In this document: positions 1 through 21,625 of the stretch, piece after piece
How positions within the stretch are numbered: position 1 is the first letter of the stretch
Layout of the letters: each line of letters starts with the position of its first letter
Virus record (IMG/VR): IMGVR_UViG_2645727608_000013
Source: a virus
Lineage: Duplodnaviria > Heunggongvirae > Uroviricota > Caudoviricetes
Length of the DNA stretch: 21,625 nucleotides
Direction: 5' to 3' (one strand)
The notes under the pieces: model-generated
Seen by the model: only the letters and a program-made list of their open reading frames with translations
Database searches by the model: none
Told to the model about the DNA's origin: nothing
Position numbers and translations under genes: made by a program

Positions 1-1164
1 TCACTCATCATCTTCTGTTTCGTACTCTACATCAGAAAGCCTGACCTCAAGCTCCAAGGACGTTGTGAAGCCGCTATTATTCAGAAAATGTGTCACCTTA
101 GTGATTGTCCAGTCCTGCTCGTCTATGACGCGCTTAAAGCCTGACACTTTAACCGGTGTTTCCGTGTAAATATCTGCCCGACCGGTAGCCAGGCTGATGG
201 AGAACTCCGCCACACCCCGTTGCAGTTTATCCCACTTCGCCTGAGCGGCGCGCATGGCCTGTGCTTTCGTGGCATATACCGTAGTCAGGGCAAAAACGTT
301 GTCAGCCTCACCGGCCATGTATTCACCTTCGCGCGCTTCCGGTACTTTTGGCGCTTTCTTCTGCGTGACCGGTTTTGCTTTCGGGTGCTCCAGTGCGCGC
401 AGGTGTTTTTCTTTCTTTTTGCGTTTCAGTTTTACCTTCTGCTTTTGCGGCTTCGGGTCTTTGGTGTGTAACCACTTTGCCGTTACGCCGGTATAGGCTC
501 CACGATCAGCAATCGCAAAATGATGACGGTCACCGTCGCTGCGGGTGATGGTAATCTGCGGGATTTTTTTACCGCTGGCAGTCACCCCCTGCCCCGCTTT
601 GAGAAACAGCAGTTTTCCCATTTTTACCGACACCTCACCGCCGTTGCGTTCAGCAAGACGGGTCAGGAATTTCGCATCAGACTCCTGCGACTGGTCGATG
701 TGCGGGATTTTAATTCCGGCCAGTGACGGAGCAACACGGGCTTCCAGCCTGTTACGGGAGGCTATCGCCTCAACAATCGCACCGAGCGTGGTGTCATGCC
801 AGGAGCCTTCCCGGCGGGAATTGAGCGTCCCGCGAAAATCTGCACTCCGGGCGCGGATGGTGACCACATCCGGCGCGCCCCGGTGTTCAACCTCATCAAC
901 GGTAAATTTCCCTTTGCATACCAGGGCAAAACCTTTCCAGCCGATATACACCGTCAGGACAGCGCCACGAACCGGCAGCCCGACCTGCCCGTCGGCATCG
1001 TTCAGTTCAATATCAAGCTGGTCAGCCTCAAAGCCCCGGTTATCCGTCAGGGTCATGCTCATCAGACGGTCGCTGATATTGCCGGTAATATCCCTGCTGT
1101 CGAGCATCAGCATGTAATCCGGCGTCAGCGTACTGCCTGCATCAAATGTCAGCGTATCCAGCAT
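1..1164 (-). CDS. D: Phage tail protein D (P2 gpD-like); complete, stop codon at window positions 1-3
   Basis: 387-aa ORF, same length as P2 gpD and recognisably the same sequence from memory; lies last in the FI-FII-E-T-U-D order; start ATG overlaps the U stop (ATGA). Confidence 0.9.
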   Translation of the reverse strand: MLDTLTFDAGSTLTPDYMLMLDSRDITGNISDRLMSMTLTDNRGFEADQLDIELNDADGQVGLPVRGAVLTVYIGWKGFALVCKGKFTVDEVEHRGAPDVVTIRARSADFRGTLNSRREGSWHDTTLGAIVEAIASRNRLEARVAPSLAGIKIPHIDQSQESDAKFLTRLAERNGGEVSVKMGKLLFLKAGQGVTASGKKIPQITITRSDGDRHHFAIADRGAYTGVTAKWLHTKDPKPQKQKVKLKRKKKEKHLRALEHPKAKPVTQKKAPKVPEAREGEYMAGEADNVFALTTVYATKAQAMRAAQAKWDKLQRGVAEFSISLATGRADIYTETPVKVSGFKRVIDEQDWTITKVTHFLNNSGFTTSLELEVRLSDVEYETEDDE

Positions 1165-1643
1165 TATCCCGCCCCCGTCATACCCGTGAATTTAGTTGCC
1201 ATACTGCCCGCCTTACCGATGAGCGATTCCGCCTGTTTACCGATATCGCCATAAAGCGCGGCCAGTGATTCATCAACGCGGGTAAGTGACAGCGTAAAAT
1301 CAATTTTCCGGGGTGTGCCGTCTGCAAAGAAAATACTCCCTGTTTCACTCACCCTGCTGATGACATACATGCCGTAAATCATGCCTGTGCCATCCAGCAA
1401 CGGCCACGCCCGGCCTTCCTCAGCCATCAGCCTGAGCGTGGTCATCGTCAGCTTGCCGCCGGTCAGTTCGGGATAAAGCACACCGGCAAGCGTGATATTT
1501 TCCTCGCCAACACCGAGAAACTGAAAGGCATCCCGTTTACCGATACGGGAATTTGACGGCCAGCGATAATCTGATTCACGCTGCATGGTCTGGTGTGGCA
1601 GCGTCTGGCGCATAAAAACAAACATACCTAACGCGAGCATCAT
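1164..1643 (-). CDS. U: Phage tail protein U (P2 gpU-like)
   Basis: 159-aa ORF matching P2 gpU in length and sequence; sits between tape measure T and D. Confidence 0.9.
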   Translation of the reverse strand: MMLALGMFVFMRQTLPHQTMQRESDYRWPSNSRIGKRDAFQFLGVGEENITLAGVLYPELTGGKLTMTTLRLMAEEGRAWPLLDGTGMIYGMYVISRVSETGSIFFADGTPRKIDFTLSLTRVDESLAALYGDIGKQAESLIGKAGSMATKFTGMTGAG

Positions 1644-1657
1644 TTTTCGTCACCTCC

Positions 1658-4105
1658 TTAACCGTCATGCATCATGCTGGCACGGGCACGCGCACGTTTA
1701 TCCCGCTCGTATTTTTCGAGCGCATCCTGTAACTGGCGGTCAAGCTGTGTCCCCGGCGCAGTACCACCCGTCAGGCTGATGTGATATTCGTTTTTACTCT
1801 GGTCCACATAAGAGCGGCCAGCCGGTGCCGAGACTGGCTGATAAGCCTGATAGCCTGCATAAGAGCTGGTCGCCGGAATATAACCACCGGTGCCATACGT
1901 GGCGGCATGAGTTCTGGCGGCGGTCTGGTCAAGTGTGTCTGACTCTTTGTTGATGACCCCGAGTTTTTCCAGTACCCAGTCAATACCGCTGCGCAGTTTG
2001 TTGAACGCATTAAGCGGCAGCATCAGCGCGTCAGCCAGTGCCTGCCCGAACATGACGCCCGTATCACGGCAACGGTTCAGGGTGTCCTGGGTGGCTTTGA
2101 CCGGGGCAATCAGGTTTTTAAACCACTGCCACGCGGCCTGTAACTTTTCGCCCAGCCAGTCAAACACCGGCTTAAGTGGCGTGAACAGTTCCCCCACCGG
2201 CGCAAATGCCGCTTTCAGCCCTTCAACCACACCGCCAAAGAATGCGCTGACAGGCTCCCAGTATTTACGGATAAGCAACGCCCCGGCGACAATGGCGGTC
2301 ACCACGGCCACAACCGGCCAGCTAATCGCCCCGATGGCCGTCATAACAGCACTACCAACCGTCGTGAAGATTGCCCCCATTGCGCCTGCTACCGCGATAA
2401 TGGCATTGATGCCGGTGATAACCGGCCAGGCTACAAGACCAATGGCACCGATGATGCCAGTAAGCGCCAGCGCGCCACCGACAATGAGGCCGATGGTTGA
2501 CGCCAGTGATTTGTTTTTCTGGATCCAGCCGTCGAGTTTTAACACATACTTTGTGGCCGTCTGCGTGAGCTTACGCAGTGCGCCTTCCTGCTGGTCAAAC
2601 AGGTCAGTCCCCACCGCCTCATAAGCGGACTGAAACTCCTTAAAGTCACCGCCGAGGTTGTCCTGCATGATATTTACCAGTTCTGCGGTCTTTCCGTCTG
2701 AGGCTTTAAACGCAGCGGTCAGTTTGTCCAGCTTTCCGGTTGACGCGGCAGTCATCAGCACAGCGGCGGCTGAGCTGGCCTCCTCCCCGAAAATGGTTTT
2801 CATGTATTCGGCCTGCTGGGCAGTACCGAGCCGTTTTTTCTCAAAACTGGCCTGCATTTCTTTCAGAATGGTAAATACTGGTCGGATGTTTCCCTTGCTG
2901 TCTGAGGTTTTCACACCAAGCTCTTTCAGTGCATCCCACGCTTTTCCCGTCGGTGCCTGCAGGCGACTTAACACGGCACGGCTTCCCGTCCCCGCCATTG
3001 AGCCTGTGATTTTTGCATCATGCAGCGCCCCGACCATTGCGGCGGTTTCTTCAATGCTGACACCGGCATTTTTTGCCACAGGTGCGGCATAGGTCAGCGC
3101 ATCGCTCATGCCGTCAAAATCGGCGGCGGTTTTGTTCATCGTCATGGAGAGAACATCCCCGATATGAGCGACCTTATCGTTTGAAAGCTGAAAGGCGGAT
3201 TTCATCCCCATCAGCAGGGCGGCGTTTTCTTCCATCGTGCGGCGGTTCGCCAGCGCCATATTCAGCGTGACCGGCGTTGCCGCCTGAATGGCATCAACAT
3301 CTCCACCCGCTTTCGCAATGATAATCTGCGCACCGGCCGCATCATCCGCTGAGGCGGCGGTATTGTCACCGAGCTGGCGCGCCTGCTTGCGTAGTGCAGC
3401 CATTTCGGCGGAGTCTTTTGCCACACCGAGCACAGCCTGCAATTCTGAGTTTTTCTGCGCAAACTCATAACCGGGCATCAGCAGCTTAACTCCGGCCATC
3501 GTTCCCGCAGCAGCAATCCCCACACCGGCAGCGCCCACTGAGGCCATATTTCCTGCCAGTTCTTTTCCGGCCTGATAACGCTGTTTGACTGCGTTAAGTT
3601 TTGCCTGTTGTGCACTGACACGCGCCAGTGCGTCGCGCTGACGGTTAAGCTGTGCGGTGGTTTCACTGATACGGTTTTTCAGCCCCTGCTCATCATGTGC
3701 AAGATTGCGGGTATTAATTCCCACAGCGGCCAGTTCCCGCTGCTGGCGTTTAACGGAATCCGTCAGGCGGTTATATTTCGCCTGTAAGTCTTCCGCCGCT
3801 CGCTTTGCTGATTCCAGCACTTTCGCCTGAGCACGGGTCGGACGTTCGGTGTTTTTAAACTGTGTGGCAAGGGCTTCGGCTTCCTGCCGTGCCTTTTCAA
3901 GTGCATGACCAGTCACGGCGAGCTGTGCACTGGTCTTGCGAAATCCCTCAATACGGGATGCGTGACCGTTCAGCTCGCGCAGTGATTTTTGTGTTTCCCG
4001 GATATCCCCCGACAGCGACTTACTCGCTGTACGGATGGATTTAAACGGGCGGGATGCCTGGTCAACAGCCCTGAGCAATACCTGTAATTTTACATTGTTA
4101 CTCAT
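1658..4105 (-). CDS. T: Tail tape measure protein (P2 gpT-like)
   Basis: 815-aa ORF, same length as P2 gpT; Ala/Gly-rich hydrophobic central segment and coiled-coil-like N-terminal third typical of tape measure proteins; immediately downstream of E/E'. Confidence 0.9.
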   Translation of the reverse strand: MSNNVKLQVLLRAVDQASRPFKSIRTASKSLSGDIRETQKSLRELNGHASRIEGFRKTSAQLAVTGHALEKARQEAEALATQFKNTERPTRAQAKVLESAKRAAEDLQAKYNRLTDSVKRQQRELAAVGINTRNLAHDEQGLKNRISETTAQLNRQRDALARVSAQQAKLNAVKQRYQAGKELAGNMASVGAAGVGIAAAGTMAGVKLLMPGYEFAQKNSELQAVLGVAKDSAEMAALRKQARQLGDNTAASADDAAGAQIIIAKAGGDVDAIQAATPVTLNMALANRRTMEENAALLMGMKSAFQLSNDKVAHIGDVLSMTMNKTAADFDGMSDALTYAAPVAKNAGVSIEETAAMVGALHDAKITGSMAGTGSRAVLSRLQAPTGKAWDALKELGVKTSDSKGNIRPVFTILKEMQASFEKKRLGTAQQAEYMKTIFGEEASSAAAVLMTAASTGKLDKLTAAFKASDGKTAELVNIMQDNLGGDFKEFQSAYEAVGTDLFDQQEGALRKLTQTATKYVLKLDGWIQKNKSLASTIGLIVGGALALTGIIGAIGLVAWPVITGINAIIAVAGAMGAIFTTVGSAVMTAIGAISWPVVAVVTAIVAGALLIRKYWEPVSAFFGGVVEGLKAAFAPVGELFTPLKPVFDWLGEKLQAAWQWFKNLIAPVKATQDTLNRCRDTGVMFGQALADALMLPLNAFNKLRSGIDWVLEKLGVINKESDTLDQTAARTHAATYGTGGYIPATSSYAGYQAYQPVSAPAGRSYVDQSKNEYHISLTGGTAPGTQLDRQLQDALEKYERDKRARARASMMHDG

Positions 4106-4525
4106 TCGTGTTTCCGCTTCGCCGGAGCGCCTTTTCGCGCCATGTGATGAGTTCGGTCAGGCTCATGGGATACAGTTCTGATGGCGGCCAGTGAAATATC
4201 ACTGCCACATCCGCCATCAGGTCATCGACCGACAGATTTTTCGGAAACGTCACTGCACCGAGTTCGGCGACAAAAAACCGACCACCTTACCGGCCAGCGC
4301 CACAAGGTCAGGCAGTTCCAGTGCGGCGACTTCCTGCTCGGTCAGCATCGGTGCCGTCATGCGCGGCAGCACCTTAATCAGTGCATCGACTTCGGAGTTC
4401 GCGACCGCAGCCAGACTGACACCGCGCAGCGTCCCGGCACTGGGTTTCATCAGCGTGACTTGTTCGATAACCTGCTCACCACGTTTGACCGGATTGTCCA
4501 GGGTAATCACATTTTCTTTGTTCAT
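4098..4525 (-). CDS. E+E': Tail assembly chaperone E+E' made by programmed -1 ribosomal frameshift at 4271..4277
   Basis: Hand translation of the -1 frame after the TTT TTG codons gives a 57-aa extension (VAELGAVTFPKNLSVDDLMADVAVIFHWPPSELYPMSLTELITWREKALRRSGNTNE) ending at TAA 4098..4100, total 142 aa, the length of P2 E+E'; the extension overlaps the T start codon. Confidence 0.8.
4250..4525 (-). CDS. E: Tail assembly chaperone E (P2 gpE-like), zero-frame product
   Basis: 91-aa ORF ending ...GFLSPNSVQ; the slippery heptamer lies at codons 84-85; position between FII and T. Confidence 0.9.
   Translation of the reverse strand: MNKENVITLDNPVKRGEQVIEQVTLMKPSAGTLRGVSLAAVANSEVDALIKVLPRMTAPMLTEQEVAALELPDLVALAGKVVGFLSPNSVQ
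4271..4277 (-). other. Slippery heptamer T_TTT_TTG for the E to E+E' -1 frameshift
   Basis: Plus strand reads caaaaaa at 4271..4277; on the minus strand in the E frame this is GG[T TTT TTG], an X_XXY_YYZ slippery site. Confidence 0.8.
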
Positions 4526-4581
4526 GGTTTTCTCACTTATGAATCGGGGTTAACCGGTCAGCCAGGCTGACCGGATGAAAA

Positions 4582-5100
4582 TCACAGGCCGATATTGCGG
4601 CGGTGTTGCTCCAGCCGGTCGACGCCGTTCACCTTCTCAATCATGTTGATGGTGTCGATTTCGACCAGCTCCTTACCGTCCATCGTCAGCCGGAAATAGG
4701 TGCAGACCACGGAGATTTTCGACTCGGTGTCTTCTCCCTGTTTACCCTCGCCGGTGTCGATTTCTTTCTGACGTCCACGCATGACCACCTCGACGGCCAC
4801 CGTTTCGCCGGTATCGTCACGCTGGTAAGAGCCTGCAAAACGAATCGGCACAGCATCCACACCGGTTGCGGCGTAAAGCTCCCAGATAACCGAATCCGGG
4901 AAGCCCCCGAGCGACCACTCCATTGACAGCGCATCGTCATCAAGGCCGAGGTCTACCGGTGCGCTGCCGTTCATTCCCGCACCGCGATAGTTTTCGAGCT
5001 TACGGGTCAGTTTTGGCAGCGTGACGGACTTTGCAACGCCCTGATAGCTGTAGCCGTTCAGAAAGACGTTCATTAACTTGAGTTTGCGCGGCATTGCCAT
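4582..5100 (-). CDS. FII: Tail tube protein (P2 gpFII-like)
   Basis: 172-aa ORF matching P2 FII in size and sequence; directly downstream of FI. Confidence 0.9.
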   Translation of the reverse strand: MAMPRKLKLMNVFLNGYSYQGVAKSVTLPKLTRKLENYRGAGMNGSAPVDLGLDDDALSMEWSLGGFPDSVIWELYAATGVDAVPIRFAGSYQRDDTGETVAVEVVMRGRQKEIDTGEGKQGEDTESKISVVCTYFRLTMDGKELVEIDTINMIEKVNGVDRLEQHRRNIGL

Positions 5101-5112
5101 CGGTCAAGCTCC

Positions 5113-6303
5113 TTAATTGCTGTTAACCGAAGTGACCAGATTTGCCAGGTATTTATCGGTAATACGCTGGCGCAGGGTCAGGTTTTCGAGAGGAGGCACC
5201 GGTGTATAGTCGTAGTCGATATACAGTTTTCCGGCCTTGAGGGTTTCCGCATCATTGGATTCTTCGCTGAACCAGCAGGTCGCATCCACGATATAGCCGT
5301 TTGTTTTCAGCTCACGGAATTTGGCATTGATGCCGTCAACGATGTCGCGAATCAGCGTTGCAGTGATGGGCTTGTCCACCGCCCACATGTGCGCCTCAGC
5401 CATCGTGTCGGCCAGCACCTGCGCGGTGCGGGTGTAGTTTTCAAAGAGGAACAGCGGGTCATCAGAGCAGGTACGGTTACCCCAGAAGCGGAAACCGTCA
5501 CGGCGAATCAGCGTTGTGACACCTGACTCGTTCAACAGGTCAGCATCGGTGCCGGACTCCTGCAAATCCCAGAAAACAGAGGCACTGATGCCGGTAACAC
5601 CGTTTACCCCGACGTTGGACAGCGTTTTATGCCAGCCCTGCTCCTGGTCGATTTTAGCGCGCAGGCCCAGCGCACGGGCGGTGGCATACGCGGTGGCGGT
5701 GGTACTGGCGACCGTATCCCATGCGAGGAAATCCGGCCAGATGACCATCAGCTCACGCTGGCTGAAATTCTGGCGGTAGGCTTTCACCTCGGAAATGGTC
5801 TTACAGCCCCATGCGCTGATATACCCGAAAGCGCGCAGCTTCTGACAGACTGATGCCAGTGCAACAGCCACCTCTTTGGTGTCCAGTCCCGGCACGCCGA
5901 GAATACGCGGTTTAACACCGGTTACTGACTCCGCCGCCAGCAGGGCTTTCAGTCCGGTGTACTGACCGTTTTCGTCGGTGGTGCCGATGATATTGGAAAC
6001 GGTCTGCGCGAGTTTCGTTTCTTCGTCTTCGCCGGTGCCGTCTTCCACACGTACGACAACGGTGACCGGTTTTGACTGGTCAGCGATGGCCTGTAACGAC
6101 GCCGCCAGCGTGCCTTTTTTACCGGCCTTTGCAATTGCGCTCTGCACATTGGTAATCAGCACCGGTTTATTGAGGGGGAAGATTTCCGCATCCGCATCGC
6201 TGGCCGTGCAGACCATGCCAACAATGGCGGTGGATACGGTGGAAATGACGCGGGTGCCGTCGTTAATCTCCTGCACCTGCACGCCGTGATGATAGTCACT
6301 CAT
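5113..6303 (-). CDS. FI: Contractile tail sheath protein (P2 gpFI-like)
   Basis: 396-aa ORF matching P2 FI; GGAG Shine-Dalgarno 8 nt upstream of the ATG (minus strand, 6312..6315). Confidence 0.9.
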   Translation of the reverse strand: MSDYHHGVQVQEINDGTRVISTVSTAIVGMVCTASDADAEIFPLNKPVLITNVQSAIAKAGKKGTLAASLQAIADQSKPVTVVVRVEDGTGEDEETKLAQTVSNIIGTTDENGQYTGLKALLAAESVTGVKPRILGVPGLDTKEVAVALASVCQKLRAFGYISAWGCKTISEVKAYRQNFSQRELMVIWPDFLAWDTVASTTATAYATARALGLRAKIDQEQGWHKTLSNVGVNGVTGISASVFWDLQESGTDADLLNESGVTTLIRRDGFRFWGNRTCSDDPLFLFENYTRTAQVLADTMAEAHMWAVDKPITATLIRDIVDGINAKFRELKTNGYIVDATCWFSEESNDAETLKAGKLYIDYDYTPVPPLENLTLRQRITDKYLANLVTSVNSN

Positions 6304-6375
6304 CCGTTTAACTCCGTGGTTAATGGGTGCAACTATTTTCTGTTGGGCAGTGCATAAGACGCTATTTGACCTGAC

Positions 6376-6393
6376 TGGTCAGTGGATGAAACA
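6376..6393 (-). promoter_or_regulatory. Candidate Ogr-type late-promoter activator site upstream of FI (TGT-N12-CCA, one mismatch to the TGT-N12-ACA dyad)
   Basis: Minus strand reads TGT-N12-CCA at 6393..6376, centred about 82 nt upstream of the FI ATG, which is about -55 if the transcript starts ~25-30 nt upstream of the ATG; P2 late promoters carry a TGT-N12-ACA element near -55 (recalled, not verified). Confidence 0.3.
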
Positions 6394-6394
6394 A

Positions 6395-6427
6395 CAGATT
6401 AAAGAAAAGGCGGGCAACTCGCCCGCC
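6395..6427 (-). terminator. Rho-independent terminator on the minus strand (GGCGGGC-GAGUU-GCCCGCC followed by UUUUCUUU)
   Basis: Perfect 7-bp GC stem at 6409..6415 / 6421..6427 with a 5-nt loop; on the minus strand it is followed by a T-rich run (plus strand 6395..6408 = cagattaaagaaaa). It sits between the AT-rich cargo segment and the FI promoter region. Confidence 0.55.
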
Positions 6428-6621
6428 CGTCCTGATTTGTACTCACTCATTTTTCAACTGACAATTTACATAGCCCAAACGCTATCAAATCTGACAGCCT
6501 ATTTTGAGCGAAAAGCAGACATTAGCATCCTTCTTATAGAAAAGGTAAACCTGCTTCTATTTGTTAATCAATAGAGAGTAAGTCACAATGGCAGATACGA
6601 ATATCGGCTGGAGAAATTAAA

Positions 6622-7704
6622 TTGAAACCAGAGCAAATGAAAAACAGGGAAGAATTAACTAGCTTTGCAACGAAACTTGCTACTCAAATCAAGATGCAAA
6701 CCAGCAGCAATTTAAATGATCTTTCTACAGCCCAAGAGAGCTCGCTATTGCCTCTAATCAATCATGCCTGGGGAGAGCAGTTTGAGGATATGAATAGGAT
6801 ATCCCAAAACTACCCTGGTCTCGACTATGTGCAACCGGGAAAGCGCTTAGGTTTGCAAATGACTGCCACTGCAAGAAAGGTTAAGTATCAGAAAACATTA
6901 GACAAACTTCGAAATAATGAGAAGTTAAAGGGTAAGTTTGACGAGATTTGGTTTTTCGTCCTCACGGCTGAACGCCTACCTGATAACGTACGTGAACACC
7001 CTGACGATTTTCAGTGCAAATATTTCACATTGTACGACCTAGTCGAAAAGGTAATGGGACAGACTTTAGAATTTCAGCGTGATTTTTTGACCCTTGCCCG
7101 GAAAGAATACTCGGATTATTTCTCTCCTGGGGACGTTGCTTTCAATCAGGGGTATTGTGTATCAGAAAACAAGCCGATCCCCTTTGACTTGAGTCTTTTC
7201 AACGCGTTAATTCATACTAATGAATGGTTTGATGATGTTGACGAAGGTGAGCAGATCGTATATGAATTTCTAGAACTTTTTAAAAATAGACTGCGTCAAT
7301 GCACTTTATCTGCTAGAAATCTTTTAAGCAAAATTATCAGTGAGATAAATATACCGAAGAGTACAAGCACGAAAATCGAGTTTCCTGAAAAGCAACTTTT
7401 CGGGCCACTAATGATTGACGATACAAACTATCAATCTTTTTCAAAAGACCTTGATGATTTGTTCGAGATGAGTCTTATTGAACGATGGGACAATTATGTT
7501 GGAATGTACTATAAGGGTGATGATGCATATATCAAAAATGAACGTATGATCAGCGTGTCATTTCCAAAGATTGAACCCGAAATGAATCTGTATGCGGCGT
7601 TATATATCTTTTATGAAAAAAATCATGATATTGCAAAACTTGTGAACGCAATTGAAAATAGTGATTTTTCTCTGCTCGCTGACAGCACTTGCCAAAATAA
7701 TTAG
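6622..7704 (+). CDS. Uncharacterised 360-aa protein occupying the P2 Z/fun hotspot; candidate anti-phage defence or exclusion gene
   Basis: Only long ORF in the ~1.65 kb between FI and G; opposite strand to the flanking late genes; visibly AT-rich against a GC-rich backbone; probable TTG start at 6622 with GGAG 8 nt upstream (first ATG at 6637); acidic, no obvious transmembrane segment, no Walker A, no clear catalytic motif. Confidence 0.75.
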   Translation: MKPEQMKNREELTSFATKLATQIKMQTSSNLNDLSTAQESSLLPLINHAWGEQFEDMNRISQNYPGLDYVQPGKRLGLQMTATARKVKYQKTLDKLRNNEKLKGKFDEIWFFVLTAERLPDNVREHPDDFQCKYFTLYDLVEKVMGQTLEFQRDFLTLARKEYSDYFSPGDVAFNQGYCVSENKPIPFDLSLFNALIHTNEWFDDVDEGEQIVYEFLELFKNRLRQCTLSARNLLSKIISEINIPKSTSTKIEFPEKQLFGPLMIDDTNYQSFSKDLDDLFEMSLIERWDNYVGMYYKGDDAYIKNERMISVSFPKIEPEMNLYAALYIFYEKNHDIAKLVNAIENSDFSLLADSTCQNN

Positions 7705-7880
7705 TTAGTAAAAGGATGCATTTATGCTCTTAGTTACTCACTCTGTTGAATTTATTTTAAGTTATTAATATAGATATGGGCTTATATATCTTTAATAGAA
7801 ATGACTAGCGTGAAAAATATGGGGCTAACTGGTCTGCCTCTCTTTTGACCAAGACAATTTGCTGGAAAACTTCCGCTCTT

Positions 7881-7920
7881 GGCACAGAGCGGACTGTCAG
7901 ATTAGACTTTACTCTGTGCC
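7881..7920. other. Imperfect hairpin (9-bp stem GGCACAGAG / CTCTGTGCC, ~22-nt loop) between the cargo ORF and G; weak candidate terminator
   Basis: Inverted repeat at 7881..7889 and 7912..7920; no strong T-run on either side, so terminator function is uncertain. Confidence 0.25.
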
Positions 7921-7955
7921 ATAGATATGTAAGCTCCCACCAGAGCTCATACAAC

Positions 7956-8483
7956 TTACTGCGGCATTTCCGGCCATTCAGGATTTGCAGGATCCACACG
8001 GCTGACCAGAACACTGTAGCGTTCCCATGCCTCCAGTCGACTGCGCTCCTCATCTGTTGCCATATTCAGCCTGACAGCGCGCTCCAGCGGCAAAATCACG
8101 GATTCAGCTTCGGAAAGTAAAGTTGCCTTTTGTGATTCTGCCAGTTGCTGCTGTTCGTCTGCCGTATAAATCCGCTTAATCACGGCACCATCCTTAAACA
8201 TCCATTTACCTGAGTCATCAGCACGTCGGTTTGCGGTAATATCAGGAACCTCAACAACGCTAAAACCTTCAGGGTTAAGCGTTGAAGCATCTCTGGTGAT
8301 GCCGACAATTATATTATTCTCGTCGTAAACAATCTTTATCGTGTCTTCCTGAAAATTACTTACTTCCTCATACCATTTTTTTCCGTCTTCAGACCATAAC
8401 CAGATAACATCAAAATTTTTTGTCAGTTGATATTGGGCAACAGTTTTGGGATTACCCGCAGTAATATTTTTTAAATGCTGCAT
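7956..8483 (-). CDS. G: Tail fibre assembly chaperone (P2 gpG-like)
   Basis: 175-aa ORF, same length as P2 gpG; immediately downstream of H. Confidence 0.85.
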
Positions 8484-8486
8484 AAA

Positions 8487-10577
8487 TTACACCTGTGCGA
8501 CGTTATACCATGTGCCATTAATGTATTTTTGTATTGGTCTGAATACTGCCGGATCATCGCCATCAACTTCGCCGACAATGCCAAGCCCTGTAATTACATG
8601 GCCTGATTTCTCATACATCACGCCTTTTTGCATGGTCTGAACAACACGCGTACCCAGGCGAACATCTTTCACATAGCGGGAATCAAAATTTCCGTAATCT
8701 GATGGGTTAACACGTCCAGTAACACTCAGACCATGCCCCATTGACACTCCGCCATTAGCGTTATTGATAGTCAGCGGCCTTAAACCGTTCCATGACCCAA
8801 ATTTATCGCCAGAGGCCGTCAGCATTAAATATGTGCTGCCACCATCATTCCTGATAAAGAATCCATAATTGCCATAAGCAATGCGCAGACCATTAGCACT
8901 GAGTGATGTAATTTCACCTCTAGAACGAAGACCATAAGCGGAGCTGAGTGATAATTCTTCCTGAGCGTCATAGTTTCCTGTCGCCCAGCGAATTACCCCG
9001 CCCTGTACTGTTTCATGCCAGATAGTGTCTCCTTCTCCACCACGAAACTTTCTGAGATATTTTTTGCCGCCTCTGGTGCCTGAACATAAGGCCGTAGACA
9101 TATAGGCATTCTGGCTTCCGCCATCCTGATTAATCGTTCCGGTCATTGCGTCGCCCTGACGATTCCAGTCACGACGCCAGCCGGGGGAGTAGCCGTCCCC
9201 ATGATTAATGTAAGTGAATTGCGCGCTGGTTGTACCGCCACCACTTGATGTTGTCGGCGTGGTCACTCGGATAGTGATTGCAGATTTAGTTCCCATGACC
9301 TCGACGACACAACCAGCCAGGTGGATATCACCACATCCGGTATCCGTAATGATTTTGTTATTTGCATATGACCAGGAGCCTTTGCACATCCAGTACGGAT
9401 GATTAAATGCACCACGGGAATCCAGCCATTCAATAAACTGAGCGGTTGTCCAGTTTCCGGCTTCAGTGCTCAAAGCGCCGCTAAAAGCACGACAGGCACC
9501 GATATTTTTCGTGAAGGTATCCTTTCCCGGAATATCCGCACCGTTCTGATCTTTCTGAAGACGTTTTTCAGCATTGTCATAGGCAGACTTCACCGCTTTT
9601 GGTGTTGCAGCCAGCGTTTCAGAATCGCTGTTGGTGGCGCTACTGAGCTGGACAAGACCTTTTCGCGCTGTGGTGGCATCCTGTGCAGTGTATTTCCCGT
9701 TAGCAAGGTCATACACTGTCTTAACCGCCTTTGGCGTTGCCGCAAGCGTTTCAGAATCGCTGTTGGTGACGCTACTGAGCTGGACAAGGCATTTTCGCGC
9801 TGTGGTGGCGTCCTGTGCAGTGTATTTCCCGTTAGCAAGGTCATATGCTGCCTTAACCGCTTTTGGTGTTGCGGCGAGCATTTCAGACGTGCTGTTGGTG
9901 GCACTACTGAGCTGGACAAGCCCTTTTCGCGCTGTGGTGGCGTCCTGTGCGGTATATTTCCCGTTAGCAAGGTCATAGGCGGCCTTTACCGCTTTCGGCG
10001 TTGCGGCCAGTGTTTCAGACGTGCTGTTGGTCGCGCTGCTTAACTGAGTAAAACCTTTTGCGGTCAGCGAGGCGTCCGGGTGACGTCGTGACTGTTCGTG
10101 CTCTGCAATTTTGTCATCAACATAATCCTGCGTTGCCATCACCGTTGTGGTGTCAATGGTCAGCTCCACTGAGGCCACACTGCTGACGATGATGACCATA
10201 CGGCAGGTCTGCGAACGCCCTGAGCCTTCGGCAAGAGCTGGCTTATAACTTTCGGCCATGTTCGCCACGGCAATTAACGTTCCCGCATCATCGTACAGGC
10301 CAAGCTCACGCATCCAGAAACCGCCCACCTCCGGCGGAATAACCAGCTCTGCGATAATATAATTACTGTTTCGTTTGTCCTGGCTGATTTTGTTCAGCGC
10401 ATGTCGCCAGACTTCATGGATAAGCCCGGTCTGTCCGGCATCCGGGACAGGCAATTTACCCCCGCCATCCCCGACGGCCATCGTGGTAATGTTGACCTTC
10501 CGCCCTCCCGGTGCGGTTGCCGCTGCCAGCTTTGCTGCACCGGCAGTGGTGATAACGGTTCTGAATTTTGTGCTCAT
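8487..10577 (-). CDS. H: Tail fibre protein (P2 gpH-like N-terminus, divergent C-terminal receptor-binding region, four internal tandem repeats)
   Basis: 696-aa ORF; N-terminal ~170 aa matches P2 gpH as I remember it (MSTKFRTVITTAGAAKLAAATAPGG...); C-terminal half differs from my memory of P2 H (669 aa). Confidence 0.85.
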   Translation of the reverse strand: MSTKFRTVITTAGAAKLAAATAPGGRKVNITTMAVGDGGGKLPVPDAGQTGLIHEVWRHALNKISQDKRNSNYIIAELVIPPEVGGFWMRELGLYDDAGTLIAVANMAESYKPALAEGSGRSQTCRMVIIVSSVASVELTIDTTTVMATQDYVDDKIAEHEQSRRHPDASLTAKGFTQLSSATNSTSETLAATPKAVKAAYDLANGKYTAQDATTARKGLVQLSSATNSTSEMLAATPKAVKAAYDLANGKYTAQDATTARKCLVQLSSVTNSDSETLAATPKAVKTVYDLANGKYTAQDATTARKGLVQLSSATNSDSETLAATPKAVKSAYDNAEKRLQKDQNGADIPGKDTFTKNIGACRAFSGALSTEAGNWTTAQFIEWLDSRGAFNHPYWMCKGSWSYANNKIITDTGCGDIHLAGCVVEVMGTKSAITIRVTTPTTSSGGGTTSAQFTYINHGDGYSPGWRRDWNRQGDAMTGTINQDGGSQNAYMSTALCSGTRGGKKYLRKFRGGEGDTIWHETVQGGVIRWATGNYDAQEELSLSSAYGLRSRGEITSLSANGLRIAYGNYGFFIRNDGGSTYLMLTASGDKFGSWNGLRPLTINNANGGVSMGHGLSVTGRVNPSDYGNFDSRYVKDVRLGTRVVQTMQKGVMYEKSGHVITGLGIVGEVDGDDPAVFRPIQKYINGTWYNVAQV
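9578..10060. repeat. Four tandem ~120-bp (40-aa) in-frame repeats inside tail fibre gene H
   Basis: Near-identical units visible in the nucleotide sequence, encoding repeats of ...QLSSATNS(T/D)SE(T/M)LAATPKAVKAAYDLANGKYTAQDATTARK...; the six-frame track shows repeated peptides in both strands over 9590..9978. Confidence 0.85.
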
Positions 10578-10587
10578 TATTCCTCAC

Positions 10588-11118
10588 TTATCCGGGGTAA
10601 ACCGTAATTACATCGCCGTCGTAAGCCACACCACCGGCGAACAGGTAGCCGGGAATGTCCCGGGTAATGTTCAGGCCAATAAGGTGACGGCTTGCAGGTT
10701 TGGCATCAGCAATCAGCCGTTCCATTTCCTGATACATTGCCTCTGTGATGCCGCTTTCCAGTACACCAATATCAAGCCGGAAGGTGCCGGGCGGGTCACT
10801 GTTTTCCCACCACTCCGTCACGTTGATGAGATAGCCGAGCGGCTCCACCACACGCCGGATTGCACCTATAGTGCCCTTATGACAGTGGATGAAATAGGCA
10901 TCGCGGATAACGGCGCGTTTTGTCGCTTCCGGCCACTTTTCATCCCACCTGTCGACCGAAAACGCCCACGCCAGCCACGGCAGCAGATTTGCCGGACAGG
11001 TGTCCGGGTTCCACAGCTCACGAATACTGACCGGTGTTTTTTCAATTTCCGCACAGGCTTTTGCGGCGGCGACCTCAAGCGGTGATGAGCCGGTCGGCAG
11101 CAGTCGCGAATCACTCAT
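10588..11118 (-). CDS. I: Baseplate protein I (P2 gpI-like)
   Basis: 176-aa ORF matching P2 gpI in length; between J and H. Confidence 0.85.
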   Translation of the reverse strand: MSDSRLLPTGSSPLEVAAAKACAEIEKTPVSIRELWNPDTCPANLLPWLAWAFSVDRWDEKWPEATKRAVIRDAYFIHCHKGTIGAIRRVVEPLGYLINVTEWWENSDPPGTFRLDIGVLESGITEAMYQEMERLIADAKPASRHLIGLNITRDIPGYLFAGGVAYDGDVITVYPG

Positions 11119-12019
11119 CCGAGCCTCCGGTCACGACGCGGTATTCGGTACAGAAAGACGCCTGCGTACTGTTGAGCACGATGTCGGCCAGTGGTGCAGC
11201 CAGTTCGACACGCTGCACACCTTCCACATGCAAAGCGGCATAAATGGCAGACAGACGGATGTCGCGCCCCAGCCGGTGCTGTGCCGTGATATATGCTTCC
11301 AGTTTTTTCACGGCGGCCGCGCGGATGGGTTCGCTTTCGGGACCAGGGTAAAGGTAAAGCGTGGCGTTTATCTGGTATTCAACAATGGCGGCAGACTGCA
11401 CGGTCACGCGGTCGGCCACCGGTCTGACGTCCTCGCCATTAAGGGCGTTACGCACCACGGCCAGCAGGTCTTCGGATGCGACGCCGTTATTTTCACGTGA
11501 CAGCACAGAGATGGTGACGCAGGCCGGAGACGGACTGGTGACAGAGATATCCGCGACGCGCCCGTCGGCACTGCGACCATGATACTGATAGGCACCCACC
11601 GACCCGGCGACGCTTAAACCCTCAAACGCCTGCTGAATACGCAGACGATAATCGGTGTCAGACTCCATCACTGCCGGTGTCGGCGGGATGGTCGAATCAT
11701 CTGCCGGGGTGATAATCAGGCGCGTGGTGTTGTAATTGGCACCAATCACATCAAGGTCATTACCGGCGGCACAGGCCAGCATTACCGCCCGTGCGGCCTC
11801 ATTCACACGCTGACGCCAGATAAGCTCACGATAAGCATTTTCCTCCAGCAGTTTGAGGAGAGGCTCGGATTCCAGCGTCAGGGTACGGGCAACCGCCTCC
11901 TGCTGGTCTTCCGGGTAAAGGGAAATCAGTGTCGCCTTGCGTTCGGCAAGAATGGTTTCAAAGTCCAGCTCCTCGACCACATCCGGTGCGGGTAGCTGGT
12001 TCAGGTCGATAATCGGCAT
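11111..12019 (-). CDS. J: Baseplate assembly protein J (P2 gpJ-like)
   Basis: 302-aa ORF matching P2 gpJ in length; overlaps the I start by 8 nt. Confidence 0.85.
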   Translation of the reverse strand: MPIIDLNQLPAPDVVEELDFETILAERKATLISLYPEDQQEAVARTLTLESEPLLKLLEENAYRELIWRQRVNEAARAVMLACAAGNDLDVIGANYNTTRLIITPADDSTIPPTPAVMESDTDYRLRIQQAFEGLSVAGSVGAYQYHGRSADGRVADISVTSPSPACVTISVLSRENNGVASEDLLAVVRNALNGEDVRPVADRVTVQSAAIVEYQINATLYLYPGPESEPIRAAAVKKLEAYITAQHRLGRDIRLSAIYAALHVEGVQRVELAAPLADIVLNSTQASFCTEYRVVTGGSDE

Positions 12020-12023
12020 GGTT

Positions 12024-12371
12024 TCAACTCACAGGGATGGTTAACGAAAGTGGCTGGCCAGTGTCGTTGTGCTGGCCGGTTAACGTGACCGTCATTCGCC
12101 CGTCAAAACTGCGCTCAGTGGTGACGGATGACAGGGTGACGCGGGGTTCCCATTTCAGCACTGCCATGTAACAGGCGACCTTAATCTGCAACTCAAGCGC
12201 CGGAGTCTGCGGCTGGTCAATCATTGACGCCAGCAACGAGCCGTAATCACGACGCATCACCCGTGAGCCGACCGGTGTGCACAGGATATCGCCGATACTC
12301 TGGCTGATATGTTCAAGGTCAGTGACAGTCAGGCCATCACTGCGATTCATTCCGAGATAACGCGCTGTCAT
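12024..12371 (-). CDS. W: Baseplate protein W (P2 gpW-like, T4 gp25-like)
   Basis: 115-aa ORF matching P2 gpW in length; overlaps the V stop by 4 nt. Confidence 0.85.
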   Translation of the reverse strand: MTARYLGMNRSDGLTVTDLEHISQSIGDILCTPVGSRVMRRDYGSLLASMIDQPQTPALELQIKVACYMAVLKWEPRVTLSSVTTERSFDGRMTVTLTGQHNDTGQPLSLTIPVS

Positions 12372-13003
12372 AGAGGACTCCCGGTTGTGCCGCCGCTGTC
12401 GCCGGGGTGTTTATGGGTATGCAGTACCTTACCGTTTGATGAGAGTTCACCGCCGGTGTGTTCAATGTTGCCGCGCATCGTCCCGCCCTTCTGCACTTCC
12501 AGCGTGCCGGTAGTCAGCTTGTTAGTGCAGACCACTTCCGGTGTGTCCAGGGTGACGCGGGTTGATGCTTTCACCGTGACCACCGGCACCGTGGCAGTAA
12601 CAGAATCAGAAGCCGTCACGCTGGCCGTTTTAATTCCGCTTACCGTGAGTACACTGGTTTCAGGTTCATACTCAATCACCGCCCCGTCAGGGAAACGGAT
12701 ATGCAGGGCATCCGCCGACGCAGACGGTGCGGGGTTATCGCCGGAATAAATCCCCGGCAGAACGAACGCCGTGTCGAGTTCACCGCCCACGGCCAGAATC
12801 AGCACCTGTTCCCCCACGGAAGGTGCCCACCATGTGCGCGAACGTCCGGCGCGATGAGTCAGCCACTGAAGCCAGTCGGTGCACATGCCGCCGGTCTGCA
12901 CACGGCAGCGACCGGCATTAAGGTCGGTTTCGACGACAAGGCCGGTGCGGATCATGTTGCGCAGTGCGCGCGCGATTTCCTGAATATTTGCGAGAGTGTT
13001 CAT
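12368..13003 (-). CDS. V: Baseplate spike protein V (P2 gpV-like)
   Basis: 211-aa ORF matching P2 gpV in length; first gene of the V-W-J-I-H-G block. Confidence 0.85.
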   Translation of the reverse strand: MNTLANIQEIARALRNMIRTGLVVETDLNAGRCRVQTGGMCTDWLQWLTHRAGRSRTWWAPSVGEQVLILAVGGELDTAFVLPGIYSGDNPAPSASADALHIRFPDGAVIEYEPETSVLTVSGIKTASVTASDSVTATVPVVTVKASTRVTLDTPEVVCTNKLTTGTLEVQKGGTMRGNIEHTGGELSSNGKVLHTHKHPGDSGGTTGSPL

Positions 13004-13069
13004 AACGGGAAGGATGCCGCCGGGTCATACCGGCGGCAATGTGACGATGAGGTGTCGGGAATGGCACAA

Positions 13070-13522
13070 CTAACGGTCGAGGTGAGCCAGGATAATCTCT
13101 TCAATCATCTGCACATCCTCACCGGTAAAGCCGAGCAGAGGACGCGCCGGATAATCAATTTTCTTACCGTCTTTCCGGGTTTCTTCCGACAGACCGAACT
13201 GATGCACACTGGCTATTTTCGGTGACTTCCCGCCGTAAAACTCCATTGATGCCTGTTCAGGGCTGGCGCGGATATGCAAAAAACGACTGGTGATAAGTTT
13301 CGCAAACATTTTTCGTTTAACGCGACCGGTCTTTTTTCTGGCGCTCTGCTGCTGGCGTGGTGCGTAGGGTGTGCCGTCCGGGGCTTTCTGTGCCATCACC
13401 CGGCGCTGCTGACTCTGCCACAGACGTTTCGCCAGTTCGGTACTCAGTCGCCGACGCCCTGACGGTGACAGCGATTCAATCAGTCCGGTCAGCCGGTCTT
13501 CAAAACGCTTAAACTCATTCAT
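13070..13522 (-). CDS. S: Tail completion protein S (P2 gpS-like)
   Basis: 150-aa ORF matching P2 gpS in length; downstream of R. Confidence 0.85.
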   Translation of the reverse strand: MNEFKRFEDRLTGLIESLSPSGRRRLSTELAKRLWQSQQRRVMAQKAPDGTPYAPRQQQSARKKTGRVKRKMFAKLITSRFLHIRASPEQASMEFYGGKSPKIASVHQFGLSEETRKDGKKIDYPARPLLGFTGEDVQMIEEIILAHLDR

Positions 13523-13982
13523 CCCACTCGCTCACCAGTTCGCCATTGATATAAAGCTCCACCGGGCGGGTGACCGGCTCCGGCGGCGGGGGTTCCGGGA
13601 TATTCTTCACATGCAGCGCACCGTCAACCTCGCTGACCAGCGTGCGCTCGGTCAGCATCAGACTGATGCTGATATCAAAGCTGCTGTCATTGTTGATGTC
13701 TGCATAAAACGTGAAGCCCTTTTTCTGACCTTCGTCAGTGGTCATGATGTCGGGCTGATTTTCCCGCAGCCACGCCAGCACCGGCACGATGAGCAGGTCA
13801 AAATCACCGGTAAAGTCGGTCACAATCACATTGAGCGTGTAACGCTTTTCGAACGACAGCGACGTCGCCAGCGTGGAGGCAATACTCCCGTTATCCACGA
13901 ATATCCGAAGCATCTCTGGACTGGTTTTCAGCACCGTGACGGCATCAGTCAGCGCCCTGCGCAGGCTGTCGGGTTTGAGCAT
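13515..13982 (-). CDS. R: Tail completion protein R (P2 gpR-like)
   Basis: 155-aa ORF matching P2 gpR in length. Confidence 0.85.
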   Translation of the reverse strand: MLKPDSLRRALTDAVTVLKTSPEMLRIFVDNGSIASTLATSLSFEKRYTLNVIVTDFTGDFDLLIVPVLAWLRENQPDIMTTDEGQKKGFTFYADINNDSSFDISISLMLTERTLVSEVDGALHVKNIPEPPPPEPVTRPVELYINGELVSEWDE

Positions 13983-14235
13983 CGTTTTCGTCCTGACAGT
14001 GTTTAATCATTTTTACCTGGCTGGCACAGCGCGCCAGCGCGTTCTCAAGCTGCCGGATATCGGCACTTAAATCACCGTTCGTCTCCGGGTCGCTGCCCGG
14101 CATCGGGCAAAGACTCACTTTCGGGCAGGCGTTGTGGACAATCACTGGCGTCGGTGCAGGCGGGGCGCTGGTGCAACCGGCGCACAGCATCAGGCAGGTC
14201 AGCGCCGTACCAGCGGCGAAAATCTTCGTTTTCAT
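13945..14235 (-). CDS. lysC: Outer-membrane lipoprotein spanin LysC (Rz1-like), in the +1 frame, starting inside lysB
   Basis: Internal ATG at 14233..14235 begins MKTKIFAAGTALTCLMLCAGC..., a lipoprotein signal with lipobox cysteine, giving 96 aa, the length of P2 LysC; the 135-aa track ORF is an upstream in-frame extension. Confidence 0.75.
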   Translation of the reverse strand: MKTKIFAAGTALTCLMLCAGCTSAPPAPTPVIVHNACPKVSLCPMPGSDPETNGDLSADIRQLENALARCASQVKMIKHCQDENDAQTRQPAQGAD

Positions 14236-14515
14236 TAAGTAACCTCGTGATGGTTTTCTCGCGCTGTGCTTCACGCTTCGCGGCTTTCTCCAGTTCCTGA
14301 CGCAGAGCCACCTGCGCCAGCTCGTTTTTGTCTGCCCTGGTGAGCGCAACATGAAGCTGATTTTTCAGCATGGTGATGGTCGTCTGCTGTTCACTGGCGA
14401 CACTGTTCGCCCTGTCCAGCGAGGCGCGCAGGCTGGCATTTTTATGTTTCACCAGAAACAGACCGGCCACCGCCAGTGATAACAACACAACCAGCACAGT
14501 CATCAGCCTTGACAT
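14072..14515 (-). CDS. lysB: Inner-membrane spanin LysB (Rz-like)
   Basis: 147-aa ORF with an N-terminal transmembrane segment (MSRLMTVLVVLLSLAVAGLFLV) and a charged coiled-coil-like region; sits between lysA and R as in P2. Confidence 0.8.
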   Translation of the reverse strand: MSRLMTVLVVLLSLAVAGLFLVKHKNASLRASLDRANSVASEQQTTITMLKNQLHVALTRADKNELAQVALRQELEKAAKREAQREKTITRLLNENEDFRRWYGADLPDAVRRLHQRPACTDASDCPQRLPESESLPDAGQRPGDER

Positions 14516-14928
14516 GGTTCCCGCCCCTCAAAACGCTGACAGCAGGCCGTACGTATCAGCCGGAAGAACACCGATGCCACAAGATAAATCAGCGCGGTAA
14601 AAATCCACCCGGCAGCGACCAGCGAGATAAACGTCGCCACCACCACTACCAGAGCCACTGCCCGTCTGCGCCACGGCACCGGCTGCAAAAACAGCGACGT
14701 GACAATCTTCATGGCCAGCGATTCCGGCGGCAGCTCCCGCCCGTAGCGTTCCAGTACATACTCCGTGGCATACACGCCGACACCACCGGCAACCACACAG
14801 ATAACCGTCGCCAGAATCGCCCAGGCGGCGACAAAACTGACGGCCACGCTCTGCGGGTAAATCAGGGACAGTGCCAGCATCATCGCCAGCGACACGTTCA
14901 GCATCAGTGAAAGGGATAATTTCTTCAT
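14503..14928 (-). CDS. lysA: Lysis timing membrane protein LysA (P2 lysA-like)
   Basis: 141-aa ORF with multiple hydrophobic segments, same length as P2 LysA; downstream of endolysin K. Confidence 0.8.
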   Translation of the reverse strand: MKKLSLSLMLNVSLAMMLALSLIYPQSVAVSFVAAWAILATVICVVAGGVGVYATEYVLERYGRELPPESLAMKIVTSLFLQPVPWRRRAVALVVVVATFISLVAAGWIFTALIYLVASVFFRLIRTACCQRFEGREPCQG

Positions 14929-14942
14929 GGTGTTTACTCCGT

Positions 14943-15440
14943 TTAAGCCGGTACGCCGCCGGCGGTACGCCAGACGGTGACCAGTTTTTCCAGTGGATGC
15001 TCACGCTGACCGTAACCGGCTCCCGGCAGGGACGCCCAGATATTGCGACAGCGTGAAATGGCGCGCTCAATGCGTCCCTCCCGGATGTCATCCAGTGCAC
15101 CGCGTTCGCGGATCAACTGAATGGCAAGTCTGTCCTGTGACAACGGACTGAAATCCGGCAGGGCAAGCTGTTTGCGGTAGTGCGGCCAGAACAGGTAAAG
15201 CTGCTGATAGCGACCGGAAGCCGTGGATTTTTCACCGCGACGGTTAAACACCTTCGCCGGTCGGCCATGCGCGAACGGGTGGTCACTGTAGTCGGTGAAT
15301 ATTTCCGGCTTTCCGTCCAGTCCGGTGACTATCACGTCATAGCCCCGGTTTTTCGTCAGCGGGTGATTCGCCGTCCCTTCGGACACGGCCAGCATGTCGA
15401 GAAAGGCGGCGATATTCTGATGCGTGTTAATTACCGGCAT
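14943..15440 (-). CDS. K: Endolysin (P2 gpK-like lysozyme)
   Basis: 165-aa ORF matching P2 gpK in length; start overlaps the Y stop by 1 nt. Confidence 0.85.
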   Translation of the reverse strand: MPVINTHQNIAAFLDMLAVSEGTANHPLTKNRGYDVIVTGLDGKPEIFTDYSDHPFAHGRPAKVFNRRGEKSTASGRYQQLYLFWPHYRKQLALPDFSPLSQDRLAIQLIRERGALDDIREGRIERAISRCRNIWASLPGAGYGQREHPLEKLVTVWRTAGGVPA

Positions 15441-15721
15441 TACGGTTTCCCCCTGCCCTTAAAGCGGCGCTGAATGGCAATCTCAATCACCTGATAACCG
15501 GCGATACCCAGCATGGAGCCGATGCCGCACACCGCAGGCAGTGACAGGTCAGGAAACTGCACCAGAACAACACCGGCAACCATCGAGACAAAACCACCGA
15601 GCAACATGCGCCCGATAAACAGACGCGGGGTGATGGGTTCACCACCGGCAAGCACCTTGCCGACAACAATCAGCACCCCAATCATGAAAAGCGACAGGAC
15701 GCTTTTTTCTTCTGCTGTCAT
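15440..15721 (-). CDS. Y: Holin (P2 gpY-like)
   Basis: 93-aa ORF with hydrophobic segments and a basic C-terminus (RRFKGRGKP), same length as P2 gpY. Confidence 0.85.
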   Translation of the reverse strand: MTAEEKSVLSLFMIGVLIVVGKVLAGGEPITPRLFIGRMLLGGFVSMVAGVVLVQFPDLSLPAVCGIGSMLGIAGYQVIEIAIQRRFKGRGKP

Positions 15722-15724
15722 GCG

Positions 15725-15928
15725 TTACTCCCACAGATTGACAGTTTCAGCCACGGGCGCGGTCTGAACGTCGGGCAGTTCGACGGCGGTGCCGTGTGGC
15801 AGCACCGCACCCAGTTCAGCCAGTCCCGGATTTGCGGCGAGCACGGTCTCAACCACGCCCTCAGTGCGCCCGTAATACCGGACACAAATGGCGTCGAGCG
15901 TGTCGCCCTGTAGCGCAAAGGTCTTCAT
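15725..15928 (-). CDS. X: Tail protein X (P2 gpX-like, LysM-like)
   Basis: Internal ATG at 15926..15928 gives a 67-aa product MKTFALQGDTLDAICVRYYGRTEG..., the size of P2 gpX; this ATG overlaps the L stop (ATGA). The 90-aa track ORF is an upstream extension. Confidence 0.8.
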   Translation of the reverse strand: MKTFALQGDTLDAICVRYYGRTEGVVETVLAANPGLAELGAVLPHGTAVELPDVQTAPVAETVNLWE

Positions 15929-16437
15929 CAGATTTGACTCACGATGCAGCGCGGCTTGTCCTGGATGCGCGCCACTGCCCAGCGCATATCCCGCCACAGC
16001 TCATCAATGGTGCTGTCAATGCTGTCGGCCTTCTTGTCGCCTTTCGCACTGGCATCCACGCCGCGGTAACGCTCATAAAGCGACGCGGTCGCCATCGCAC
16101 ACACGGCGCGCTCGTAGTAAAAAACTTTGATGCTTTCACCGTCGATGTCGTCCGCCGGGACGTCCGCCAGACGCGTAAAACCGGCGGCAATTTTCTGTTC
16201 GCGGTACTCGTACAGCTCCGCATTTGTTTCCGCCATGCCTGACTTGATGGCCTCACGCAGACGGGCGGGGGCGACGGTCTGCTCAAGGCGCATACGTTCC
16301 CGGACGCGCTTCGGGTCGATATCGGGAAAAAAGAACGTGTTTTTAATCACCGGCTCGTCGCCTGCCGGTTGCGGGATGACCACCGTACCCTCACCGGACA
16401 CGGGAGCCTCCTTTCGCGGAATAATCAGCGTCATCAT
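15928..16437 (-). CDS. L: Head completion protein L (P2 gpL-like)
   Basis: Start at the ATGATG at 16432..16437 gives 169 aa (MMTLIIPRKEAPVSGEG...), the size of P2 gpL, with GAGG 8 nt upstream; the 189-aa track ORF is an upstream extension. Confidence 0.8.
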   Translation of the reverse strand: MMTLIIPRKEAPVSGEGTVVIPQPAGDEPVIKNTFFFPDIDPKRVRERMRLEQTVAPARLREAIKSGMAETNAELYEYREQKIAAGFTRLADVPADDIDGESIKVFYYERAVCAMATASLYERYRGVDASAKGDKKADSIDSTIDELWRDMRWAVARIQDKPRCIVSQI

Positions 16438-16536
16438 GACTACCTCTGAAAAGTCGGGCGGTGGACGCCGGTGCAGTGTCAGGTGATTCACCCTCACTGA
16501 CCGGCGTGCCGCCCTGGCGCGGGGCGCATTCGGTTG

Positions 16537-17280
16537 TTAACTGGCTTTCTTTTTCGGGCGTCCACGTTTTGCCGGTGTCACGCTCCGTGTCTTACGCGGG
16601 GCGCGGGTGACCGCTTTGGGCTGCGGCTCCGGCTTCGGTTTCAGCTCCCGCTCCAGTCGTTCAATCTCTTTTTTGACGCCTGCCTGACAGTCGAGCTGTG
16701 TCGCACGTTGCAGGTGCGCCAGCGCACCGGCGGCATCACCAGCGTCACGCAGAAACAGACCGGTGATTTTGTGCAGCTTTGCGCGCACTTCATCAGGCAT
16801 GTCAGCCGTGGCGGTCAGTTCGAGGGTCTCCGTCAGCAGGCGGGTATCCACAGACTCACCGGCAGCGTGAGCACGCATGGCCGCGAGCGCCACCTCCTCG
16901 GTGAACATGTACGGCGGGGTGCGGCGGTGTTTACCCGGCATGGTCAGACCGTACTTCAGGGCGTAACGGGCAATCTCCAGCGCACCGGCAATATCGCCGG
17001 TATCCAGACGCCACAGCATGACCGTCATCAGAATGTCATCCTGTGCGCCTTTGCCCTGCTCCAGCACGCCGTTCACCCACGGCAACCAGAACGGCAGCAG
17101 TTCGCGCTTTTTCGCGGCCTTCAGCTCTTTTGAATAAATCGTTTTCAGTGTGCGCTGGTCTGCGGCGAGCTTAACCAGCATCTGCTCATAGACAGTTGCA
17201 TGTCGCAGCGGGGCGGCTTCCCGCTGCGCGGTCATCGCTGCCGAGACCCGCATCATGTGGCGCTGTGCGGGACTCGTCAT
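16537..17280 (-). CDS. M: Terminase small (endonuclease) subunit M (P2 gpM-like)
   Basis: 247-aa ORF matching P2 gpM in length, with a basic C-terminal tail; downstream of N. Confidence 0.85.
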   Translation of the reverse strand: MTSPAQRHMMRVSAAMTAQREAAPLRHATVYEQMLVKLAADQRTLKTIYSKELKAAKKRELLPFWLPWVNGVLEQGKGAQDDILMTVMLWRLDTGDIAGALEIARYALKYGLTMPGKHRRTPPYMFTEEVALAAMRAHAAGESVDTRLLTETLELTATADMPDEVRAKLHKITGLFLRDAGDAAGALAHLQRATQLDCQAGVKKEIERLERELKPKPEPQPKAVTRAPRKTRSVTPAKRGRPKKKAS

Positions 17281-17283
17281 CGG

Positions 17284-18357
17284 TTACGCTCCCGGCTCTG
17301 CGGTCGCTTTAGCCGGTGTGGAGAAGTCACCGACCTTGATTTTTTCCACCAGACAACCGGCGGCGTAGTCTTCCACCACGTAATCAATGTTCATTGACTC
17401 GTAGTTCTCCACGCGGTCGAGTTTCGGGTTTTCCACAATCACGCGGCGATGGCTGTCATCCATGTAGTAGATGGACAGGTTTTTCAGCTTCGTGATGAGC
17501 ATCGCATCCGCCGGGAAGTACGGGACGCGTACCGCCGGCAGGTTACCGATGCGTTTCTGGCTGATGATGACGTCAGCGGCCAGCATTTCGCTGTTGTCCT
17601 GCTCCTTGTTGACGATGGGGAAATACTTGTCCGCCAGTAGCTGACGCCCCACAATCACCACAAGGTCAGGGTCTTCCTGATACCACGGTTCAATCAGGTT
17701 GTTGGTCGCATCCATCACCAGTGCATCGAGGCTGGCATAATCACCGCCCTTGCCCACGCGGATAACCTCAGAGGTGGTGCGGCCTTCCTCGTCAGTGACC
17801 TTGCTCATCACGCGCGCCGGGGCTTCATTGCGGTATTTCTGCAGCCAGCCGACCGCCACATCCTGCAGCATCGGATTGCTGCTGCGGTCAGAGGTTTCGG
17901 CACGCTTCACGCCGTTAAAACCGGCCATGATGAAATCAAGGGACTGGCGTTTGATAATGGCGTTACGGACACGGAGCTGGAAATCCTGATAACGCGCCCA
18001 CAGGTCCAGCGTTTTGTAGCGGATATAAAAATCGAAGTTAATCTGGTCGCATTCGTACTTGTTAGACGCCAGCTTCGAGAAGTCCTTCGGCTGACGCTCG
18101 GTGCCACCGGCGGTGTCGGTGGTGCTGGCGATGGAGCCGGTGACACCGATGCCAATTTTTTCCCCTTTCATTTCGCTGACCGGCACAATATTGATGCGGG
18201 TCAGAAAGTCAGAGGACTCCTGCATGGTGTTCATCAGGGTCTGGGTGACCGACGGTTCAACGGTGAATTTTTTCGACACATCACCGGCGTCGATGCCGTT
18301 CAGTTCGGCAACACGGGACAGGTAGGCATTAAATTTAAAGCGGGTTTCCTGGCGCAT
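17284..18357 (-). CDS. N: Major capsid protein N (P2 gpN-like)
   Basis: 357-aa ORF matching P2 gpN in length; between O and M. Confidence 0.9.
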   Translation of the reverse strand: MRQETRFKFNAYLSRVAELNGIDAGDVSKKFTVEPSVTQTLMNTMQESSDFLTRINIVPVSEMKGEKIGIGVTGSIASTTDTAGGTERQPKDFSKLASNKYECDQINFDFYIRYKTLDLWARYQDFQLRVRNAIIKRQSLDFIMAGFNGVKRAETSDRSSNPMLQDVAVGWLQKYRNEAPARVMSKVTDEEGRTTSEVIRVGKGGDYASLDALVMDATNNLIEPWYQEDPDLVVIVGRQLLADKYFPIVNKEQDNSEMLAADVIISQKRIGNLPAVRVPYFPADAMLITKLKNLSIYYMDDSHRRVIVENPKLDRVENYESMNIDYVVEDYAAGCLVEKIKVGDFSTPAKATAEPGA

Positions 18358-18415
18358 AGTTTTTCCTGAAATTAAGAGTTAATCGTGAAGGTTTTCCCGG
18401 ACTGACTGACGCCGG

Positions 18416-19237
18416 TCAGCAGTTCGTCATCAGGGCATCACCGCCACCGCCGGTGGCCTTGCTGCGGCGCTGCTGGGTCAGACTTTCGGTGCTGTCGAGA
18501 CTGTTTTTCAGGCGGGTGAATGCCTGGCTGGTTTCATCCGCCCTGTCAGTCACATCCTGCTTAAGTGCGGAAAAAGCGGTTTCCATCTCAGCGAGGCGCT
18601 GCTCAGTGGCACTCAGTTTTTCCTGCACATGTTCAGCAACAGCGGTCACCGCTTCATGCACATCATTCAGACGGGCGTCATCGCTGGCCTGTTTGCGGCT
18701 AAAAATGGATTTCACCTTTTCGGTCAGGGCGGTGAACACGGTTTCAGGCAGGTCTTCAAATTCCAGCTCAACAGGCGTTGCCACTGAAATCAGGTTTTCA
18801 GGGCTTAATTTGAAGCGGTTCAGGGGGTTGTGTTTTGCCGTGCGGCAGAATTCCAGGTATTCCGTGCCGAGGCTTGCCGGGTCATCGGTGACGGCCAGCC
18901 CCACCAGATAACATTTGCCGGTGTTGGCAAAGTTCGGCTGAATTTCCATTGAGGTGTAGACCTTCTGCGCGGCCTTGTTCATCGCGATAAGGTCATCGGT
19001 CGGGGTGATTTTCGCAAACAGCGCCCATTTGCCTTTCAGCGCCGAATCATCGTCAATCTTTTCGGCCTTCAGTTCGACCACATCGCCATAACGCTTAAAA
19101 ATACCGTCAGGCAGGATGCCGCGCAGATGTTCCAGGTTAATGCGGCAACCATAGACTCGCGGGTCAAAGGTTTCGGCCATTTCCTGAATATCCTGCGCAC
19201 TGATGACACGCCCGTCACAGGTGTCACCCTCAACGCC
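18416..19237 (-). pseudogene. O: Capsid scaffold gene O, 5'-truncated by IS insertion (about the first 10 codons of P2 gpO missing on this side)
   Basis: The frame stays open upstream of the track's internal start (19180) and encodes AGVEGDTCDGRVISAQDIQEMAETFDP..., matching residues ~11 onward of P2 gpO (284 aa) as I remember them; similarity stops near 19237/19238 where the IS terminal repeats begin; in-frame TAA at 19244..19246. Confidence 0.7.
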
Positions 19238-19246
19238 TGCGTATTA

Positions 19247-19322
19247 CCGTGAAGGAGATCGGTGAGTAACATCGATGGAGATCGGTTCGTGTCACTTTCA
19301 CAGAACCGTTTTTAAATTACCT
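19247..19322. repeat. IS21-family terminal repeat region (multiple short direct and inverted repeats, probable IstA binding sites)
   Basis: GGAGATCGGT at 19254..19263 and 19276..19285; the inverted copy GATCTCCTTCGG at 19309..19320; the minus-strand IS terminus ends ...ACGCA at 19238. Confidence 0.5.
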
Positions 19323-20072
19323 TCACTGATCTCCTTCGGTCAACGGAGATTGTATTTTCCGCATTGATTCTCCTTTAAGTTCGATCTTGATACTGCCATG
19401 AACCAGTCGATCTAGGATGGCATCCGCATGTGTGGAGTCTCCGATCATTTTGTACCAGTTTTCCACCGGCAACTGGCTCACTACGATGATTGAGCCTCGT
19501 TGGTACATCAGATCCACTATTTCCAGCAGGTCGCTACGCTGTTCTGATGAGAGAGGTTCCAGCCCCCAGTCATCCAGAAGCAGCAGATCGCTATTATTCA
19601 GCCTGGTCAAAAGTTTGCTGTATCTTCCATCAGCATGCCCCTGATAGCACTGTTCCATCAGCGCTTTAAGGCGATAATAGTAGACCTTGTATCCCTGTCG
19701 GCAGGCATTATGACCAAGTGCACATGCCAGGAACGTTTTACCGCTGCCGGTGGCCCCGGTCAGTAAAATATTTTGTTTCAGGGTTAACCAGTTTCCCTGA
19801 CTGAGTGAACGGATGAGGGCCCTGTCCAGCCCTCTATTGTTACGATAATCCAGCTTTGATAACTCAGCATTAAGTCTGAACCGTGCATGTTTGATCAGAC
19901 GCTCTGCCTTCCTGTTTTCACGGCAGGTTAGTTCTTCTGCTGTCAGTAATGACAGGCGTTCTTCGAAGCCCAGCTCCTGGTATGTGCCCGGTTGAGCAAG
20001 TTGCTTTTTAAGCGCATCACGGAAGCCGGTGAGTTTAAGTGCGGTCAGTTGTTCGTAAAGATGATTCATCAT
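19323..20072 (-). CDS. istB: IS21-family transposition helper ATPase IstB
   Basis: 249-aa ORF with Walker A (GATGSGKT) and Walker B (LLLLDDWG) motifs; directly downstream of istA. Confidence 0.9.
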   Translation of the reverse strand: MMNHLYEQLTALKLTGFRDALKKQLAQPGTYQELGFEERLSLLTAEELTCRENRKAERLIKHARFRLNAELSKLDYRNNRGLDRALIRSLSQGNWLTLKQNILLTGATGSGKTFLACALGHNACRQGYKVYYYRLKALMEQCYQGHADGRYSKLLTRLNNSDLLLLDDWGLEPLSSEQRSDLLEIVDLMYQRGSIIVVSQLPVENWYKMIGDSTHADAILDRLVHGSIKIELKGESMRKIQSPLTEGDQ

Positions 20073-20083
20073 TGGATCCCGTA

Positions 20084-21625
20084 TCAGTGGTAATACTCAC
20101 TGCCGCGTACGTTTTCGTGTTCCATCGTGGATAACAGATCTGGTTTTGGATCCTGAACAGGTTGTTTATCCAGACCTTTTTCCAGGATCGATTTAATACC
20201 TGACAGACGCCATACCTTTGTTTTCAGAGCTCTTGCACATGCTGCATTAAGTCTGGCTTTACTGTATTTTTTATGAAGGTTCAGGAGTCCAAGGCAGAAG
20301 CGATAGCTTTGTTCCGGATGTGGACGAGAGTTCAGTATATGAAGCACATAACTATGAGTTTCACTGCCTATGTGCCCCGCCCATTCCAGAAGACGCTCTG
20401 GCGTCCAGGTGGCATGCTGTCGATGAGCTTCAGGCATGTGCTCGTTGCGGGTACTGTAGCCATAAGTACGCTTGCGCGGGTGCACAGCAACCTCCTGCCC
20501 CTGATTGAAGAGTCTTACCAGTTCTCCGGAGATCCATGCTTCCAGTTGCTGGCCTAACAGCGAACATGGAACCGAGTAGTAATGTTTGTCGATTTCCACG
20601 TGGTAATCGGCATGAACTCTGACTTTCTTCACCAGGGTGTAACTGTAACTGGCTTCAGGAAGAGGCTTCAGTGCGGGTTTATCAAGCTGGATGAAGAGTT
20701 CTGCACGTGAATAACCCAACTTCTGCATTATTTTGTTATTCAGTCTTTCCAGCAACTCCCGAATGCGCTGATTAAGCGATGCAAGGCTGTAGAAGATCTC
20801 ATGCCTGATTCGGGCCATGATCCAGCGTTCAACAACCTGAACGCCAACTTCAGCTTTGGCTTTATCTTTCGGTTTACGTGGCCGCGCAGGCAAAACTGCG
20901 ACATTATAATGCTCAAGCATCTGCTGGTAGGTAGGGTTAACGTCAGGATCATACTTACATGCCCTGGATGTGGCGCTTTTCAGATTGTCCGGAACAACAA
21001 GTTCAGGAACGCCACCCAACCACTGGAAGCAGCGAACATGACTCATCACCCAGTCTTCAAGCTGCTGAGACCAGGTGGCCTCTGCCCATGTGTAACTTGA
21101 TGCCCCGAGAACAGCTACGATGACCTGAGCAGTTCTTATTTCTCCGGTCTCAGGGTCGGTAACGCCAACGGTAGGTCCACAGTAATCAACGAAAAGTTTT
21201 TCGCCAGCTTTATGTACCTGACGCATTGATGGTGAAGTGGTTTTGAGCCATTCACGGTACATCCGGCAGTAATGGTTATAGCTGTAAAAACCGCCTGGAT
21301 TACGCTCACAGTATTCTTCCCAGAGTAGCTGCAGCGTCACGCATTTATTACGCAGTTCCCGGTGTACTGTAGCCCAGTCAGGCAGAGAGTGCTTCTTCAT
21401 CTTAACCTGGGTCTGAAGGAACGCATGTTTTAGTTTTGTATCATCCCATCCTGTAGGTAAGGGCCACTGCTTTATGCCAAGTTGAGCCGCCCGATTAGCA
21501 TATCTGGATACAACGGAAGGGGAGATTGCAAGACTACGACCAATTTGTCGATGGCTGAGTCCAACACCGTATTTAAGCCTAAGAATTTCTTTAAGTTTTC
21601 TCATAGAAATTGGAACTGTTGGCAT
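20084..21625 (-). CDS. istA: IS21-family transposase IstA (N-terminal HTH, DDE catalytic core)
   Basis: 513-aa ORF whose start ATG is at the window edge (21623..21625); N-terminal helix-turn-helix-like region followed by a large integrase-like core; paired with istB. Confidence 0.85.
   Translation of the reverse strand: MPTVPISMRKLKEILRLKYGVGLSHRQIGRSLAISPSVVSRYANRAAQLGIKQWPLPTGWDDTKLKHAFLQTQVKMKKHSLPDWATVHRELRNKCVTLQLLWEEYCERNPGGFYSYNHYCRMYREWLKTTSPSMRQVHKAGEKLFVDYCGPTVGVTDPETGEIRTAQVIVAVLGASSYTWAEATWSQQLEDWVMSHVRCFQWLGGVPELVVPDNLKSATSRACKYDPDVNPTYQQMLEHYNVAVLPARPRKPKDKAKAEVGVQVVERWIMARIRHEIFYSLASLNQRIRELLERLNNKIMQKLGYSRAELFIQLDKPALKPLPEASYSYTLVKKVRVHADYHVEIDKHYYSVPCSLLGQQLEAWISGELVRLFNQGQEVAVHPRKRTYGYSTRNEHMPEAHRQHATWTPERLLEWAGHIGSETHSYVLHILNSRPHPEQSYRFCLGLLNLHKKYSKARLNAACARALKTKVWRLSGIKSILEKGLDKQPVQDPKPDLLSTMEHENVRGSEYYH

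Follow-up and report, generated by a model that had tools for sequence, protein, structure and literature searches.

The 21,625-nt stretch of DNA analyzed here (the window, 21.6 kb) comes from a P2-type (Peduovirus) prophage and covers its late region, in which the late genes are encoded on the minus strand. The gene order is D (1-1164), U, T, E/E', FII and FI (5113-6303), followed by a plus-strand ORF of low G+C content (6622-7704), then by G (7956-8483), H, I, J, W and V, and past V by the lysis and head genes as far as O. The interval between G and FI, which contains the opposite-strand ORF, a predicted terminator and the activator site of the late promoter PF, is the subject of this analysis. 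Its features are as follows.

5113..6303, minus strand: FI, encoding the tail sheath and heading the F operon (Pfam matches: Phage_sheath_1, sheath C-terminal domain)
6327..6329, minus strand: inferred transcription start of PF, placed from P2 spacing alone, 24-26 nt upstream of the FI ATG
~6372..6400, minus strand: equivalent of the 29-nt site annotated in P2, by homology
6393..6376, minus strand: Ogr-type activator site of PF, TGT-N12-CCA, by positional homology to P2
6407..6398, minus strand: U-tract of the predicted terminator, UUUUCUUUAA, beginning at the first base past the stem
6408..6428, minus strand: stem-loop of the predicted terminator, with GGCGGGC (6427..6421), loop GAGUU (6420..6416) and GCCCGCC (6415..6409)
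6438..6520, no strand assigned: cargo-cassette A-end, an imperfect inverted repeat of 83 nt at the cassette terminus, conserved before different cargos and also found on plasmids
6622..7704, plus strand: cargo gene, 360 aa, TTG start (Pfam SMEK_N, 1.6e-19; RefSeq 'SMEK domain-containing protein')
7871..7953, no strand assigned: cargo-cassette B-end, matching the A-end in inverted orientation and including hairpins 7920..7881 and 7892..7871
7956..8483, minus strand: G, tail-fibre assembly, last gene of the V operon (Pfam Caudo_TAP, 9e-35; synteny with P2 G)

The locus is closely related to known phages. The FI protein is 98-100% identical to peduovirus FI, and the 251 nt around the terminator and activator site are 92-99% identical to many sequenced peduoviruses. 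Over the same 251 nt, identity to phages vB_EcoM-12474II-V reaches 98.8%, and the same cargo gene is present in those phages. An identical G-FI cassette was also found in E. coli O145:H28 chromosomes, and at least 80% of the cassette is present in 21 of 5,426 complete genomes. The window begins inside D, so the position of ogr would lie beyond it; in a prophage with an identical cassette, ogrK directly follows D.

At its other end, the window contains an IS21-family element (19238-21625), with IstB at 19323-20072 and IstA starting at 20084 and running past the window end. The insertion point is 33 nt into the capsid-scaffold gene O, and homology to an intact prophage ends at 19237. The element cuts O off from its neighbours on that side, namely the promoter region PO/PP and genes P and Q. 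Because it interrupts gene O, this copy of the prophage is probably defective and would not complete its own lytic cycle. A separate observation concerns the S-V spacer, which in the window is only 66 nt long (13004-13069). Locus L120 is an O145:H28 prophage whose G-FI cassette is identical to that of the window; between its V and S lies a 786-nt opposite-strand ORF (23575-24360) that is absent from the window, and this spacer may be a further variable site of the late region.

The predicted terminator and the PF activator site

An intrinsic terminator is expected to combine a G+C-rich stem of 5-14 bp, a short loop and an adjoining U-rich tract. The minus-strand hairpin at 6408..6428 has all three: its stem comprises 7 G-C/C-G pairs with an optional eighth, outer G-U pair at 6428/6408, its loop is 5 nt long, and its U-tract is conserved as TTTTCTTTA, with T7-8 in distant relatives. 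The 19-nt hairpin has a predicted dG of -14.9 kcal/mol, and its 61-nt context (z = -3.3) is more stable than 199 of 200 shuffles. A terminator is also expected to follow closely on a gene of the same strand. Such a gene stands just upstream in six cargo-free relatives (see below), and the distance of 1.5 kb in the window is owed to the cassette.

Terminators were sought across both strands of the whole window. A first, permissive scan, with cut-offs of dG <= -7 and five or more T in 8, returned many weak intra-ORF matches and was replaced by a d-score scan, for which the formula of d'Aubenton-Carafa et al. 1990 was used with modern energy parameters, so that absolute values are approximate. 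The sole clear match was 6398..6428 (d = +35.6, T-tract score 4.2), and the one remaining match was 4297..4278 (d = +3.1). The hairpin at 6408..6428 is, on these predictions, a strong minus-strand intrinsic terminator. As for the weak hairpin at 4278-4297, it lies inside gene E, also on the minus strand, and is followed by TTTTTTG. In P2, this position is annotated as the -1 frameshift site of E/E', and the hairpin is probably the frameshift signal rather than a terminator.

An initial annotation of this DNA had described a minus-strand GC hairpin with a U-run at 6395..6427, a TGT-N12-CCA element next to it at 6376..6393, at the FI promoter, and a plus-strand cargo gene between G and the terminator. 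The hairpin coordinates proved essentially right, and the element is the homologue of the annotated PF site of P2. The cargo likewise lies where it had been placed, at 6622..7704, between G (from 7956) and the stem (up to 6428).

To place the hairpin among relatives, 80 related loci were collected through the FI protein, and the G stop codon and FI start were located in each. Six of these loci are cargo-free (L018, L022, L062, L073, L074 and L084), with a G-FI spacer of 128-132 nt. In all six, the hairpin begins 4-6 nt past the G stop codon and takes the form AGGCGGGC-NNATT-GCCCGCCT followed by TTTCTTTA. Distant relatives, in which FI is 86-90% identical, exhibit a different G+C-rich hairpin and then T7-8 at the equivalent place. 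When 28 distinct relatives were aligned, 95% of the cells of the 8-bp stem were paired, compared with 37-61% when the 3' partner was slid as a control. Compensatory changes from G-C to A-U were observed at 2 pairs, with 8 cells altered on both sides and with G-U intermediates present; the sampled relatives are mostly 95-100% identical in FI, and this covariation support is real but shallow. Because the hairpin follows G in cargo-free phages and its stem has been kept by compensatory changes, comparative analysis identifies it as the predicted ancestral, backbone-encoded terminator of the V-W-J-I-H-G operon.

In phages with an occupied site, the hairpin keeps a constant distance to FI (-129 relative to the ATG), whereas its distance to the G stop codon is increased by 1.1-4.4 kb of variable sequence. 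It scores d > 0 in 30 of 35 occupied cassette classes, always at -129 and irrespective of the cargo, and in 29 of those 30 no other late-sense terminator scores above zero. This retention suggests that the hairpin is still in use. Since it predates the cargo and lies outside the inverted ends of the cassette, it would not have been placed there on the cargo's account.

The hairpin could also be viewed as part of the cargo cassette, either terminating the cassette's transcripts or forming the 3' end of a small RNA for which the conserved 100 nt upstream would code. About 100 nt (6430..6520) are indeed conserved in many phages with differing cargos, and where the cargo is same-sense, as with Wphi orf44, the nearest terminator is this hairpin. 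However, it is present in cargo-free phages too, and the conserved 100 nt correspond to the A-end repeat, which ends 9 nt before the stem. Moreover, a Sigma-70 promoter scan of these 100 nt returned no site at the tool threshold, and an Rfam search of 6200..8100 and of a plasmid copy of the cassette end gave no match at E <= 1. We consider it highly improbable that the hairpin belongs to the cassette, and it is treated below as the V-operon terminator.

Not every relative has a strong hairpin at this position. Four classes, P2 among them, exhibit a weakened or degenerate hairpin before PF, and in one group of close relatives (L014-L016, L030, L043, L047, L050, L059 and L065) it is absent altogether. 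Because of these relatives and of the four classes, a terminator before PF does not appear to be strictly required. The relatives without a hairpin are further distinguished by a late-sense gene for a Hin/Gin-type DNA invertase upstream of FI, the stop codon of which adjoins the PF activator site.

Late promoters of the P2 type are characterized by an activator-site consensus with partial dyad symmetry, TGT-N12-ACA, centred near -55. The TGT-N12-CCA at 6393..6376 is centred at ~-56 relative to the inferred PF start and departs from the consensus once, exactly as the annotated PF site of P2 does. It aligns base for base with NC_001895 17555-17583 ('activator binding site; activation of pF promoter'), which is also TGT-N12-CCA. 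Of 66 distinct FI upstream sequences, 65 contain TGT-N12-(A/C)CA at -89 to -91 relative to the start codon of FI, with at least 10 different spacers. The bare motif TGT-N12-MCA shows no enrichment across the window (17 matches vs 24.6 expected), and for this reason the case for the site is argued from homology. By that homology, the site at 6376..6393 is a genuine PF activator site. Insulation of PF by the adjacent hairpin is plausible, and because the invertase relatives lack the hairpin, it would be useful at most and not indispensable.

The cargo cassette and its ends

The cassette occupies 6438..7953 (1,516 bp), with its insertion point falling precisely between the stop codon of G and the terminator, and contains a single gene, on the plus strand. 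Its G+C content is 27-44%, compared with 50-60% in the flanks. The outer terminus of the A-end (5'-TGTAC on the plus strand) is 9 nt from the terminator stem, and that of the B-end is 2 nt from the G stop codon. Both ends begin with 5'-TGTA, their outer start being TGTATTAGCTCAGAC, and finish with ...GAGCGGA(C/A) beside the cargo. They contain repeated CTGACAG motifs and an inner palindrome, GTCYGCT...AGCGGAC.

The cargo had been called a defence gene. This label derives only from the SMEK_N domain and from a PADLOC match limited to the N-terminal 112 residues, and a defence role is unproven. A candidate cargo promoter inside the cassette, TTGTTA(6561-6566)-17-CACAAT(6584-6589), was recognized by eye and has 8/12 matches.

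Among the 80 loci, approximately 35 classes of cassette and 50 families of cargo ORF can be distinguished, a diversity between otherwise near-identical phages that identifies the site as the Z/fun hotspot. With respect to the late genes, 30 of the cargo families are in the same sense and 20 in the opposite sense. Inversion of the cassette between its ends was considered as the source of this mixed orientation and rejected, since within this sample each family was seen in one orientation only.

The cassette ends also occur outside phages. Their core, AATCTGACAGTCYGCTYTG, was detected in 32 genome contigs, although the 19-nt core scan is partly chance (~17 random matches estimated for the 32), and only hits sharing the extended ~80-nt element were used. 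About 20 of these contigs, mostly from Enterobacterales, contain the whole ~80-nt end with P2 tail genes absent nearby, and 67 plasmids carry the end sequence. On two plasmids, L121 and L122 (Klebsiella, Yersinia), inverted A- and B-ends flank unrelated cargos of one or two genes (L121, 2828-3562; L122, 20044-23331 and 27811-28911). Perfect 7-bp target duplications were observed for two of these three copies (GCTAAGG and TATTAGC). The flanks of the window cassette match at 4 of 7 bases (AGTAAGT vs AATCAGG), making its duplication degenerate.

A search for a cognate transposase with matching ends found none; only one partial IstA fragment lies near an element, in L098. The IS21 element of the window was also considered as the origin of the cassette ends and rejected, as its terminus (TGAAGGAGATCGG...) is unrelated. 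The ends look as if they define a family of transposase-less cargo cassettes, whose mobility we infer from their distribution alone.

A second class of junction was also observed, in which the end sequence breaks off at ...CTGCTTTGAGC and continues as TGTGAGTTCAAC... This junction occurs in L119 at 6001-7699 (K. quasipneumoniae plasmid NZ_CP034130) and in L085, L092, L094, L107, L109 and L116. In L119, the IS110-family element ISEsa2 is inserted in the end sequence, with its transposase gene ~390 nt downstream of the junction. This suggests that an IS110-family element inserts specifically into the cassette end.

Hairpins were also noted near the cassette ends themselves. A cassette end lies within ~10 nt of a hairpin resembling an intrinsic terminator both in the window (6408-6437) and in L122 (~19960-20000; ACCCGCGAAAGCGGGTTTTTT), and in L121, beyond 3562, a hairpin preceded by an A-run lies ~30 nt from the cassette end. 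In these three cases, the hairpins could reflect a target preference or merely tolerated insertion sites.

Late transcription across the cargo

In a cargo-free ancestor, the terminator a few bases past the G stop codon would be expected to end V-operon transcription ~5-10 nt before the Ogr/Delta-type site of PF. The F operon would thereby be kept as a separate, activator-dependent unit. A cassette landing past the G stop codon and ahead of the terminator would then leave the latter 1.5 kb downstream of G. The hairpin and U-run at 6398..6428 are thus very probably the Rho-independent terminator of the V-W-J-I-H-G operon, displaced from G by the cassette. Late transcripts that escape Rho and the cassette-end hairpins would run antisense through the cargo and stop at 6398..6407. 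With the hotspot cassette located ahead of the tail-fibre operon terminator, late read-through over the cargo would be the default expectation in most relatives.

Read-through depends on what lies between G and the cargo. On the late-sense strand, no other intrinsic terminator is predicted from the G stop codon (7956) to 6427. Three stable hairpins are found just past G (7951..7871), and with d = -36 to -70 they score as non-terminators. The weak hairpin described at 7881..7920 in the initial annotation exists; it belongs to the B-end, has no U-tract and scores d = -70. The anatomy as first described is therefore correct, and sequence comparison indicates that it is general among relatives.

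Nevertheless, V-operon transcripts could end soon after G, at the cassette-end hairpins (7951..7871) or through Rho, in which case 6408..6428 would be a rarely used backstop and little antisense RNA would be made. The 101-nt stretch after G folds at -38 kcal/mol (z = -3.8), and in the window hairpin B is followed by AGUUUUCC. In addition, the 1.5-kb antisense stretch is untranslated and includes several segments in which C exceeds G (C/G up to 2.7), making Rho-dependent termination plausible. However, all three hairpins fall far below the terminator threshold, and across cassettes the sequence past the post-G hairpins is neither conserved nor T-rich, with no conserved U-tract. The strong terminal hairpin, for its part, has been kept in 30 of 35 classes. 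An early end is a possibility of some substance, toward which we do not lean.

As to a function for read-through, the initial annotation had proposed that late antisense transcripts from the V operon could shut off the defence gene during the lytic cycle, with the terminator bounding the RNA and insulating PF; the proposal is taken here as that of a selected function. Several observations are consistent with this proposal. The interval from G to the cargo is free of predicted intrinsic terminators not only here but in 10 of the 11 classes in which cargo is entirely opposite in orientation, the exception being P2, and the hairpins just past G lack U-tracts. An orientation opposite to the lytic genes is also a recognized theme for accessory genes; such loci are typically oriented in this way (PMC7067206), and the same hotspot provides an example (PMC3573123).

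The mixed orientation of the cargos argues against selection for antisense shut-off. Cis-antisense control is expected to produce an orientation bias, but with 30 same-sense and 20 opposite families the antisense arrangement is not favored, and for same-sense cargos, the larger group, the effect of read-through would be induction, not silencing. Furthermore, the terminator is ancestral and outside the cassette, the antisense RNA may be ended early by Rho at its C-rich segments, the defence role of the cargo is unproven, and the prophage of the window is disrupted by IS21. P2, moreover, stops read-through by an internal terminator. Selected shut-off is unlikely in our judgment: the regulatory meaning of read-through is unproven, and any damping of the cargo gene would be a by-product of where the cassette landed rather than an evolved switch.

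The arrangement in P2 differs from that of its relatives. The 'putative rho-independent terminator for V operon' annotated at NC_001895 15639-15666 scores d = +7 over the annotated stretch and +18 when rescanned, and because it sits between G and the cargo, the P2 cargo would be shielded from late read-through. The pre-PF hairpin of P2 has decayed, its 5' arm being lost (GGGCAGGTGAGCG; d = -67; L004 2246-2270, NC_001895 ~17245-17269). The presence of an internal terminator together with a decayed pre-PF hairpin fits a need for one functional terminator per operon end. In most cassette types, other terminators are predicted in neither direction, and a convincing terminator on the cargo-sense strand was found in none of the 35 cassette classes. 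By these comparisons P2, the reference phage, is atypical and not representative of the locus.

A broader interpretation can be formulated. Transposase-less cassettes with 83-nt ends and 7-bp duplications, shared with enterobacterial plasmids and lodged in the 3' untranslated part of the V operon, upstream of its terminator, might wire every cargo to the phage cycle, such that same-sense cargos are co-induced and opposite-sense cargos are silenced by obligatory antisense read-through. If this were true, prophage defence or toxicity genes of opposite sense would be switched off when the phage turns lytic. We regard this interpretation as speculative and doubtful.

Nilsson et al. (2004, Mol Biol Evol 21:1) probably described the borders of this hotspot, and theirs is probably the closest prior description. 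The G-FI site is known as the Z/fun hotspot or 'moron position 2' (bioRxiv 10.1101/2024.10.15.618418; PMC3573123) and has been located 'within the tail genes' (PMC13586616). The literature searched on the hotspot made no mention of terminators or antisense transcription at the G-FI site, and a literature search for P2 transcriptome or antisense data returned nothing relevant. The feature originally flagged is a conventional terminator beside a known promoter element. What is new, the position of the hotspot cassette upstream of the tail-fibre operon terminator, is a modest architectural detail. It has practical relevance nonetheless: the Z/fun hotspot is mined for anti-phage systems, and the cargo is usually cloned 'with native promoter'. 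A cargo placed between the last tail-fibre gene and the operon's only strong terminator leads to a testable expectation for its expression in lysogeny and in the lytic cycle. The plasmid-shared cassette ends, in turn, offer a handle on gene acquisition by the hotspot.

The features of this locus can be compared with four known systems. The PF region resembles that of P2 (NC_001895 17555-17583; start 17626-17628) in its position upstream of FI, its half-sites and its spacing to the FI ATG, and the downstream promoter and leader are almost identical. It differs in the 12-nt spacer, which is TTCATCCACTGA in the window and GCTGTCGATTAG in P2; the window spacer is a common allele among relatives. 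The terminator has the same proposed job as the V-operon terminator of P2, namely ending V-W-J-I-H-G transcription before the F operon, but the P2 hairpin is non-homologous and lies inside the fun(Z) cassette, between G and the cargo.

Mobile insertion cassettes and non-autonomous transposons with cargo form another such system, an example being MIC231 with its IS231 ends. The window and plasmid cassettes share with them long inverted ends starting from 5'-TG, one to few passenger genes and the absence of a transposase, whereas no cognate transposase has been identified for the present cassette and the target duplication of the phage copy is degenerate. Morons of temperate phages are described as promoter-gene-terminator units that have entered the late gene clusters between one gene and the next (Juhala et al. 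2000, cited by PMC3573123). An opposite-strand moron between G and FI has been reported, neaT in CFT073 (PMC3573123). The cargo of the window differs in having no predicted terminator on its own strand and in having 83-nt inverted repeats as its borders, in place of a promoter and a terminator. It nevertheless resembles a moron, as a low-G+C accessory gene located between G and FI on the strand opposite to the tail genes, as neaT is.

Follow-up and report, generated by a model that had tools for sequence, protein, structure and literature searches.

The late genes of this P2-like prophage are interrupted between FI and G by one gene that runs the other way, which raises the question of whether the insert is a one-gene anti-phage defence and, if so, by what means it might act. 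A first-pass annotation of the window (here, the whole 21,625-nucleotide stretch that was analysed) had read the interval 6428-7955 as an AT-rich, horizontally acquired cargo at the variable Z/fun site of P2, encoding an unrecognised protein amid genes that were otherwise all P2 late genes.

A foreign single-gene segment at the P2 FI/G site

The acquisition at this site stands, within narrower limits. Homology of the window to both P2 and P2_2H1 stops at 6525/6526 and restarts at 7880/7883; because the backbone ends at 6525 and resumes at 7880, the true foreign segment is 6526..7879, about 1.35 kb (Table 1). In comparison with P2-like phages, its flanks are 87-95% identical to P2 and its interior is unrelated, and the FI/G site displays conserved flanks around non-homologous inserts of differing size. 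The AT richness holds as well: GC is 0.374 in the segment versus 0.546 in the remaining window, a GC scan gives 0.32-0.42 over the cargo ORF and 0.54-0.59 in the flanks, and GC3 is 0.39 for the ORF versus 0.68 for FI. The segment contains one ORF only, the sole long plus-strand ORF amid minus-strand P2 late genes, with FI and G as the adjoining genes; no antitoxin-like partner ORF was found within it, and no Rfam RNA family within 6250..8050. Elsewhere in the window the gene content departs from the P2 late set, an IS21-family element (IstB and transposase) occupying 19323..21625 and having removed the first 11 codons of gene O.

Earlier work documents the P2 FI/G site as a defence hotspot (PMC9519451, PMC13586616, bioRxiv 10.1101/2024.10.15.618418), and Vassallo et al. 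2022 (PMC9519451) describe the fun locus as a second P2 defence hotspot. The earlier attribution of this hotspot to Rousset et al. 2022 is not supported, as Vassallo et al. state that the fun locus ‘was not noted’ there.

Both edges of the segment are accompanied by hairpins. The one detected by a terminator scan lies on the FI side, in the backbone, and late read-through from G would therefore be expected to cross the cargo gene antisense. The hairpin beyond G was read from the sequence, forms part of inverted repeat I1, was missed by the terminator scan and is weak. I1 itself (6485-6519 / 7872-7906, 71% complementary), which lies at both cargo edges, was considered as a recombination site and rejected, since chance alone should yield a 10-nt seed about once in 1.8 kb and both arms are backbone, the right one being mostly the hairpin that follows G. 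Direct repeat D1 (7582-7619 / 7764-7801, 71%), considered as a relic of the 3′ end of an earlier allele, was likewise discarded, being indistinguishable from chance in AT-rich DNA.

Table 1 Features of the cargo segment and its borders, in window coordinates
Feature	Position	Strand	Details
Terminator-like backbone hairpin	6408..6428	-	Terminator scan; late-gene strand, FI side of cargo, P2-homologous flank
Foreign cargo segment	6526..7879	none	P2 FI/G (Z/fun) variable site, GC 0.374
Promoter-like site	6561..6589	+	TTGTTA, 17 nt spacer, CACAAT; read from sequence
GGAG putative ribosome-binding site	6610..6613	+	8 nt 5′ of TTG start; read from sequence
SMEK domain-containing protein ORF	6622..7704	+	360 aa, TTG start
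SMEK_N / Mrr-like PD-(D/E)xK nuclease domain, aa 5-164	6634..7113	+	Pfam, NCBIfam, PADLOC and PDB matches
Family-invariant residue codons	E39 6736-6738; D68 6823-6825; Q79 6856-6858; T81 6862-6864; K88 6883-6885	+	SMEK_N alignment
Variable interdomain linker, aa 167-189	7120..7188	+	Predicted disordered
C-terminal family-specific acidic domain, aa 190-360	7189..7701	+	Helical, winged-helix-like core, long beta hairpin 287-312
Backbone hairpin just 3′ of G	7873..7892	-	7-bp stem CCGCTCT/AGAGCGG and short T run

A rare cassette spread among mobile elements

Full-length homologues at 30-89% identity occur in several genera, and pairwise dN/dS among homologue pairs is 0.10-0.30 in both halves of the gene; the ORF, correctly placed by the first-pass annotation opposite to its flanking genes, is therefore a real gene and not a chance reading frame. 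Its product matches phrog_36490 over its full length, for which the PHROG annotation is function unknown. The gene is cargo rather than core, as had been proposed: checked across P2-like prophages, it is present in 21 of the 5426 complete E. coli genomes, versus about 1958 P2-type FI flanks in 1690 of these genomes, and its frequency among E. coli P2-like prophages is about 1%. A scan of the genome's contigs returned a single locus.

Outside E. coli P2-like prophages, homologues are found at the same FI/G site of a Morganella P2-like prophage and, in a P4-like satellite, next to its primase; in Acinetobacter prophages they occupy the integrase end, and IncF plasmids of K. pneumoniae carry them too. 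What has spread among these elements (P2 prophages, a P4-like satellite, plasmids and other prophages) is a cassette of putative promoter plus gene. Both promoter hexamer positions are kept in the Morganella P2-like prophage, the E. kobei chromosome, a K. pneumoniae IncF plasmid and an IMG/VR contig. The aligned cassettes also agree in their TTG start, and four of the five retain the GGAG, which is GGAT in the K. pneumoniae plasmid copy. The promoter-like site scores below the threshold of a generic promoter scan, and the cassette probably has its own weak promoter there.

The neighbours of homologues in other genomes are often of defence kinds: AbiH, an AriA/OLD-like ATPase, a Type II restriction-modification pair, an SMC/Ppl-like ATPase cluster, and an Mrr-like nuclease with a methyltransferase. 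In an Acinetobacter clade at 30-32% identity, a 353-aa ORF follows the gene on the same strand, 27-31 nt 3′ of it, in every contig of that clade reaching past the 3′ end of the gene. The copies of this ORF are at least 85% identical to one another and give weak hints of an Hjc/DUF790 nuclease and no PADLOC match; that it is a paralogue of the cargo gene was rejected (hhalign probability 0.07%).

An N-terminal SMEK_N domain with a variant putative active site

The protein is not unrecognised, as had been claimed: RefSeq already names it ‘SMEK domain-containing protein’, and a profile search assigns residues 5-164 to the curated SMEK_N family, with scores well above the curated cut-offs (Pfam PF21941, 1.6e-19, 70.6 bits, cut-off 27; NCBIfam NF033859, 1.9e-24, 85.3 bits, cut-off 30). 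The SMEK_N profile is matched by 19 of the 20 members of the cargo protein family. The same residues align at 6e-18 with the Mrr domain of a short-Argonaute partner from Kordia jejudonensis (PDB 26bh), and the PADLOC model Aga_REase-PNTD1-PNTD2 is matched at 4e-18 by the N-terminal part alone (model positions 3-113 of 463). On these matches, the N-terminal domain belongs to a divergent PD-(D/E)xK, Mrr-like nuclease family with a probable restriction-endonuclease fold, and the first reading, which had seen no unambiguous PD-(D/E)xK signature, missed a divergent domain with a solved relative. The absence of Walker A and HEPN motifs was, by contrast, borne out by a motif scan of the 360-aa protein, which also found no membrane segment. 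No system protein model of PADLOC-DB v2.0.0 was matched over the full length of the protein, the sole match being the partial, N-terminal one to the Argonaute-associated REase model.

Across 16 diverse aligned SMEK_N sequences (17-33% identity), among them the Kordia domain and proteins from an IncX plasmid and of the Agrobacterium STAND type, residues E39, P65, D68, Q79, T81, K88 and T92 are invariant, and all are intact in the cargo protein. The lysine of the classical (D/E)xK motif is replaced (Q79-M-T81), with an invariant lysine in the next helix; catalysis by such a variant Q-x-T site has been demonstrated only weakly, for the Kordia protein, whose SMEK-APAZ/Ago pair has weak collateral DNase activity (PMC12205087). 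The domain adopts an alpha/beta fold in the AF2 model, with AspBHI, MspJI and DpnI as weak structural relatives; according to Prostova et al., no nuclease is more closely related to the SMEK domain than AspBHI.

SMEK_N is fused to APAZ in short-Argonaute systems (PMC10810196, PMC12205087, bioRxiv 10.1101/2023.06.08.544223) and to an Avs2-like STAND NTPase on Agrobacterium plasmid pAt. Since APAZ, STAND and unrelated C-termini are thus joined to it in different proteins, a shared effector with swappable sensors appears to be the SMEK_N pattern. Architectures were taken from plasmid tblastn matches; a profile search with the N-terminal domain returned short fragments only, uninformative on architectures. 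An IncX SMEK protein considered as sharing the C-terminal domain was rejected, its alignment being limited to residues 11-114.

An acidic C-terminal domain peculiar to the family

A variable linker (pLDDT below 50 at residues 169-181, poorly conserved alignment columns) separates SMEK_N from a C-terminal domain that is acidic in all 20 family members (pI 4.2-5.1) and under purifying selection. This domain is found in about ten sequence clusters among 1.84 billion proteins and in no other architecture, and its 170 residues have no sequence relative in Pfam or PDB. The effector is of a known kind, and the C-terminal domain, as judged from these searches, is of no recognised type. In the family alignment, its conserved polar residues are few, and a catalytic motif is absent. 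Weak matches to AbiJ_NTD4 in four family members (E at least 0.09) were non-significant, and the relationship was rejected.

An initial AlphaFold model that drew on 10 close homologues was poor (pLDDT 57) and was replaced by a confident AF2 model from 20 sequences including 30-39% relatives (pLDDT 83.7 overall). Structure comparison of this final model suggests a winged-helix-like core for the C-terminal domain, all structural matches being weak, and Foldseek against PDB and BFVD returned nothing significant for the model.

A proposed stand-alone defence nuclease and its alternatives

The effector domain and the neighbours of homologues in other genomes strengthen the defence hypothesis, and the cargo gene is a good candidate for a one-gene anti-phage defence. 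Our best reading, to which we assign a probability of roughly 0.55, is a stand-alone anti-phage defence nuclease in which the C-terminal domain gates the SMEK effector. Under this reading, a mobile single-gene cassette inserted at the P2 Z/fun variable site would have its protein expressed from the prophage, and we infer a defence role in which the C-terminal domain would serve as sensor or regulator and hold the nuclease quiet until an infection cue releases it or, as we suppose for activation, oligomerises it. Because the C-terminal domain is acidic, the cue would probably be a phage protein rather than DNA. Once freed, the nuclease may cut the DNA of the phage, and perhaps that of the host too. 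Against a defence role count the lack of a PADLOC system model spanning the whole protein, the contexts that are not defence-like and the variant active site without the classical lysine. In the searched literature, we found neither phenotype data for the SMEK cargo family nor a description of a stand-alone SMEK defence gene. A bolder version of the gated nuclease, with the odds against it, is a new mobile defence system consisting of a minimal 360-aa immune nuclease gated by an undescribed acidic sensor with a kleisin-like winged helix, which would recognise a phage protein, conceivably an SMC/Rad50-type ATPase head.

Among the alternatives, a constitutive Type IV or Type IIM restriction enzyme survives best and is nonetheless unlikely. 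Here the winged helix would read DNA, recognising for example base modifications in T-even or other phages, and the Mrr-like domain would cut directly, with no infection sensor and no suicide. The structural relatives of the nuclease domain, which include the modification-dependent AspBHI and MspJI, agree with such an enzyme, as do the ranking of AspBHI nearest to SMEK by Prostova et al., the domain order shared with DpnI (catalytic PD-(D/E)xK, then winged helix) and, for Type IV, the expected lack of a methyltransferase beside the gene in the window. The strong acidity of the C-terminal domain throughout the family argues the other way, as does the helix at the recognition position (aa 270-282, QSFSKDLDDLFEM), whose richness in Asp and Glu is unusual for a DNA reader; moreover, profile searches detected no SRA-like or other known modified-base reader.

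Lower still in probability is a cargo unrelated to defence, be it a DNA-damage/SOS-linked nuclease acting with umuDC and SRAP, an anti-plasmid or anti-satellite tool, or a selfish or addiction nuclease. Homologues with umuDC and/or SRAP beside them recur in Acinetobacter prophages, on the E. kobei chromosome and on contig L029, which are three separate settings, and the K. pneumoniae plasmid copies sit among oxidoreductase genes without defence neighbours. However, neither umuDC nor SRAP lies close to the window gene or to the P2 and P4 copies, and since both are often carried at these variable ends of mobile elements, the adjacency may reflect a shared insertion site alone; SMEK_N elsewhere belongs to immune architectures, and the cargo contains neither an antitoxin-like ORF nor an Rfam RNA. 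Finally, the Acinetobacter arrangement, with its additional 353-aa gene that the window lacks, means that a partner could be needed and the window copy be the orphan half of a two-gene system, inactive or partly functional alone, but this is very improbable given that the whole Enterobacterales clade (P2, P4, plasmid and chromosomal copies) and Acinetobacter sp. ANC 3903 lack the partner, that the partnerless copies are under purifying selection over their full length, and that the 353-aa ORF is unrelated in sequence and may be a separate neighbouring gene.

Should the gated nuclease prove protective, it would be among the smallest known cases of a shared nuclease effector with a swappable sensor, it would add a new, small sensor domain, with phage escape mutants as a way to map what triggers it, and it would show the SMEK/Mrr effector, which has so far been studied only in partnership with Argonaute, at work on its own. 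With this family, moreover, the movement of a cassette can be traced between the helper phage P2, the satellite P4, plasmids and unrelated prophages, and attention is drawn to the P2-like prophage of the O145:H28 Shiga-toxin E. coli lineage, from which resistance to phages might derive.

Comparison with known systems

The closest known relative of the effector is that of SMEK-APAZ (Kordia ‘SPARMA’; PDB 26bh), with which the cargo protein shares a homologous nuclease domain over residues 5-164, including the E...P..D...Q-x-T...K...T signature, and, by analogy, might share the principle of a DNA-cutting effector switched on by a sensor part. By contrast, the cargo protein lacks APAZ, as its PADLOC match ends at model position 113 of 463, and its C-terminal domain is unrelated; an Argonaute (MID-PIWI) gene is also absent, the cargo being a single ORF between FI and G. 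With neither APAZ nor an Argonaute gene, guide-nucleic-acid sensing is impossible for this protein.

The Avs/STAND proteins, of which the Avs2-like SMEK-NACHT protein on Agrobacterium pAt has the same N-terminal SMEK_N effector in a single-chain immune protein, likewise place the effector ahead of the sensor part, and Avs4 has an Mrr-like N-terminal domain. They differ in size (roughly 900-1500 aa versus 360 aa) and in the sensor part, which consists of NACHT and repeats in Avs/STAND and of a small, acidic, winged-helix-type domain in the cargo protein, where no NTPase domain, Walker A, NACHT or AAA match is present. Mrr, MspJI, AspBHI and DpnI have a catalytic domain of the restriction-endonuclease fold that the cargo domain probably shares, and DpnI also has a resembling layout of nuclease plus winged helix, the structural matches being weak in each case. 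Conversely, the cargo domain falls in a curated family distinct from Mrr-type enzymes, with the triad lysine replaced (Q-M-T), and its C-terminal domain, unlike those of modification-dependent enzymes, is acidic and has no detectable reader family.

At the level of the locus, the gene resembles P2 Z/fun and the systems of Vassallo et al. 2022 in being a single-locus, AT-rich, swappable cargo at the G-FI site. It nevertheless lies on the strand opposite to that of the P2 occupant, whose product BLASTP relates to the cargo protein at nothing better than E = 7.9, as the first reading had surmised, and it matches none of the PADLOC PD-T4, PD-T7 and PD-lambda models.

A putative nuclease gene at the fun locus of a P2-like prophage

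The window, a P2-like prophage whose late genes occupy the minus strand, shares 97-99% identity with P2-like prophages of E. coli O145:H28 and with phages vB_EcoM-12474II-V. Between FI and G lies a cargo with a GC content of 0.32-0.42 over its ORF versus 0.54-0.59 in the flanks, and a GC3 of 0.39 versus 0.68 in FI; together with the ORF map, these values agree with the first-pass annotation, which had described an AT-rich, single-ORF, plus-strand cargo here. Set against P2 and P2_2H1, the foreign DNA extends from 6526 to 7879, so that the interval proposed earlier (6428..7955) contains the foreign DNA but also about 100 nt and 75 nt of backbone. An imperfect inverted repeat at the cargo edges, and a direct repeat in which the conserved MNLYAALYIFY codons are copied into the 3' untranslated region, are both compatible with chance.

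In P2 and its relatives the site is occupied by unrelated genes of different sizes, and sequence comparison found no similarity between the P2 occupant and the 360-aa protein, which was thus correctly set apart from the P2 Z/fun product. The SMEK gene occurs in 21 of 5426 complete E. coli genomes, as identical copies mostly from O145:H28, against ~1958 P2-type FI flanks in 1690 of these genomes, as expected of variable-hotspot cargo. The view of the site as a defence hotspot also stands, although its source is Vassallo et al. 2022 rather than Rousset et al. 2022: the former identified a second P2 defence hotspot in the fun locus, home to three of their new systems and missed in the Rousset et al. 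description (PMC9519451), and later surveys concur (PMC13586616, bioRxiv 10.1101/2024.10.15.618418).

Full-length homologues (30-89% identity) and a dN/dS of 0.10-0.30 in the N-terminal and C-terminal halves alike establish the ORF as a real gene. Its promoter-like site, a GGAG 8 nt 5' of the start (GGAT in one copy) and the TTG start itself recur at matching positions in the copies of four further genomic contexts, and the mobile unit therefore comprises promoter and gene. The cargo has the sole strong late-strand terminator on its FI side, so late transcription from G may cross the gene, and read-through from the V-to-G operon would be antisense to it; the promoter-like site antisense within the ORF may be AT-rich noise.

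Coordinates of features in the window and in the contigs compared with it
Feature	Sequence	Position	Strand	Remarks
FI	window	5113..6303	minus	P2 late gene flanking cargo
Strong terminator	window	6408..6428	minus	FI side of cargo
35-nt inverted repeat	window	6485..6519 / 7872..7906		71% complementary
Promoter-like TTGTTA-17-CACAAT	window	6561..6589	plus	5' of SMEK ORF
SMEK ORF	window	6622..7704	plus	360 aa; sole long plus-strand ORF between FI and G
Promoter-like TTGATA-16-TATAGT	window	7508..7535	minus	10/12 match
38-nt direct repeat	window	7582..7619 / 7764..7801		71%
G	window	7956..8483	minus	P2 late gene flanking cargo
Tail fibre H	window	8487..10577		repeats around 9170..9900
V/S site	window	13003..13068		65-nt gap only
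IS21-family insertion	window	19238..21625		right end of window
IstB	window	19323..20072	minus	IS21-family element
Transposase	window	20084..21625	minus	IS21-family element; rve and Mu-transposase-C domains
V/S extra gene	L032; L001	22163..22948; 12626..13411	plus	261 aa
SMEK-family gene	L028	554..1636		P4-like satellite
353-aa ORF	L002	9083..10144		equivalent position in L003, L005-L007, L011, L012, L026
307-aa SMEK_N gene	L016	4938..5861		
888-aa SMEK_N-NACHT gene	L017	4977..7643		

A divergent nuclease domain and an acidic C-terminal domain

The protein, initially regarded as unrecognised, matches the curated SMEK_N family over residues 5-164 (Pfam PF21941, 1.6e-19; NCBIfam NF033859, 1.9e-24), as well as PDB 26bh, the 'Mrr domain' of the Kordia jejudonensis Argonaute partner (6e-18), and, in its N-terminal part only, the PADLOC Argonaute-associated REase model (4e-18). 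RefSeq already names it 'SMEK domain-containing protein'; its PHROGs entry is phrog_36490, function unknown. Seven residues invariant among 16 SMEK_N sequences of 17-33% identity (E39, P65, D68, Q79, T81, K88 and T92) are all present, and on profile match and invariant residues the protein is, by sequence, a SMEK_N member. The site is a divergent PD-(D/E)xK in which another residue takes the place of the triad lysine (Q-M-T) and the next helix carries an invariant lysine, which explains why no unambiguous motif had been seen: the classical form is indeed not visible, but a divergent site is there. Residues 1-120, the nuclease core, have a basic pI of 9.4.

Residues 190-360 have no sequence relative in Pfam, PADLOC or the PDB, and exhaustive scanning of 1.84 billion representatives with HMMER returned only 10 clusters, 7 of them complete (351-362 aa) with an identical two-domain layout and 3 consisting of shorter sequences. 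An AlphaFold model built from 20 sequences (pLDDT 83.7) predicts an N-terminal alpha/beta domain, a disordered linker (169-181) and a C-terminal domain that is helical and bears a long beta hairpin. This domain is acidic in all members (pI 4.2-5.1), and its invariant residues are mainly hydrophobic, with no catalytic-looking motif.

Distribution and genomic neighbours

Homologues occupy the same FI/G site in a Morganella P2-like prophage (73% identity) and a minor P4 defence site, beyond or beside the primase, in a P4-like satellite (73%) that also has Ash, AlpA, Delta and Psu; the family is thus found in both helper phage and satellite, as diverged alleles. Others lie on K. pneumoniae IncF plasmids (69-73%; oxidoreductase neighbours), a Citrobacter plasmid-like contig (72%; Mrr-like nuclease and methyltransferase), contig L031 (76%; Type II restriction-modification pair), contig L030 (69%; SMC/Ppl/AriA-like ATPase cluster), Acinetobacter sp. 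ANC 3903 (38%; AriA/OLD-like ATPase) and Acinetobacter prophages (30-32%; integrase end, with AbiH nearby in L002/L003).

SMEK_N also appears in other architectures. A 307-aa protein, with a C-terminus unrelated to that of the window protein, is kept on many IncX1/X3 plasmids (36-48 kb) of Salmonella and E. coli; its gene lies between the topoisomerase/H-NS/Hha block and type IV secretion genes, ~3.5 kb downstream of two HEPN-domain genes. In Agrobacterium tumefaciens Ach5 pAt, an 888-aa protein fuses SMEK_N to an Avs2-like NACHT (STAND) NTPase; two small ORFs and a radical SAM gene follow, a (p)ppGpp synthetase gene is nearby, and the whole suggests an uncharacterised defence locus of the STAND type.

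Proposed function and alternatives

We propose, with a probability of about 0.55, a single-chain defence nuclease whose C-terminal domain would act as infection sensor and as gate for the SMEK effector. This rests on the nuclease domain, which is of immune type and intact, on a C-terminal domain that is conserved and looks non-enzymatic, and on the mobility of the cassette, which brings its own promoter and a weak start codon and resides in defence-rich variable sites. A defence role as such is somewhat more probable than this combined statement, and the specific gating mechanism is tentative, drawn by analogy with SMEK-APAZ/Argonaute and nuclease-STAND proteins, in which target recognition turns on a collateral nuclease (PMC12205087 for the Kordia SMEK-APAZ/Ago). 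An acidic C-terminal domain fits a protein trigger, or autoinhibition, better than DNA reading, and likewise counts against a restriction enzyme of the Type IV or DpnI kind with a DNA-reading winged helix, which we consider unlikely.

Less likely again is a role other than defence, for which recurrent SOS-type neighbours speak (Acinetobacter contigs L002, L003, L005-L007, L011, L012 and L026, plus L010 and L029). SRAP is the immediate upstream neighbour in every Acinetobacter contig reaching that far, with umuDC just past it in L002, L003, L006, L007, L011 and L012; in E. kobei (L010), SRAP is directly upstream and umuDC downstream, and in L029 umuC is directly upstream on the same strand. This adjacency may stem from a common site of insertion or from a functional connection; no umuDC/SRAP gene lies near the SMEK gene in the window.

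That the gene is the orphan of a two-gene system seems very improbable, the model being the Acinetobacter clade, where a conserved 353-aa ORF always lies 27-31 nt 3' of the SMEK-family gene on the same strand. This ORF falls in no Pfam or PADLOC family, its hints of an Hjc/DUF790 nuclease are weak (E about 0.1), and it could be either a partner or an independent neighbour.

Other features of the prophage

Homology to the intact O145 prophage ends at 19237, 33 nt before the gpO start, leaving the capsid-scaffold gene O without its first 11 codons and promoter; given this truncation by the IS21-family element, this prophage copy is probably defective. The V/S interval is a second variable site, within the tail and baseplate region: a hypothetical gene present there in the related O145 RM9872 prophage and vB_EcoM-12474III is absent from the window. 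Tail fibre H contains ~4 tandem copies of a ~44-aa unit (…TAQDATTARKGLVQLSSATNSxSExLAATPKAVKxAYDLANGKY…) whose copy number differs from O145 and 12474III (696 aa in the window versus about 554-642 aa).

Comparison with known systems

The SMEK gene is less mysterious than first supposed, and is a well-founded, cheap-to-test candidate, yet one among many at the hotspot. Its protein belongs to no PADLOC system, the only match being the partial N-terminal one. Lacking an APAZ domain, in a cargo devoid of an Argonaute gene, it falls outside short-Argonaute systems; without an NTPase domain it falls outside Avs/STAND proteins, and without homology to Z/fun, outside that family. The effector, a SMEK nuclease, and the hotspot are of already-known kinds; what is new is the C-terminal domain, along with the 360-aa stand-alone architecture, neither of which is characterised in the searched literature.

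Follow-up and report, generated by a model that had tools for sequence, protein, structure and literature searches.

What does the gene at positions 6622-7704 encode, a gene that runs against the tail genes on both sides of it, and what may its product do for the lysogen that carries it? The window in which we address this question is the whole stretch of DNA that was analysed, with a length of 21,625 nucleotides, and represents the late-gene half of a P2-like (Peduovirus) prophage. A preliminary description, made from the letters of the sequence, had correctly delimited the reading frame and had quoted and numbered its motifs (PGLDYV at residues 65-70, LGLQMTATARKVKYQK at 76-91, FDEIWFFVL at 106-114 and DDLFEMSLIERWDNYVGMYYKGDD at 278-301). 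It saw no recognisable catalytic signature in the protein, and left the choice between a divergent nuclease and a wholly new fold as one that could not be made from sequence alone.

Our analysis leads to a protein of two domains, in which a SMEK domain of the Mrr-like nuclease type is followed by an acidic domain predicted to be a winged helix. The domain identities are near certain. This architecture of 340-360 amino acids is undescribed, and its N-terminal domain is already known and annotated. As to function, we give an about even chance to the reading that the protein is a stand-alone defence nuclease expressed by the lysogen, with the C-terminal domain acting as a sensor of infection or as a restraint on the nuclease.

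A coding gene in the cargo slot of P2-like prophages

The reading frame starts with TTG and ends with the stop codon TAG at 7702-7704. Its dN/dS against four orthologues (Table 1) indicates purifying selection, hence it is a genuine coding gene rather than a chance reading frame. Full-length orthologues with 69-89% identity occur in Enterobacter, Citrobacter, Morganella and Klebsiella, and they too start with a codon for Leu. The RefSeq product at this position has the same 360 amino acids and bears the name 'SMEK domain-containing protein'.

Homology to phage P2, as measured by blastn, ends at 6525 and restarts at 7880, so the island between these positions stands where P2 has its segment with the Z/fun cargo gene. 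PHROGs identify the flanking genes as FI, for the tail sheath (5113-6303), and G, for tail-fibre assembly (7956-8483), both on the minus strand and thus opposite to the cargo gene. The GC content is 37-40% over 6500-8000, against about 56% in the backbone. The segment 6300-8000 shares 99.9% identity with Escherichia phages vB_EcoM-12474II-V and with prophages of E. coli O145:H28, and the gene is present in this serotype and in related Enterobacterales. When 5426 complete E. coli genomes were searched, the flanks matched in 1040, and the whole cargo region was found in only 21 of those 1040. Wherever the identical protein occurs, it sits in the sheath/G slot of a P2-like prophage, in company with varying tail-fibre variants. 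Published hotspot surveys recognise the P2 Z/fun segment as a hotspot of accessory genes, whose cargo is mixed and not composed of defence genes alone, and by its location the gene studied here is non-core cargo of this variable hotspot. It resembles P2 Z/Fun in its position between G and FI and in being cargo of the lysogenic-conversion type, but it lies on the opposite strand; homology to the P2 protein of the Z/Fun slot was considered and dropped, as BLASTP gave E=7.9 and no sequence similarity.

The region beside the slot is variable as well. Prophages with the identical SMEK gene encode tail-fibre proteins of 554, 642, 696 or 701 amino acids, and the segment 7880-9000, which covers the 3' end of the tail-fibre gene and gene G, has a GC content of 44-46%, again lower than the backbone, with a P2 identity of only 87.6%; together these observations indicate that swapping extends to the receptor-binding module adjoining the cargo slot. 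One E. coli genome (GCA_030162175.2) carries a degraded P2-like prophage, in which the sheath gene is truncated and borders on ogr and the genes from tube to D are absent, with the SMEK gene and the tail-fibre genes still intact.

Possible partners of the gene within the region were considered and dropped. Rfam gave zero matches in 6200-8100, island included, which removes a non-coding RNA from consideration. The reading frames 7805-8053 and 7845-8120 lack a RefSeq annotation and a Pfam or PADLOC match. The same is true of an 83-amino-acid frame at 6323-6574 (plus strand), which moreover lies in the flank shared with P2, upstream of FI, and overlaps the minus-strand terminator at 6428-6398. 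This frame matches phrog_11095, of unknown function, at 2.5e-50 and is unannotated in the phage record as well; it may be a recurrent miscall rather than a gene.

Table 1. Features of the cargo region, with positions in the window
Feature	Position	Strand	Basis
Intrinsic-terminator-like hairpin with T-run	6398..6428	- (tail-gene strand)	9-bp stem, 7 GC pairs, TTTCTTT tail
Cargo island in place of the P2 Z/fun segment	6526..7879	.	blastn against phage P2, composition profile, PHROGs neighbours, annotated records
Promoter-like element: TTGTTA 6561-6566, 17-nt spacer, CACAAT 6584-6589	6561..6589	+	conserved upstream alignment
Shine-Dalgarno GGAG 6610-6613, 8-nt spacer, TTG 6622-6624	6610..6624	+	GGAGAAA and TTG invariant in 7/7 contexts
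CDS, SMEK domain-containing protein	6622..7704	+	ORF call; phrog_36490 full length 1e-257; dN/dS 0.14-0.21
SMEK / Mrr-like PD-(D/E)xK nuclease domain, residues 1-168; two long helices, then alpha-beta-beta-beta-alpha-beta core	6622..7125	+	
Predicted active-site codons: E39 6736-6738, D68 6823-6825, Q79 6856-6858, T81 6862-6864, K88 6883-6885	6736..6885	+	conservation
Interdomain linker, residues 169-181, predicted disordered	7126..7164	+	pLDDT <50; variable, gapped in family alignment
C-terminal acidic domain, residues 182-360; alpha1 229-241, beta 252-255, alpha3 270-282, wing 287-312, two terminal helices	7165..7701	+	

An Mrr-like nuclease domain and its putative active site

The N-terminal domain can be recognised by its sequence. 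Pfam SMEK_N (PF21941) matches residues 16-119 with E=1.6e-19 (70.6 bits against a cut-off of 27) and NCBIfam NF033859 matches residues 7-100 with 1.9e-24 (85.3 bits against 30), while the profile of the family finds the solved Mrr domain of the Mrr-APAZ pAgo from Kordia jejudonensis (PDB 26bh) at 8.1e-13. With these matches, and with a name for the domain already in RefSeq, the statements that the protein lacks a recognisable signature and cannot be assigned from its sequence do not stand. In the Argonaute literature SMEK is a database label for an Mrr-like PD-(D/E)xK effector nuclease fused to APAZ, and AspBHI is given as the nearest characterised nuclease to this effector. The PADLOC model Aga_REase (Argonaute-associated REase) is matched at 4e-18, only over model positions 3-113 of 463, and no full-length model of PADLOC 2.0 matches the 360-residue protein. 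The search gave no match to TIR, SIR2 or other NADase-type domains, and the NADase idea was dropped.

The structure prediction and neighbour search proposed in the preliminary description were carried out. A model from 10 close homologues was unusable, with a pLDDT of 57, and was superseded by one based on a diverse family alignment of 30 sequences, which has a mean pLDDT of 87, a pTM of 0.51 and two confident domains. In this latter model the N-terminal domain takes the restriction-endonuclease alpha-beta-beta-beta-alpha-beta fold, and the segment FDEIWFFVL, described before as strand-like, is predicted to form the core strand beta4. The best structural neighbours of the modelled domain are AspBHI, MspJI, LlaBIII and FokI, which are cleavage modules tethered to DNA readers. 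Foldseek searches against PDB and BFVD gave no match at E<=1e-3, the weak top matches being Mrr-domain and winged-helix proteins.

When 1.84 billion representative proteins were searched with the profile, 760 matched at E<=1e-3, and residue conservation was counted on the SMEK_N region in 159 matching proteins among those retrieved by then. E39, D68 and Q79 are each conserved in 157 of the 159 representatives, T81 in 154 (with Ser in 3 more) and K88 in 158, followed by N58, N63 and P65 in 148-155. The window protein keeps all these residues, in the family pattern E...N...N-x-P-x-[ILV]-D...Q-x-T...K. In the model these residues fall where a restriction-endonuclease fold would have them: a helix carries E39, D68 opens a strand, the next strand holds Q79 and T81, and K88 sits on the helix that comes after it. 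The restriction-endonuclease-like core that had been suspected is thus borne out, for D68 and the strand LGLQMT are conserved active-site elements of the family. Among the residues suggested for mutagenesis, D68 was well chosen, being conserved family-wide, but D107 and E108 are conserved among close relatives only.

At the (D/E)xK position the protein reads Q79-M-T81, in which Thr takes the place of Lys and an invariant Lys follows seven residues downstream. It was right to say that the literal motif is not evident; however, the arrangement is no sign of degeneracy but a family-wide variant, since QxT...K runs throughout SMEK_N and the Kordia Mrr domain has the corresponding 'D...FQITST......K'. 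In the PD-(D/E)xK superfamily it is known that catalytic residues can change place. K88 may accordingly take over the role of the canonical Lys, as far as the sequence can suggest. The PD-(D/E)xK topology suggests a catalytic role for E39, D68, Q79, T81 and K88, and that E, D, Q and K are so strictly kept speaks for catalysis; the N-terminal domain would be a metal-dependent nuclease that cuts DNA. The exchange of Lys for Thr could also mean that the domain is a catalytically dead relative of nucleases, serving as a non-enzymatic binder or regulator such as a decoy or scaffold; the superfamily does include inactive domains, and the literal (D/E)xK is absent here. This we regard as very unlikely, because QxT...K is near-invariant over the 159 diverse SMEK_N proteins and is kept in the Kordia Mrr-APAZ system as well, which is reported as a guide-dependent nuclease (Kim et al. 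2020, as cited in the Argonaute literature).

An acidic C-terminal domain modelled as a winged helix

Residues 182-360 are modelled as helix, helix, beta, short helix, helix, a long beta-hairpin 'wing' and two helices, so that a wholly new fold finds no support in this half either, though the half has no sequence family. The structural neighbours of the modelled domain are winged helices, namely the ORC2 C-terminal domain (6.2-6.5) and BigR, ArsR, SmtB and MarR (5.6-5.9). Sequence and profile searches found no relative of the domain in Pfam or PDB and returned noise only (neurolysin at 0.009 and single-member winged-helix matches). A word-indexed search with the C-domain profile returned fragments of its own family only, never joined to a different N-terminal domain. 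The HMM of the domain matches 46 of 161 retrieved proteins, of about 320-360 amino acids, and in 45 of these 46 the domain is C-terminal, a pattern that marks a distinct two-domain family; the exception, P0148 (502 amino acids, E 2.3e-4), carries it at 373-454, behind a SMEK_N region that is itself internal.

The C-domain is less conserved than the N-domain, with the lower identity in 81-93% of pairs and an omega of 0.15-0.27 against 0.11-0.16, both domains being under purifying selection. A domain-wise comparison of identities gave no sign of domain shuffling within the two-domain family. R232, L280 and F349 are near-invariant in the C-domain.

What would such a domain bind? One answer is that the protein works as a Type IV-like modification-dependent restriction endonuclease, the winged helix recognising DNA that is modified or foreign, and the Mrr-like domain cutting close to it, like Mrr in reversed order. 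E. coli Mrr itself is a winged helix paired with a D-QxK nuclease. The neighbours of the nuclease domain are tethered to DNA readers, a lone gene without a methyltransferase suits Type IV logic, and one relative, discussed below, adjoins other restriction genes. Nevertheless we consider this answer improbable in view of the charge of the domain. The C-terminal half of the window protein, rightly called acid-rich before, has a pI of 4.5 and a net charge of -13, and among the 26 members having the domain it is acidic in 23 (pI 4.2-5.2, net charge -5 to -18). The would-be recognition helix at 270-282 (SKDLDDLFEM) is net negative, R232 is the sole invariant basic residue, and no sequence similarity links the domain to DNA-binding winged-helix families or to solved structures. 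An acidic domain with a negative recognition helix speaks against the classical winged helix that reads DNA, and favours a role in binding proteins or in regulation within the molecule, as the preferred reading of a restrained or infection-sensing nuclease would have it. With its pTM the model leaves the arrangement of the two domains uncertain, hence autoinhibition is put forward as a hypothesis.

Initiation and putative expression signals

The signals upstream of the gene are conserved together with it. In an upstream alignment of seven unrelated genomic contexts, TTTGTTAATCAAT and the hexamer xAxAAT are kept, and the element TTGTTA-N17-xAxAAT, the GGAG and the TTG start are invariant. The unit common to the hosts is 6555-7704, consisting of the promoter-like element and the coding sequence. 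The copy in the window agrees with the promoter consensus at 8 of 12 positions, which is under the threshold of the promoter scan, and it is the conservation that suggests that the element may act as a promoter.

The intrinsic-terminator-like hairpin of Table 1 sits in the flank common to P2. As this minus-strand terminator lies beyond the cargo gene, transcripts of the late tail-fibre operon would cross the gene antisense, and such late transcription possibly dampens the cargo gene during the lytic growth of the prophage itself. Inside the gene there is also an antisense sigma-70-like site (TTGATA-16-TATAGT, 7508-7535, minus strand) with 10 of 12 matches. It is probably due to chance, for the 3 sigma-70-like sites found in the region are not above the 4.0 expected in shuffled sequence.

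Distribution and gene neighbourhoods

The two-domain family has members in Serratia, Rahnella, Proteus, Providencia, Klebsiella, Enterobacter, Aeromonas, Pseudoalteromonas and Acinetobacter, all named merely 'SMEK domain-containing protein'. A Morganella P2-like prophage carries a copy of 72% identity in the same sheath/G slot. Another copy, with 73% identity, lies beside the primase gene of a P4-like satellite contig (L022, 554-1636), where Psu, Ogr/Delta, Ash and AlpA are present, so the cassette is common to P2-like helpers and their satellites; the interval between primase and att of P4 is described as a minor defence hotspot in a published survey. Further copies are found on Klebsiella IncF plasmids and on a 12.5-kb Acinetobacter plasmid. 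A copy on a Citrobacter Rep3 replicon adjoins an Mrr_cat gene, and one in a Serratia fonticola island adjoins GmrSD and a type III R-M system. An extra search of genome contigs added only one further locus, and searches of viral contigs with three distant members found nothing.

PADLOC models of defence systems or of candidates are matched by several immediate neighbours. These include PDC-S31 (a DUF2971 protein, 4e-21), which in both Serratia loci lies directly downstream, PDC-M26A (2e-21), and two ATPases, one AriA/Old-like and one Ppl/LmuB-like (3e-21); a PvuII-type endonuclease is also among the neighbours. Other contexts are neutral and do not resemble defence, for example those with aldo/keto reductases on a Klebsiella plasmid or with phn or glyQS genes next to the copy. 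All this neighbour evidence comes from about a dozen contexts and is anecdotal rather than a statistical enrichment. Over these contexts, in seven genera, no partner gene is conserved.

In S. marcescens and S. fonticola the DUF2971 protein has 319 amino acids (L019 9129-10088 and L021 9145-10104), starts 40-44 nt downstream of the SMEK gene, matches PDC-S31 at 3.8e-21 and has no counterpart in the window. The SMEK protein of this Serratia clade has 39% identity to the window protein, and the pair represents a two-gene variant or else two single-gene systems side by side.

The neighbourhoods bear on two further explanations. The first holds that the protein is an effector which needs an unlinked partner, a pAgo or a STAND sensor, and is inert alone. 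Indeed all characterised or annotated settings of SMEK_N are driven by an attached sensor, either APAZ-pAgo or a STAND NTPase, and a DUF2971/PDC-S31 gene stands immediately downstream in the Serratia clade. But the lack of a conserved partner, the movement of the closest orthologues as a single gene with its own promoter, and the presence of an own conserved C-domain of 180 residues that co-evolves with the nuclease domain make this explanation most unlikely in our judgement. The second explanation takes the gene as a selfish factor of maintenance or competition, that is, an addiction-type toxic nuclease with the C-domain as a built-in antidote, or a means to exclude rival plasmids or satellites. 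The cassette stands alone in prophages and in a P4-like satellite as well as on conjugative IncF and small Rep3 plasmids, which would fit such a factor, and the weak TTG start kept in every context is consistent with a tight dosage control of a toxic product. We hold it for rather unlikely, as there is no separate antitoxin and as the defence hotspots of phages and satellites and the defence neighbours suit antiviral cargo at least equally; the selfish and antiviral roles are not mutually exclusive.

Fusions that place SMEK_N at the N-terminus of NB-ARC, NACHT and nSTAND NTPases with TPR also occur (P0038, P0067, P0083, P0090, P0098, P0099 and P0125), hence the effector repertoire of this domain is wider than the Argonaute literature describes.

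Proposed function

For the defence reading we propose the following scenario. A horizontally acquired and self-contained cassette occupies the P2 Z/fun cargo slot, where its own promoter would drive transcription against the late tail operons, and the product could thus be made in the lysogen. The SMEK domain would be the effector, a metal-dependent DNA endonuclease acting through E39, D68 and Q79 with K88 from the following helix. The acidic winged helix would be a regulatory or sensor module and not a DNA reader, keeping the nuclease off until infection, whether because it binds a phage component or because the protein is autoinhibited. On infection the nuclease domains would assemble and cut DNA, and the lysogen population would be shielded from competing phages.

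What the comparisons establish are the domain identities, the intact motif of the family, the modelled fold, the mobility of the cassette as a single gene, and its hotspot and defence neighbourhoods. We infer the nuclease activity, the defence role and the role of the C-domain as sensor or autoinhibitor from these comparisons, and the defence role rests on association. The fusion of SMEK_N to APAZ of Argonaute systems, or to NB-ARC, NACHT or nSTAND sensors with TPR, indicates an effector module which is switched on by a separate sensor. The Z/fun hotspot, the copy in the P4-like satellite, the Morganella copy in the sheath/G slot and the neighbours with defence models speak for defence, and the absence of a conserved partner, together with a promoter, Shine-Dalgarno sequence and TTG that travel with the gene, speaks for a cassette of a single gene. 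On the other side stand the lack of a full-length PADLOC 2.0 model, the mixed cargo of Z/fun, the contexts of metabolic genes and the Thr in place of the canonical Lys.

A more specific mechanism is conceivable, which we put forward as a speculative and unlikely one. The acidic winged helix might mimic DNA and serve as an in-cis inhibitor or bait for the SMEK nuclease, to be captured by a basic phage protein of the DNA-binding or anti-restriction type, which would free and oligomerise the nuclease. If true, this would be a new mechanism of abortive infection or immunity by a single protein, and the smallest known sensor-effector with SMEK, which elsewhere needs an Argonaute or a STAND ATPase.

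If the gene is protective, a compact single-gene defence of about 1.15 kb with its promoter would be added to the cargo repertoire of P2, P4 and plasmids. It would mean that a SMEK/Mrr-like effector can be controlled by an acidic winged helix of about 180 residues, without an ATPase or a guide, and would offer a small and tractable system for how such nucleases stay silent and then switch on. If it is inactive against phages, it would be an ordinary, already-named domain protein in a hotspot of mixed purpose.

Comparison with known systems

Literature searches for the protein, its accession, its PHROG and 'SMEK domain' in a defence setting gave nothing beyond the Argonaute papers; they found no paper on the architecture of SMEK_N with an acidic winged helix and no experimental report of protection for any member. 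Compared with Mrr, MspJI and AspBHI, the Type IV enzymes with the motif D-(Q/E)-x-K, the window protein has the D68 and Q79 of the motif, but the Lys of their QxK is T81 here and the conserved Lys, K88, which may substitute for it, comes seven residues later. Its second domain also differs: it is C-terminal, acidic with a pI of about 4.5, and unrelated in sequence to Mrr_N, SRA-like readers or other known DNA-binding families, although a winged-helix fold is predicted.

With SPARMA of Kordia jejudonensis the protein shares a homologous N-terminal domain, the pattern D...QxT...K and an effector ahead of the regulatory region. In contrast to that system, it has 360 amino acids without APAZ, its C-terminal region being an unrelated acidic winged helix in the model, and no short Argonaute (MID-PIWI) gene adjoins it here or in about a dozen contexts. 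Pfam and NCBIfam detected no NTPase domain, P-loop or TPR/repeat sensor in the window protein, which is only a third to a quarter of the size of the Avs-like STAND NTPase proteins with SMEK_N, NB-ARC, NACHT or nSTAND and TPR. SMEK_N alone is carried by conjugative plasmids of about 40 kb in Salmonella, E. coli, Klebsiella and Morganella (plasmid matches H54-H70).

Follow-up and report, generated by a model that had tools for sequence, protein, structure and literature searches.

A putative mosaic tail fibre gene H in a P2-like Escherichia coli prophage, with four Phage_fiber_2 units and a P2-family tip

GpH, the tail fibre protein of the plague-diagnostic P2-like Yersinia phage L-413C (NC_004745), was shown to bind cells of Yersinia pestis (PMC7460101). 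The architecture described for it in that paper, which cites Garcia et al. 2008, is a foreign mosaic middle flanked by N- and C-termini like those of P2. Exchange between phages P88 and pro147 of a 31-aa segment named HR2 (P88 residues 716-746) alters host range (PMC5285337). The Phage_fiber_2 repeat, originally observed in lambda Stf, is treated as 'Pf2' in PMC3368898. For the Mu-type Tfa chaperones, the summary given in PMC9608196 is that a variable N-terminal domain binds the fibre and a conserved C-terminal domain drives trimerisation. Here we describe a fibre gene in a 21,625-nt stretch of viral DNA (IMGVR_UViG_2645727608_000013; the window). It shares the mosaic logic of L-413C GpH, with P2-like ends and a foreign middle; L-413C GpH itself is 913 aa long, with one repeat unit and a different middle.

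The window corresponds to the late region of a P2-like prophage, in the orientation opposite to that of the P2 reference genome (AF063097), and a blastn search of the window found three blocks of P2 at 96-97% nt identity (Table 1). The fibre gene is a single intact open reading frame in a late operon with the gene order of P2, V-W-J-I-H-G; it starts 10 nt past gene I, a spacing like that of P2, and the Tfa chaperone gene G follows directly. Genes V, W, J and I have 97% nt identity to P2. The protein has the PF12571 attachment domain and a P2-family tip, and matches PHROG tail-fibre families. Taking together the gene order, the nt identity to P2, the Pfam domains, the PHROG families and the comparisons with P2 H and G, we assign the gene, with a probability of about 0.92, to gene H of a P2-like (Peduovirus) E. 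coli prophage, predicted to encode a modular, mosaic, trimeric fibre with its chaperone encoded next to it. Indeed, as far as can be judged from the sequence, the window holds nothing contrary to a P2-type mosaic fibre. The protein is identical to a database entry (NCBI 'tail fiber protein [Escherichia coli]', P0007) and is present on 10-11 contigs; matches covering at least 80% of the gene occur in 167 of 5426 complete E. coli genomes. The allele is thus already catalogued, and by its homologies it is an ordinary mosaic of P2, Mu, T4 and L-413C modules. The module boundaries, homologies, unit-by-unit orthology, copy-number polymorphism and identity to database proteins reported below were computed in this analysis. 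Elsewhere in the late region, nothing occupies the slot of P2 orf30 between S and V, where only about 65 bp (13003-13068) lie between two P2-homologous blocks.

Table 1. Gene H, its modules and neighbouring features, in window coordinates.
Feature	Coordinates	Strand	Basis or remark
Gene H, tail fibre, 696 aa	8487-10577	-	ORF list and translation; Pfam PF12571, four PF03406, PF21446
Predicted N-terminal baseplate-attachment domain, aa 1-151, P2 backbone	10125-10577	-	PF12571 (Phage_tail_fib), E = 1.4e-58; 96% aa identity to P2 H
Phage_fiber_2 unit 1, aa 169-212, common to P2	9942-10073	-	4 nt differences from P2 unit 1
Phage_fiber_2 unit 2, aa 213-256	9810-9941	-	P2-backbone breakpoint within, near 9852
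Phage_fiber_2 unit 3, aa 257-300	9678-9809	-	Absent from three-copy relatives, multiplied in five- and six-copy relatives
Phage_fiber_2 unit 4, aa 301-344	9546-9677	-	C-terminal half enters Mu Sc-like 'DNAxxRLxKDxNGADIP' junction
Mu S' (G(-) fibre)-like segment, aa 345-487	9117-9545	-	phmmer against PDB 8ju3 residues 177-332, 236.6 bits
Connector, aa 488-548	8934-9116	-	Resembles T-even-like phage long-tail-fibre proteins only
Mu S / T4 gp34-type trimerisation domain, aa 549-620	8718-8933	-	PF21446 (Gp34_trimer)
P2-family fibre tip, aa 621-696, with stop codon	8487-8717	-	75/76 identical to L-413C GpH
HR2 equivalent, aa 648-678	8544-8636	-	Alignment with P88 and pro147
Gene G, tail-fibre assembly chaperone, 175 aa	7956-8483	-	PF02413 (Caudo_TAP), E = 9e-35
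P2-like block, genes D to FI	1-6519		blastn against P2
P2-like block, H 5' part to V	9852-13003		blastn against P2
P2-like block, genes S to O	13068-19237		blastn against P2
IS21-family ORF, IstB	19323-20072	-	Pfam, 2e-67
IS21-family ORF, IstA-like transposase	20084-21625	-	rve and Mu-transposase C domains

Tandem Repeats Finder reported an in-frame array at 9576-10037 with a period of 132 nt, 3.5 copies and 87% matches, and a second repeat search gave the same 132-nt spacing over 9570-10059. In register, the array consists of four units of 132 nt, or 44 aa, covering aa 169-344 (window 10073-9546). The PF03406 (Phage_fiber_2) model, which describes a repeat of ~42 residues, matches it in four tandem stretches that cover the model over its full length (E = 7.6e-78; 256 bits, against a curated threshold of 22 bits). 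Any two of the units show 16-48 differences in 132 nt, equivalent to 64-88% identity in DNA, and are 61-86% identical in protein. The initial annotation was therefore right to see four tandem, in-frame repeats; the period of 120 bp (40 aa) and the near-identity that it gave them do not hold. Nor are the repeats unusual in number and conservation, as it had suggested. In the closest 120 protein clusters (formed at 90% identity), four units are present in 105, five in 12, six in two and three in one, so that four is the modal number for this allele family. A profile of the four units, searched against 1.84 billion representative proteins, matched 4668 clusters, among which are side-tail-fibre proteins with 11-12 nearly identical units whose sequence is almost that of the gene H units. 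Side tail fibres have a PF03406 unit of nearly the same sequence, and nothing sets the units of gene H apart from the repeat family; the number of units in other fibres ranges from 1 to 12 or more, and the phages compared here have one (L-413C), two (P2 and pro147), three (P37 and P88) or four (vB_YpM_46). Codon 263 of H (9789-9791), in unit 3, carries a private Gly-to-Cys change ('ARKCLVQL'), where the nearest database alleles (P0010-P0012) and all the other units have Gly.

It had been proposed that the array arose by recent slipped or unequal recombination in this genome, and further that the whole C-terminal half was swapped in with a co-adapted chaperone, giving a new receptor specificity. 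We consider this combined history very improbable. Relatives do differ in copy number, in patterns typical of unequal crossing-over, as the proposal would have it. However, the units are far from uniform, four is the commonest number, and each unit has its nearest counterpart in the unit of the same number in isolated phage vB_YpM_46 and in the complete genome of E. coli DETEC-S792: same-numbered units differ from those of the window at 3-10 nt, and units off the diagonal at 13 nt or more. Since the units are orthologous by number across vB_YpM_46 and DETEC-S792, the four-unit array predates the divergence of these elements. Judged by this orthology, the array is old and has not expanded recently in this genome. 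The remaining elements of the proposal concern the distal part of the fibre, and we return to them below.

The expectation that the repeat number, and hence fibre length, is variable was borne out when copies were counted in related prophages and phages as the initial annotation had advised: relatives carry one to six units, four being the commonest number, and their arrangements show unequal crossing-over patterns. In a five-unit relative the unit order is 1-2-3-2-4. In a six-unit relative it is 1-2-3-3-3-4, with three middle units that are identical in DNA. Three-unit alleles lack unit 3. Both the five-unit and the six-unit alleles come from draft assemblies and one three-unit allele (L007) from a metagenome contig at 6x coverage, such that these counts carry some assembly risk; three-unit alleles were found too in isolated phage P37 and in one complete genome. 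We propose that the number of shaft units in this allele family changes by unequal crossing-over between internal units. Whether unit number, from one to six on the same tip family, acts as a fast-evolving length adjuster that is adaptive for host range or adsorption rate rather than neutral is another matter: we think it unlikely. If it did, gain and loss of internal units 2 and 3 would tune the reach of the tip through O-antigen or capsule layers. The allele series, with one to six shaft units on the same tip, could offer a natural set for relating fibre length to adsorption. For the present, the repeat number is best treated as polymorphic in this fibre family, and over-reading of it is unwarranted. 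In the six-unit relative (GCA_049194365.1, 3001-8355; draft), a BCCT transporter gene lies directly after the locus in place of the tail sheath gene, which suggests that the locus belongs to a truncated prophage remnant.

Tandem repeats are liable to be miscounted, and we considered whether the four-copy array could be a collapse or expansion produced by assembly. The source assembly, like the four other assemblies identical to it, is a draft, and the copy numbers of relatives could themselves be unreliable, given the DNA-identical middle units of the six-copy allele and the thin coverage of the three-copy contig. Nonetheless, the evidence makes such an artefact extremely improbable. Over 20,577 nt the window matches, at 100% identity, contig JHSL01000009.1 of E. 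coli assembly GCA_001265935.1, and four other independent assemblies are 99.99-100% identical to the window with the array alike, so that the same array is found in five independent assemblies. In complete-genome records, the 2091-nt gene gives a single ungapped match at 95-98% identity, and vB_YpM_46, an isolated phage, carries the same four units. Moreover, all four units differ pairwise at 16 or more positions, which makes them placeable by ordinary reads.

The first part of gene H is closely similar to that of P2. Nucleotides 1-726 have 96.7% identity to P2, and aa 1-251, including repeat units 1 and 2, are 96% identical to P2 gpH (AF063097), which occupies the same operon position. In a protein comparison with P2 H, similarity is absent over aa ~252-616 and returns near the C-terminus, where aa 617-696 are 76% identical to residues 590-669 of P2 H. 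The view that the C-terminal half is non-P2 was consequently correct for the former stretch and incorrect for the latter. P2 H differs in having only two Phage_fiber_2 units and a middle (aa ~250-590) unrelated to that of gene H; it also retains, ahead of the tip, a 68-aa module missing from gene H, and its HR2 residues are different too. At the DNA level, with breakpoints mapped against nine relatives, the P2 backbone stops at window 9852, within unit 2, and resumes at 8708, at only 85% identity, continuing through G to 7872. The P2 backbone has a GC content of about 55% and distal H one of 36-48%, a drop that fits a foreign origin of the distal part. On these comparisons, aa ~243-620 of H are of non-P2 derivation and comprise the extra repeat units, the Mu S'-like segment, the T-even-like connector and the Mu S/T4 gp34-like domain. 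Gene H thus appears to have arisen by recombination among tail-fibre genes, an instance of long-known mosaicism, and the main value of the locus is for annotation, as a textbook case of it.

Alignment of the C-terminus with Mu and T4 fibres, which had been put forward as a check, succeeded for the middle of the protein, where Mu S', Mu S and gp34 all match, and gave a different answer for the last 76 aa, which are P2-family. The core of the Mu S'-like segment (aa 345-472) is 79% identical to Mu S' (PDB 8ju3), and a lambdoid side tail fibre matches the segment at 81% identity. By tblastn, T4-like fibre proteins match aa ~480-623 at 52-59% identity. The domain that follows scores 82 bits with PF21446 (Gp34_trimer; Pfam cut-off 27) over aa 541-604, and matches the solved structures of Mu S (chain 5yvq, E = 5e-60) and T4 gp34 (chain 4uxe, E = 7e-17); over aa 549-623, identity is 68% to Mu S residues 265-339 and 50% to T4 gp34. 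The tail fibre of Yersinia phage vB_YpM_46 (MT374857) and 764-aa E. coli prophage alleles have 98% aa identity over aa 1-626. In vB_YpM_46, an extra 68-aa P2-like module lies between the gp34-like domain and the tip; gene H lacks it, with the junction '...VTGRVNPSDYGNFDSRYV', and the same junction is present in pro147, in L-413C and in the record of Yersinia phage GMS190, an UNVERIFIED entry that is 98% identical across all of the distal 352 aa.

In Mu, the S and S' fibres belong to the G(+) and G(-) states, and gene H resembles both, with aa 334-487 matching Mu S' and aa 549-623 matching Mu S. This raises the question of a Mu/P1-type invertible switch, like the Mu G, P1 C and e14 P segments, in which a DNA invertase would choose between alternative C-termini; some P2-like phages, P88 for example, do have an invertase together with alternative genes for fibre and chaperone in inverted orientation. 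The gene content of the window reduces the probability of such a switch almost to nothing. A serine DNA invertase gene is absent between G and FI and across the window, G being followed by a SMEK-domain gene and then FI. There is one fibre gene and one Tfa gene, with no inverted second copy of either. A search of the whole window for gix, hix and cix crossover sites gave best matches with 6-9 mismatches. The fibre differs from those of Mu and T4 in having an attachment domain of P2 type, not Mu or T4 type, and the locus differs in lacking an invertible G segment, an invertase and a gix site. In phage P88 (NC_026014, 1794-5903), the DNA invertase adjoins a second fragment of a tail-fibre C-terminus, which is inverted, and a second gene for a chaperone, a switch of the Mu G type.

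What remains of the proposed history is the claim that the C-terminal half came from elsewhere together with a matching chaperone and changed the receptor. Two observations favour it: the non-P2 derivation of aa ~243-620, and a tip that is unlike that of P2 at the HR2 host-range positions. Against it, the tip and G are both of the P2 family. The last 76 aa are identical to L-413C GpH at 75 of 76 positions, and are 96% identical to pro147, 91% to vB_YpM_46, 79% to P2 and 72% to P88; the P2-family tip pattern, NFDSRYV...FRPIQKYINGTWYNVAQV, is present in H, and the tip was compared across seven phages. G has the same length as P2 G and is 91% identical to it, 95% to L-413C G and 98% to the vB_YpM_46 chaperone; across the chaperones of all P2-like phages compared, identity to G is 87-98%, in the N- and C-terminal halves alike. 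A P2-type G beside a P2-family tip is consistent with the roles of the Tfa domains as summarised in PMC9608196. We conclude from these comparisons that it was an internal block that was exchanged, and that the pairing of tip (with the HR2 region) and chaperone stayed P2-family. Within the HR2 equivalent, H has the pro147 residue at all 12 positions where P88 and pro147 differ, and it has the pro147 residue too at a 13th mapped position, which lies a little beyond HR2 at aa 689 (P88 residue 757). The receptor-binding tip would accordingly be of the L-413C/pro147 type and no new type, and the chaperone an ordinary P2 G. A different receptor specificity, as the initial annotation had it, is not a claim that can be made for a tip that matches so closely that of L-413C, whose GpH binds Yersinia pestis.

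With gene H read as a P2-type mosaic fibre gene, a plausible path from sequence to function would be as follows, where the formation of trimers, docking to the baseplate, binding of the LPS core and the part played by the chaperone follow what is established for the fibres of P2, Mu and T4. The P2-type N-terminal domain (aa 1-151) would dock a trimeric fibre on the P2 baseplate, as the fibres of P2, Mu and T4 suggest. The four 44-aa Phage_fiber_2 units would form the proximal shaft, and the Mu S'-like segment, the T-even-like connector and the gp34-type domain (aa 345-620) the distal shaft. The tip (aa 621-696), carrying the host-range residues, would fold and form trimers assisted by chaperone G and would then bind the receptor, which we take to be the LPS core by analogy to P2 and L-413C. 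By analogy with experiments on P2, L-413C and P88 (PMC9594776, PMC7460101, PMC5285337), the H protein is thus likely to be a trimeric fibre that mediates adsorption.

The array also contains open reading frames at 9399-10043 (+), 9631-9978 (+) and 9590-9976 (-); these had no family match above threshold, and we treated them as by-products of the repeats. An 82-aa open reading frame at 7805-8053 (-), which overlaps the 3' end of G, had no family in Pfam, PHROGs or PADLOC, and a promoter and terminator scan of 6300-8500 found none above shuffle expectation.

At the far end of the window (19238-21625), an IS21-family element abuts a 5'-truncated capsid-scaffold gene O. P2 homology ends at window 19237, which corresponds to P2 nt 3200, and O starts at P2 nt 3167; the homology therefore ends past the start of O, and the first ~11 codons of O and its promoter have been replaced. 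The prophage is probably defective, and because O is truncated next to the IS21-family element, this copy of H may never enter infectious particles. In two sister assemblies the contigs stop at the point where the IS21 element meets O.

Between G and FI, in the slot that P2 fills with Z/fun, lies a gene (6622-7704, +) for a 360-aa protein with a SMEK_N domain (Pfam, E = 1.6e-19). This slot is a hotspot for anti-phage genes in P2-like prophages (PMC9122126). The SMEK_N protein has a PADLOC match to the N-terminus of an Argonaute-associated REase model, and a full-length match to phrog_36490, a family without an assigned function; the GC content of the gene is low, at 31-42%. It is a candidate for single-gene defence or nuclease cargo. 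The same SMEK_N gene also adjoins the three-unit H allele in the metagenome contig L007.

Follow-up and report, generated by a model that had tools for sequence, protein, structure and literature searches.

We report that a P2-like prophage occupying the window (the whole stretch of DNA analyzed here, 21,625 nucleotides) very likely received a 2581-bp ISEc12 element by transposition into the 5' end of its scaffold gene O, in the same orientation as the gene, giving a prophage O::ISEc12 that is predicted to be defective for particle production.

Results

A P2-like late region with a single lesion

A tblastn search of the window with P2 proteins shows it to be a P2-like prophage late region encoded on the minus strand. 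D, U, T, E, FII, FI, G, I, J, W and V are present over 100% of their length with 91-100% identity, and so are S, R, lysC, lysB, lysA, K, Y, X, L, M and N; gpO is the sole incomplete late protein in the window. The initial annotation had described the other late ORFs as intact, and D through N are indeed full length by tblastn. The main prophage features are as follows.

4-1164, minus strand: gene D (tblastn against P2)
13073..18357, minus strand: rest of the O operon, comprising N, M, L, X, Y, K, lysA, lysB, lysC, R and S, all full length with 94-100% identity (tblastn)
17287-18357, minus strand: gene N (tblastn against P2)
18416..19237, minus strand: truncated P2-type scaffold/protease gene O, codons 12-284 plus stop (tblastn and PF05929)

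The region departs from P2 at three points: the tail fibre gene H is a mosaic, no gene fills the orf30 slot between S and V, and the Z/fun slot is taken by another gene.

Over the 19 kb of prophage we found just one lesion. The initial annotation had interpreted the prophage as domesticated, with the Z/fun cargo kept as a host-beneficial gene. Domestication would be recognized by multiple inactivating lesions or lost lytic modules, together with selective gene retention, and, because there is a single lesion in 19 kb, that pattern is absent: one recent IS lesion in an otherwise intact late region lends the proposal no support, and nothing in the sequence backs a benefit of the cargo to the host. 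With a single lesion, decay is at its earliest possible stage, which is the reverse of long-term domestication.

Gene O ends at the exact base where the insertion sequence begins

Residues 12-284 of gpO align to 19237..18419 on the minus strand with 98.5% identity, while residues 1-11 are absent (tblastn). The product belongs to the GPO family of capsid scaffolding proteins and serine peptidases by its match to Pfam PF05929 (Phage_GPO, E=1e-105, from profile position 7 onward), its 98.5% identity and its conserved place upstream of N-M-L; its protease domain (residues 1-141) is incomplete and has lost its own start codon. The gene is thus split, as had been proposed, with codons 1-11 absent from the part on the window side.

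Similarity to P2 gpO had been said to end near 19237/19238, and both tblastn and the alignment of ISEc12 copies place the break there to the base. The sequence common to the window and seven ISEc12 copies starts at TGCGTATTACC, which is position 19238 of the window, and opens TGCGTATTACCGTGAAGGAGATCGG. These seven copies lie in unrelated contexts (antirestriction/TA islands, yecD-aspS, the pap island, a lambdoid prophage and others), which also include gene V of another P2-like prophage. The insertion point falls between nucleotides 38 and 39 of O, counting the duplicated GGCGT, and the orientation of the IS is that of O. The following features surround the junction.

19233..19237, no strand: target-site copy ACGCC on the plus strand (GGCGT, O nucleotides 34-38, P2 3200-3204), with the same 5 bp at both IS ends in E. 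coli EC45
19244..19246, minus strand: TAA stop in the IS end, in the O frame and three codons upstream of Gly12, in the translation ...RSPSR*YAGVEGDTCDGR...
18416..19180, minus strand: longest ORF left in the O frame, 254 aa from gpO Met31 (MAETFDP...; ORF list and translation)

An IS-O fusion protein is ruled out by the in-frame TAA at 19244..19246. The first usable start in the truncated gene is Met31, and the scaffolding domain proper of gpO (residues 195-284) is retained.

The inserted element is ISEc12 with intact istA and istB

The initial annotation had recognized an IS21-family element in O, with istB followed by istA. This is correct, and both genes are intact.

19238..19322, no strand: right terminal inverted repeat region of ISEc12, outer end TG (alignment of copies and repeats)
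19323-20072, minus strand: istB, AAA+ helper ATPase, intact (PF01695, E=2e-67; NF038214, 270 bits against a cut-off of 200)
20084-21625, minus strand: istA, DDE transposase, 513 aa, intact (rve, PF00665; Mu-transpos_C_2, PF22483; NF033546, 310 bits against a cut-off of 160)

The two cut-offs are those of the NCBIfam equivalogs for the IS21 transposase (NF033546) and the IS21 helper ATPase (NF038214). istA and istB lie on the same strand with 11 bp between them, the two-gene arrangement of IS21; RefSeq places the start of istB at 20069. IstA is the same as that of the EcPF18 copy (RefSeq WP_001298859.1), and neither IstA nor IstB has an amino-acid change relative to the common allele. The window ends at the ATG of istA, leaving the remaining 193 bp of the IS left end outside it; the full IS length of 2581 bp uses a left-end length taken from two other copies (loci L013 and L001). 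The 2388 bp of the IS inside the window have 0 mismatches to six copies (loci L003, L005-L007, L020, L021). Judged by its sequence, the element is ISEc12, of the IS21 family, which is common in E. coli: copies 100% identical over 19238-21625 are labeled 'IS21-like element ISEc12 family' in RefSeq, and it is these labeled copies, not the ISfinder reference sequence, that give the identity.

The ends of IS21-family elements are terminal inverted repeats (TIRs) built of multiple repeats, R1/R2 and L1/L2 (PMC10122671). Repeated motifs typical of such a terminus had been suspected next to the junction, and two exact GGAGATCGGT cores are found in 19238..19322, at 19254-19263 and 19277-19286, 23 bp apart; these are the only two exact matches, and an inverted copy with one mismatch lies at 19325-19334 (about 0.9 matches with at most one mismatch are expected in the whole window). 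The cores sit in two 29-nt direct repeats with 23-bp spacing, and related copies occur at the IS left end. We assign the right-end repeats to the R1/R2 type, as putative transposase binding repeats. TG...CA ends and multiple direct repeats are both present, the right end being read in the window and the left end in EC45, where the IS ends are TGCGTATTACCGTGAA and TTCATGAAAATACGCA, with a 53-nt extended inverted repeat and repeated GGAGATC units at the left end. The stretch 19238-19322, which was checked as possible native P2 sequence, is therefore the IS terminus. Among 13 ISEc12 copies read at both ends, the target-site duplication measures 5-8 bp and mostly 5, and a 5-bp duplication has been reported for ISEc12 (PMC10711316).

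The far side of the insertion is visible in E. coli EC45

One of 5426 complete genomes, that of E. coli EC45 (NZ_CP059125.1), carries the identical 120-bp junction. There the IS is inserted at the same nucleotide and in the same orientation, with the 5-bp duplication ACGCC at both of its ends. Beyond the IS come O codons 1-13 (MAKKVSKFFRIG...), the pO/pP intergenic region, and then P and Q on the opposite strand. From the start codon of P to the insertion point, 211 of 211 positions are identical to P2 2994-3204, a stretch that spans O nucleotides 1-38, the activator binding site and both transcription start sites, and the IS sits between O and this pO/pP control region, which is the same as in P2. 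The other IS end, the target duplication and the rest of O, which the initial annotation had proposed to look for, are thus all found in this relative. Its expectation that 5' O together with P and Q would be found past the IS holds in EC45, but the missing 5' part is not large, amounting to only 11 codons. RefSeq annotates the EC45 allele as a pseudogene (H0X93_RS00060, 'GPO family capsid scaffolding protein, incomplete; missing N-terminus').

The O-N-M DNA of EC45 differs from the window at 57/3237 positions (1.8%), up to within 80 bp of the junction, and the two IS copies differ at 2 positions. Because of these differences in flanks and IS, the two probably reflect separate insertion events at an identical position. 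The left IS end, the second duplication copy, 5' O, P and Q of the window genome are presumably arranged as in EC45, and a simple insertion would read ...AAAATACGCA-ACGCC-GATACGAAAGAATTTTGAGAC..., followed by pO/pP and P.

A much less probable account is that the IS in the window genome marks the endpoint of a rearrangement, a deletion or inversion between ISEc12 copies that left 5' O, P and Q elsewhere or lost. The window and the near-identical draft contig JHQZ01000013.1 (GCA_001265235.1; 2/13210 positions differ) both end in or at the IS, the latter exactly at its outer end, with the left flank unseen, and E. coli genomes with ISEc12 contain about 2 matching places as a median and 17 at most, which would serve as recombination substrates. 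However, in EC45 the insertion at precisely this site is clean and flanked by a 5-bp duplication, and contig breaks at a multicopy IS are normal behavior of short-read assemblers and no sign of rearrangement. Simple transposition into O remains the preferred reading.

Predicted consequences for O, its operon and phage production

The P2 record shows P-Q and O-N-M-L-X-Y-K-lysA-lysB-R-S as divergent late operons with one common activator site, so the 'P-O operon' that the initial annotation considered interrupted does not exist. The predicted effect of the IS is larger than it had stated: the insertion would part the whole O operon, lysis genes included, from its Ogr-dependent promoter pO. The O-operon genes at 13073..18357 lie downstream of the IS instead of pO, and transcription from pO would have to cross 2.6 kb of IS before reaching the truncated O (O'), N, M, L, X, the holin/endolysin genes, R and S. 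The genes for the capsid protein, small terminase, head completion, holin, endolysin, spanins and two tail completion proteins would all be moved 2.6 kb farther from pO.

At the protein level, any translated O product would be missing residues 1-30 of the N-terminal protease domain (1-141). Residues 1-141 of gpO form the maturation protease and residues 195-284 the scaffold, protease activity is lost in an S107A mutant, and neither P2 nor P4 can form viable particles without gpO (PMC7552001). Since gpO is essential to both, the prophage should give no plaque-forming phage, and it is almost certainly unable to make infectious particles; the capsid-assembly defect proposed earlier therefore holds as a prediction from sequence. 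The catalytic triad of gpO, which we take to be Asp19-His48-Ser107, was not used as evidence.

The effect on the genes downstream of O may be milder. A simple scan found no strong terminator on the minus strand between istB and O', and a simple scan for promoters detected none pointing outward from the IS right end into O'. A -35 box has been described for the IS21 right TIR (PMC10122671), and the promoter scan found no -10 in the O flank to pair with it. Since istA and istB run in the direction of O and the scan detected no strong terminator, some read-through to the downstream genes is possible. We infer that expression of O is certainly blocked, whereas for the remaining operon genes the block is uncertain and polarity may be incomplete.

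Such read-through is also what would be needed for the insertion to be harmless, a reading that we consider improbable, in which transcription from pO or from an IS promoter, together with O translated from Met31 or supplied by a second prophage, still yields particles. The co-orientation of istA/istB with O and the failure of the scan to find a strong minus-strand terminator would allow it, the truncated O keeps the C-terminal scaffolding domain (195-284), and several P2-like prophages are often present in one E. coli strain, which makes complementation of O in trans possible. However, residues 1-30 of gpO are part of the conserved protease domain, which covers residues 1-141 (PMC7552001); the Pfam profile starts at about residue 6. 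The AGGA directly 5' of the Met31 ATG, as read from the sequence, is too near for a good ribosome binding site, and even with complementation in trans the prophage genome would be 2.6 kb above its normal length. Excess length matters for a cos phage with a headful limit. A particle-defective O::ISEc12 prophage thus remains by far the better explanation.

The insertion appears young and is found in many assemblies

The sequence supports a young insertion, because the IS has no private mutation, the IS genes are intact, D to N are full length and the duplication is intact in EC45. The initial annotation had likewise considered the insertion probably recent, and the absence of private IS mutations and the full-length D to N agree with it. 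Gene callers report precisely this 254-aa truncated O product on at least 20 contigs, which come from isolate and run assemblies and from a metagenome, and the junction was present in 6/6 places inspected (two NCBI draft assemblies, three Logan run assemblies and one ENA metagenome). We infer that the insertion is evolutionarily recent yet fixed in a circulating E. coli clone. That the junction is a chimeric assembly artefact, as might be thought of a multicopy IS in which the window happens to end, is extremely improbable, as the same junction is found in the complete EC45 genome and in all six independently sourced places inspected.

Recurrent ISEc12 insertions around the 5' end of O

Further ISEc12 insertions in P2-like prophages, with their target-site duplications, were read at the following places.

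O, 16 bp further into the gene: strain 4114, duplication ACAGG
Promoter region just upstream of P, about 175 bp from the window site: strain 98207, duplication GCCTT
O, at about codon 80: OkiPb01716, duplication CAAACAGC
N: isolate 30224_1#273 (NZ_OZ039827.1), duplication CTCAT
P: strain 1436, duplication AGGTGG
P/Q junction: strain 98201, duplication ATGAG

Strains 1435, 1437 and 1438 show the same match pattern as 1436, and five more genomes have the same 5309-bp match span as 98201. The orientation of ISEc12 is the same in all four of the window lineage, EC45, 4114 and 98207, and no insertion in the opposite orientation was found within about 560 bp of the window flank. From these sequences, ISEc12 appears to have made three independent insertions within the first 55 nt of O, two of them at one and the same base, and a further one in the neighboring promoter region.

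IS21 elements show no strong sequence specificity and their insertions cluster near promoters, while IstB selects bendable or kink-prone DNA (PMC10122671, PMC11208146). The insertions grouped at the 5' end of O are consistent with this reported IS21 preference for sites next to promoters. We tentatively suggest that the first ~55 nt of O and the pO/pP control region may form a structure-determined ISEc12 hotspot, a reading that we hold with less than even confidence and regard as a lead, not a result, the sample being small and the queries having favored the O 5' region and one orientation.

A scan of contigs for the IS right end returned one match only, a 546-bp E. albertii contig, so that no target-site logo was possible. 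The flank motif GTCACCCT[C/G]AAC, common to the window flank and the flanks of some other ISEc12 copies, was set aside as evidence of a sequence motif because the hits had been ranked by that very similarity. Many whole-window matches that included istA, namely those in APEC O1, 2406_w1 and ATCC 11775 among them, were rejected as O insertions, as O is intact in them and the IS lies elsewhere or is non-adjacent.

Discussion

The element, the gene and the type of event are all already known, and O::ISEc12 is already a RefSeq pseudogene in EC45. The EC45 insertion resembles that of the window in position, orientation and the 5-bp target sequence and differs from it in its O-N-M flank and its IS. 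The closest parallel outside the phage is tssM::ISEc12 of ST131 clade C, where the same element, with a reported 5-bp duplication like that of EC45, splits a gene in two with the loss of a multi-protein machine (PMC10711316); in that case the target is a chromosomal type VI secretion gene, whereas in the window it is a prophage head gene near a late promoter. The O operon of P2 itself has the same gene order as the window (O-N-M-L-X-Y-K-lysA-lysB-lysC-R-S), with gpO 98.5% identical over residues 12-284; unlike in the window, codons 1-11 are not split off by a 2581-bp IS, nor is the gene cut from pO.

The insertion also shares several features with the transposition model derived from IS21 and IS5376, in which an IstA tetramer acts with IstB decamers: an istA-istB operon, TIRs made of repeated sites, a 5-bp duplication as read in EC45 and a reported preference for sites near promoters or in bendable DNA (PMC10122671, PMC11208146). 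The IstA of ISEc12 has 513 aa, compared with ~400 aa for the IS21-family IstA of structural work. We know of no biochemistry on ISEc12 itself.

Taken together, our findings lead us to annotate the window as a P2-like prophage with O::ISEc12. This prophage is probably unable to form capsids or to serve as a helper for P4, and the gene in its Z/fun slot would then be passed on vertically and not spread by this phage. The repeated insertions at the same few bases provide a small natural data point on target choice in the IS21 family. If the hotspot is real, it would constitute evidence from natural populations for the promoter-adjacent, kink-prone target selection proposed for IstB, and ISEc12 would recurrently disable head morphogenesis in P2-like prophages.

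A possible hotspot of ISEc12 insertion at the 5' end of O

The insertion that splits the scaffold gene O of the window has a counterpart in the complete genome of E. coli EC45 (L001, 9934-12524), where ISEc12 occupies the identical nucleotide (target copy at window 19233-19237) in the identical orientation. The two lineages differ by 1.8% in the prophage DNA adjoining ISEc12 and by 2 SNPs within the element itself. In the P2-like prophage of strain 4114 (L009), ISEc12 is inserted 16 bp from the site shared by the window and EC45, and in that of strain 98207 (L002) it lies inside the pP/pO promoter region. Taken together, the insertions in the window lineage, EC45, 4114 and 98207 look like a local ISEc12 hotspot.

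For the interrupted O of strain 4114 (L009, 6444-7271), RefSeq lists an intact "GPO family" protein of 275 aa, with a start codon that falls within the terminal repeat of ISEc12. The intact call is an annotation artefact that masks the disruption of O.

Strains 98207 and 98201 (L019) come from a single study in Alexandria, Egypt. The proteins M, N, O, P and Q of their prophages have identical accessions and their ISEc12 copies share one SNP (20224 C), but the element lies between O and P in 98207 and at the P/Q junction in 98201, reflecting either local movement or repeated insertion.

Cargo gene and other departures from P2

Features of the window:
6622-7704, + strand (opposite strand), 360-aa ORF in the G-FI interval (Z/fun slot)
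8487-10577, - strand, tail fibre gene H, mosaic relative to P2
13003-13073, empty orf30 slot in the S-V interval

The Z/fun-slot ORF begins with a SMEK domain at its N-terminus (NF033859, E=2e-24; PF21941), and its PADLOC match to Aga_REase-PNTD1-PNTD2 covers the N-terminus only; all assignments are confined to the N-terminal part, with none over the C-terminal 240 aa. The S-V interval measures ~70 bp, whereas P2 encodes the 786-bp orf30 there. H aligns with its P2 counterpart only over residues 1-251 and the final 80, and contains a ~44-aa unit in four tandem copies (...TAQDATTARKGLVQLSSATNS.SE.LAATPKAVKAAYDLANGKY).

ISEc12 elsewhere in P2-like prophages

In ATCC 11775, the E. coli type strain (L012, 3493-8296), the P2-like prophage carries as cargo an old-like AAA ATPase gene that ISEc12 interrupts, and in strains S14 (L005, 916-4481) and E19 the element interrupts the 3' end of the baseplate gene V. 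ISEc12 seems to land often in P2-like prophages.
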